Part shown: piece after piece, positions 1 to 64,000 of the stretch
How the letters are laid out: each line of letters starts with the position of its first letter
Numbering within the stretch: the stretch's first letter is position 1
Origin: Macrostomum lignano
Lineage: Eukaryota
Length of the DNA: 64,000 nt
Assembly (NCBI GenBank): GCA_002269645.1
Contig: NIVC01000712.1
Coordinates: 186,001-250,000 of the forward strand
Direction of reading: 5' to 3'
Position numbers and translations under genes: made by a program
Notes under the pieces: generated by a model
Database searches by the model: none
What the model was told of the DNA's origin: nothing
The model's input: only the letters and a program-made list of their open reading frames with translations

Positions 1-1156
1 TATTATCATCATAGTATACATTTAACAAGTTATAATATTAGCATTAATAGATAAACTATAGTATAAATATGCCTACTAGATACTAATTAGGCTTAATTTC
101 AAATCTCAATTGAATCTCAATTATCTCAAAAGTAATAGATCTCAAGTCTAAAAAATCTCAACAATTTGATATTGTCTGACCCTAATACTTATGTCTATAG
201 TTATAGTCATATGCAAATAGTCATTTCTATCTGTTCTTAGGGCATATATGCAAATGGTTATTCTTACATGCAAGTTAAATCTGCAAAAAAACTAAGAAAT
301 CATTAAATTATAGTTTGTTTTTTGAGCTAAATAAAAAATTAAGATTTAATATTATCAACAAATATTTTTGTTATATTCGTAACCATATCTTTTCCAAAAC
401 CCTATAAATATAAGCCTATATATAAGCCTATTTCACCACAAATAAAACAGACCTCTCCCATTTTGAAAACTCTTGCTTATGTTCTCAGATAAAAACTACT
501 TATAAATATAGAATTCCTAAATGAGTTATTCAATTTGGAGTCATTAGACTGAATAAGATTTGCAGTGCTAAGTAATATTATGGGCCTATAGTTATATACT
601 AAGTCTATTTTCAAATATAGGATTAAAGTTGCTTAGTGCATTTTCCCCTCAAGGATTTTCTGGATTTATCCCTGATTAAAAAATAGGGATAGAGTGAAAT
701 ATGTATCCTATTACTAGTTTACCTTGGTCAGCTTTGTCATTTCTATAAGTCTGGCAGAAATCCAACAATATTCTTAGCTTAATGCTTGAACCACATTTTG
801 TATAGTTAGTTTTACTGCCATTGATAAATACTCATATTGCAAAGCTTGCTATTAAATATTCATATACAAGCTATTAAAACCTGCAGATTTTTAACTCACT
901 GAGTTCTAATCCTTAGAACATTTTTGCAAAAATTCTTTAATTTAATTTCTTTAATAACTCAAACAAAAACTTGTTAATAGTTAGGATATAAGTTTGAAGA
1001 AATGGAGTAAATTTTTGTTAAATTACATCTTAACTATCTTAATTTAAAGTTCAACAAGTACCTCATTTTGGAAATATTTCATCCTTAAATTCTGTCAGAT
1101 TTTATTTGGTTTGCTGAAATTCCAAATTCCAACAAAATATTAGTGATAGTGAGCCA

Positions 1157-3367
1157 ATGTCTGCAAATAATGATGCCACAGCTTATGAACAGTGCCTTAG
1201 ACGATCGCTGGCTGCAATTCTGATTGACTGTGGATTTCAATCCAGTACTAGAAGGTGTCTTCGCTTACTCCAGGTTAGCTTATTTGCTGGTTATTGTGTA
1301 ATAGCACTCGAGAATCACATTGGCCGCCCCAAAGCCCTTAAGAATGGCTTTAGACACCCTGTTGAAAACCTCACCGTACCCAACAAGTCATGGTGTTAGC
1401 GCTTAACTGTCTACTAGCTCAAGTAGACCAAATAGTAAACTTAGTAATTCTACAGAGACTTTAGCACGGCTCAAGACTGGGATCGCTTTCATAAGTCCGA
1501 AATTGCACAACGTCGAAAGCTTCCGTCCGTTTCGGTCTTCTGAAGCCCCCTCCTCCTAGAGTCATTATAGAAGCGTCACCCCAGAGTCGCTTGCGTCACC
1601 CCAGAGTCGCTTGCGTCACCCCAGAGTCGCTTGCATCACCCCAGAGTCGCTTGCATCACCCCAGAGTCGCTTGCATCACCCCAGAGTCGCTTGCATCACC
1701 CCAGAGTCGCTTGCATCACCCCAGAGTCGCTTGCGTCACCCCAGAGTCGCTTGCGTCACCCCAGAGTCGCTTGCGTCACCCCAGAGTCGCTTGCATCACC
1801 CCAGAGTCGCTTGCATCACCCCAGAGTTGCTTGCATCACCCCAAAGTCGCTTGCGTCACCCCAGAGTCGCTTGCATCACCCCAGAGTCGCTTGCGTCACC
1901 CCAGAGTCGCTTGCATCACCCCAGAGTCGCTTGCATCACCCCAGAGTCGCTTGCATCACCCCAGAGTCGCTTGCGTCACCCCAGAGTCGCTTGCGTCACC
2001 CCAGAGTCGCTTGCGTCACCCCAGAGTCGCTTGCATCACCCCAGAGTCGCTTGCATCACCCCAGAGTCGCTTGCATCACCCCAGAGTCGCTTGCATCACC
2101 CCAGAGTCGCTTGCGTCACCCCAGAGTCGCTTGCGTCACCCCAGAGTCGCTTGCATCACCCCAGAGTCGCTTGCGTCACCCCAGAGTCGCTTGCGTCACC
2201 CCAGAGTCGCTTGCGTCACCCCAGAGTCGCTTGCGTCACCCCAGAGTCGCTTGCATCACCCCAGAGTCGCTTGCGTCACCCCAGAGTCGCTTGCGTCACC
2301 CCAGAGTCGCTTGCATCACCCCAGAGTCGCTTGCGTCACCCCAGAGTCGCTTGCGTCACCCCAGAGTCGCTTGCGTCACCCCAGAGTCGCTTGCGTCACC
2401 CCAGAGTCGCTTGCATCACCCCAGAGTCGCTTGCGTCACCCCAGAGTCGCTTGCGTCACCCCAGAGTCGCAGACAATAAAACGCCCCAAATTGACTCTTA
2501 AACCGCACGGTTGATGCCCCGAACTGCAGAACCCGCACCATTTGCACCAATCAGGCCGCTCTCGAGCACTTTCTCAGCCAAGTTGGCCAAAGCGCCCGAG
2601 CCTACGCTGAGGCCTGCGGCCGTACCCAGCCAGTACTTGGCGACGCCACAATGGCTCTGGTTGACTATGGCGTCACCGTATCCTCGCTAATCGATTTCGC
2701 CAGACAGCCCAGACCAGCTGGCACTGGCGGGCAGCAGCAGCGTCAGCAGCGCAACATACCGGCCGTGTTTGGTCACGACTGGCTGGCTGAAGCCGCTCTG
2801 AAGCGGCAATCTACAGCTGCTACTAGCGATAGAAGAGCTCAGCAGCAGACAGACAGGCCCAATCACATCCCGGATCATCTGCCGCCTTATCCGCGGCCGC
2901 ACACATTTGTATCAACGCCTGCATTCCGTCTTCGCCGTTGTCATCAACAACAGCGAGCATTGGACGATATTAGCACTAATCATCACAATACTACTAATAA
3001 TAGTAGTAATAGCGATCCGTTAGACGATCTGCTAGATCAGCAATACGACGATGTTGACGTTTATCGTCGACGCGGCGCCGAGCACCGACGCCAGACAGAG
3101 CTGTCGCTAACCAGATTTCTAGCCGCCACTGGCCAGACTCATTCCCTGTTCCCAGACGAATTGACTGCTGTGGCTACAGCAGCTTCTAATCCGTTTCGAT
3201 TGACAGCTAACGAGCTCAGTGCTAGGCCCTATGTGGCCGCTCTGACTGGTGGCGATGTTCAACGGCATCAGAGCTCAGAATCTGCCAGTCCTTCATCTCT
3301 GTCGCCTGGGAAGCCGCGGCCGAATCACCCGAATCCTTATCTTAGGCCGGCTAAATTCCCGCTGTAA
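1157..3367 (+). CDS. TAF8: TFIID subunit 8 (TAF8), two exons
   Basis: join(1157..1273,2555..3367); CAG|GTTAG donor and TCAG|GCC acceptor, phase 0. Histone-fold segment (LAAILIDCGF..ALEHFLSQVGQSARAYAEACGRTQPVLGDATMALVDYG), TAF8_C motif HIPDHLPPYPRPHTF, ELSLTRFLAATG and C-terminal NPYLRP all match TAF8 as I recall it. Confidence 0.88.
1573..2470. repeat. 20-bp minisatellite, about 45 copies, in the TAF8 intron
   Basis: Unit GC(G/A)TCACCCCAGAGTCGCTT; explains the three overlapping repetitive ORFs. Confidence 0.97.
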
Positions 3368-3599
3368 AAGTGTTTTTTTGTTAATTTAACATTGTGTTTT
3401 TCGGCGCTGGTTCTGTTGATATTTTCATCGATTTTGACAAGTGAAATAAAAGCACAAATCCTATATAGTAAAAAGTAACACTAATTGTTTTTTTATAACA
3501 ATATTTTTTCTATTTTCTGATTTTCTAATTTTTAGTAGGTAGGATGTTAGTATCCAGTCTATACTTAGTGTAATTTTATAATAATTAACTGCATCATTC

Positions 3600-4092
3600 C
3601 TTTAGTGACCCCCTTGCCCCCCCCCCCCCAAAGTCCCTTAGTGACCCCCACCGTTCCCCCACAGTCATTTAGTGACCCCTTGCCCCCTCCCAAAGTCCCT
3701 TAGTGACCCCGTTGCCCCCCAAAGTCCTTTACTGACCCCTCTGCCCCCCTCACAGTCCTTTATTGACCCGCTGCCTCCCTCACAGTCCTTTAGTGACCCA
3801 GCTGCCCCCCTCACAGTTCTTTAGTGACCCCGCTGCCCCCCTCACAGTCCTTTAGTGACCCCTGCTGCCCCCTCAGTCTTTTAGTGACCCCTGCTGCCCC
3901 CTCACAGTCTTTTTAGTGACCCCTGCTGCCCCCTCACAGTCTTTTAGTGACCCCTGCTGCCCCCTCACAGTCTTTTAGTGACCCCTGCTGCCCCCCTCAC
4001 AGTCTTTTAGTGACCCCTGCGCCCCCCACAGTCTTTTAGTGACCCCTGCTGCCCCCTCACAGTCTTTTAGTGACCCCGCTGACCCCCTCACA
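3600..4092. repeat. About 31-bp minisatellite
   Basis: TAGTGACCCCTGCTGCCCCCTCACAGTCTTT variants in tandem. Confidence 0.92.
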
Positions 4093-4188
4093 GTATAAAT
4101 ACTAGCGCAGAAATATTTTCTGCTAACGTACTTTTTACCTACTGGAAGTAGTGCACAATAAAATAGATATTGTACATTTTCAGCAGCG

Positions 4189-7100
4189 ATGCGGCTTCGC
4201 TGCCAGAATCTGGACGCTTTGCTGCGGTCTATCGGCGAACTGGAGGAATCCTGCGGCGCAGATTTTTGTACATCAACCAGACGCTCTCTGACCAAGTATG
4301 TCGCCGAATTAGTCGCCTCATCGACTGATAGCCGCGGCGTTGTTCGACCTCATCGACTTGGACAGCGTCGCCGATTTCAGCCGCTGTTTCGCGATCGCGA
4401 CAATTCGTCGTCGTCTTTGTCGCACCAAGACTGTCGCTTGCTGGACTGGGACGGCACGCCTCACATTGTGGTGATGACCGACTATCGCTGGTGCTCCATG
4501 CAAGCTCCGAAGTCCATCGGTAGAAATCGAACTCAACCGGTGCTGCTCATGCATAGGAGACGGGGTGGCAGAATTACTGGCGATTCTGGTGTTGGCGCGG
4601 GTTTAGGTACCTGTGCTAGAACAGGTGTGTCTGCCGGTGATGGCACCGGTATGAACACAGGTGTCGGCACCGTTATAGACACCGGTGTTGCTACCGGTAT
4701 GAGCACCGGTGTTGCTACCGGTATGAGCACAGGTGTTGCTACCGGTATGAGCACCGGTGTTACTACCGGTATGAGCACCGGTGTTGCTACCGGTATGAGC
4801 ACAGGTGTTGCTACCGGTATGAGCACCGGTGTTTCTACCGGTATGAGCACAGGTGTCGGCACCGGTTGTACCGCCTGCGTTATAATTAAAGCTGTAATGC
4901 GATTTCCTCAATACCGGTTAAATATCAACGACCGGGGTCTGCAATCTCTGGTCAGTCACCGGTTGCGCTACCTGATGTCGCGCGGTCAGTACCCTGGCGA
5001 AGTATGGTACTATGCCTATTTCCCTTCGGCCAAGGAGCACAACCACGTCATGCTGGCCTCCGCTCCCGGAGTTCATCTGCCCCAGGCGATGTCGGATCTG
5101 TCCGACAATTCCCGTCTCATCATTTTGGATTTGTCCGGTCAACCAGTTGCTACGCAACCAGCCGATGCTTCGGTTGAGATCGAAGATTCCACTATTAGCT
5201 CTGGTGGGTAGCTTTTAAGACCTTTCGTGCACGTTCGTAATGTTTTTTTACTCTTCAGCCATCCTTCACCTACTAATCAGCCATCCCCTCAGCTACCCTT
5301 CAGCCACCCTTCAGCTACCCTTCGGCAATCCCCTCAGCTACCCTTCAGCCACCCCTCAGCTACCCTTCAGCAATCCCCTCAGCTACCCTTCAGCCACCCC
5401 TCAGCTACCCTTCAGCAATCCCTCAGCTACCCTTCAGCCATCCGCTCAGCTACCCTTCAGCCATCCCTCAGCTCGTACCCTTCAGCCACCCCTCAGCTAC
5501 CCTTCAGCCATCCCCTCAGCTACCCTTCAGCCACCCCTCAGCTACCCTTCAGCAATCCCTCAGCTACCCTTCAGCCATCCCCTCAGCTACCCTTCAGCGA
5601 TCACTCAGCTACCCTTCAGCCATCCCCTTCAGCTACCCTTCAGCAATCACTCAGCTACCCTTCAGCCACCCCTCAGCTACCCTTCAGCAATCACTCAGCT
5701 ACCCTTCAGCCATCCCTCAGCTACCCTTCAGCCATCCCTCAGCTACCCTTCAGCCATCCCTCAGCTACCCATCAGCCATCCCCTCGGCTACCCTTCAGCC
5801 ATCCCTCAGCTACCCTTCAGCCATCCCTCAGCTACCCTTCAGCAATCACTCAGCTACCCTTCAGCAATCCCTCAGCTACCCTTCAGCCATCCCCTCAGCT
5901 ACCCTTCAGCCACCCCTCAGCTACCCTTCAGCAATCCCTCAGCTACCCTTCAGCCATCCCCTCAGCTACCCTTCAGCGATCACTCAGCTACCCTTCAGCC
6001 ATCCCCTTCAGCTACCCTTCAGCAATCACTCAGCTACCCTTCAGCCACCCCTCAGCTACCCTTCAGCAATCACTCAGCTACCCTTCAGCCATCCCTCAGC
6101 TACCCTTCAGCCATCCCTCAGCTACCCTTCAGCCATCCCTCAGCTACCCATCAGCCATCCCCTCGGCTACCCTTCAGCCATCCCTCAGCTACCCTTCAGC
6201 CATCCCTCAGCTACCCTTCAGCAATCACTCAGCTACCCTTCAGCAATCCCTCAGCTACCCTTCAGCCATCCCTCAGCTACCCTTCAGCAATCACTCAGCT
6301 ACCCTTCAGCAATCCCTCAGCTACCCTTCAGCCATCCCCTCAGCTACCCTTCAGCCACCCCTCAGCTACCCTTCAGCCACCCCTCAGCTACCCTTCAGCC
6401 ATCCCCTCAGCTACCCTTCAGCCACCCCTCAGCTCGTACCCTTCAGCAATCTCGTCCGATACAATCCAACAAATCCTCCAACGAAGCCCATGTCAAGAAA
6501 CGCTTATTAAAATGTTTACTCTAATCATTGCAGATAATCATCAGAGCAGCCTCAGACTGTTGCGTCAGCTGGACATGACAGACTGCGTAGTCAGATCGGA
6601 GACCAGCTTCCTAGCTTTACTGCATCGCCTGCAGCAGTATCTGACTCAGCAGCGTCAGCAATCCACCAAGCCACGGCAGCCGTCCAACCTTCGGGCCGGT
6701 TGTCTCGGTGCCCGCATCAACTGGCACGCTTCTCTTGATGGCGTGGATTTGGATCATAGCGATGAGATTGATGGCGAGCAATCGGGCATGTGTGGAGATT
6801 TTCTTGACGTAATTGTGAGTTCCTTGGTAATTAGGATACTGATTTTCAAGGGTGGTACTGCCACCAACTCAACCCATTGTGTCCATAGACTGCCACCAAC
6901 TCAACCCATTGTGTCCATAGACTGCCACCAACTCAACCCATTGTGTCCATAGACTGCCACCAACTAAACCCAGTCTGTCCATGGACTGCTAACACCTCAA
7001 CCCAGTCTGTCCATGGACTGCTAACAACTCAACACAGTCTGTCCATGGACTGCTAACACCTCAACCCAGTCTCTCCATGGACTGCTAACACCTCAACCCA

Positions 7101-7709
7101 GTCTCTCCATGGACTGCTAACACCTCAACCCAGTCTGTCCATGGACTGCTAACACCTCAACCCTAGTCTGTCCATGGACTGCTAACACCTCAACCCAGTC
7201 TGTCCATGGACAGCTAACACCTCAGCCCAGTGTGTCCATGGACAGCCAGCACCTCATGTGTGAAAATGTGCTTGCATACGTATCCGTGTGCGTCTCTGCA
7301 TGCTCTGGAATCAGTTGGATGTTCAATATAATAATTATTATTGTTCTCTTGACACTGCATAATGGTTGAATACTTTCAGGATGAAATCACCGACATGGAT
7401 AATGGTTCCGACAGCCGGTTAGACACGGATTGCCAGCTATCTAGCGTCGATCAAGATGAGAGCGGCGCAGCTAAAATTGGTAATTGGAAACCTCGCAGAG
7501 GTCGCCCGCTGAAAGATCCTCTGCTGCCGAGGCCCGCCCGCCTCACAGCGTCCGAAGTTCGCCGGTTTAACTGCGTTAACGCCCGCGAAGGGGTGACTGC
7601 GGCTTCGTCTATGGCAGAGCGCTTCGAGGCAGCGGAAGCCAGGATTGACCGTCTGGAGAGCCAGGTGTCTCAGCTCACCTCGCTGATTGGCTGCGATCCT
7701 ACCAGCTGA
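4189..7709 (+). CDS. CaRF (calcium-responsive transcription factor)-like protein with C-terminal AT-hook-like motif, three exons
   Basis: Proposed join(4189..5203,6534..6814,7380..7709), phases 1 and 0 consistent; alternative donor at 6808. WDGTPHIV..C, CTACVIIKAVMRFPQYR and YYAYFPSAKEH resemble the CaRF DNA-binding region (DG.PF..C / CPARIYIKKVQKFPEYR / YVQLP..QAH, from memory). PRRGRP is in the last exon. Confidence 0.6.
4660..4868 (+). repeat. 24-bp in-frame repeat (TGMSTGVA)n
   Basis: ACCGGTGTTGCTACCGGTATGAGC, about 8 copies inside the 4189 ORF. Confidence 0.9.
5278..6448. repeat. About 22-bp C-rich minisatellite, intronic
   Basis: CAGCTACCCTTCAGCCATCCCT variants. Confidence 0.95.
6878..7255. 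repeat. About 32-bp minisatellite, intronic
   Basis: CCATGGACTGCTAACACCTCAACCCAGTCTGT variants. Confidence 0.93.
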
Positions 7710-8165
7710 CCTCCGTGACCTCTGATTGGCTGCGGTCCCACCAGCTGACCTCCGTGACCTCTGATTGGCTGCGATCCTACCAGCTGACCTCCGTGACCTC
7801 TGATTGGCTGCGGTCCCACCAGCTGACCTCCGTGACCTCTGATTGGCTGCGATCCCACCAGCTTACCTTCATGACCTCTGATTGGCTGCGATCCCACCAG
7901 CTGACCTCCGTGACCTCTGATTGGCTGCGATCCAACCAACTGACCTCCGTGACCTCTGATTGGCTGCGATCCTACCAGCTGACCTCCGTGACCTCTGATT
8001 GGCTGCGGTCCCACCAGCTGACCTCCGTGACCTCTGATTGGCTGCGATCCCACCAGCTGACCTCCGTGACCTCTGATTGGCTGCGATCCAACCAACTGAC
8101 CTCCGTGACCTCTGATTGGCTGCGATCCCATCAGCTGACCTCCGTGACCTCTGATTGGCTGTCAT
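7670..8165. repeat. 39-bp minisatellite, about 12 copies, starting inside the last coding exon
   Basis: CAGCTGACCTCCGTGACCTCTGATTGGCTGCGATCCCAC. Confidence 0.95.
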
Positions 8166-8959
8166 CCTACTTGATGACCTCTTTTGGCCTCTGGTTGTTT
8201 GCAAGCCTTGATCTTGTTTCCTGCAAATCTATTATTCATCGGGTGACCTCTTTTGTCCTCTGATTGATTTTAAGGAAATCTGATGGTCAACGTGACCTTC
8301 ATTGACCCCTAATTACCAGGTGACCTCAATTGACCTCTCCAACTATTGATTTTGCGTGTTGTTTTCAGTTTCAGAACGGTGTTTTCCGTCTGTATTTCAT
8401 TTTGTATTCAAATATTTATACTTATTAAGAATCGCAATAGTGTATTAGTTTACCTGACTACCTATATTTATTACTTTACTTTTACTTGTACTTAGCATGT
8501 ACTTTTCAGTCCTCTTCGCTCTAATTAGTGCACTTTCATATTTAGTCGCCTAAAGTTTTATAATCCCTCGCTGTTAATAATGCTTTGTGCAATCAGTTTT
8601 ACAACTCTGAGATGCTTCTCTAAGTCAAATGTACCCTGCTTTTAGATTATTATATTATTACTATCGATTTCTAAATTAATGCATCTAGCAGATCTTTTAG
8701 ACATCTTTTCCAATATTGTACACCAAATAGTGTTGATAAATAAACGAATTTATGCATAAATGTCGTATTACTTGTTTACTTTTTTCATCACTTATAATAG
8801 CAGATTATAGGTAACAATAAGGGGGGGGGTAATTTTACGAGTTATAATTATTCAACGATTTTCCAGGTTTACATTTAGGATTTTTAGAGTATTCTTTGTC
8901 AGTATTAACTTATTAACTTAGTATTATCTACGGATTATCATGTTTGAAATTATGGATTA

Positions 8960-9205
8960 TCAAAGGATTAACTGGATTCGAATTGGGGATTATCAGAGGA
9001 TTAACTGGATTCGAATGGGGGATCATGCGAGGATTAACTGGATTCGAATGGGGGATTATCGGAGGATTAACTGGATTCGAATGGGGGATCATGCGAGGAT
9101 TAACAGGATTCGAATGGGGATTATCAGAGGATTAACTGGATTCGAATGGGGGATTATCAGAGGATTAACTGGATTCGAATGGGGGATTATCAGAGGATTA
9201 GCCTG
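8960..9205. repeat. 33-bp minisatellite
   Basis: GGATTAACTGGATTCGAATGGGGGATTATCAGA, about 7 copies. Confidence 0.93.
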
Positions 9206-9346
9206 CTTTGAATTGGGGAGTTATTAGAGGATTAGCAATATTTTACTCAATATTTTTCTTAGATAAGCCACGTTTATGAGCAATGGGCCCAATCCTAGCT
9301 CAAAGTTGGGATGCCCTAAACTCTAAACCCTAAACTCCATCATCTC

Positions 9347-9577
9347 ATGGCTCCCAAAGGAGTGGGCACTTCCTGTGCGAAACGCCGCAACGTGCGCGAG
9401 CCGGGCGTCCGGGCCGCCTACCAGGCAGCCGACGTGGCCGGGAATCGAGGCCAGGACGACATCGACTTGCTGATCAGCTTCATCGAGGGTCCTCCTCAGG
9501 CTGCCGGGAAAAAAGCTGCCAAGAAAAAGTCGGAGAAGGATAGCGGCGCTGTCAAGACTAACGAAACAAAGACTTGA
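9347..9577 (+). pseudogene. Truncated paralogous fragment of the 11696/12916 gene
   Basis: EPGVRAAYQAADVAGNRGQDDIDLLISFIEGPPQAAGKKAAKKKS is almost identical to the C-terminal part of ORF 11696. Confidence 0.7.
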
Positions 9578-9764
9578 GTAATCGTTGTTTATGATTTATT
9601 TCCTTGCCAACTGAGAACAGATATTAAAGTATTGTTGAGCTTCGGTTACCCGAGTATGTGAAAAACAATAATAGTGAAACTTTAGCATCTGCTTTTGCTT
9701 TCCCGACTCTTCCCTCTCAGTGCCTCTTGTCTATCTCGTTACAATTTGATTACTACGTCTCCTC

Positions 9765-10495
9765 ATCCCAGTCTCACCATCTCCCTACCCTCATCTCCCT
9801 ACCTCAGTCTCCCTCATCTCCCTGCCTCAGTCTCCCTCATCTCCCTGCCTCAGTCTCCCTCATCTCCCTACCTCAGTCTCCCTCATCTCCCTACCTCAGT
9901 CTCCCTCATCTCCCTACCTCAGTCTCCCTCATCTCCCTACCCTCATCTCCCTACCTCAGTCTCCCTCATCTCCCTACCTCAGTCTCCCTCATCTCCCTAC
10001 CTCAGTCTCCCTCATCTCCCTACCTCAGTCTCCCTCATCTCCCTACCTCAGTCTCCCTCATCTCCCTACCCTCATCTCCCTACCTCAGTCTCCCTCATCT
10101 CCCTACCTCAGTCTCCCTCATCTCCCTACCTCAGTCTCCCTCATCTCCCTACCTCAATCTCCCTCATCTCCCTACCTCAGTCTCCCCCATCTCCCTACCT
10201 CAGTCTCCCCCATCTCCCTACCTCAATCTCCCTCATCTCCCTACCTCAGTCTCCCTCGTCTCCCTACCTCAGTCTCCCTCATCTCCCTACCTCAGTCTCC
10301 CTCGTCTCCCTACCTCGATCTCCCTCATCTCCCTACCTCAGTCTCCCTCGTCTCCCTACCTCAATCTCCCTCATCTCCCTACCTCAGTCTCCCTCGTCTT
10401 CCTACCTCGATCTCCCTCATCTCCCTGCCTCAGTCTCCCTCATCTCCCTACCTCAGTCTCCCTCGTCTCCCTACCTCTCCTTCATCTCCCTTCCT
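9765..10495. repeat. 23-bp pyrimidine-rich minisatellite
   Basis: CTCCCTCATCTCCCTACCTCAGT. Confidence 0.95.
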
Positions 10496-11083
10496 CTCCT
10501 TCATCTCCCTAGCTCGTAAAAAACTCGTAATATATACTACTAAACTCACTGTCTACTAAAAGTAGTACAAAGCGTGGTATTTCGACAGTTACAGTAAAAT
10601 GCATTCTGGTTTTTACTGTTTTATAAATTCACACAATCGAAATTGGTATTTTTATTTTTTGCCAATCAGCTTTTTTATTGTTTTTTTACGTTAATTATAA
10701 GCAGTCAGATTTGCCTTGTGCAATGTTGTCAAAATTAGTGTATTCCATACTGCACTACCAAACTGTATTCAAGTCTAATCTGGCATCAACTGCTTATGCG
10801 AATGGAACTTACTTTGTGTCTTTTTATATATTCTTTTTTATTCAAGTTATAATTTCTTTGACGCTTTGTGTTTATTTTTTTAGAGCTAGTTTTTTGTTAT
10901 AATCTGTCAATCAGCGGTAAAGAAGGAAGCCACAGAAAATATATGTATATTCAGAAATATGCGGTTTTTTGTTGCTCGTCTTTTATTTTACTCGTTTTAT
11001 CGATCAACTGGTAGCAAGTTAAGCAGAGCTGGTATCGGTTAGGACGAAGGATGATATATATCAACTGGTTTGTCAGACTAATA

Positions 11084-11240
11084 GGGGTTGCACCCTAGTG
11101 GCTAAAGCATCGGACTCACGACTTGAGGATCGATGGTTCGATTCCTGACCCACGGAACATTTTGCATTATTGAGCAATGCTCTTAATTCTGCATTGCTTC
11201 AGTTCACCCAGCTGTAAAGTGGGTGCCAGCATTAGCTGGG
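11084..11240 (+). mobile_element. tRNA-derived SINE-like sequence
   Basis: A-box-like TAGTGGCTAAAG and B-box GGTTCGATTCC (11135-11145), followed by TTCACCCAGCTGTAAAGTGGGTGCC, which resembles invertebrate SINE central domains. No complete cloverleaf. Confidence 0.65.
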
Positions 11241-11695
11241 GTAATTGAGCACGCAACCTTCAGATGCGCCGTGCAATAGCAAGGCTGAGCTGTCGGTTGC
11301 ACATCTGGCCATTAGGGCAGGTGTGTAATCAATTATTGTTATTACTATTATTGTCACACTGGCACTGAGGTATGCTTGAATTTTAACCCTCAAAACCCCT
11401 CCTTCATGCTCATTGGCTGCAGGGTTTCGAACTACTCCCGTTTGGAGCAGTCTGGCTATCCAGTTATTATATACCATCCTTGGTTAGTGCGCAAACGAAT
11501 AGGTAGAAATACAGGCTGAAAGTTGCGACCCTCCACTGTGCCAGCTACACCATTAGCTTTTGTTCTTCAACTTTTATTGCTTCATCTGTTCATGCTTCCA
11601 GAGCTGCCCAGCTAACACGGTTCCTCATCTGGCGCTTAGCGGACACTAATCAGGGGCTGTATAATTTACACTATTCACAGAGCGCAGTTGGAGCA

Positions 11696-12226
11696 ATGCT
11701 GGCTGGTGGTAACTCTAACGATCAGGCTGTTGGAGCCATCGGTTGCGTCGTTGACGACTGCTACGACGCTCTCGGCTCCGACTCGGTGTCCACACCGTCG
11801 GAAGGCAGCGACAGCGAAATCAGGGAAGATGACGATGGCAAACCGCCGCACCTGCCGGACTATTGCTTGGTGACTCGGCCGGAGTTGCCGCAGCTGCGAC
11901 TGCTGCGCAATCAGCCGCCTTTCGGCTACTCCGGGGATCCGCAGGTGTCGCCAAAATTTCAGCGCAACCTCATCGACAACGGCGGAGGCGATAGCAAAGG
12001 AGTGGCCACTTCCAGTCGGAAATGCCGCAAGCGGGCGACTTCCGGCGAGCCGGGTGTCCGGGCCACCTACCAGGCAGCCGACGTGGCCGGGAATCGAGGC
12101 CAGGACGACATCGACTCGCTGATCAGCTTCATCGAGGGGCCTCCTCAGGCTGCCGGGAAGAAAGCTGCAAAGAAAAAGTCGAAGAATGGAAGCGGTGCTA
12201 CCAAGACCGGTGAAACAAAGACTTGA
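11696..12226 (+). CDS. Shortened paralog of the 12916 gene (possibly a pseudogene)
   Basis: Shares GAIGCV.DDCYDALGSDSVSTPSEGSDSE, TRPELPQLRLLRNQPPFGYSGDPQ and AGNRG..D.D.L.SFI.G with ORF 12916, with internal deletions. Confidence 0.55.
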   Translation: MLAGGNSNDQAVGAIGCVVDDCYDALGSDSVSTPSEGSDSEIREDDDGKPPHLPDYCLVTRPELPQLRLLRNQPPFGYSGDPQVSPKFQRNLIDNGGGDSKGVATSSRKCRKRATSGEPGVRATYQAADVAGNRGQDDIDSLISFIEGPPQAAGKKAAKKKSKNGSGATKTGETKT

Positions 12227-12915
12227 GAAAGAGTCTTTATTCTCAGTTTTATGTGATTTTATTAAGTGATGACGTCATTTTTATCTAACAAGATTTAAAC
12301 AATTACGAGTAGCAACTCGTTAAATTACTACTAAACACTGTCCACTATAAGTAGTACAAAGCGTCATGTTTAGATAGTTTCTGTAAAACACATTCCGGTT
12401 TTGATTTATTTTATAAATTTACACAATGGAAATTATTATTCATTTGCCAATTTGCCTTTTATTTTTTTACGTTTCTTAGAAACAGTTTGATCAGCGTTAC
12501 GCGATTTATGTAATAACAATTAGTGTATTACCTGCTGCAGTTACCAAACTGTATTATAAGCCTAATATGGCATCGTCTGCTTTTTTGTCCGACATTTTTT
12601 ATTAGTTTATTTATTAAGGTAAAGATATTTTTCGGTTACATAATCATTTAATTAGCGCCAATGTTTTAAACAAATTTTTCTCGGTAAACATGATTCATTA
12701 TAATATCTATTCAGAAATTAGCGGTTTTGTGTTATTCGTTTTTCTTTTCAAAATATTTTTTCTCGATGAATAACTAACTATACAGTTACTAGATTAATTT
12801 ACAATTAAGTTAAGCCGATCTGGTATCGGTTAGTATGCAAACAAACAAGTCTTCACTGTTTGCTTCGCCTGTTCCAGCTCGCAGAGTCGCCCAGCTCCAG
12901 AGCGCATTTTGAGAG

Positions 12916-14565
12916 ATGCTGACTAATGGTAACTATAGCGATGAGGCATCCGGAGCCATCGGTTGCGTCGGTGACGACTGCTACGACGCTCTCGGCTCCG
13001 ACTCGGTGTCCACACCGTCGGAAGGCAGCGACAGCGAAGTCAGCGAAGACGACCGCCTTGAAGGCTACTCAGCCGGCGGCCGAGGCCACACGGACTACTA
13101 TTCGGATTTCTATCGGACAGCCAAGACTACTGCTAGTAGTAGAGCCGGGAACCAGGCTGCCGCCAGGGCCAACACCAGAGCCTACGACGATCACGTGGAG
13201 GTAGCGACGACTGGCCGCGGTGGCAGCAGCGACGATGATGACGACGGCGAACCGCCCATCCTGCGGGACTATTGCTCGGTGACGCGGCCGGAGCTGCCGC
13301 AGCTGCGTCTGCTGCGCAATCAGCCGCCGTTCGGCTACTCGGGCGATCCGCAGATGTCGCCGAATTTTCAGCGCAATCTTCGCGACCTCATCGACGGCGG
13401 CGTAGATGGCAGCGGCGGCAGCTTCTCGGCTCCGGCGGCGTTGCGCGGTGAAGAGGCGAAAGAGGAGATCAAGGAGGAAGAGAACGGAGCGACCATGCGA
13501 ACCACCATGGACCCGCTGCTGATGCAGCAGCTGCTTCAGAAGCAGCACGAGAAACAGCACAGAGGAGGTGAGCAGGAGCTGAAGAATCTTGAGCAGGAGC
13601 AGCAATGGAGCCAGCAGCAGAAGCAGGGCAAGCAGAAGCCGCTGCAGAAAGGTCGCACTGTCAAGCGCCGAGTCCGAAAGCCCGAGGTTGTTCACGCCGG
13701 GGATCTCGCTGGGAACCGAGGCGAACTGGACGTTGACACCCTGCTGAGCTTCATCAACGGTGGCACCGCCGGGCCTGAGGCTGGCCAGCAGCTGTGCGGC
13801 GGCGAGCACGGAGCCAAGACTCAGCCGCAGCCGGCTAAAAAGAAATCTTCATCATCAGCTAAAGACAAGTCAGCATCATCAAAAACTAATTCCGCTGCCC
13901 CTGTTCCGGAGCTTAGTGCTCAAACCTCGTCGGAGAAGGAGAACAACATCAACAACATCAGCAACAACAGCAACAACAAAAACAACAACATCAACAACAA
14001 CAGAGAATACAAGGATGATGAGGCTCCGGCAGCTGCAGTTGCTGCAGAATCTAAACCACCGCCTGCACCACCCAGCGACCCGGAGCCGGTCGCAATATTC
14101 ACCGATTTCGATTCGCTGTCCTCCTGCGACAGAGAAATTCTAGCCAACGGCATGATGGATTCAACAGGCCCGCCTGAGCCAGACTTTGAAGTTGTGCTGT
14201 CTAAGAAGGATCGCCGGCAGATGCGGATGAAACCGGAGCAGCAGCAGCAGCAGAGGCCGCCTAGGAAGGCTCCAATGCATCCAAACCGCAATCGCCATCC
14301 CCACCCTCGCCAGGCCCTCTCGCACGTTGTCAATGGCAACGCTCTGGTTAACGGCAGCGCAGGCGGTTCCCTGGCTCAGTCGCCTCGGTCAGCATCTCCC
14401 GCTGCTAGTGTTCAACAGAAGCAGCAGATACTGATAAACAATCCAGATCAGTATGCCGCCTTGCTGCATCAGAAAGCTCAGGAGAACGCCTTACTTAGGC
14501 GGGATCTGGACTCTTGCAGCTCAAACTATTCTTGTTTGGTGTCGTTTCTGTATTCGCTTTGCTAA
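12916..14565 (+). CDS. Low-complexity (Q/N/S-rich) protein of unknown function; may be one large exon of a longer gene
   Basis: 549-aa GC-rich ORF; acceptor-like CCTGTTCCAG just upstream; conserved GNRGELDVDTLLSFING motif. Confidence 0.7.
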   Translation: MLTNGNYSDEASGAIGCVGDDCYDALGSDSVSTPSEGSDSEVSEDDRLEGYSAGGRGHTDYYSDFYRTAKTTASSRAGNQAAARANTRAYDDHVEVATTGRGGSSDDDDDGEPPILRDYCSVTRPELPQLRLLRNQPPFGYSGDPQMSPNFQRNLRDLIDGGVDGSGGSFSAPAALRGEEAKEEIKEEENGATMRTTMDPLLMQQLLQKQHEKQHRGGEQELKNLEQEQQWSQQQKQGKQKPLQKGRTVKRRVRKPEVVHAGDLAGNRGELDVDTLLSFINGGTAGPEAGQQLCGGEHGAKTQPQPAKKKSSSSAKDKSASSKTNSAAPVPELSAQTSSEKENNINNISNNSNNKNNNINNNREYKDDEAPAAAVAAESKPPPAPPSDPEPVAIFTDFDSLSSCDREILANGMMDSTGPPEPDFEVVLSKKDRRQMRMKPEQQQQQRPPRKAPMHPNRNRHPHPRQALSHVVNGNALVNGSAGGSLAQSPRSASPAASVQQKQQILINNPDQYAALLHQKAQENALLRRDLDSCSSNYSCLVSFLYSLC

Positions 14566-14743
14566 ACTCTTTTGTGCGGCTGTGCGCGTCTCATTGCTTC
14601 TCTTTCCTGTGCGGCCACTTGTGTGCGTGTGTGTTTTTTTCCAAGCTGCACGCTACTATGTTTGTGTCAATAGACTTCAGCATTGTTACGCTGGGTTATG
14701 ATTGAAGCTTTCTTGGGTTTACATTTAAATTGTTAGATGCATC

Positions 14744-15135
14744 AGGTGAGAGTTTAGAGATGTCTCAGGTGAGAGTTTGCAGATGTCTCAGGTGAGAGTT
14801 TACAAATGTGCATCAGGTGAGAGTTTACAGATGTCTCAGGTGAGAGTTTGCAGGTGTCTCAGGTGAGAGTTTGCAGATGTCTCAGGTGAGAGTTTGCAGG
14901 CATCTCAGGTGAGAGTTTGCAGGTGTCTCAGGTGAGAGTTTACAAATGTCTCAGGTGAGAGTTTGCAGGCATCTCAGGTGAGAGTTTGCAGATGTCTCAG
15001 GTGAGAGTTTACAGATGACTCATGTGAGAGTTTACAGATGACTCATGTGAGAGTTTACAGATGTCTCAGGTGAGAGTTTGCAGATGTCTCAGGTGAGAGT
15101 TTACAGATGTCTCAGGTGAGAGTTTGCAGGTGTCT
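14744..15135. repeat. 23-bp minisatellite
   Basis: CAGGTGAGAGTTTGCAGATGTCT, about 17 copies. Confidence 0.95.
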
Positions 15136-16177
15136 CTGGTGTTTCAGGAGCCTTGATTGGAACTGTATTCATTGATGTTGATCAGATTAGACTACAATTA
15201 CTTGTTTTGTATAACAAAAATGGTTTGCTCAGCTGCTAAAAACTTCAACCTGCCTTATGTGTCCTGAAATGTTTTGATTTTGCATAATTCTTTTATATAT
15301 TTTGTTATACTTTGAGTGGACAAATTTGAAAACTCCACAGACGGACTGGTGAATAGTCCTGTCTAATCAGAACAAACACAGTTATTTTCCATCAATTAAA
15401 GCTAATTGAAAGTTTTCACTTTTCCTAACTGTCAATATTTTGTACAGGTTTATTTAATATCCCTGTTCATTCAATACATTTTTATATATAGCTTATATTG
15501 TGCTAAATTTGATTGTACAATGAATGTGTTTTAATTCCGATGATTCCTTTGATTGATTTTTAGCACCCTGGCCGAACTGTTTCAAATTCTGCGGTGCTGT
15601 TTCAGAATTCAAACTTGTAACTTTGGCTTCAATTATCTGTCTGTATTCGTTAAACGTTTTGAATTTATTTTGATTTTAATTTGATTTAATTTTCACTTTA
15701 TTTATGTTCATGCTCGCATCGTGCTACTGCTGCAAGTAGCAACAGTAGTATGACATGGTAGTTAAATACAAACACACTCGAATGCATGCGATCCGCTTGT
15801 TCAGTTAATCCAGCTAAAAATATTTTCTGTCATATCATCTGCTTTTCTTTAGAGTTATTATTGTAATAATAATTATTATATCTTCCCTCATATTTTTCTA
15901 ATCTCCAGCATCTCATCCCGTTTCGATGTATTTTTTCTCTGTTTTCCCCTTATTCACCTGACTGTTTATTTCTGTTAATTTAGTTTTTACTGTATCCATT
16001 ATTTTTTAACACGGCTTATTCGCACCGCATGTGATACAGGTCAGCCTGTTGTTTGAATTGCTTCTTGATTCATTGCTTCTGGTGTCTTGTTTATTGTGCC
16101 TGCTTGTTGCTCAGTCTTTGTTTTGTAAATCATATCAGTTTCTATGTCAGGCTTTTTATAAAGTTTTCTACACTGGC

Positions 16178-16725
16178 ATCCCCCAGCCTCCTCATCTCAC
16201 CCTCCCCCACCCTCCTCATCTCACCCTCCCCCACCCTCCTACCCTTACCCTCCTACCACACACCCTCTTCGCCCACCCTCCTCATCTCACCCTCCTCCCC
16301 TCACCCTCCTCATCTCACCCTCCCCCACCCTCCTACCCTTACCCTCCTACCACACACCCTCTTCGCCCACCCTCCTCATCTCACCCTCCTCCCCTCACCC
16401 TCCTCATCTCACCCTCCCCCACCCTCCTACCCTTACCCTCCTACCACACACCCTCTTCGCCCACCCTCCTCATCTCACCCTCCTCCCCTCACCCTCCTCA
16501 TCTCACCCTCCCCCACCCTCCTACCCTTACCCTCCTACCACACACCCTCTTCGCCCACCCTCCTCATCTCACCCTCCTCCCCTCACCCTCCTCATCTCAC
16601 CCTCCCCCCACCCTCCTACCCTTACCCTCCTACCACACACCCTCTTCGCCCACCCTCCTCATCTCACCCTCCTCCCCTCACCCTCCTCATCTCACCCTCC
16701 TACCATCACTCTCCTCCCTCACCCT
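16178..16725. repeat. C/T-rich compound minisatellite
   Basis: CACCCTCCTCATCTCACCCTCC subunits in a higher-order repeat. Confidence 0.92.
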
Positions 16726-17447
16726 CCTCCCTTCAAACTCCTCTTCTTACCCTCTCACCTTAACCTCACCTTTTTCTCTCTCCCCATCACTCTCTCATTC
16801 AGCCTATCCTATTCTCACCCAAGTTTATCCCCTATGTAATTCCTCATTTCTGATTGTATTCACCTCTCTCTTTGCCCAGCTATCCTGTCGATTTGCTAGG
16901 ATAATTTTTCCGAAGCTGTCCTCCGTTTGCTTTGCTGTCTGATTGTTCTGTTAAATAAGGCACAATACTACTATCATGCCCAATAGACTTATTAGAGTTT
17001 TGCAGCTATTTGTTTTTAAAGCCTAAAAATATGCGATGTGCTTCTTGTGTGTATTCCCGATACTTTGTTTTTTGTTTTGCTTTAATTTAATAAGTCTTTT
17101 TTAGGCCTGGTGCACCTTCGGATACAACTCGATATGTTATGCCAAAATAATAAATTTATAATTCACGCTTACAAGCTGTATAATGCTGTTTATTTAATTG
17201 TTTTTAATATGCAGTACATGTAAATGCTAGTATTTTATGTTTATGTGTATATCGATTAACTATATCATTCAAATCGCTTGACTATAGGCTTTTTGTAATT
17301 TTTCTACGATTTAGTTCTAGGATATTTTCTCACAAAGAAACGTTCTGTTTTTTTAGTTTCCTTAACTATTGTTTTAATTTCCTTGCTTTAAACATTGTTA
17401 AAATATTAATGACAGTAGAATGGAGTGCTAAGCTAATATCTCTGTTG

Positions 17448-17985
17448 TTTTTTAGTCTATGGCAGAGCCCCTACAAGCCATAGCGGTGTGCAAGGCTGCT
17501 GTTGTTTAGTCTATGGCAGAGCTCCCATAGCGGTGTGCAAGGCTGCTGTTGTTTAGTCTATGGCAGAGCTCCCATAGCGGTGTGCAAGGCTGCTGTTGTT
17601 TAGTCTATGGCAGAGCTCCCATAGCGGTGTGCAAGGCTGCTGTTGTTTAGTCTATGGCAGAGCTCCCATAGCGGTGTGCAAGGCTGCTGTTGTTTAGTCT
17701 ATGGCAGAGCTCCCATAGCGGTGTGCAAGGCTGCTGTTGTTTAGTCTATGGCAGAGCTCCCATAGCGGTGTGCAAGGCTGCTGTTGTTTAGTCTATGGCA
17801 GAGCTCCCATAGCGGTGTGCAAGGCTGCTGTTGTTTAGTCTATGGCAGAGCTCCCATAGCGGTGTGCAAGGCTGCTATTGTTTAGTCTATCGCAGAGCCC
17901 CCATAGCGGTGTGCAAGGCTGCTATTGTTTAGTCTATCGCAGAGCCCCCATAGCGGTGTGCAAGGCTGCAGTTGTTTAGTCTATG
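17448..17985. repeat. 47-bp minisatellite, about 11 copies
   Basis: GTTTAGTCTATGGCAGAGCTCCCATAGCGGTGTGCAAGGCTGCTGTT. Confidence 0.96.
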
Positions 17986-18469
17986 CCAAATTTAGCACTC
18001 TATATCACAGGCATAAAGAAATTTAGTTTCAAGTCGACAATACAATAAGCTACTGATATGTCTGAGTAATTAATAACACAAGTAATGCAATATGCTGTTT
18101 TTAAACTCGGTAACTGAGGCGCTAATTGCTGTGCGTTGCGCTTTTGCTCTACTATGAGTACTACTTTGCTTTCTTTTAATGTGTTTTTTTTGGATTCTGA
18201 CCTTCCCAGTCCGTTTGCTTAATAGAAGTTGTTCTTAATACTTTTGGCCCTAGCCTTTCCCAAAGTAGATTTGTCAAATGTGCTCAAAATGTCATCCAGA
18301 AAAATTGCCAAGTTTTCTGTGTTTCTGGTAAAAACAAACTAATAACAATGCTTGTTTTTCTATTAAGGGAACTTGGTCTCCCGATTTTATACTAATCAAT
18401 TCGATTATTAACACGTTAGGCGTCCGAGTTTTCTTAATTCTTTATTGATGTTATTACCTTAAAGTGAGC

Positions 18470-18875
18470 GACGGTGCTTCCCAAGCCGAGTGAAACCCTG
18501 GATAGCGGGGAGTGGGGGTTGGTGGTGCTTCTCTAGCCGAGTGAACCCTGGATAGCGGGGAGTGGGGGTTGGTGGTGCTTCTCTAGCCGAGTGAACCCTG
18601 GATAGCGGGGGAGTGGGGGTTGGTGGTGCTTCTCTAGCCGAGTGAACCCTGGATAGCGGGGGAGTGGGGGTTGGTGGTGCTTCTCTAGCCGAGTGAACCC
18701 TGGATAGCGGGGGAGTGGAGGTTGGTGGTGCTTCTCTAGCCGAGTGAACCCTGGATAGCGGGGCAAGTGGGGCTTGGCGGTGCTGTCCACTGCCCTAGCT
18801 GAGTGAAACCCTGGATAGCGGGGCAGTGGGGCTTGGCTGTGCTGCCCTAGCCGATGAAATCCTGGATAGCGGGGG
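18470..18875. repeat. About 51-bp G-rich minisatellite
   Basis: TAGCCGAGTGAACCCTGGATAGCGGGGGAGTGGGGGTTGGTGGTGCTTCTC. Confidence 0.94.
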
Positions 18876-18982
18876 TTGAAAGTAATGCGGTATAATTAAA
18901 TTTTAAAGCCGAGCTCTTATCTCTAGTGCATAATAAACTCATGCGATTAACAACAGTTGACTGCAAACAAACATTGATAGAA

Positions 18983-19240
18983 ATGTCATCATCCGACAAG
19001 AGCCAGCCTGCCAGCTGGGCTGACCTTTCGGCTTACATATCCAACTGCAGACGCCTGGAATCCATGCCAGCCAATTTGCAAGCCTCCATAGACGAGTTGA
19101 AGTCAATCGATGCCCGTCTTGGGAAGGCAGCGGCTGTGTTCGACGAGGGCCTGCAGCTGAGCCTGGATGCAGCGGCAACTTACTACAGTAGCGCCGCAAC
19201 AGTTAAACAAGGCATCGTTTCAGAGGCGCACAAAAACTGA
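18983..19240 (+). CDS. Putative small helical/coiled-coil protein (85 aa)
   Basis: GC-richer non-repetitive ORF (MSSSDKSQPASWADLSAY...) in AT-rich flanks, with AATAAA just after the stop. No family recognised. Confidence 0.4.
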   Translation: MSSSDKSQPASWADLSAYISNCRRLESMPANLQASIDELKSIDARLGKAAAVFDEGLQLSLDAAATYYSSAATVKQGIVSEAHKN

Positions 19241-20084
19241 ACAATAAAGTAATTATAAAAATGCCTCCTAACTAAACGCTAAAATACATTTTCACGGTTA
19301 TGAATTTTTTCATCGAAAATTCTTGAAAAGATTTCCGATCGCTCCTACTTACAGTAGAGCGAACGGAGTAAGCATTTTGGTAGAGTCGTGTATTTAAATT
19401 CCATATATATTTCATTCATTCGTTTCATTCATTTGTCAATAATTCGTGTAGGGGCGTTTGATCCTGCAGTTAATCAACTGGATACCCGCCAAGGGTAGGA
19501 GTTGGCAATTTCTCGGATCTGTACACGAAACGCGTGTTATTGTGCTTTTGTCTTTTGTCTTGGCTCTTGCCTGTGTGTGTGTTTGCAATCTAATAGGATT
19601 TTATAGATTCTTTATTGCCTGCAGTAATCTTCTCTAGCTAATGCCTTGCAGAAATTCTACATACGGTAAGGCGTCACATGCTTTGCGGAAGCGAACCAGG
19701 AACCTCTCTACTCTGCATAGTGTGTGAGCATATAGCTCAGATTCACAGCTGTGTGAATCCGAAAATTGTGTCGCACGCTACTGTGGGACGGCCCGACAGT
19801 CTGTCACTAGCTATTTAAACAATAATCTCTACCCGAGGCACGGTGAACAGTTTATGTTTATATGATTTATATTTGAATTAACCCGACTGTAATATAATAT
19901 ACAATAATGCAAACATCTACAATCTACATGCAGTGTACAGCTGTACATGTATAGTTCTGAGCCTGTCCTATCCAAGGACCACTAGGAACACTTCGTTATA
20001 TCTAGTCTAGCAGTCCTTGGTCCTATCATTGTAAAAAACTCAATCTTCTGTCATTGTGGCGGTCCCTTCAGTTCAATATTGCCT

Positions 20085-20575
20085 CTCAGTGTCACCTCAG
20101 TGCCCCTTCAGTATCGCACTATCGCTTCAGTACCCTTCAGTGTCGCCTCAGTGCCCCTTCAGTGTCGCCTCAGTGCACTTCAGCAGTCGCTTCAGTGCTC
20201 CTTCAGTGTCGCCTCAGTGCCCCTTCAGTATCGCTTCAGTGCCCTTCAGTATCACTCTCAGTACCCGGCCTTCAGTATCGCTTCAGTGCCCCTTCAGTGT
20301 CGCCTCAGTGCCCCTTCAGTGTCGCCTCAGTGCACTTCAGCGGTCGCCTCAGTGCCCCTTCAGTATCGCTTCAGTGCCCTTCAGTGTCACTCTCAGTACC
20401 CGGCCTTCAGTATCGCCTCAGTGCCCCTTCAGTGTCGCCTCAGTGCCCCTCAGTGTCACTCAATACCCCTTCAGTAGCTTCAGTGCCCTTTAGTGTCACG
20501 TCACCTCAGTGCACTTTAGTGTCACCTCCGTGCCCTTCAGTGTCACTTCAGTGCCCCTTCAGCGGTTACCTCAGT
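20085..20575. repeat. Degenerate 11-13-bp minisatellite
   Basis: CAGTGCCCCTT and CAGTGTCGCCT subunits. Confidence 0.9.
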
Positions 20576-21254
20576 GTCTCCTTCCCCCCTTCATAGCGAC
20601 AGCTGAGATCGTGTTCACCTTTCCAAACAAAGCATTGCAGCATCCTTTTGCATGCGCACATTTACTGCATTCATTGCACCTTTTAAGCGCCCCTCAATAT
20701 GCATGGCGCCATGCCGCTGTTTCGTAAACGCATAGCGTAGATTTACGAGAGCGAGAATTGCTGACACTTGCCTGCTTGCACGCAGTTTGCACACACTGTA
20801 TGCTAAGGTATATATTTACACACAAACGCCCCGACTGCACAACACTATGCAAGTGTACAGCTGAGCACGAATGCAGAGACTTATATTATACATTTTGTGT
20901 ATCGTGCGACTGCATTGCAATTGAAATGGGCGGGCGCCAGCTCAGAGAGCCAACACAATAAAAAATATGGCCTGACTAAAACAGCTATTTTAGTCGTCTT
21001 ATATTAAGAAGAGCTGACCGCGCGCTTCGGTTCAACTCTTATAAGATCGAAACCAGCATACAACTCCCAGTATATAACTGTATCCCATTCAGTTTAGTTA
21101 TTCTGAGCAGAACAAACCTATACCAAATTATACTTAAGCATTAAATAGAAAGTATATACCTACATGCATCGAATACTATGTGTGAATGTCAGAAAGATTT
21201 TTAACTTCTAAACCAAGTTGTTATAAAGCCTATAGCAACTGATCGCTCAGCAGC

Positions 21255-23519
21255 ATGACTGCCAATGGCGCTCCCAGCAGTTCGCACAAGCGCGGTCACC
21301 GGCGAGTGAGTAGCGACGGGAATGTCACCTTTAAACGGCGATCAACCAGCGAAATCATGACAGCCATTCAGCTGGGCATCGAGTACACTGTCAGCCGGGA
21401 GAATCACGTGAGTTGGGATCTTTTACTGACTGCTTGTCGTGTGCGTATGCGTGAGATCGTTATATCAGCCCCGATCCGGTGGGGAAAACTCGGTGGGGAA
21501 AACTCGGTGAGGAAAACTCGGTGGGGAAACTCGATGAGGAAAACTCGGTGGGGAAAACTCGGTGGGGAAAACACGGTGAGGAAAACTCGGTGGGGAAAAC
21601 TCGGTGGGGAAACTCGATGAGGAAAACTCGGTGGGGAAAACTCGGTGGGGAAAACTCGGTGGGGAAAACTCGGTGGGGAAAACTCGGTGGGGAAAACTCG
21701 TTGGGGAAAACTCAGTGGTAGAATCTCGGTGGGGAAAACTCGGTGGGGAAACTCAGTGGGTAAAACTCGGTGACGAAAACTCAGTGGTAGAATCTCAATG
21801 GGGAAAACTCGGTGAGGAAACTCAGTGGGTAAAACTCGGTGACGAAAACTCAGTGGGAGAATCTCGGTGGGGAAAACTCAGTGAGAGAATCTCGGTGGGG
21901 AAAACTCGGTGAAGAAAACTCGGTGGGGAAAACTCGGTGGGGAAAACTCGGTGAGGAAAACTCGGTGGGGAAAACTCGGTGGGGAAACTCGATGGTAGAA
22001 TCTCGGTGGGGAAAACTCGGTGGGGAAACTCAGTGGGTAAAACTCGGTGACGAAAACTCAGTGGTAGAATCTCAATGGGGAAAACTCGGTGAGGAAACTC
22101 AGTGGGTAAAACTCGGTGACGAAAACTCAGTGGGAGAATCTCGGTGGGGAAAACTCAGTGAGAGAATCTCGGTGGGGAAAACTCGGTGAAGAAAACTCGG
22201 TGGGGAAAACTCGGTGGGGAAAACTCGGTGAGGAAAACTCGGTGGGGAAAACTCGGTGGGGAAACTCGATGAGGAAAACTCGGTGGGGAAAACTCGGTGG
22301 GGAAAACTCGGTGGGGAAAACTCGGTGGGGAAAACTCGTTGGGGAAAACTCAGTGGTAGAATCTCGGTGGGGAAAACTCGGTGGGGAAACTCAGTGGGTA
22401 AAACTCGGTGACGAAAACTCAGTGGGAGAATCTCGGTGGGGAAAACTCGGTGGGGAAAACTCAGTGAGAGAATCTCGGTGGGGAAAACTCGGTGAAGAAA
22501 ACTCGGTGGGGAAAACTCGGTGGGGAAAACTCGGTGGGGAAAACTCGGTGAGGAAAACTCGGTGAGGAGAACTCGGTGGGAGAATCTCGATGAGGGAAAA
22601 CTCGGTGAGAAATCACATTGGAAAGAATGAAAACATGGGATCAGGGCGGGTGCACACGCATGCTGTTCTCCAGACCTGAAATCTTTTAACTCTGCAGACG
22701 CCTATGCGCGATTTGCTGACGCACGACTTTTGCGTTGTCGAGTCGTTCAACTTCCCCAGCGACGGCGGCCGCGGCACTCCGGCGCACAAGCTGAGCAGCT
22801 TCGCCTTCAAGTGCTACGCGCCTGCCGCATTCCGACAGTTCCGCCGATTCTACGGCATCAACATGGCCCAGTTTCTGCACTCCATCTGCGCCAGCAGCCT
22901 CCTCGAGCTGCCCAACGCCGGCGCGTCCGGTTCGATTTTCTTTCGCACAGCGGACGATTGCTTCATCATCAAGACGGTGCAGAGAGGCGAGGCCAAGTAC
23001 CTGCGCCGCCTGCTGCAGCAGTACTACATCACCCTGACACAGAATCCCGGCACTCTGCTGCCCAAGTTCTACGGCCTCTACTGCTACAAGTGCGGATCCA
23101 AGCGCATCAGGTTTGCAGTGATGAACAACCTGCTGCCCTCCAGAGTGCCAATCTGCGAGAAATTCGACCTCAAAGGCTCCACGTACAAGCGACGAGCCAG
23201 CCCAGAGGAGAAAGCCAAGGCCTGTCCGACCCTGAAGGATCTGGACTTTCGAGAAATTCACCCGTCGGGACTCTTGTTGGAGGCTGAGGCGTACGATCAG
23301 CTGGTTGACACCCTGGCCAGGGACTGCTTAGTGCTGAGGTCGTTCAGCATCATGGACTACAGTCTGCTGGTTGCGGTGTGCAACTTGGACTGTCCCGATG
23401 CCGTCTGCGGTGACTCGGAGGTCAAGTGAGTTAAGACCTCTAGATAATAGATGGACGAGACACTTCTTGCTTGAAAAATGAAAATGTTCAGCCTGTCTGT
23501 CTGTCTGTCTGTCTGTCTA

Positions 23520-23560
<41 letters not shown>

Positions 23561-23980
23561 GTGTCTGTCTGTCTGTCTGTCTCTAAATTTGCTTCCAAAA
23601 ACGTGTCCCTCAGACCGACTCATCAGCTGATCCCGACGCCCCAGCCGGACGCGATCGCACCGCACCCGCCTTCAACCGAGCAGCAGCGGTGGTATCCGGC
23701 ATCGGCGACGGCGCCACCCGCAGATCCCGAGCTCGAGTCCGCCATCAAGCGGAGCCCAATCTCCGGCCTGCCAGCCAGGAACGAGAGAGGCGACCGGCTG
23801 CTGCTGTACGTGGGCATTGTGGACATCCTGCAGGACTACAGGCTCGCCAAGAGAATGGAGCACACCATGTGGTCGCTGGTGACGGACGCCGAATCCGTTA
23901 GCGTCGTGCATCCAGACTTTTATTCAACTCGATATCAGAGCTTCCTGCGCGAGTTCGTGTTTAAACGATCGGTAGATTGA
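21255..23980 (+). CDS. PIP5K1: Type I phosphatidylinositol 4-phosphate 5-kinase, three exons
   Basis: join(21255..21407,22698..23425,23614..23980), phases 0 and 2 consistent. Motifs AIQLGIEYTV, FKCYAPAAFRQFR, GASGSIFF, FIIKTV, LLPKFYGLY, FDLKGSTYKR, MDYSLL and GIVDILQDY. Confidence 0.93.
21473..22612. repeat. 14-bp minisatellite in PIP5K intron 1
   Basis: GGGGAAAACTCGGT variants. Confidence 0.95.
23492..23582. repeat. (GTCT)n microsatellite in PIP5K intron 2
   Basis: Seen directly. Confidence 0.95.
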
Positions 23981-24202
23981 TTGATTCTTTCATATATGAT
24001 TCTCTCTCATGCCTTTCTGTACTGTTGTGTCTTCAATATATGCACATGTCTGCCTAATAGCATGGATAGTCATTAATCAAGGCGAAATGCAGTCGAGCCT
24101 CAACCAGCAAGGAGGCAATTAAACAGTCATGTGCACTTTCCGCTGATCTCTGAGCACGGATACACGGGGTGTACAGTGCATGGCCCTGACTTTCTGACAG
24201 CG

Positions 24203-24470
24203 CCAGCTACAGAGGGGGTGCCAGCTACAGAGGGGGCGCCAGCTACAGATCAGGGGGGGGGGCGCCAGCTACAGAGGGGGCGCCAGCTACAGAGGGGGCG
24301 GCAGCTACAGAGGGGGCGCCAGCTACAGAGGGGGCGCCAGCTACAGAGGGGGCGGCAGCTACAGAGGGGGCGGCAGCTACAGAGGGGGCGCCAGCTACAG
24401 AGGGGGGCGGCAGCTACAGAGGGGGCGCCAGCTACAGAGGGGGCGCCAGCTACAGAGGGGGCGTCAGCTA
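24203..24470. repeat. 18-19-bp minisatellite
   Basis: GCCAGCTACAGAGGGGGC variants. Confidence 0.92.
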
Positions 24471-25119
24471 TACCGAGGCGACAGCTGTGACAGCTGCTGG
24501 AAGCTGGGTGCAAGGAACCGCCGCTTGTCAGTGAGCGCATACAGATAGTGTAACAATATAATGCCCATTAATTTTCATATCTTTCTATGCATGTAATTTC
24601 ATTTTCCAGGAAAGATTGTCTAGGCTTAAATAAAGATTTTAAAATAATGAGCTTGTCTCTTGCAGTGTACAGAGGTTCTCTCGTAAATTCTGATACAGCT
24701 GTATGAAAATAACATGTCCGAATGTACACCTCATATGTACATTTGCAAGTAACCTATACATTATACATGCACAGTACGTCAGTACATTCCTTTTAAATTG
24801 AGTTTTGCTCAATATTTTTTTCTGATCTACTAAATTAACTTCCATGTCCATTGCGCAAAAGAATAATTGATATTCTCTGAAAAAAATAATGTTATAAATA
24901 AAACTGCATAGCTATTATCTGGAATCAAATTTTGAGCCCCAGTTGTTTGGAGTTGGGAATCAAAGTAAAATGTTTATTCATTTTTTCATTTTGCTACAAA
25001 ATTTAAACCGTTGCTTGTTTTGTACTTTTTATGGTCGATTTTCTTGCGGTTTTACTTTTAGTAGAGTAGTTCGAAAAAGATAGTTCAACCAAATTTTCTA
25101 TTATTTTCTCCCTGTTTGC

Positions 25120-25195
25120 AGCCAGCCAATCAGGCGCAAGATCGTTGCTAACGCGGTTGCTAAGACTTTTATCAGCTCGTGTTTGGTATATAACG
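25120..25195 (+). promoter_or_regulatory. CCAAT box and TATA box upstream of H2A
   Basis: AGCCAATCAG near 25124-25133 and GTATATAA near 25186-25193. Confidence 0.6.
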
Positions 25196-25276
25196 CTGAG
25201 AGATCCGCTCGAAAAGCATTATCACGCTCTCTGCAATAATTCTCTAAGTCTTACATCTATCTTATCCGAATTCATC

Positions 25277-25657
25277 ATGTCTGGACGTGGCAAAGGAGGC
25301 AAGGCCCGCAGCAAGGCCAAGACTCGCTCGTCTCGCGCTGGCCTGCAGTTCCCGGTCGGCCGTATCCACCGTCTGCTCCGCAAGGGCAACTACGCCGAGC
25401 GCGTGGGTGCTGGCGCCCCAGTGTACCTGGCCGCCGTGCTGGAGTACCTGGCCGCTGAGGTCCTCGAGCTGGCTGGCAACGCCGCCCGCGACAACAAGAA
25501 GACGCGTATCATCCCGCGTCATCTTCAGCTGGCCGTCCGCAACGACGAGGAGCTGAACAAACTGCTGAGCGGCGTCACCATCGCTCAGGGCGGCGTGCTG
25601 CCGAACATCCAGGCCGTGCTGCTGCCCAAGAAGACCAAGGTCCCCGGCAAGGCCTAA
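25277..25657 (+). CDS. H2A: Canonical histone H2A
   Basis: [52 protein letters not shown], intronless. True ATG is 25277, not the ORF-track start. Confidence 0.98.
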
Positions 25658-25765
25658 GCTGAAGCTCAGCGCCCGCTCGGTTCGATCTGCTATCTTAGCA
25701 ATCGTTTCCCAGACTGCATTTATGACACTTCACTGCATTGTGGGTGTCTTGAATAATTGAACGTT

Positions 25766-25791
25766 AAAACGGCCCTTTTCAGGGCCACCAA
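25766..25791 (+). terminator. Histone mRNA 3' stem-loop
   Basis: AAAAC GGCCCT TTTC AGGGCC ACCA, about 110 nt after the H2A stop. Confidence 0.95.
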
Positions 25792-26280
25792 ACTTGTTGA
25801 TGTTGCAAGTCTTGCCTTGCCAAAGCAGATAGAGTCCGGGTTAGGGTTAGTTTATCATGTCGATGTGCTTTTTAGACTGGGCCAGTGCATGGATATGACA
25901 ATATGTACGTAAAAATTCTGTTTTGGATCCTCAAACATAGTCATAGGCCTAGTCTTTTTTCACCGGGGCGAAATCGCATCCAAGGTCCAATTTCAGAATG
26001 CGATTTTATTTTTAAGTCAGGACTCTAGATGCTAAGCATAGCTGCCATACCGCCCATGCCATAGCAAAAGCAATAGCAATATAGGCCTAGTATAGCATGC
26101 CTAATGCCTATCTAGTATCTACATCTACATGGCACTAAAAATAAACCTAACTGGGCTTCTCCCTTAGACTGATCTAGCTGCATTCTGTGTTGCTTAAGAT
26201 TATCAGCACAGCACCCGTGAAGCCTCTCCTTTTGATTCCCTGTGCTTAATGTGCTACCCTTTCCAAACTCTTCTACTTCA

Positions 26281-26301
26281 AAACGGCCCTTTTCAGGCCA
26301 C
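26281..26301 (+). other. Orphan histone-type stem-loop (1-nt deletion)
   Basis: AAAC GGCCCTTTTCAGGCC AC; no histone CDS immediately upstream. Confidence 0.7.
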
Positions 26302-27235
26302 TGAACTTGTCCGGTTAATGGCACAACAAAAATTTAAATTTTCGTGCCTACTTCAGCAGTCTTCATACGGATAGTATTAGAAGAGGATATTGTTAGCTGA
26401 TGTTTAAGTGTAATGATAAAGTGTAACAACATTCAATTAAAAAAGCCAAAGGTCTATTTTGTACCTATTGGTGCATTAAAGTGCATATTTTTCCGTTCGT
26501 TGAAGCTAAAATCGCTCGCTGCACAAGAAGCTGATTTGACCTTCGTGTTGACCTACAAAACCCTACTTAATTAAGAATTTACTAAATAGCTGATAGATAT
26601 GTAATAATAATATGTAGCAACTCCCGACCCTCATCCGTAAAAAACTGAAGCCATTAGGCCGTAAAGCCATAAAAAATTCTTAAAATTGGTATAATTAAAT
26701 GGCACATTCAACTGTTCAAGGCTCGTTCACACTGTCAAATAGGAAGACCAAATTTCGTGTGATCACAATTTGTAATCAAATATGAATTATGATTCCTTTG
26801 TACATTTAGTCGCGTCGCGTGATTTGGTGGCTCGTTTGATGGCAGTGCAATGAAGGAGCCATTATAATAAACGAGTATGTTAAATTCTCTACAGGAAATT
26901 CTCTCTCTCATCTTGGCTTGCCCAGGGTTGCTGTAGTTTGTTGTTTTTGTTCTCTCTCATCGAAATGTCTTGACGTCAGTAAGGAGGGTGGGTACCTGAT
27001 TCGCCCGCCCAGCTTTTCCCGCCGAAATTTGCCCGCAGTGCAATTTTCCCGCGAGCGAATTGCCCGCAATGCTTTTTTCCTGCAGGGCATTTTGTCTGTA
27101 TTGCCCCCCCCCAATGCTTAGTACAGCGTAAGTCTTAATAAAAGAGATTTGGGGGGGGACAAAGCGACACGGCATATTCACGAATTAATAGCTCACCGAT
27201 TTACCCATGCGTGTACTCGTATGTATACAGGTAGA

Positions 27236-27587
27236 CATAGGCGTAGGAACGATTTAAAAAGTGGGGGGCCAGGTCCAGCCATAGGTCTTATGACTAAGAT
27301 TGACTCAATCAACGCCAAACCAAGACGTGCAATCACTGGTCAATCAACGTTTGTTTCAATCACGGTTTCACGACATTTTTTATTTCGTGTTTTTTCGCAA
27401 TACTTTATCATGCAATGCAAGGCAGCAAATTCCAAAAAATTAGTTTGATAAAAAAGTAAAAATAAAATTATAAAAAGACAACATTTTGGTTGAAAAAAGT
27501 GGGGGGGGCACATCCCATTACTGGCCCCCCACTTTAAAAAGTGGGGGGGGCCATGGCCCCACTGTCCCCCCCGTTCCTACGCCTATG
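27236..27587. mobile_element. hAT-type MITE
   Basis: TIR CATAGGCGTAGGAACG / CGTTCCTACGCCTATG; 8-bp flanks CAGGTAGA / CAAGTAGA (7 of 8 match). Confidence 0.8.
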
Positions 27588-27946
27588 CAAGTAGAACTGA
27601 ATATATGACTTGACTCTCGATGACTTACAAGAAAAATATGCATTTGATATGCAGTTACTAACAAAAGCTTTTGATCGGGTAAATCTCTTTATTAAGATTT
27701 ACTAAACTTTAGGGGGGAAGCAATGCAGACGAAATCTGCCGAGTGGATAAATGCGTTGCAGGAAAAAAGCATTGTGGTTTGTGGGCAAACCTCGGCAGAC
27801 AGAAACATTCAAAATATGGGTTGGACGCTTTTCATTTTCCTATCGATTCTGGTTCTGGAACCAATCTTCGTGAAAAGCCTCACCATCGAAAAAATCTGTT
27901 ATGGCACCGGTTTAAAATTATAGACTGTTGTTTTGAAACATGTTTT

Positions 27947-27968
27947 AAAAACGGCCCTTTAAGGGACT
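27947..27968 (+). other. Degenerate orphan histone-type stem-loop
   Basis: AAAAAC GGCCCTTTAAGGGAC. Confidence 0.55.
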
Positions 27969-28313
27969 GCCTATTTTCTGCGCCACGGTTACAATTGATA
28001 ATACTGCTTATAAAATCATTCCGGCCAAGTCTTAGCTATCTCGATGGATTTTAATTGGGCGTAATCTGTAGTAGGGAATCTGGATTCAAAATACGTCAGC
28101 AGCAGTGCCGCATTGGCTTTTTGGAATTGTACGTATAATGACACTATTTTTAAATATAAGGAATTTTAATGTTGTGCACATTTATTTTACTTATTATTTA
28201 TTTTATGTATTTCGAAATCGCTGAGCAATAGCTACATGTATAGTATATAGTATGAAAGCTTCGAATCATTCAGTTTTTAAAGATGTGCGAATCTCCAGAC
28301 CTATTATAAGCAT

Positions 28314-28337
28314 AAAACGGCCCTTTTAAGGGCCACT
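28314..28337 (+). other. Perfect orphan histone-type stem-loop
   Basis: AAAAC GGCCCT TTTA AGGGCC AC. Confidence 0.85.
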
Positions 28338-28501
28338 TGAAACAGAACCATGATTAATTAGGAGGGCTTCTTGGCCAAAAAAGCTGCTAAAGCAGAATCT
28401 TGAAAAAAGTAGAGATTTGTCCCTTGTCTTCTAATGCCAAATGATGCCGATGTATCGAGACTAGAGAGTGCGAAAAAGTACAAAAGCAATATAAAGCAAT
28501 A

Positions 28502-28580
28502 CAAGTAGTATGAAGACGCACACGTCTTTTTGCCACCAGTGAACGGGCTTCTTTTTAGACGTGGGTCTTCATACTACTTG
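28502..28580. other. 79-nt inverted repeat/hairpin
   Basis: CAAGTAGTATGAAGAC..CACGTCT pairs with AGACGTG..GTCTTCATACTACTTG. Confidence 0.85.
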
Positions 28581-31500
28581 ATAAACCTAGTTTTGTACCG
28601 ATGAAAAAGAACTTTGAGAAGCTCAAGAAAAATGTAAATCTCTACTTCTCCCATTTTCTCTCCTGTCTGTTCTGTTTCCCTCCTCTCTAATCTCTCTCTA
28701 GTCTCCCCCTCTCCTCTCGCTTCTAGCTCTAGTCTTATCTCTTATCTCCTCTTAGTCTTATCTCTTCTCTCTCTATTATTATCTTTCATTTTCTCTCATC
28801 TGATCTGACCCGCAGCCATGAGCTGGAATCGAATCTTCTATAATAGGCCCTCGAACTTCTCGAAGGCCTCGATCTAAAAAAATTGTCTAATGACTCTAAA
28901 CTAAAGTATCCAGAGCGTAGCAGGGTTATACCACCTCATTAAGCTGGTTGTTTCGGCGCATGATCCTCTTAGCATCAGCTTAAGTGCTTGGAAATGGAAA
29001 GTCAGGCCAGTTTTGTGGAACATAAACCTCGTACTCTCAATCAGATAGTACACTTAAGAATAATAAGATACCCTAAGCCTCTTCTCCATTAACGGAGTTG
29101 CAAAGAAAGCTATAAATAGTCTTTCCAAAACACTGTACATAGCTACTTCAGAAGCCGTATCGTTGGACCTTTTAATCAGGGGGAGGATTGTACACGTAGT
29201 GACTTGGAGCTTCCCCCCGCCAAACTTTGTACTGGGCTTGCAATTCAAACGTGCAGTTAAAGAGCTAAATTTAACACTAAATTCTAATCACGTGACGCCC
29301 GTTTATCGATCTAATTTTCCTTGGTCTGTGCGCGAAGCAAATGAAGCTCTATTGACGCCTCTCCGGTCCAAGCCCACACGCCACAACCCCAGTTAAAAGG
29401 GACGGGAGTGTACATTGTATGTACGATTATTCCTTCCTTCCTTTCCTTTCTAACCAGCCTAACTCAGCCCAACGCCAAAGCCATGCAATGCAAGCAATCG
29501 CATGCAAATGCAAATTATGCAAAGCGGTATGCAGCTTAATGTGATGAATTTCGATGCAAAAAAGGCATTTTTTACATGAAAAAAACATCGAATGGTTATG
29601 AAATTTAAGAAATTTGTTAAATTAACTATATGGAACACTGTGCATTGGTTTCATTGCAAAATTCCTACCATTTCCAGTTTAAATAGCCCCGGAACTAACA
29701 TAAAAGTAAAAAGTCAAGTTTTCAGTTTTTTATCGATAATTTTTTACCCAATGAACCGAATCTCTAGAAATTGCACACAAATATGCCTCGTTATGTGGGA
29801 AATCAGCCGTCATAAAAATAATGCCATCCTATTGCGTTTTTTTGCCTGATTTAAAGCAAAATATTAAAAAATCACTACTCTGATCGATTTCCAATCACTT
29901 TTGACACATGAGCACTTGTTGCAGACACTCAAAATCTTGGTCAATTTTAGCCAGACATTAGTACAACTCGTTGCAGTATCCGCATTTGATCTACCATTCT
30001 TTTAAAAATTTAATCACCCATTTTTCTGGCACCCAATCAGCCAAAAATCACAAATTATCGATTTCTGATCGCTTTTTCAACCCGAAAGCAGCGAAATCAG
30101 ACGGCGGCAATTTAAACCAATATAGTACAGCAACTATGCTATAGAAATTCGAAATCGGCTTATTCGCACCATGTTCTCAAAATTATAATGAGCAATAATG
30201 CGAAAGTCATGTGATTTTTTGAAAAATCGATTTTTCTCGATTTTCTCAGCACTGGAGAATCGTAGGAAAACAAAACTTTAGACACTTGTAGATTTTTGCA
30301 TTGCGCATCTAACTGCACTGCTTTGAAGCCCAAACTCAAAAAGCTTTGTAGGAAAAAGTGGCGAAAGAATAAAATGAGGGTCATTTTTTTACCCAAAAAA
30401 CCCACCAAAACTGCATAAAGATGCCGAAATAAATCAAAGCGCCATATACCATTTTGTAGGAAATTTAGTTTTACAACTTTGATCCTCAGATGTCGAAGCC
30501 GTATCTCGTAAGGTGTACCAGAATTTTGAGATCTCCCAGAAGCACTTTTGAAAAAATCGTATTTCCACTTAATTTACAGCTTAGTAATAAAATATCTGCA
30601 CTTAAAAGTATATTCATTCGATAGATTGAAAAGTTTTCTATCGATCGACACCTCACTCAACTTAATAGATGCAGTGGTTGCAAAACCGGAGCATTTTTTA
30701 GCGAAAAAAACGTGAAATTTCAAAATGCATGGGAGTCTAACTTATTTACTCGTAAATACTTTCTTAGCTTACGCCTAATTTCTATACAGGTAGAAATTAT
30801 TTACTCGCCCTCGGCCCCTGGCGGGGCCTCGGGTTCTCTCGCTCTCGCCCGACGCCGCCTTCGGCGGCGCCGGGCTCGGCTCGTTCACTGGTGGAACGAG
30901 TACTATAGTTTTATTAACAAAGTTTCTTCATCAATGACAATGGATGTCCTGCGGAACGCAAGATCTATACCGCTTGCAGTTAGAATTTTGAATGCTTCTT
31001 ATCTCATTTATCTGTAACAATTGTGTATAATTGCTGTAGTAGAAATCGGACATGAAGCAATCTTCCAAATAAAATTTTACAATATTGTCTACTGGCAGTG
31101 GCAGAACAAGAATATTTCAATAAAAACTGTAGGGCCAATATACAGCTCTCAATTGACAGATTGGGTAAGGCGGCAAAGCATATCGACAAGAGGCCGATTG
31201 CAGAGAGCCAGCTGGCCTGAGAGACTATATTAATACACTGGCCGGATTGCTGTAGCGAAAACACTATTAATTCTGTATGCCGGCATTTAAAACGAGAAAT
31301 TCGAGGCAGAGTTACCAATATCGGATTCAGCCAGATTCCTATCGCAGATTAAGGCTTAGCAAGCAATATTGGCCAACTAGCAAGCTGGCACTGCAACATT
31401 CACCTGGCTGAGATTCCCCGGGCTAGCACCCAAGGAGTCGAGTTGGCAAAGCTTCAATTTATTTAACGCGCAGGTGCAAGCTCGCCATTGAAACCACCTG

Positions 31501-32655
31501 CTTCTAACTGGAGGGTTAGGGTTAAAGAATGACCAGCTAATCGATAGATAATAAACAATCAACTGGCCATTACAGTCGACTCACTGACAGGGCCGCTAGC
31601 CGGGCTACAATTAGGCGCAAACTCTGCCGCGGACACTCACCGCATGAACTGAACAGTGAGACTCTCGTTTTTGCCGCTGGTTTCGTGTTTTCGCAAGTTA
31701 GTTTTTTTCACACACACACAGCCTACCAGACTTTTTATTGGGCTGGAGGGTGGAGGGTAGTGGGGGTGAGTAGAAAGATAAGAGCTTAGCGCTGTACATG
31801 CGCCGACTGTGGGGGGGGGCGAGAGTGAACCGTATAAACCAACTTAATCGATTAAATTCACTGCTGCCTTCTTAGCCAATCAGGGAAAGGAAGCACTTTT
31901 GAAGCCGTCTTATCAAAATTAAACTTAGATAATAATATCATCACTAACTTTCTGACCTTTTTACTGCAAGTAGCGTATGTCAAAAAGAAAATACCAACGA
32001 GTTCGTATGAAAAAAAACATTTTTTTGGATATCTATCCAATATGCTGCATATTGCAATTATTAAGATGCGCCCAACACTTGCTGCATTTAAACAGAACTT
32101 GGGCACATTCGCATGCTTGGGAAATTTGTTTATTTCGTCGTTAAAAATTAAGGATTAAATGCACGTGTCATAAACACATTAATATACTTAGCACCTGGAA
32201 ATTCATTAGGAAAATAAACTTAAAAGAGTCATACTGACAAAAATATAAATGAGAAAGAGTTGCATTTAATAAAACCATGAAAACTTAAAACAATGACAAG
32301 TCAAGTTTGTGAAAATGCGAGCAAGTTAATTTTATTCAGTTTACACACTATAACAAAAAATAAGTAGTATAGAAAAGTAGTTTCAAATAAAAAGACAGGC
32401 ATTATTGTCAGACCGTAATAGAAACCAGACAAGCACCGATTAGCAAATCAAAAGAGCATTGCATTAACGCACCTTGCTACTATAAGTAGCAACAAAATGA
32501 AAGCGTATTACTAAAGCTGTAGAATAAGGTAATTTAACCCCAAAATTTGACACATCGAACAAGTTGAATAACAGATAAATCGACATAAAAATACGTTGGA
32601 TATTTTTCATATACAATAACAGACTAAAGTACATACCAGACCATAAGCTCACAAT

Positions 32656-35600
32656 TTAGCAGCGTTTCACATCCGCGCACAGCTGCAGCACGCTGTGACG
32701 CAGGCCGTCTTCCAGACTGTCCGTGAATAGCTGGCACAGCCGGTCGCAGGTGTCGGCCACCATAGCGGCAGTAGATTCGGGACCGTCAGGAGCGGCAGCG
32801 ACAACAGCGGATGCGGCCTTCATCTGGCTGGCAGCTGACTGCAGCTCATCGCGCAGGCTGCTCAGCTTGGTGTCGCGCAGGCTCATCAGGAATTCACAGT
32901 TCTCAGCCCGGTACTTGCACTCGTAGTACCTGGGTTGGAGTGGACATTTTTAATAGATGCTGGCTTTTTATGCGAGGCCTGTAGTGACATGCTTTACATG
33001 CCTATGCGAAAGCTGCTTATATTTATAATTCACTAACTTATTGGCAGAGATGATACAGCTGAAAAGACAGAACCTGACAGACAGACACTCACTTGCCAGC
33101 CACAGACACTCGCTTGACAGCCACAGACACTCACTTGGCAGCCACACAGATACTCCCTTGGCAGCCACACAGACACTCACTTGGCAGCCACACAGACACT
33201 CACTTGGCAGCCACACAGACACTCACTTGGCAGCCACACAGACACTCACTTGGCAGACACACACAGATGCTCACATGACAGCCACAGACACTCACTTGGA
33301 AGCCACACAGACACTCACTTGGCAGGCACACAGACACTCACTTGGCAGCCACAGACACTCGCTTGACAGCCACAGACACTCACTTGGCAGCCACACAGAT
33401 ACTCACTTGGCAGCCACACAGACACTCACTTGGCAGCCACACAGACACTCACTTGGCAGGCACACAGACACTCACTTGGCAGGCACACAGACACTCACTT
33501 GGCAGCCACACAGACACTCACTTGGCAGACACACAGACACTCACTTGGCAGACACACAGACACTCACTTGGCAGACACACAGACACTCACTTGGCAGCCA
33601 CACAGACACTCACTTGGCAGCCAGGTCCTTGCACTGCGCCTCCCGCTGGGTGCACTCGGCCTCCAGCTCTCGCAGCCGGTCCTCAAAGGCGGCCCGCTCG
33701 GCCTTAGCCGCGGCCTGTGCCGAGTTCCGCTGCTCGGCCACCTCCAGGCGGTCGAACTCGCTCTGCTCGAATCGCTCGCTGAGCTGGGCGAGCTCGTAGT
33801 TCAGGTACTCGATCTTGGAAGCACAGATAGTTGCAGTTAGGATTTAGTTAGCTAGCAGGCATGTCAGGTGAAGCTTGCAGATTGGATTAAAATACAGCCA
33901 AATAAGCATTCATCGAGAGATGCCTTAGTTCTAATTTGTTTAACGTCCGGATATAATACATTTCCTAGTATATAAATAAATAAGTATATACATCAGTTTA
34001 CCGCTCCCAACAATCCCAGAATCCCAAATCCCGCTTCCAACAATCTTAGAATCCCAGAATCCCAAATCCCGCTTCCAACAATCCTAGAATCCCAGAATTC
34101 TAAATCCCGCTCCCAAAAATCCTAGAATTCCTAAATCCCGCTCCCAAAAATCCCAGAATCCAAATATGCTCCCAAAAATCCCAGAATGACAAATCGCCAG
34201 TAACAAGTTAGCTAGCCACAAGCCTAGTCCATAGAAAGCGTGCCCTACCTGCAAAGCGTACTGCTCGCGTTCGTTAGCCATAGTCTGCTGGACATCAATC
34301 CAGGCCAGGTCAGTCTGGCACTCAACCGAAGCAGTGGGAACCGCAGATCGAACTCGAACATCCTTCTCCTGCTGCTGCTGTTGAAGTCTATCAACGGTGG
34401 CAGCCACGACAGCAGTCAGACGCTGTCGCTCGTCATTTAGCCGTTCAGCCTCAGCAGCCAGACAGTCTAGCAGAGGCCCAATAGCCGAGGCTTGCTTATC
34501 TAAATTGTCGATAGCTTCAACAATAGCAGCCGTTGTGTTAGCTGTAGAGTTGTTAACAGAACTATTGGCATTTCCTGTGCCGCTGTTAACCCTACCAGCC
34601 GCTTTCACTAGGGCACTGACGTTGGCGCTAGTGGCCGAGCGAGACAGATGCGTTTGAATTGAGCTGGCTAGTTCGGTTAGCAGAGTCGGGTAGCTGGCGC
34701 TGCGGCGTCTGTTGGCACCGCCGCTACTTTGGGTCTGAGCTGGAGCTTGCGGCGGCTGCTGCTGTTGCGGCTCCGACGAGGTGTCGCAGCTAAGCGACGC
34801 ATCTGGCTGCCGCGTGGCCTTTTTAGACGACTTTAAAATGGTTAAGAAATAAATGTTTCGTAAAAATTATATACATAATACTAGCAAATCATATGGCTAA
34901 CAGATCTAACATTATTAACATCCAATTCATGTAAACTCTGTAGAACTCAAGGGAGTAAGTGGGAAAGAAGTTTTATGGTCCTTAAATGGGCCGTTTTAAC
35001 GGGCTGTCGGTCTGCAATCCTAGAGGATTAACTCGAGGGGCAGTGGGGAGCTTGGTGGATTTCACCTATAGCAAACTAACCCTCCAATATTCTGATGATG
35101 ATGCTGGCCCAAAAAGGGCCGTTTCAACAGGTACTGGGTCTGGCACTAAGAAGAACGAAGGGAGTCACAAAGGGTAATACATTAACGAGGGAGACCAGAT
35201 TAGTGGCAGTAGGGAGGACTGGTAAAATTATGTTAGTATTTATATAGCAAACTAACCCTAAATGACCTCCAATAGGGTGTGGCCCTTAAAAGGGCCGTTT
35301 TAACAGGTTGTCGGTCTGAAATCCTAGAGGTTGGATGCGGGGATAGTGGGTAGCTTGGCGAATTTAGCCTATAGCAAACTAATCCTCCAATATTACGACG
35401 ATTTTTTCGTAAAAAAGAGCTGTTTTAACCTGTACTGGGTCTGGAACCTAGAAGAACGCTGTCAAAGGGTAATACATCAACGAGACCAGATTAGTGGCAG
35501 TAAAGAGCAGTGGCGACATTAGGTTAATATTGTTATAGCAAACTAACCCGAAATGGATTCTAATAGGATGTGGCCCTCAAAAGGGCCGTTTTAACGGGTA

Positions 35601-36195
35601 CTAGATAAATTTATTTAGTTCAAACTTTAGATTTAAGTTAATTTCAAAATGCTGATATTAGTAGTAAGAAATGCGTATACTACAAACCTTTTTCTTAGCC
35701 ACAGACATTGCAGGAAACATATCGCCGTTGCAATTGCTACCATTACCGCAGCTACGTTGCATCAGCGGTCGCCTCTGACGCGTCCCGTTGGCAATAGCAA
35801 CAGCAGTAGAGCCAACAGCTGAGCCTTCATAATTTTGCACTTTTTTATCCAATAAAAAGTCGCGAAATCTAGCCAAATGCGGAGCTGTTGAGCCTTGCAA
35901 TAATTGCAGCAGATCGGACACTGTAGAATCGTTATACACTGCAGGATTGTTGGAATTTGAGCTCAACTGCGGAGCTGGCAGGAATTGAGCGCTAGGACTT
36001 GCCGGCTGCGGTGGCTGCTGCTGCCGACGGCCCCGGCCAGCGGTTCTGGAACGGGCGCAGCTGGCCGCTAAACTGCCAGCTATGGCGAGGCCGCGGCGAA
36101 CAGGCGGAGTGCCGTTACGCTCGGAGCGGCCAGACGGCGAGGGCGACGGGGATGATGACAGCTGCGGAGTCGGGTGGAAGGGTTGGAGGGATTGT
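32656..36195 (-). CDS. Coiled-coil protein of unknown function, last four exons (5' end not found)
   Basis: complement(join(32656..32929,33614..33813,34249..34830,35688..36195)). All junctions GT-AG with consistent phases (0,0,2); open throughout; C-terminal half heptad-rich (ELAQLSERFEQ..RLRELEAEC..). Confidence 0.75.
33076..33622. repeat. 23-bp minisatellite overlapping a splice donor
   Basis: Minus-strand unit GCTGCCAA|GTGAGTGTCTGTGTG, more than 20 copies. Confidence 0.95.
33998..34185. repeat. About 39-bp intronic minisatellite
   Basis: CCGCTCCCAA(C/A)AATCC(C/T)AGAATCCCAAAT variants. Confidence 0.85.
34970..35600 (-). repeat. Intronic A-B-A-B repeat with five histone-type stem-loops
   Basis: Hairpins at 34977-34992, 35106-35120, 35281-35296, about 35408-35421 (decayed) and 35572-35587, each with a minus-strand 5' flank GTT(A/G)AAAC. 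Confidence 0.85.
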
Positions 36196-36254
36196 CTGAT
36201 ATTTATGTTATTTTGTCAGTAACTACTAGCGCCTGTCTACCGGTGACTGTCTTC

Positions 36255-36800
36255 TGGTGTGTCTGTCAGTGTCTGTCTCATGGTGTGTCTGTCAGTGTCT
36301 GTCTGCCAGTGTGTCTGTCTACCAGTGTGTCTGTCTGCCAGTGTGTCTGTCTGCCAGTGTGTGTCTGTCTACCAGTGTGTCTGTCTACCAGTGTGTCTGC
36401 CAGTGTGTCTGTCTACCAGTGTGTGTCTGTCTACCAGTGTGTCTGTCTGCCAGTGTGTCTGTCTGCCAGTGTGTCTGTCTGCCAGTGTGTGTCTGCCAGT
36501 GTGTCTGTCTGCCAGTGTGTGTCTGTCTACCAGTGTGTCTGTCTGCCAGTGTGTCTGTCTGCCAGTGTGTCTGTCTGCCAGTGTGTGTCTGCCAGTGTGT
36601 CTGTCTGCCAGTGTGTGTCTGCCAGTGTGCCTGTCTGCAAGTGTGTCTGTCTGCCAGTGTGTCTGTCTACTAGTGTCTGTCTACCAGTGTGTCTGTCTGC
36701 CAGTGTGTGTCTACCAGTGTGCCTGTCTGCCAGTGTCTATCTGTTAGTGTGTCTGTCTAGCAGTGTCTGTTTGCTGGTGTCTGTCTACCAGTGTGTCTGT
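36255..36800. repeat. (GTCT/CCAGTGT) compound microsatellite
   Basis: GTGTCTGTCTGCCA variants. Confidence 0.93.
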
Positions 36801-37503
36801 CAGCTGTGTTGTCTATCTTCTGATGTAATAGACTCAGAGCTGGCATATTCTCACACACATTGTATAGGTACAGACTTTCTCATTGTTAGTCTTGAATACA
36901 CTATGATATAGTGGTAAGCTTTTCATAGGCCTATGTGAATATAAATCTTATGGAAAGTTTATGCATTTGGTATCAGTTTAATCAAGGGATCATTTTGTTC
37001 TTACTATAATTATTCAAAAAAGCATGTGAAAAGTCACTTACACTTTCCAATTCTTCAAATGTAGAAATATCACACATTACTAACAATTAGCACTTGTAAT
37101 TGTTGACAAAAATTAAAATATCAATGTTTTTGATGCAGAATTTCAATGCTGAAAACTATTAAAAGTATTTTCATTAGGATCTTCAAATGAAAAGTATTTT
37201 TTTATTAGATTTTATTCTGGTTTATTGGCAAAAAACAATGTATAAGTTTTTATTAAAACTGTATTTGTGTTAACTTAGTAATTGGAATCCAACAAGCCTT
37301 TTGAGTCAAATATTTATTTTAACAACCCCAATTAAAATAATGCTTCCTTATCTTTTGGTTTTAAAATGAAAATGATATGAAACAAGACTAATGATACTTG
37401 GAAGGCACAAAGAACACAATGTTTAGAAAGAATTATATATTATATAATTTAATGTCTGACTAAATTATGACATTAATCCAATAGTCCCAGCTAGCAGTTC
37501 TAG

Positions 37504-38287
37504 TATAGGCCCATTCCATATAAGATGGACATTTTTGGAAAATAGAAAAAAGTCAATATTTTTGCTTGTCATTGCCTTATCAGCCATTTTTTTTTACCAA
37601 ATCTTTTTTGTATGTAATGTATACAATCTAAGAATAAATAAATGATAAAATGTTGGATTAGTATGTTATCAATTGGCAAAAAGTTATTTTTGTAAAAAAT
37701 TGGACATTTTCTAAGCAAAAGACATCATTAAGTTTATGTACCTTTTAAAAACAAATAGAAAGCTTTAGAAGGTTAAAACAAACTATATATAAAATTATAG
37801 TACTTGCATCATCAGATAAAAACATTAGCAACCATATAATCTATTATATATTTAATATATTAGTACCTCAAAGTTACTGAATTGACTGAAAAAAATATGT
37901 TACGACCATAAGGCTGCCTTTTCTTTTGTATCTTTGTTGCCTTTTTGAGTTTATATATTCTAATAGAAGAGTATGACTTCTAAAGATGTTCTTAGTCAAA
38001 TTAAAAAAAATATTGCAAAAAATCAAAAATGAAAAATGTTATAAGACTTTTACCTTTTCGTTTCTTTCTATATGTCAAAAATCCTGTTGTTACGACCATA
38101 AGTGCCATTCAAGGTTTAATAGCATCTATACTAATGATGATATCTATATGAAACTTTATAAACATATTCTTGACAAAAAAATCTTTCATTCAAAATATTG
38201 GTTTAGTATATTCTATTATTAGATTTCATTTTATAAGTAAAAATAGTCTGTCATGTTACGACCATAATTATATAGAATGGCCCTATA
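37504..38287. mobile_element. AT-rich non-autonomous TIR element
   Basis: TATAGGCCCATTCCATATAA / TTATATAGAATGGCCCTATA (18 of 20 inverted match); internal TGTTACGACCATAA three times. Confidence 0.6.
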
Positions 38288-38570
38288 GGTTTAGTTCAGC
38301 TGGTTAACAAACTGCCAGCTATGGCAAGACCAAGACAAGCATGCTTGCTAGTCTAGTCTAAGTCTAGAAACTAGTCTAGAGGCCAATTAAAAAGATTGAG
38401 GAGAAAAGTTGCAAGGGCCTTAAATCTTGATTTAACATGCATTTACTCCTATCTTTGTTTGCCCTTTTCCTAACTATTATGACTATACCTATGACTTCAA
38501 ATTTAAGAATCGATGCAAAGATAGTTCCAAGAATTGGAATTCAGTGGTTTCAAAATCTGTAGGTTTTAAT

Positions 38571-39608
38571 TAGGGGTCCCAATCCCGGGATCCCGGCTTT
38601 TTGTTAGTGTTTGGGATCCCGGGATTAGGGGTCCGGGATCCTGGTAAACACGGGATTGGAATTTACACTTTGCAGAAGTGAATATGTTTTGTCTTGCAAT
38701 TAGCACTCAACAGTTTTGGGAGAATTTTTGCATCTTGAGAATGAAGTTATAGAATAAAGGACAGTAGGGCTATCAATCAACTGTATCAAGCACTACTAGT
38801 CACTAGACTAGACTAAGGGGTCTGACTCTAGTCTAGACTCTAACTGTCTAAGTGGCAATGGCATGGACACTAGGCCCACTGGCCCAGCCCCTGCTGCAGT
38901 GCGCAGACACAGCTAAGGAAGGGAAAGGGGAAAATGGGGGTGGGGTGCGGACTGGGTTCTGAGTCTGAGTCTCTGTGTGTGTGTGCATGTGAGGTGGTCT
39001 GTGTTGGGGGCAGAGAGAGGCACCAGCACAGGGTATATGGTCCTAATCCGAGGGGAGAGAGTGTAGTTTAGTGTGTATGTACAACTAACAACTACATGTA
39101 ACTTCAACTATTTTATCAATGCAGTTCTACTCGTATAAGCTGGAAATAGAAATTAGAAACCTAAATACTCAAATTGGTTGAGAAATTGTTTTGTGGACAA
39201 TGGGAAAGCTTCCCGTAAATTTGTTTGTTCAATCCCGGGATTGGCCCAGGATCCCAGGATTGGGTCAATTTTTTGTCCAGGATCCCAGGATCATACATGT
39301 GCAACCTCCAAAATTCGGTCAGCCGTGCGACTTAGTTTTAACAAAAATGCGACGTAGTTTTTGGCCAAAAATGCGACTTACATATAAAAAAACCCGAAAG
39401 CAAAATTAACGCAACTCTGGGTAAACGGCAGGAGTAACTATGACTGTTTTATTAAGCTAAAATGCCTCGTCAGCTACTTAGTACTACTTTTCAGGTTATT
39501 TTTTGGGTGGGCATTTTTGCGACTTCCTTGATTGGCCGCCAAATCGGTCGGCCAACTGTTGCGCATGTATGCCCAGGATTGTAAAATGTCTAGGATTAGG
39601 GACCCCTA
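38571..39608. mobile_element. Non-autonomous hAT-type element
   Basis: TIR TAGGGGTCCC / GGGACCCCTA; perfect 8-bp TSD GTTTTAAT (38563-38570, 39609-39616); subterminal ATCCCGGGAT repeats. Confidence 0.88.
39419..39482 (+). pseudogene. 64-bp fragment of eukaryotic 28S rRNA (helix 69-71 region)
   Basis: GGGTAAACGGCAGGAGTAACTATGACT..AAATGCCTCGTCAGCTACTTAGT is colinear with the conserved LSU core GGGTAAACGGCGGGAGTAACTATGACTCTCTTAAGGTAGCCAAATGCCTCGTCATCTAATTAGT. Confidence 0.85.
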
Positions 39609-42600
39609 GTTTTAATAGCTTGTATCTCTACTAGATTTGTATTTTGCATCTGATGAGTCATTTGAATCAGGGCTCTTATCTTCCATGCCAAATCATCTAG
39701 CAAGTGGAATTATTCTTGAGCTAGGGCCTATAAGTATAGATGAATACATTATGAATTGTATCACACAATATTCACTATATTCATTTTACTTTGACTTCTA
39801 GACATTCATGAATCATGACTTATGTAGTATGCTCACTAAACTGTATTAAGAAATTTACAAATTTCCTCACAGGCACCTGCCACTAGATGGCATACAGATT
39901 AGCTATTATAAAAACACAAGTAATCTACATGGTATCCTAATTAGCTGATGAGGCATAATTAGCCTTAAAAATATAGTCATAGTAAATCCTGCTATTTATC
40001 CAAAAGTATGTTTATTTTGCTTTGCTATTTTAGAGGTAACTCATATTTTTTATTACCAACTGTCGCATGGCCAGCATTATTTAGGAGTTTGCACATGTAT
40101 ATGCAACAAGGTCCCACCCAGGCAATCTAGTACTGCATGTAAGATGTAATGATGTATGGTGTGTAGCAAGGAGAATTCTTTAGGCTTTTGAAAATATATG
40201 ACAAACGTAATGAATTCACAAACATACAGTACACGTTGGTGGATTTGTAGGTGGTTGCACTGGTTGGTTCAGATCGAGAATCAAGATCTAACAGATGAGC
40301 TACAGTAACATTTTCTTATCAGATATCCGAGATCTAGTTGAAGAATGTGCCGGCATTTGAAATTTTGACAATTTATAAACAAATCATCCAACACAAATAT
40401 GCAGAAAAATTTTAGTCCTAGTTAAAAAGGCTTTTAAAGTTAAATTTAAAATAGGCCTAATATTAATAATCCAATGGTAAATTGTTCCACGACAATCAAA
40501 TTTGGTACAAACTTAATTCCCTTAGAGCTTGATGTTTAATATTATAATTTAAAGTACATGTTTGATCATTACCTTTCCTCACAGAAAAGTACAAAACTCT
40601 AAAGATTAATAAAAAGCAGTTGTTAAATTCTGAAAGAATTGGAGAGGCAATAAGAAGTAAAAAAGAGGTATAAAAGGATTAAGGTAGACTTGCTCCTTTT
40701 CTTGCAAATTAAAATATAACAAAAGAACTGCTGTAGGACGAAAGTATAGGGTTTAGCAGTTCTGTAACATTTCAGAAAATGCTGTCAGAAATTTCTTTGT
40801 TTGTACTAACCAAATTTGATAAAGTACAGTAAACGGTTGTGTGCAAAACAACAACAACAAAAACAAAAACGACAACAACAAAAACAGCAAAAAATTACAT
40901 TGTCAGCCAGTCAAGCGTAGGAAAATGTCATAGGGCGCGTTTTAAGGACTGGGCGCGAACGTATAGGCCGCACCGCCTGCGCGGTGCACCTGCATCAGCC
41001 AGCTATGTAGCAAGGAAGGCAGTCAAGAGGTCCACGAAACGCCCGCCCGTAAGTAGGGCGGGCGCGTCAGCAGTATGCAGCACCTCCTGCACTGGCTGTG
41101 GGCAGTGCGACTCGGCTCACATAAAATCGCCTGCCAGCTAGAGCTAACAACAGTAATTGCTGGGATGGCAACAGGCCGGTGCGGTGATCGCGTATATGCG
41201 TATCAATCTTTGACTACGAGCTAAAATAAAAGCTACATATACACGATTTTAGTACGTATTCATTTCCCGATTGACATTCAGATTCACATTCAAATTTTAA
41301 CAAAGCCGCTGTAACCTTTCTTTACTTGAACGAAACGCTTTAAAATTTTACAAAAACTTTGACGCAATCAAGAAAAAAACCTACGTAAAATATCTCAGCA
41401 TTTAAAAATTGACTGTACAAATTATTCACATATAAAGTTTGTTCCTATCGAGACCTTAGTGTATTATTATGCAACTCAACAAAACGGCTTAAAATACACG
41501 CAGAGCTACGAGACTTTATTTTTCTCTTGACGCATGCGAGATGCGTTGGCAAGTCAAAAATCAGCACCCTAGCTTAAAGCCTGTACGAGTTATTCACCTG
41601 CAAACTGTGTTCCTATCTCCGTAGTGTATTTTGGGGGTCCAGCTTGACATTCGCTGACAGACACTTCTACTCAACGTAGAGCTATGAAACTTTATTTTTC
41701 TCTTGACGCACGCGAGATGCGTTGGCAAGTCAAAAATCAGCACCCTAGCTTAAAGCCTGTACGAGTTATTCACCTGCAAACTGTGTTCCTATCTCCGTAG
41801 TGTATTTTGGGGGTCCAGCTTGACATTCGCTGACAGACACTTCTACTCAACGCAGAGCTACGAAACTTTATTTTTCTCTTGACGCATGCGAGATGCGTTG
41901 GCAAGTCAAAAATCAGCACCCTAGCTTAAAGCCTGTACGAGTTATTCACCTGCAAACTGTGTTCCTATCTCCGTAGTGTATTTTGGGGGTCCAGCTTGAC
42001 ATTCGCTGACAGACACTTCTACTCAACGCAGAGCTACGAAACTTTATTTTTCTCTTGACGCATGCGAGATGCGTTGGCAAGTCAAAAATCAGCACCCTAG
42101 CTTAAAGCCTGTACGAGTTATTCACCTACAAACTGTGTTCCTATCTCCGTAGTGTATTTTGGGGGTCCAGCTTGACATTCGCTGACAGACACTTCTACTC
42201 AACGCAGAGCTACGAAACTTTATTTTTCTCTTGACGCATGCGAGATGCGTTGGCAAGTCAAAAATCAGCACCCTAGCTTAAAGCCTGTACGAGTTATTCA
42301 CCTGCAAACTGTGTTCCTATCTCCGTAGTGTATTTTAGGGGTCCAGCTTGACATTCGCTGAGAACCACTATATTGCTGTATAAAAACTGGAAAATTAGGA
42401 CGGGTGAAAATTCATATCTCGAGCAACTGTTTATTTTCAAAACAAATTAACATTTTTCAAAGCGTAACTTAAAGCGGGAAATTAAAGCAATGAACGGAAC
42501 AAAAATTTTTAAAGAAAAACATCATGCATCAAGAAGCATAAATAAATTTTGCGCTGTATGGCTTAATCTGCATGCTTAGAAAAGTACTAAGAGATTTTTA

Positions 42601-42743
42601 GTGCATTTTGTAGAAGAAGAAAAACATCATGTACTAGAGGAAGGAAATTAATTATTTAGAGTTGGACGAGAATTCTTTTATTGAAATGGCAAGTAAATTA
42701 TTTAAGACTTCGAAACCTTTAGCTCAATTAGCTCATTCCTGCT

Positions 42744-43203
42744 TTTTGTGTCGTAACTAGGAGCCCGTAAAAGGGCCGTTCGTCTAACTAACCTTTTCTT
42801 ACTTTTTCTTACTACTCTACTTTAAGTAGTGCAGTTAATAAATTATTCGTATATTGTATTGTGAAACGTATTTTTAATCACGTGACATTTTGGCGGTCGA
42901 ATTTATCGATCGTGTAACAATTTACTGTTAAATATCAAATATAAGCGCGGGTTGCCCTAAGTGGAGCTCGTACCTTTTTTTCCGGCAAAAAGTCTTACCT
43001 GCCACTCGTGTTTCCTGTGTTAGTCTGCTGAGACACCACATTGGCGACGAGGATGGGATACGAACCCACGCGGGGAAACCCCAATGGATTAGCAGTCCAG
43101 GGAGGGGGGAAATGTTGTGTCGTGACTAGGAGCCCGTAAAAGGGCCGTTCGTCTAACTAACCTTTTCTTACTTATTCTTACTACTCTACAGTAGTGCAGT
43201 TAA
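42744..43203 (+). mobile_element. TRIM-like miniature LTR element, 3' LTR truncated
   Basis: About 297-bp 5' LTR ending CA (43040), PBS TGGCGACGAGGATGGGA, polypurine tract 43100-43112, then TG-starting copy of the first about 90 bp of the LTR. Confidence 0.7.
43042..43099 (-). tRNA. tRNA-Ser(GCT) 3' two-thirds copy with encoded CCA (not a functional gene)
   Basis: Minus strand TGGA CTGCTAA TCCAT TGGGGTTTCCCCGC GTGGG TTCGTAT CCCAT CCTCGTCG CCA; D arm and 5' acceptor strand missing. Confidence 0.9.
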
Positions 43204-43692
43204 GAAAAAGTAACAATTGTCGAAAAAACGAAAAATGTAGAAAAATAACGACACAACACTGCTCACTGGCATAAAACGAATCTGTTACTCGTACATGAGC
43301 TAGGAATAAAATCCACGAAATTATATAAATTAGATTACAGTATTTACACTTTCCGCCTCTGTTGTCTGGACAGTGACTAAGATTCAGGGAATTCATCTAA
43401 TGGGAAACATATGACGGGATAGAAAGTTCACAAATTCGGCTCTGGTTATAGCTGGGTCACCCACCTGAGCCTGAAAAATAATTTCTGTACGGACCCCTGC
43501 CACACATCCCTTATGAGCACGCATCGCATCATTTTTACGCTGCTTTAGTGGGGTCCTCATGATCGGGAGTTGTTTGAGCCATCTGGTGTAGCCCGGAAGT
43601 CGAAAACGGGACTCATAGGAAGTCTGCTACACCATGCAGCCATGCAGAAGACTTTTTAAACAGTTGGATCCTCTTTCTGTGAATGATGAAGA

Positions 43693-43970
43693 GGTGACCG
43701 GACATTTTGTCAACCAGCATTTCGTCAACCGGCAGTTCGTCAACCAGACATTACGGCAACTCAGCAAATTGTAGCTGATAATTATAGCTCTGCACCAGCC
43801 AGAGAATGTGAGAAGTGATAATGCGATGTCAAATTTGTTTAAAGAATTTACACTTGGAAGTAAATTTTAGCTTGAATCAAATGTCCAGTTGCCGTAATGT
43901 CTTCATGGTTACGTGATGTACATGTACGGTACCAGTTGTCAAAATGCCGGTGGACGAAATGTCCTGGAAC
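43693..43970. mobile_element. MITE with 9-bp TSD nested in the foldback spacer
   Basis: Imperfect TIR ..CCGGACATTT / AAATGTCCTGG.., internal CATTTCGTCAACC repeats, flanked by TGATGAAGA on both sides. Confidence 0.7.
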
Positions 43971-46416
43971 TGATGAAGATACGCCCGTACTAGCGCATTA
44001 GACTACAAAAACCATTGTACTTTAAGGGAACGTCAGAACGTTAGCTCTTTTGTTTTCAGATGATCAGATGTCAGAAAAATAAAGTTTCATAGCTCTACGT
44101 TGAGTAGAAGTGTCTGTCAGCGAATGTCAAGCTGGACCCCCAAAATACACTACGGAGATAGGAACACAGTTTGCAGGTGAATAACTCGTACAGGCTTTAA
44201 GCTAGGGTGCTGATTTTTGACTTGCCAACGCATCTCGCGTGCGTCAAGAGAAAAATAAAGTTTCGTAGCTCTGCGTTGAGTAGAAGTGTCTGTCAGCGAA
44301 TGTCAAGCTGGACCCCCAAAATACACTACGGAGATAGGAACACAGTTTGCAGGTGAATAACTCGTACAGGCTTTAAGCTAGGGTGCTGATTTTTGACTTG
44401 CCAACGCATCTCGCATGCGTCAAGAGAAAAATAAAGTTTCGTAGCTCTGCGTTGAGTAGAAGTGTCTGTCAGCGAATGTCAAGCTGGACCCCCAAAATAC
44501 ACTACGGAGATAGGAACACAGTTTGTAGGTGAATAACTCGTACAGGCTTTAAGCTAGGGTGCTGATTTTTGACTTGCCAACGCATCTCGCATGCGTCAAG
44601 AGAAAAATAAAGTTTCGTAGCTCTGCGTTGAGTAGAAGTGTCTGTCAGCGAATGTCAAGCTGGACCCCCAAAATACACTACGGAGATAGGAACACAGTTT
44701 GCAGGTGAATAACTCGTACAGGCTTTAAGCTAGGGTGCTGATTTTTGACTTGCCAACGCATCTCGCATGCGTCAAGAGAAAAATAAAGTTTCGTAGCTCT
44801 GCGTTGAGTAGAAGTGTCTGTCAGCGAATGTCAAGCTGGACCCCCAAAATACACTACGGAGATAGGAACACAGTTTGCAGGTGAATAACTCGTACAGGCT
44901 TTAAGCTAGGGTGCTGATTTTTGACTTGCCAACGCATCTCGCGTGCGTCAAGAGAAAAATAAAGTTTCATAGCTCTACGTTGAGTAGAAGTGTCTGTCAG
45001 CGAATGTCAAGCTGGACCCCCAAAATACACTACGGAGATAGGAACACAGTTTGCAGGTGAATAACTCGTACAGGCTTTAAGCTAGGGTGCTGATTTTTGA
45101 CTTGCCAACGCATCTCGCATGCGTCAAGAGAAAAATAAAGTCTCGTAGCTCTGCGTGTATTTTAAGCCGTTTTGTTGAGTTGCATAATAATACACTAAGG
45201 TCTCGATAGGAACAAACTTTATATGTGAATAATTTGTACAGTCTATTTTTTAATGCTGAGATATTTTACGTAGTTTTTTTCTTGATTGCGTCAAAGTTTT
45301 TGTAAAATTTTAAAGCGTTTCGTTCAAGTAAAGAAAAGTTACAGCGGCTTTGTTAAAATTTGAATGTGAATCTGAATGTCAATCGGGAAATGAATACGTG
45401 ATTTTAGTGACAGATAAGTTTGCTATATATTGCTATTAATTATATATAGTACGTGAAAAATTTACGAAAAACTGCAATTTTTCATCATTTAGAACGCTTA
45501 AACACTATTTGTAGCTGTGCTGTGGTGCTCTCTAAAATTAGTTTTATTACTGACAAACGTTCATGCAATTGCGGATTGTGGGATGCCACACTGTCTTTAC
45601 ATATACATTTTTGCATCTTTAAAAACGACGTACCAATAACGTACTTGTGCAATAAAGACATAGAGACGTTTGTACTTGTAAATAGCTCGTACTACATACA
45701 AAAGACAGTACATGGTACACACGGAACTTCTGATAAAAAAGAATCACAAAGACAAGGGCAAAGTATAGGGATCGAAGCTGGGGGCTATGATGATATTTTT
45801 CCAATCCAAATTTTAATATGTGAATTTTGACAGGTGATTATAAATATCAATCAAAACATCTCTGGTATATGTCTGATTGAGTAATTTAAGTTAAAAAGAT
45901 TTGAAAATTACAAATATTTGCGAATATTTATAGCTATTGTGGGCTCGTGCGAGAAGCGATCGCGAGTTATCGAACACTTATATATAGTTCGATAACCCTC
46001 GATAACAATACGAGCGTATTACGAGAGTTTACTATAGATGTCCCTTCTACATGCATGCAGCGACGTCCTGAGACGTCGGGTACGCCGCAGAAGCGTAGGC
46101 GGACATTGAAATTTTCCACGGAAAGTGAAACAGACTGGACAAAGTGTACGTAAGCAACATTTTTCGATAGATTAGTATGCGCAGGTAGTAAGATAGTATA
46201 GGAAAAGACATTTGTTAGTCATATCTAAGTTTTATTATGTACATGTTAAGCCTCATTTGAAACGTTTTGATAGTACACTTTATTTGATTGGCTATCCATC
46301 CTTGACCTGACAACCATGCCATATTTTTGCTATAAAGTTATTCTCAAGTCTTTTCGTCAGGCTAGCTATCATGCCTTACATGTACATGTAGCTTCAGTCC
46401 CGAAAGCTTGCATTAT

Positions 46417-48953
46417 TCACTCCACTAGAATCATCATTCGAATGCTTTTTAGCGACACAAAAGCATTATCAATGGCATACCAAGTAATGTACTTGTGATG
46501 ACGAATCTCGCCGCTAACAAACAGTCCATTAGGATTGGTGTAGAAGCAGCTCTTGAACCACCATCCCGACGCGCTGGCGTAGTTAATCGAGCAGGAAAAT
46601 GAACTAGCCTGATCGTTATCACGGTCCATAGTGGAGAACATCATGCCTCGGCTCCTCTCGGCCAGTCCGTCGGTGGCGATGTTGGACCTCTCGGTGGCGT
46701 AGCGACTGTAGCTCAGCAGGTAGTTGGTCGACGAGTTGCCCACCTGAAAGCCGTCGTACTCGCAGTGGAACTGAGAGCCGTCCCATTTGGTCAGTTCAAA
46801 GCGTACGGTTGCTCCGGCGCCGTTATTGCCCGTGTCGCCATATGTGGTGAGTCGGTGCAGTTGTTTGAGTCCTGCATTGCAATATTAAGGATTATTATAT
46901 TGCATGTACTCGGGAAAAGACTGAGTGAGAGTGACAGCTTGATGAGTAAAGAGCGCCGTGTCTCTTTGTTGGCGCCGCTGTTTCTTGGTAGGCATCCTGT
47001 TTCTTGGTGGGCGCCCTGTCTCTTGGTGGGCGCCCTGTCTCTTGGTAGGCGCCCTGTCTCTTGGTGGGCGCCCCTGTCTCTTAGTGGGTGCCCTGTCTCT
47101 TGGTGGGCGCCCTGTCTCTTGGTGGGCGCCCTGTCTCTTGGTGGGCGCCCCTGTCTCTTAGTGGGTGCCCTGTCTCTTGGTGGGCGCCCTGTCTCTTAGT
47201 GGGTGCCCTGTCTCTTGGTGGGCGCCCCTGTCTCTTGGTGGGCGCCACTGTCTCTTGGTGGGCGCCCATGTCTCTTTGTGGGCACCCCTGTCTCTTGGTA
47301 GGCGCCCCCTGTCTCTTGGTAGGCGCCCCTGTCTCTTGGTGGGCGCCCCTGTCTCTTGGTGGGCGCCCCTGTCTCTTGGTAGGAGCCCCTGTCTCTTGGT
47401 GGGCACCCCTGGCTCTTGGTGGGCGCAGCCGTCTCTCCTGGTGGGCGCCCCCTGTCTCTTGGTAGGCGCCCCTGTCTCTTGTTGGGCGCCCCTGTCTCTT
47501 GTTGGGCGCCCCTGTCTCTTGGTAGGAGCCCCTGTCTCTTGGTGGGCGCCCCTGTCTCTTGGTAGGAGCCCTATCTCTTGGTGGGCGCCCCTGTCTCTTG
47601 GTAGGAGCCCCTGTCTCTTGGTGGGCGCCCCTGTCTCTTGGTAGGAGCCCCTATCTCTTGGTGGGCGCCCCTGTCTCTTGGTAGGAGCCCCTGTCTCTTG
47701 GTGGGCGCCCCTGTCTCTTGGTAGGAGCCCCTGTCTCTTGGTGGGCACCCTGTCTCTTTTTGTGGGCACCCTAACCCCTGGTTTCTAGGCCGGTGCATGC
47801 CACGACCGAGAGATAGCAAAAGTTGATGAGCTCCCGTCATTCATCGAGTTCAGGTTACCTGTTTCATTTAGTTTTTGGAGAAGCGAGAAAAACAACCCTA
47901 GTTGGGGTAACGGAGGCTTTGAGCACAATTGCAAATTAAGGCCACAGTCGCCAGCGAAGAGGCAAAGCAGTCATGCCAATTCCACACCCGGTTACGTTCG
48001 AGCGTTACGCTCTCACATACGCTGGTAGACTACCAGACTAATTTCCTTGAACGAGTGATAAATTAAGGGGGTCCAGTGCAGAATCGCACTCAGCAACCCC
48101 ACCACAGGCCCCCTACATGCAGAATCCACCAAGCACAAGCCCTATTGTCTTCCCAAGAGAGCCACCTGTCCAGAAGTTGTCCGCATCGCCAAATCCTGTT
48201 TCGTAGTCTAGCCAGGTCCGGCTGAAGTTCACGCTGGCAGACAGACGCTGCTGCAGTAGGCAGAAGCGACGGGAGCCGATCCAGCGCACGCGACAATCCG
48301 GAAATTCGTCAGTTCGATCTGTGTGGTTTTAAATTGTCAGCTTGAATTGAGTTGGAACAAATCGTATCCAAGGACCACAAGAAGTTACCGTTGTATCTTC
48401 ATAACTACGGTTACGATAACTGTTGTTACTGTTGTTGCTACGGTGACTTCTTGTGGTCTTCGATGGTAACTTTATGTATTAGTGACTTACACAGCTTCAT
48501 GAGCTCACAGCCATTAGGCAAGTAGCTGTGGCTTATGTCGCTAACGTTGTACATCAGGCAGAGTCCATTAGGCAGTCTGCACACCGATTTGCAATGCCTT
48601 TTGTGCCTATTCAGAGCGCACAGCTGCAGACACTGCGAGAGACTGTCCGATGGAGTCACGGTTGACACCGTTGCGATGGATGCATTGATACCAGGATTTG
48701 GAGCGATTGACAAGAAGCCGAAGGTGCCTAAAGTTTATGTACAGGTATCTATGATACAGTAAAGATAAGAATATCCGTTGTTTTTGGTGCGTACAAAGCG
48801 ACCAAGCATTATATAATGCACTACAGATCACAACGCATGCTAAATTTAAGCATATTACTTACTCGTACTTCTGGATGTCTCACAAGAAAATACTGTTTGG
48901 TCATGGCATACGAGACTTGCCATGGCAACCAAAAGCTGGAGCAGCAGTTGCAT
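46417..48953 (-). CDS. Secreted protein with a PAN/apple-like Cys domain and a fibrinogen C-terminal (FReD) domain, four exons, 311 aa
   Basis: complement(join(46417..46871,48166..48318,48491..48727,48863..48953)), all phase 1. Signal peptide MQLLLQLLVAMASLVC; C..C...C.S..C cluster; FReD motifs QQRLSASVNFSRTWLDYETGFG..NFWTGLKQLHRLT, FSTMDRDND and GWWFKSC..NPNG. Confidence 0.85.
46955..47775. repeat. 19-21-bp intronic minisatellite
   Basis: GGGCGCCCCTGTCTCTTGGT variants. Confidence 0.95.
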
Positions 48954-50367
48954 TTGAAGTGTTTAAAATTTCCAAGTCATACAAAGATAGATTTTCTTGC
49001 TGCCCTATCAAGTATTTCTGCTGCATTAAATAGAGTCTTAGGAGGGAGAGGGATGAGGTTGAGAGGTCTTGTCAGACTTCCTCTCTGACAAAAGCTACGC
49101 TGCTTTCCAGTATCAGAGTCTACATCTGTTTGCACGCTATTGCTTGGGGGATGTAATTAACAGAAACGCGAAGCATTGCATGCATAAATAATCTCCCATG
49201 GAAAATGACTACTGCAATTTGCATATGCAGAGCTGCAGCTGCAATTTTGAAGGGAAGTCAATCCAACGGGGCAGAAAATTTCAAATAAGAGTTGATTACA
49301 AGCACGGTGAGCGCCAAAACACCCTCGGAATAAAATTAGCTCCAACAAAAATTGGACCTGCAGGGATAGGACAGAACAAGAAAGGGGACGATTAGGGATT
49401 CCACCTAATGAGCTTAAGTTGACAGGCCCTTATAATGACTTGGGAGCCTTAAATTTTGTCGACCTTAAAAGTTCTGTGTTGTGAATGTGCATGCTCCATG
49501 CTATTAGGTAATGTACGCGCACACATGTACATCTATCATCACAAGTACTTATGTGCTGGAATGCAGCCCGAACGAAAGCTCCGGATCAACAAACCGACTT
49601 TATTCAATAGCTTGTCACGGATTGACTAAAGACTGCCTAGACATCCCCTCCAGGTCCCTTGCACTTAGTGATCCGCGGCACTGCGACAAGTTATCGATTA
49701 CAGATTTCAAAATGAATTTCCGTACGTGCTGTATTGTTCCCAAGTGAAGCTTTTTTGCCAAGTACAGCTTCCTGGTGTCACTATGAGCAGAACGACGTGT
49801 CATTTGTGTACATACATGTGTAGGTTACTCGGGCTCCACTTTATGAGCTTAAGTTGGCAATCAGAGAAGCGACTAATTTAAAGAATATATCGTCCATATT
49901 GATGAACCTTCAGATCTGTCGTTCTATCAAGGTGCAGCTGAAAGTAATCATCTTTGCTTGGTCGCACAGTTGGTGGCGGAGATGCTGCTGATGACGCTGT
50001 GGGCATCTTATCGGCAAAGAGAGGCGTGCACTCGCCGTTTCGTCGACTTTTATGTACAACCTTTCCACGCCTATGCGTAACACTGTGAGGTTAATCAAGT
50101 GAAGTTGAATCAGTGTCCTGTTGTGCCAGCTACTCAAATATTCTTGAACAGTACTGTGCATGAAATTTTAATTCCCATCAGCGCTTCAGCGTTCACTTGA
50201 GCTAGTTTTTTCATTGTCGAAGCTACTCAACCGATGCAAAAGAAATCTAATACACTACTAACAATAGCATATTCAAACCATGAGTAGCCTTATTTAACAC
50301 CGCAAATTTAATGAAGATTTACTATTTTCATTCACCGAGTCCTACTGGTTCAACAGACCTCGGGCTA

Positions 50368-51685
50368 CGAGGGGTGATCAAAAAGTTCTGCAAGTGACCT
50401 CACAACTCTGTGCTACAGCAGCCGAGGCGTCTAATCAGTGTCACATTCCCTAAAAGTACTTTCCACCACTATCTATGCACCGTCGCATCCGTGTGCACCA
50501 TGTCTGAAAGCAGTCCTGGTACTCCGAAGTTGGTATGCCCTGTAGAGCTGAATGTACCGCTTGGGCAAGGTCTCGCATGCGTGAAAACGGCCTCCCAGAA
50601 ATGACGGATTTGATCCTCGGGAACAGCCAAAAGTCGCAAGGTGCTAGGTCTGGAGAGTAGGGTGGATGGGGCAGCAGCCGGACCCCCTGCTGCTCCAGGT
50701 ACGCCATGGTTGATGCCGCTCTGTGCGGTGCCGCATTGTCATGGTGCAGCAGGAGTCGAGGTCCATGCCTGGTTCGCGCACGTTCCTGCCGCTCCTGCAG
50801 CACGCCTGGCAGAACAGTGTCTGTGTAGTACCTGGCAGTCACTGTGGCACCCGCTGGAAGGATGTTCACCGATACAACACCCTGAGAGTTGAAAAAAATG
50901 GTGAACATCCGCTTCCGACTGCGGAATCCGGTCTTCAGCACCTCAGGCCTTGGCTCATCTTCTGCCAGCCAGACCATGTTGGACTGCTTATCCTTCATGG
51001 TAAAAGAAGGAGATCCAACATTCGTCTCCTGTGATGACATCCGACAGTCGTCGTGGGCCGTGGGGCTCAAAAATTTGCAGCCACAAGCGACAGATGCGCA
51101 CCCTCTCTGCTTGCTGCTCCGGAGTGAGAAGATGGGGTACCACCGAGCGCAGGTCTTTGTGCGGCCTAGTTGCTCATGCATGATGTTATGAGCACTTCCA
51201 CAGCTGACACCAAGCTCATAGGCAATGAATCTTAGCATAATGCTTCAATCCTCACGAATTATTGCATCGGCATGGGCCACGACATCTTCGGTCACGGATG
51301 TCCGGGGTCAGCCAGACCTCGGTTCATCGTTGAAGCTGTCCCAGCCTTCCAAGAAATGGCGCAGCCAGCGGGCAACCATGTCAAATGATGGAGCAGAGTC
51401 AGCTAAAACATTCACCAGATCGGTGTGAATCTCAGTCACTTTGCAACCAAGTTGCATGCACATAAAGATATAGAAGCGAACACTGTCTTTTGTTGTTTCC
51501 ATCAGCTACTGAAAACACATGGAAAATATATGGCTGTGAAATTTTACTGGAGCACATTTGGAAGCCAAAAATGCATATAAATATAGCAAACAGATACAGC
51601 TGCATATGGGTAAGTTTTTGGCTTTTCCCGATTCTATAACTAAAAGCTATAACAAAAGGTTGCAGAACTTTTTGATCACCCCTCG
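50368..51685 (-). mobile_element. Mariner transposon, full length (1318 bp), defective
   Basis: TIR CGAGGGGTGATCAAAAAGTTCTGCAA at both ends with TA TSD. Transposase 51502..50450 has HDNAAPH and YSPDLAPCDF (DD34D) but also two in-frame stops and frameshifts near the WVP motif. Confidence 0.95.
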
Positions 51686-52249
51686 TAATGTAAACTGCAC
51701 CACATATGACGTACTCCGGTCGGCATTGCAGAAGCCGCCAAGCTAAATTATATTTGGAACTATTTTTATCAACCAATTGCCCATATTAGGCAGAAGTGTA
51801 CGTCAATTTCTCGAAAAAATTCGGCGAGAAAAGAAAGTTGTTTGCTCATACTTAAACTACGCCAACTCCAAGCATGACGCTCCGTCTTAATCTCGATGAA
51901 ACGCTCAACTTTATGGCAATGTACTCACTGCGTGGCGCCCAGCCCCAGCATCATGCAGGACTGAGCCTAACTAAATGCTTTTTTCCATGGCTCTGTTTCT
52001 TTCTCTTTTCTTTCTCTTTTCAATTTCCTACCCCGCTTTGCTTCTCTCAGATTCATCTACGCTGTCCAAGTAAGCAGCTGCAGAGAATAGCTCTGCATAA
52101 AACAGGCCTCCTTACTCTCTGCTTCTCCCGAACAACTCACAGCTCACAAGCTACACAGAGAAAGAGTTACTCTCTGCCACCGTAAAATCCTGTCAGAACT
52201 CGACTGATTCGGAGGTTCACTCAGCTGTCTCGTCCACTCGCCAGCAACC

Positions 52250-53653
52250 ATGGCAGACATTTTCAAGCAGTTGTACAGCATTAACATTGTCAACTACATC
52301 GGAGTCGAGGACTTCTCAGACCGGTTGAACTTTCTCTACACAGCAACACTTCTCACGATTTGCTGCACGATAACAATCGGCAGAGGCTACGTCATGCACC
52401 CGATCAGCTGCTATTTGCCCAACACCTTCGGCAGCTATCACGAAGAGAAAGACATGAAAGGCCAGCTGGACTTCGTCAACAACTACTGCTGGTCCGAGGG
52501 TACGTACGCTGTGGATGTGAGAGAGTTCCACCTAGAGGGCACGTCAGATAGCGGCGGCCTCGAGCTGTACGCGGACAGGAAGATCAACTTCTACCAATGG
52601 GTGCCATTTGTGCTGGCGCTGCAGGGTCTGTGCTTCTACCTACCCAGAGTGATCTGGCACGCTGTGAGCTTCGGCCGGGCCGGCACCGACGTCGGACACA
52701 TTGTCAAGGTGGCGCGTGACGCGTCGCGCGCCGACGACAAGAAGCACGACCGATTGCTGAACCACGCCTGCCGCATGGTTGAGCAGATGCTGGACAGGCA
52801 GGCGAACAAAGCCCGACCGGACGACCAGAGCCAGCTTGAAGGCATCCGGCGGGCCTGCAATCGATGCCTAGCGATTGTCATGCCGACGCGTTTTGTTGGC
52901 AGCGGGCTTATATTTACCTACCTGCTAATCAAGCTGACTTACATTGGAAACGCAATCGGTCAGTTAGCTCTAATGCAGAACTTTTTGCAGCTGAATTCAA
53001 CTCGCTATAGTCTACTCGGCATTAAATTGCTTGACGACATCATCTGGGGCAAGGACTGGCACAATACTATCGTGTTTCCTAGAATAGGCTGTTGCGCAGT
53101 CTACCTTCGCTCCGCTGCTCGCGGTAACTGGCAGTTCTCGCAGTGCTCCCTGCCAGTCAATATGATCTACGAGAAAATCTACGTATTTCTATGGTTCTGG
53201 TTTATTTTCGTTGCGTTGGCAACCATTTTCAGTACAATATCCTGGATCTGGAGATTGTGCAATGCGGCTATGAGCAGCAGATTTGTGCGCAAGTACCTCA
53301 AGCTGGCCGACAACTACGAGGAGCTGAAGAAATCCGGTCAGGTGAAGGGCTTCGTTAGAAACTTTCTACGTCGAGACGGCGCCTTCCTAATGAAGATGAT
53401 CGCGCTGAATTGCGGTGATCTAATCTGCGCGGAGGTCATCCAGACGCTTTGGTTGCGCTACAAAAAAGCCAAAGGCTTCATAGCCCTGGATGAGGCCCAG
53501 CAGGAAAATCTCGAGAATGCGGTGCTGAAGCTCAGCTGCAAAAATTTGCCGCTGTCGACTGATAATAAGACTCGGCGTCGGTTTTTCCATCGTCAGCAGA
53601 GCCTACCGGTTAATTCGCTGTTCCGGCATGAGGAAGGCGACCCCAAAGCGTGA
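52250..53653 (+). CDS. inx: Innexin (intronless)
   Basis: EDFSDRLN, NNYCW, FYQWVPFVL, FPR..C and CSLPVNMIYEKIYVFLWFW; four TM segments. Confidence 0.95.
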   Translation: MADIFKQLYSINIVNYIGVEDFSDRLNFLYTATLLTICCTITIGRGYVMHPISCYLPNTFGSYHEEKDMKGQLDFVNNYCWSEGTYAVDVREFHLEGTSDSGGLELYADRKINFYQWVPFVLALQGLCFYLPRVIWHAVSFGRAGTDVGHIVKVARDASRADDKKHDRLLNHACRMVEQMLDRQANKARPDDQSQLEGIRRACNRCLAIVMPTRFVGSGLIFTYLLIKLTYIGNAIGQLALMQNFLQLNSTRYSLLGIKLLDDIIWGKDWHNTIVFPRIGCCAVYLRSAARGNWQFSQCSLPVNMIYEKIYVFLWFWFIFVALATIFSTISWIWRLCNAAMSSRFVRKYLKLADNYEELKKSGQVKGFVRNFLRRDGAFLMKMIALNCGDLICAEVIQTLWLRYKKAKGFIALDEAQQENLENAVLKLSCKNLPLSTDNKTRRRFFHRQQSLPVNSLFRHEEGDPKA

Positions 53654-55281
53654 GGGTTGACTGCATGTTTGCTGCGCCTACAGTTTCTCTCGAATAGTGC
53701 CTGGTTAACACTCAACAGTGACACCCGCGTTGTGAGCAGAGATCGACCTAACTAGCATGTTTTGAGAGCATTTCGTGGTTCTGACTTCATCTTTGGCTGT
53801 GTAGTATAGCTTTAACTGTTCTGTAAACATGTGTTTTAGCAAAATTCTTGTTTGGTTCTGAAATCTTACTCATACGAAATTAGTAAAATCACAAACTAAT
53901 TTGCAGATTTTCTTAGAAATAAAAAAAACGGTCCCTAAATCATTTGAATTTCATTTAAATGGCCCATAAAATTTTCGTTATTCTAACTTACCGCTTCTCT
54001 AACCCCGTTTTTCTTTACTTCTTTCAGATGTATTCAGATAACAATTCTTGATACAATACGGTTTCGTGTCGAATCTCTCAGATGTGCATTATTTTATTTA
54101 TTATTATTTACTTAGTAATCATTGTAAACAGTGTGTATAAACACATTTTGTGACTCATTTATAAAGACATTATTTCTGCCATAGAGCCTATATATTTTAA
54201 TGTGTTTGTTATGATGACAATCTGAAGTTTGATCATTATGCGCCTTTAGACTAAAGAGATGAAATATACATATGTAATCTATACATTTAATTTTTTTATA
54301 ATCAGAAATTATTAAATATTAAGAAGTGACGAAGCTGCACTTATTGTTGACAATACATTCACTTTTGCTGGTAGCAGTTCGGCGGAGTTCCTAAAGCATC
54401 TAGCTCGAAAAAGCCAGCCAAATGACTGCGAAATAGAGGACGGCAAAGTAAGCAGAGCTAGATCACGTCCTGCATTTGTCTGCAGGGTTCGGGACAAACC
54501 ACGCAACATAAGTGCACAAACGGTTGTTTAAACTTGGCTGGAATATAGGGTGCAGGGTGCCTATCGTAGCTACCGCTAGATTTCTTCCTTGTCTCTTGAT
54601 GTTTTCTTTCTTTTCACCTTTATCGTCACATGCATAGATTTTGGCGTCTAATATTTGAATTTGTTTGTTTTTTAATGAGGACGAAAGCTATAGCTGACTA
54701 GAATTAGTCCATGAGAATATTTCTATATTGTAGTCATTAACGAAGTCGTTGAAAAAACAACAACCAAAAGTTACTTCGATCTCGGAAAAAACAGAAACAT
54801 AAAATCAATGAGATTTAGTGGTACTCGAATGTCCAGAATCCAACATTGGAAAATTAATGTTTGTATTGAGATGTCGCATAAAACGATCTTATTGGACCGT
54901 AAGTATCAAAAAATTTACAATGAAAACGCTATTAGCTACATAGTCTATGACTTGTATTAAAAATATTACACACGACAATTATGGAAAATATTGTATGAAA
55001 ATATCAAGCTCGGGGCTACAGAAGTTTTAAAAAATTACGAGTGGTTTAATCATGGACTTCTATACTTAGCATGCTAAGTATAGAAGTCCATGGGTTTAAT
55101 ACAGAAATATATTCGGTAAAAGCACACATGCATTGGTGGCATAATAAGACTAATAAAGCTGTTGAAAACAAATGATCACATGAATGGACGATGACACAAG
55201 TCGAATCTTGCGTGACTAATGGAATCAACAAACCTGACTGAAAAAACGGACAAATAGTGTTAGCATACAGCGATCCATATT

Positions 55282-56763
55282 CTAAGTTGTCGTTGAAATG
55301 CTTCTCTGATAAATCAGCCTGCGCCGCTTCTGATTAGCGGACTTGTCTTCGACGTCCAATCCGATGTCTTCGTCGACTTCCGAAGCCGGGGGCGCCGAAG
55401 GCTCCGCCGGTGGTTGGTGTGTCACCGGCTGCAACAGCAGCTTCGGTTTCTTGACTCTGGCCTGTTCTGGCAGTCCAGCAGTGGAGATGACCACGAGGTT
55501 CTTGACTGAGACGCCTTGGTCTCCATGTGTCTCCTCGGCCTTGTGCACTCCGTTGGACCGCAGGAAGCGGATCCAGAGGCGGCGAAGAATTTCCGTGCAG
55601 GCCAGATCGCCGCAGTTTAGCGCAATCATTTTTAACAAAAAGGTGCCATCGTTTCTAAGAAACTCCAGTTCGAACTTCTTCAGCCAAGGATTGTTGCGCA
55701 ACTGGTTGTAGTTATCCGCCAGCTTGAGGTACTGCTTTACAAAGCTGCTGCGCCGGTGACCATGGCTGTAAATGCGAACAACCCAGACGAGAATGCTAAT
55801 TGCTGTGGCCGAAGCTACAAATACCATCCAGAACCACAGGAAGATGTAGATCTTCTCATTGATCATGTTGATTGGAAGGGCGCACTGCGACATCTGCCAG
55901 TTGCCGACGCCAGCCGTTTTCATGTAGACAGCGCACGATCCTACTCTCGGGAACACCATGCTGTTCTCCCAGTAAATTCCGCTGCTCAGGTCGCCAAGAA
56001 GTCTCAGTCCGAAGAGTCCGTACTCAGTGTTGTTTAGATTCAAGAATCTTTGCATGATGACCAGCTGGCAGGAGGCGTTGATAAAGTACAGCGTTTTGAT
56101 GGCGAGGTAGCTGCATATGATCGTATTGCCTTGCGGCTGAGTTGACAGTACCAGGCCAAACCGGTTTAGCGCCAGTTGTTGGACTGACCTCAGAGCCGAG
56201 TAATGGCTAAACTGATGACTGCGACTGAGTAGCTGCTCAAGCCTTGCACAGGCGTGCTGCATCAACTTGTTGTGCTTCTCCCTATCGGCCTGGATAGCGT
56301 CGCGAACTGTGCGCACGATGTGAGCAACGTCCGTACCGGAGCGCTGATTAGTGATGAAGTTCCACAGCACGCGGGGCAAGTAGAACATGATGCACTGCAC
56401 GCCCAGCACCAAGGGCACCCATTGGTAGTAGGTGATTCGCTTGTCCCGGTAGCGGCCCAGTCCGCCGTCCTTTTGCGTGGCGTCGATGCTGAACTGTCTC
56501 GGGTGGACGGCAAACGTGCCCTCCGTCCAGCAATAGTTGTTCACAAACAGTTCTTGACCTGCTGTGCCAGAGCCAAACATGTTCGGTATGTAGCAGGCCA
56601 GCGGGTGAAAGACGTAGGTTCGAACTGTGACCACCGAACAACATACTAGAAGTACGGTGACAGTAAACAGAAAATTTAATCGGTCAGGGAAATCCTCGAG
56701 TCCGATGTAGTTGAAGGCTTTCGGCAGAGCCTTGTACTGGTTGATGAGCTCGTTTGCCACCAT
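55282..56763 (-). CDS. inx: Innexin (intronless)
   Basis: EDFPDRLN, NNYCW, YYQWVPLVL, FPRVGSC and CALPINMINEKIYIFLWFW. Confidence 0.95.
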   Translation of the reverse strand: MVANELINQYKALPKAFNYIGLEDFPDRLNFLFTVTVLLVCCSVVTVRTYVFHPLACYIPNMFGSGTAGQELFVNNYCWTEGTFAVHPRQFSIDATQKDGGLGRYRDKRITYYQWVPLVLGVQCIMFYLPRVLWNFITNQRSGTDVAHIVRTVRDAIQADREKHNKLMQHACARLEQLLSRSHQFSHYSALRSVQQLALNRFGLVLSTQPQGNTIICSYLAIKTLYFINASCQLVIMQRFLNLNNTEYGLFGLRLLGDLSSGIYWENSMVFPRVGSCAVYMKTAGVGNWQMSQCALPINMINEKIYIFLWFWMVFVASATAISILVWVVRIYSHGHRRSSFVKQYLKLADNYNQLRNNPWLKKFELEFLRNDGTFLLKMIALNCGDLACTEILRRLWIRFLRSNGVHKAEETHGDQGVSVKNLVVISTAGLPEQARVKKPKLLLQPVTHQPPAEPSAPPASEVDEDIGLDVEDKSANQKRRRLIYQRSISTTT

Positions 56764-57766
56764 TTTGAGGCAAAAGGCTTGCTATTCTCGATCGGCTGAA
56801 GCTGAAATGGTTTTAAAGTATGAGTTTATGTATCACTGTGGCACGATCGAGCGTTTCTCGCTTAATACTGTCTAGTGGCCAATGGATGGTTCGACAAGGC
56901 GACCAAATTCTCGGGACAAGCTGGAAGAAAAACTGAGGAAAGGGGGAGAGGGGAGAGATCTCTACGTATGGAGGCTTTCCCAATGCACGCACACTTTGGT
57001 AATCCCAAAATTTACAACACTGGGGGGGAGGGGCAGTCAGCCTGCATTGCTGTACAGTCAACACAAATAGCGGGACGAACGAACGTTCCTTAGAGGGTAG
57101 AGAAGGTTAAATCGATTGTACACTCGGAAAGGAAAAAGTATCAGTTGCTATCTTTATACGCATTCTTATCGTGTATTAACATAATATAGCTGCTTCCTAT
57201 ATGCTCTAAAATAGCTTGTCAGCTGAAAATACCATTCTCGCGCATGTATTCACATAAATGATGCATTGCAAATTACAGAGATATAATACTTACACAGAAA
57301 TAAATATTACAGGCACTTAGTTGCAAGATACACGCAGAAATACAAAAATTCTTGGATACTTTCGGACTGTAAGAGTCAATAAAAAATGAAACATGCAAAA
57401 AATTATGAGAATACATCTGACAAATGGCACATGTGATACATGCAATCTGTGCGATATTTCTCAAAAGAAAGATACTGTAGAGCAAACTGTATTTACAAAC
57501 TTACTGAAAGTAAAAGTTCAGAAAGTTTCTCACGGGACTGCTGTACCATCTTTGACCTTTTTTATTCACTCTAATATAAAGTTACGAGTACATGCAGCTT
57601 ATTCACCCAGTTCAATCTCATCCTCGGAGTGACCGAAGTTCTCTGAAATTGCCGATTCAATTCTGACAATGCTGCTAGACACTAGGTAGCTCAATGATTA
57701 TGCCAAACTGATGGAAGACCGACATTTCACTGCCATTGCGGTATTCGACTGCCGACATTTTAGGCT

Positions 57767-57809
57767 AGGGTTAGGGTGGGGTTAGGGTGGGGTTAGGGTG
57801 GGGTTAGGG
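57767..57809 (+). repeat. (TTAGGGTGGGG)n telomere-like G-rich repeat
   Basis: AGGGTTAGGGTGGGGTTAGGGTGGGGTTAGGGTGGGGTTAGGG. Confidence 0.9.
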
Positions 57810-57999
57810 TCAAATCTTCTCTACATGAAGTATATGGTGATATTTGAATTGTGGCAGTGATATAGGGCCAGTCTAAACCCGATAGCATAAGCTGGATAAA
57901 ATGGATAAAAAGATGAACGATGGCTCAAACGTCATAAAAGTCACTGTCACTTCGAGTTACACGTTTCTTCGGCGACTGTTTCTCATCCTGATGCCGCAG

Positions 58000-62062
<4,063 letters not shown>

Positions 62063-63427
62063 GCTTGGGCTTCGATGCGTGCGAGGTTTTGGCCGTGTCT
62101 TTGCTCTGTATTTTTGCTAGTACACAATTTGATAGTAGAAATAATATTTGCCGTTGGCTTGGTGCTGTCTAATGCTGCAGTTCTACTTGACTGGCAGGGG
62201 CTCTAGCGCTTTTAATAACGCGCGAATGGAGGGTTAGGGTGGGAGTGAAGAGAATAGAGGCAGAGAGAAGCACAGGGTCACAGGCTGTGCACACAAAGAA
62301 CTTGCCTGCCCGTTAGCTTGTGAGATCCACGCAACCAACCTATGTCGCAAAAAAATACGCACAAAGCAATGGCCGTCTGGCCTCATTCGTTCCGTTGCAT
62401 TCGAGCACAATATACTCGTAGGCGTTAATAAAGGCGACCAAATGATGCAGACAGACTCGCAATTTAGTCAAAGGCACAGGACACTTTTTTATAATTTGTG
62501 CTCCGTTTAAAACAACAATTTATTTAACGTTACACAGAATACATCCAAATAAGGAAGCGGTGCAGGGAGCCCTATATACTTGTATTGGTTGGCTGATGGG
62601 TACATTTATCGCAAGACAAGATACCTTATGGAGGTACGCAGAACAGTTTTAACAGTTTAAAGACAGCTCGAGAAAACGAATGAAAGACAATGCTAATGCC
62701 GTATGTACAGTCAGTACATTTGCGCATCAAACTTACGTTAGGCTCGCTAGAGCAGAATGCGAGATTAACGCTTTTGGAAAATAAAATCTCGAAGCCAGAG
62801 AGCTCAAACTGACAGTCACGTGCTCATATCTTATTAAGCACGGTCAGGAAAATTTCACATGGTTACTCCAATCTGGCAACCAAAATTACAAATCTGCCAA
62901 TCTTTCTGCAGCTGGGGGTTCAATCTGGGTTATCAACTGCTAACAGGGTGCAACTTCCGTGCACTGAGCATCAACGCATAAGAGAAGCTATAAAAATAAT
63001 AATATCGTCTTGAATGAACACACAGCCATGGCAATACTGTCGCAAGTGAGTCTTATCTGCTTGTTTCAGTTGCCAGATAAAGTGTTTAAGTGTTCGGAGC
63101 AGCCCTATCTAATAGCTAGCTAAAATGTGCATATCGCACTTACAGCGTCAATAAATATATTAATTCAGCCATTCAGTTACTTTATTAGGTGAATTAAACT
63201 ATAAGCTTCTACGCTCGTAAGTGTCAATTGCTAGTCAGTGTAATTTAGTACCCCCTAATTGATAGTAAGCTTTCTAAGTTAGTAAGCCTTTAGGTGTGCA
63301 CTGATAGTGTCTGTGGCTTTGTTAGCTGAAAAAATAGCTGACACTACATGTCGCAATTAGCGACCCCGTTGGGGTGGCAACAAAGACTGAAACAATTTTT
63401 TTTTAATAAACTACACGTAGCTTCTGA

Positions 63428-63668
63428 CCTCTCAGCAATTCCCCGTAAGCCTTGACATCTCAGAAATTCCCCCCATAAGCCTTGACAACTCAGCAATTCC
63501 CCCGTAAGCCTTGACATCTCAGCAATTCCCCCCAAGCCTTGACATCTCAGCAATTCCCCCAAGCCTTGACATCTCCGCAATCCCCCCGTAAGCCTTGACA
63601 TCTCAGCAATTCCCCCCAAGCCTTGACATCTCAGCAATTCCCCCGTAAGCCTTGACATCTCAGCAATT
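63428..63668. repeat. 27-29-bp minisatellite
   Basis: CAGCAATTCCCCCGTAAGCCTTGACATCT variants. Confidence 0.92.
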
Positions 63669-64000
63669 TATGTTTGACATGACGCTTATTTTAGTTTTGA
63701 TTTGACGCTTCTGTTATTTTTGAAACATTTGGAGCGTTTTTTTTCCAGCACCATCAACTTAATTGGCATTTCTCAAAAGATGCTGAAACTCTTCTGTAAC
63801 TCTCTTCACGATCTTGTAGCAGATATTCTTCCCAGAGAGTTGATGTTGCTGTCAACTCGCAACGCAACAGGATCGGTGAAAATTTCTCGCCTACTTAAAA
63901 ATCAATTCATTAAAGCACTTGAGGAGAGTAGAAGCTGTATTGCACTGCCAATGGCTTGGGATGCAAGCAGGTGCTGAAGACTCAGACAGCCTGTCAGTCG

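What the first reader, a model, noticed from the sequence alone, without database searches (positions are those of the whole stretch)
42744..43203. Miniature LTR-like element whose interior is a reverse-transcribed mature tRNA-Ser
Seen: LTR(..CA)-T-58 nt exactly antisense to tRNA-Ser(GCT) including CCA-polypurine tract-TG..LTR copy. The T-loop reads TTCGTAT instead of TTCGAAT, i.e. T at tRNA position 58 (window 43060), and the copy stops at about position 28. Established: CCA is added post-transcriptionally; LTR primer-binding sites are normally copied only about 18 nt, up to m1A58; RT misincorporates at m1A58 and stalls at m2,2G26. Inference: the RT read through its own primer, leaving a fossil record of tRNA modifications and a minimal TRIM-like family (PBS plus PPT only). 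The internal A/B-box remnant might matter, by analogy to Cassandra TRIMs carrying 5S sequence.
Basis: partly seen in the sequence, partly recalled or inferred. Interest (0 to 1): 0.8.

Follow-up and report, generated by a model that had tools for sequence, protein, structure and literature searches.

The report
Mini-LTR relic holding copied tRNA primer
A 515-bp dead retrotransposon relic in the flatworm Macrostomum lignano consists only of repeat ends, a 58-base DNA copy of the mature serine tRNA that primed its replication, and a purine tract; it is a rare genomic fossil of a reverse transcriptase running too far into its own primer, not a working gene.

Summary
Window 43042-43099 is antisense to tRNA-Ser(GCU) positions 76 to 28. 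It matches six intact eukaryotic tRNA-Ser(GCT) genes from metagenomes at 54 of 55 encoded bases and adds the non-encoded CCA. The only mismatch is at tRNA position 58. The copy sits exactly where an LTR primer-binding site should: ...CA-T-TGG after a 297-bp LTR. A 13-nt polypurine tract and a second LTR start follow it.

I correct two points. The insertion runs from 42744 to 43258 and is flanked by a 5-bp target duplication (CTGCT). The second LTR is not simply truncated: after 95 bases it continues as an A-rich 40 nt and ends in an exact inverted copy of the LTR's first 11 bases.

The best reading is read-through of the tRNA primer during plus-strand strong-stop synthesis in an LTR retroelement. 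The product was joined end-to-end to a PPT-LTR end and fixed in the genome. The "tRNA modification fossil" reading is plausible but rests on one locus. The "TRIM-like family" and pol III promoter ideas are unsupported: I found only an allelic or duplicate copy, and there is no A box.

The element is nested in a foldback DNA transposon. Interest is moderate.

The parts
42739..42743 (+). Left copy of the 5-bp target-site duplication, CTGCT
   Evidence: Read directly. It is identical to 43259-43263 and lies immediately outside both element termini.
42744..43040 (+). Complete 297-bp LTR (T[T]TTGTGTCGT ... GACACCACA), with imperfect terminal inverted repeats
   Evidence: Its first 99 nt are repeated at 43113-43207. 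It ends in CA, one base before the PBS. No other copy occurs in the window.
43041..43041 (+). Single T spacer between the LTR end and the PBS
43042..43099 (+). Extended primer-binding site: 58 nt antisense to mature tRNA-Ser(GCU) positions 76->28. TGG (CCA complement) is at 43042-43044; the single mismatch, tRNA position 58, is at 43060.
   Evidence: It matches 54 of 55 encoded bases of six intact tRNA-Ser(GCT) genes, plus the non-encoded CCA.
43100..43112 (+). Polypurine tract GGGAGGGGGGAAA, directly abutting the second LTR start
   Evidence: All 13 nt are purines, and no other internal sequence lies between the tRNA copy and the LTR.
43113..43207 (+). Second LTR copy, equivalent to LTR positions 1-99 (4 substitutions and a 4-bp deletion)
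43208..43247 (+). A-rich 40-nt tail with no homology to the rest of the 5' LTR; partly complementary to the T-rich part of the second LTR copy
   Evidence: no significant forward match; the 146-nt unit 43113-43258 folds as a hairpin: dG -25.3 kcal/mol, z -5.6.
43248..43258 (-). Right terminus ACGACACAACA, an exact inverted copy of the LTR 5' terminus TGTTGTGTCGT
43259..43263 (+). Right copy of the 5-bp target-site duplication, CTGCT
41254..45399 (.). Host element: a 4.1-kb foldback/MULE-like DNA transposon in whose unique core the mini-LTR unit is nested. Its long TIRs are built from a 176-bp satellite, and it has a 9-bp TSD (GATTTTAGT).
   Evidence: The whole unit is absent from the homeologous contig L012.

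Best explanation
This is a non-coding relic of an LTR retrotransposon of Macrostomum lignano that used tRNA-Ser(GCU) as its primer.

Shown by the sequence: a complete LTR is followed, in order, by one spacer base, a 58-nt DNA complement of the mature tRNA's 3' part including CCA, a 13-nt polypurine tract, and a second LTR start. The whole 515 bp is bounded by a 5-bp target duplication.

Inferred mechanism:
1. During plus-strand strong-stop synthesis, reverse transcriptase copied the tRNA still attached to the minus-strand DNA.
2. It did not stop after 18 nt at m1A58. It inserted dA opposite position 58 and went on to position 28, just short of G26 (m2,2G26 in most eukaryotic tRNAs).
3. This over-extended end was joined directly to a PPT-U3 end. 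That is the geometry of a 2-LTR circle junction, or end-to-end template jump, in which neither primer (tRNA or PPT) had been removed. The joint leaves LTR-tRNA58-PPT13-LTR and no coding sequence.
4. The product entered the germ line. This happened either through integrase, giving the 5-bp TSD (possibly after one round of transcription across the joint), or by homologous recombination with a resident short LTR.

The aberrant right-hand LTR (95 nt, then an A-rich tail, then an inverted U3 terminus) is not explained with confidence. The element has no present function that I can detect.
For: - tRNA identity and CCA.
- Position and orientation fit a PBS exactly (...CA-T-TGG), with the PPT abutting TG of the next LTR.
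- Only 13 purines separate the tRNA copy from the LTR. A random internal deletion would rarely end there.
- TSD and termini.
- No ORF has any Pfam or database homologue.
- The same structure occurs in a second contig.
- Literature: the plus-strand strong stop is normally set by m1A58, with minor products extending further, and an unmodified tRNA is copied to its 5' end (PMC13191261). Loss of m1A58 increases read-through (PMC8599865). A tRNA copy between the two LTRs of a cloned circular MLV DNA was reported by Colicelli & Goff 1986, as described in PMC12220202. m1A followed by A gives T or G misincorporation (PMC4787781).
- M. lignano carries about 400 LTR-retrotransposon families (PMC12801592).
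Against: - Only a single locus is known. No parent element with the same LTR and no second copy could be found or searched for.
- The M. lignano tRNA-Ser(GCU) gene itself was not seen; the reference genes come from unidentified eukaryotes in metagenomes.
- About 1.2 random substitutions are expected in the 58 nt, so T58 could be an ordinary mutation.
- No mismatch is seen at positions 32 or 37.
- The copy ends at position 28, not 27.
- The two LTRs differ downstream of position 99, which normal reverse transcription does not produce. At least one further event must therefore be assumed.
Confidence: 0.72

Rival explanations
1. It is one member of an amplifying TRIM-like family (LTR-PBS-PPT-LTR) that is mobilised in trans by an autonomous partner and inherited the 58-nt PBS from a founder.
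For: The structure has every cis element a minimal retroelement RNA needs. A 5-bp TSD flanks the mini unit as such. TRIMs are known in flatworms and other animals (PMC4558846, PMC6934838, PMC10886601).
Against: No second copy was found in the 64-kb window or in about 180 kb of other M. lignano DNA; the only other copy is the allelic or duplicate one. A protein search with all LTR reading frames found nothing. The two LTRs are not equivalent. This sampling is far too small to exclude a family of up to thousands of copies.
Confidence: 0.25
2. The read-through is real, but T58 is an ordinary post-insertion point mutation, and the end at position 28 is just where the joint happened to fall. On this view nothing is recorded about tRNA modifications.
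For: The LTR copies differ at 4 of 95 positions, which predicts about 1.2 substitutions per 58 nt. The L001 copy has already lost one C in the variable arm. No mismatch is seen at positions 32 or 37.
Against: A single random hit falls on position 58 with probability 1/58. The change is A->T, which is allowed by the m1A-A signature (PMC4787781). The end lies within 2 nt of G26. An unrelated partial copy of the same tRNA in metagenome contig L003 also differs at position 58, with G there.
Confidence: 0.25
3. A full-length element with an ordinary PBS lost its interior by a random genomic deletion, or a tRNA pseudogene or tRNA-derived SINE landed next to a solo LTR.
For: Deletions and nested insertions are common in this window.
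Against: The tRNA part is antisense, begins with the non-encoded CCA one base after the LTR's terminal CA, and lacks the 5' half with the A box. The other breakpoint leaves exactly a 13-nt purine tract before the LTR. Neither feature is expected from random deletion or from SINE insertion.
Confidence: 0.04
4. The right-hand 146-bp unit (43113-43258) is a pre-existing short solo LTR of a related subfamily, which owns the TSD. The LTR-tRNA-PPT segment entered by homologous recombination of an aberrant cDNA or small circle with that solo LTR, without integrase.
For: The unit has perfect 11-bp terminal inverted repeats and TG...CA ends. It shares only positions 1-99 with the long LTR. One crossover of an LTR+tRNA+PPT circle within the shared 99 nt reproduces the observed order exactly. 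This is inference.
Against: No independent copy of such a short LTR has been seen. It requires two subfamilies that are 96% identical in U3-R but unrelated in U5.
Confidence: 0.3
5. It is an assembly or sequencing artefact.
For: The genome is highly repetitive.
Against: Two distinct contigs, 99.5-99.9% identical but with other structural differences, carry the same structure.
Confidence: 0.02

Closest known systems
Over-extended plus-strand strong-stop DNA, and the 'primer over-extension sequence' of lentiviruses and spumaviruses
   Same: Reverse transcriptase copies the primer tRNA beyond m1A58. Minor products reach positions 55, 54 and 37, and an unmodified tRNA is copied to its 5' end (PMC13191261, PMC8599865).
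   Different: Those are in vitro or cell-culture intermediates, or a few conserved bases next to the PBS. Here a 40-nt over-extension, reaching position 28, is fixed in a germ line.
Circular retroviral DNA with a tRNA copy between the two LTRs (Colicelli & Goff 1986, J Virol 57:674, as described in PMC12220202)
   Same: The order is LTR, reverse-transcribed tRNA, LTR, which is taken as evidence that a tRNA primer was copied and retained at the end-to-end joint.
   Different: That was an episomal clone of a mutant murine virus carrying a nearly full-length copy of a spurious tRNA-Gly primer. This one is chromosomal, has a TSD, uses the cognate primer, stops at position 28 and includes the PPT.
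[quoted passage not shown]
   Same: It is tiny, non-coding, has an LTR-PBS-PPT-LTR layout and a 5-bp TSD (PMC4558846, PMC6934838).
   Different: TRIMs are defined as families. Here there is one locus, the LTRs are unequal, and the interior is nothing but primer copies.
Helenus, Cassandra and Ajax (TRIMp3: TRIMs with tRNA- or 5S-derived sequence)
   Same: A small-RNA-derived sequence sits inside a miniature LTR element (PMC10886601).
   Different: In those elements the small-RNA sequence lies inside the LTRs, in sense orientation, with pol III boxes, and is unrelated to the PBS. Here it is internal, antisense, contiguous with the PBS and lacks the A box.
Strong-stop-DNA model for the origin of tRNA-derived SINEs (Ohshima/Okada, 1993; recalled from memory, not read here)
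   Same: On the minus strand the unit reads as tRNA 3' part, CCA, then the complement of U5-R. This is the primer plus strong-stop DNA arrangement.
   Different: Only the 3' 49 nt of the tRNA are present, so there is no internal promoter and no LINE-type tail.

Membership tests
LTR retrotransposon derivative / TRIM | Two direct long terminal repeats with TG...CA ends | tested here: inconclusive
   The 5' LTR is complete (297 bp; TG mutated to TT at 42744-45; CA end). The second copy is homologous only over LTR positions 1-99 and then diverges, ending in an inverted U3 terminus with CA.
LTR retrotransposon derivative / TRIM | PBS complementary to a tRNA 3' end, including CCA, just after the 5' LTR | tested here: met
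   TGGCGACGAGGATGGGAT... starts one base after the LTR's CA and matches tRNA-Ser(GCT) genes plus CCA.
LTR retrotransposon derivative / TRIM | Polypurine tract immediately upstream of the 3' LTR | tested here: met
   GGGAGGGGGGAAA at 43100-43112 abuts TGTTGTG at 43113.
LTR retrotransposon derivative / TRIM | 4-6-bp target-site duplication | tested here: met
   CTGCT lies on both sides, at 42739-43 and 43259-63. No empty site is available for confirmation.
LTR retrotransposon derivative / TRIM | Small and non-coding | tested here: met
   The unit is 515 bp. The longest stop-free stretches are 65 aa and have no Pfam or database match.
LTR retrotransposon derivative / TRIM | Multiple dispersed copies with independent TSDs, and an autonomous partner sharing the PBS and LTR ends | not testable with these tools
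   No tool searches the M. lignano genome by DNA. There are zero further copies in 64 kb plus about 180 kb.
Helenus/Cassandra-type TRIMp3 | Small-RNA-derived sequence with pol III A and B boxes located inside the LTRs, in sense orientation | tested here: not met
   The tRNA-derived part is internal and antisense. It covers positions 28-76 only, so there is no A box and the B box is altered at position 58. Definition from PMC10886601.
tRNA gene, pseudogene or tRNA-derived SINE | Cloverleaf with the 5' half; no encoded CCA; pol III terminator | tested here: not met
   ARAGORN finds none. Rfam gives only a 5'-truncated hit below the gathering score. CCA is present, whereas genuine genes lack it.
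2-LTR circle junction carrying unremoved primers | U5 end, then tRNA copy, then (PPT), then U3 start, with nothing else between | tested here: met
   That it was ever extrachromosomal cannot be tested.

The most novel reading that the evidence does not exclude
The LTR-tRNA58-PPT13-LTR joint may be a fossil end-to-end (2-LTR-circle-type) junction that was transcribed from one LTR to the next and re-integrated. That would catch the birth of a miniature LTR element from a replication dead end. Its tRNA copy would then preserve the modification state of an ancient flatworm primer tRNA: m1A58 and a block at G26 present, and no block at positions 32 or 37.
Probability: 0.25. Interest if true: 0.7.

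Novelty: new variant of a known kind. Interest (0 to 1): 0.5.

Why it matters
Read-through of the tRNA primer is known from test-tube and cell-culture work on retroviruses, where it is treated as a dead end. A germ-line copy shows that such a product can survive and be inherited. It also suggests one concrete route by which coding-less miniature LTR elements could arise: joining of two ends whose primers were not removed. If more such copies exist, they would give a genome-encoded readout of which primer-tRNA modifications stop or miscode a natural retrotransposon reverse transcriptase. As it stands, this is one old, inert locus in a repeat-rich genome.

Tried and rejected
- LTR copies by BLAST inside the window: none.
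- LTR copies in nine other M. lignano loci (about 200 kb): only the duplicate locus L001.
- Protein search with a chimera of all stop-free LTR frames, hoping to reach called ORFs on other contigs: nothing.
- Exact-protein look-ups of ORFs next to the element, of the histone H2A and of the mariner ORF, aimed at paralogous or empty sites: not on record.
- IMG/VR scan with the 18-nt PBS, to obtain a data-derived pol seed: only a chance hit in a GC-rich phage contig.
- RT motif scan of all fetched flatworm DNA: none.
- tRNA genes in all M. lignano loci: none, so the host tRNA-Ser gene was not obtained.
- Rfam at gathering threshold: no family.
- The tail 43208-43258 as a poly(A) remnant: rejected, because it is too impure for a unit whose LTRs are 96% alike.
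- The tail as the deleted 3' end of the same LTR: rejected, because the last 11 nt match the inverted U3 end 11/11 but the U5 end only 8/11.
- The sigma-70 promoter/terminator scan is irrelevant to a eukaryote and found nothing.
- Colicelli & Goff 1986 could not be opened. It is cited only through PMC12220202.

Full report
**Organism and locus**

The window is eukaryotic. It is rich in minisatellites and carries a cluster of intronless innexin genes. The closest named relatives of one innexin are all from flatworms, led by Macrostomum lignano. The identical protein is encoded on M. lignano contig NIVC01005093.1 of GCA_002269645.1 (L001).

L001 is 99.5-99.9% identical to window 40042-63645 but lacks a mariner-like insertion. 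It is therefore a separate allelic or duplicated copy. L001 contains the whole structure studied here, differing only by one C fewer in the copy of the tRNA variable arm. A more distant homeologous contig (L012) lacks a 4.1-kb block that contains the structure.

**Anatomy **

- CTGCT at 42739-42743.
- A 297-bp LTR at 42744-43040. It starts TTTTGTGTCGT, against TGTTGTGTCGT in the second copy, and ends GACACCACA.
- A spacer T at 43041.
- A 58-nt tract at 43042-43099.
- GGGAGGGGGGAAA at 43100-43112.
- A second LTR start at 43113-43207. It matches LTR positions 1-99 at 91 of 95 aligned positions, with one 4-bp deletion.
- An A-rich 40 nt at 43208-43247 with no counterpart in the 5' LTR.
- ACGACACAACA at 43248-43258.
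- CTGCT at 43259-43263.

The 11-mer TGTTGTGTCGT, allowing one mismatch, occurs four times in 64 kb against 0.76 expected. Three of those occurrences are the two LTR starts and, inverted, the right terminus. An exact inverted terminus followed at once by the same 5 nt that precede the left terminus cannot reasonably be chance. The expected number of such places within a few hundred bases is of the order of 1e-7. The insertion unit is therefore 42744-43258 (515 bp) with a 5-bp target duplication, not 42744-43203.

**The tRNA copy**

No tRNA gene is called in the window, and no Rfam family reaches its gathering score. When the 58 nt are searched alone, Rfam's tRNA model aligns 43045-43099(-) as a 5'-truncated tRNA covering model positions 27-71 (23.2 bits, E=0.002).

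To compare with real genes, I scanned metagenome contigs with the 40-nt core, leaving position 58 free. Six of the seven hits are intact tRNA-Ser(GCT) genes in eukaryote-type tRNA clusters. Their sequence is GACGAGGTGGCCGAGTGGTTAAGGCGATGGACTGCTAATCCATTGGGGTTTCCCCGCGTGGGTTCGAATCCCATCCTCGTCG. Four of the six match this sequence exactly. L006 differs in the acceptor stem and L007 at one T-stem base, and these differences account for their lower identities. All six have A58 and the GGGGTTTCCCC arm, and none encodes CCA.

The element matches the four exact genes at 54 of 55 encoded positions (98.2%). The alignment shows that the only difference is at position 58 (window 43060). It also shows that the element adds TGG, the complement of the post-transcriptional CCA. 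The genes have A27 and G26. Window 43100 is G where the complement of A27 would be T, so the copy ends at position 28.

These genes come from unidentified eukaryotes, not from M. lignano. No tRNA gene was present in any M. lignano DNA I could fetch.

**What it is**

The tract begins one base after the LTR's terminal CA. It is antisense, includes CCA, and is followed by a purine tract that abuts the TG of the next LTR. This is the PBS/PPT logic of an LTR retroelement, with the PBS extended from the usual 18 nt or so to 58 nt.

Established retroviral biology explains how such a sequence is made. Plus-strand strong-stop DNA copies the tRNA still attached to the minus strand and normally stops before m1A58. 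Minor products run on to positions 55, 54 or 37, and an unmodified tRNA is copied to its 5' end (PMC13191261). Cells lacking the m1A58 methyltransferase show more read-through (PMC8599865). The 58-nt tract is therefore best read as an over-extended strong-stop product.

Only 13 purines lie between the end of the tRNA copy and the next LTR. A random deletion within a multi-kilobase interior would rarely end there. The joint instead looks like the right end of a linear cDNA, still carrying the tRNA copy, fused to the left end, still carrying the PPT-primer copy. That is a 2-LTR-circle-type or end-to-end template-jump junction.

A cloned circular murine leukaemia virus DNA with a reverse-transcribed tRNA between its LTRs is a precedent (Colicelli & Goff 1986, as described in PMC12220202). 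I could not open the original.

**Modification 'fossils'**

The single mismatch puts dA in the cDNA strand opposite position 58. m1A is known to cause misincorporation as well as arrest, and with A as the 3' neighbour (A59 here) the mismatches are T or G with little C (PMC4787781).

The caveats are these:
- The two LTR copies differ at 4 of 95 positions. If both changed after insertion, about 1.2 substitutions are expected in 58 nt, so one mismatch is unremarkable. Only its position (a 1 in 58 chance) is informative.
- The copy ends at position 28, near G26 but one base short of the classical stop at 27.
- Positions 32 and 37 read correctly, whereas tRNA-Ser(GCU) carries m3C32 and t6A37 in other eukaryotes (my own knowledge, untested in flatworms).
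- The duplicate locus has already acquired an indel in this tract.

A hint in favour comes from metagenome contig L003, which holds an unrelated partial copy of the same tRNA. Its only internal difference from the gene is also at position 58, where it has G.

I rate the m1A58 reading as more likely than not, but unproven.

**The right-hand end**

Normal reverse transcription makes two identical LTRs. Here the second unit shares only positions 1-99 and then has a different 51-nt tail. The last 11 nt of that tail match the inverted U3 start 11/11 but the U5 end only 8/11. The 146-nt unit folds as a long imperfect hairpin (dG -25.3 kcal/mol, z -5.6).

Two readings remain open:
- (a) It is a snap-back or otherwise aberrant end that integrase could still use, because both termini are U3-type ends.
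- (b) It is a complete short LTR of a related subfamily that was already at this site and owns the TSD. The LTR-tRNA-PPT segment then entered by one homologous crossover within the shared 99 nt.

I cannot decide between these without other copies.

**Family status**

No further copy exists in the window or in about 180 kb of other M. lignano DNA (L010-L017). A protein search with all LTR reading frames found nothing. Exact look-ups of neighbouring ORFs failed. None of the tools searches this genome by DNA, so the 'family' claim and the autonomous partner remain untested.

M. lignano has about 400 LTR-retrotransposon families, mostly Ty3/Mdg4 (PMC12801592), so a parent is plausible.

The pol III idea is not supported. 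Only tRNA positions 28-76 are present, so there is no A box, and the B-box region is on the antisense strand and altered at position 58. This distinguishes the element from Helenus/Cassandra-type TRIMs, whose small-RNA sequence lies in sense orientation within the LTRs (PMC10886601).

**Context**

The unit is nested in the 1.7-kb unique core of a 4146-bp foldback/MULE-like DNA transposon (41254-45399). The long inverted ends of that transposon consist of about 244 bp of unique sequence plus arrays of a 176-bp satellite. It has a 9-bp TSD, GATTTTAGT, and the whole block is missing at the homeologous locus L012. Copies of the mini-LTR unit, if any exist, could therefore have been spread by the DNA transposon rather than by retrotransposition.

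**Verdict**

Primer read-through is well supported. The modification record is plausible. The family and promoter ideas are not supported. This is a new variant of a known kind of element, and a neat natural example of a process known from retrovirology. It is of moderate interest unless more copies are found.

Noticed in passing
window 41254-45399 (TSD at 41245-41253 and 45400-45408): A 4146-bp foldback/MULE-like DNA transposon. Its long inverted ends consist of about 244 bp of unique sequence plus inverted arrays of a 176-bp satellite (41498-42361 and 44073-45156). It has a 9-bp TSD, GATTTTAGT. The whole block is absent from the homeologous contig L012 and present in L001.
   Followed up: partly
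window 50368-51685: A mariner-like insertion (ORF 50450-51238; Pfam Transposase_1/DDE_3) that is absent from both L001 and L012. It is therefore a recent or polymorphic insertion.
   Followed up: partly
window 42760-42785 (minus strand); compare 28316-28340 and 35280-35300: The LTR contains a near copy (14/16) of the local histone mRNA 3' stem-loop (GGCCCTTTTAAGGGCC with its AAAAC flank), antisense to the LTR. Its origin is unknown.
   Followed up: no
L003 (metagenome contig Ga0209679_1133821), 1100-1580: A partial copy of the same tRNA-Ser(GCT), positions about 32-73, with G at position 58 and TGT in place of TGG. It lies next to a ...GTGACA end, together with a second CTCGTCGCCA motif, a 60-nt polypurine run and a 115-bp unit with 33-bp inverted ends. 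This may be the same kind of primer read-through in another organism, but the contig is too short to tell.
   Followed up: partly
window 52250-62062: A cluster of intronless innexin genes (52250-53653 +, 55282-56763 -, 61076-62062 -, and a fragment at 58000-58521 -), interrupted at 59551-61038 by a 1.5-kb (ATAG)n array.
   Followed up: no
window 25277-25657: An intact histone H2A ORF. The exact protein is not on record in the contig index. A 291-bp tandem repeat at 34976-35599 carries histone stem-loop-like palindromes.
   Followed up: no
window 1573-24470, 33081-36814, 46959-47758, 63425-63668: An unusually high density of G+C-rich minisatellites (periods 14-94 bp), which generate long spurious ORFs in several frames.
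   Followed up: no
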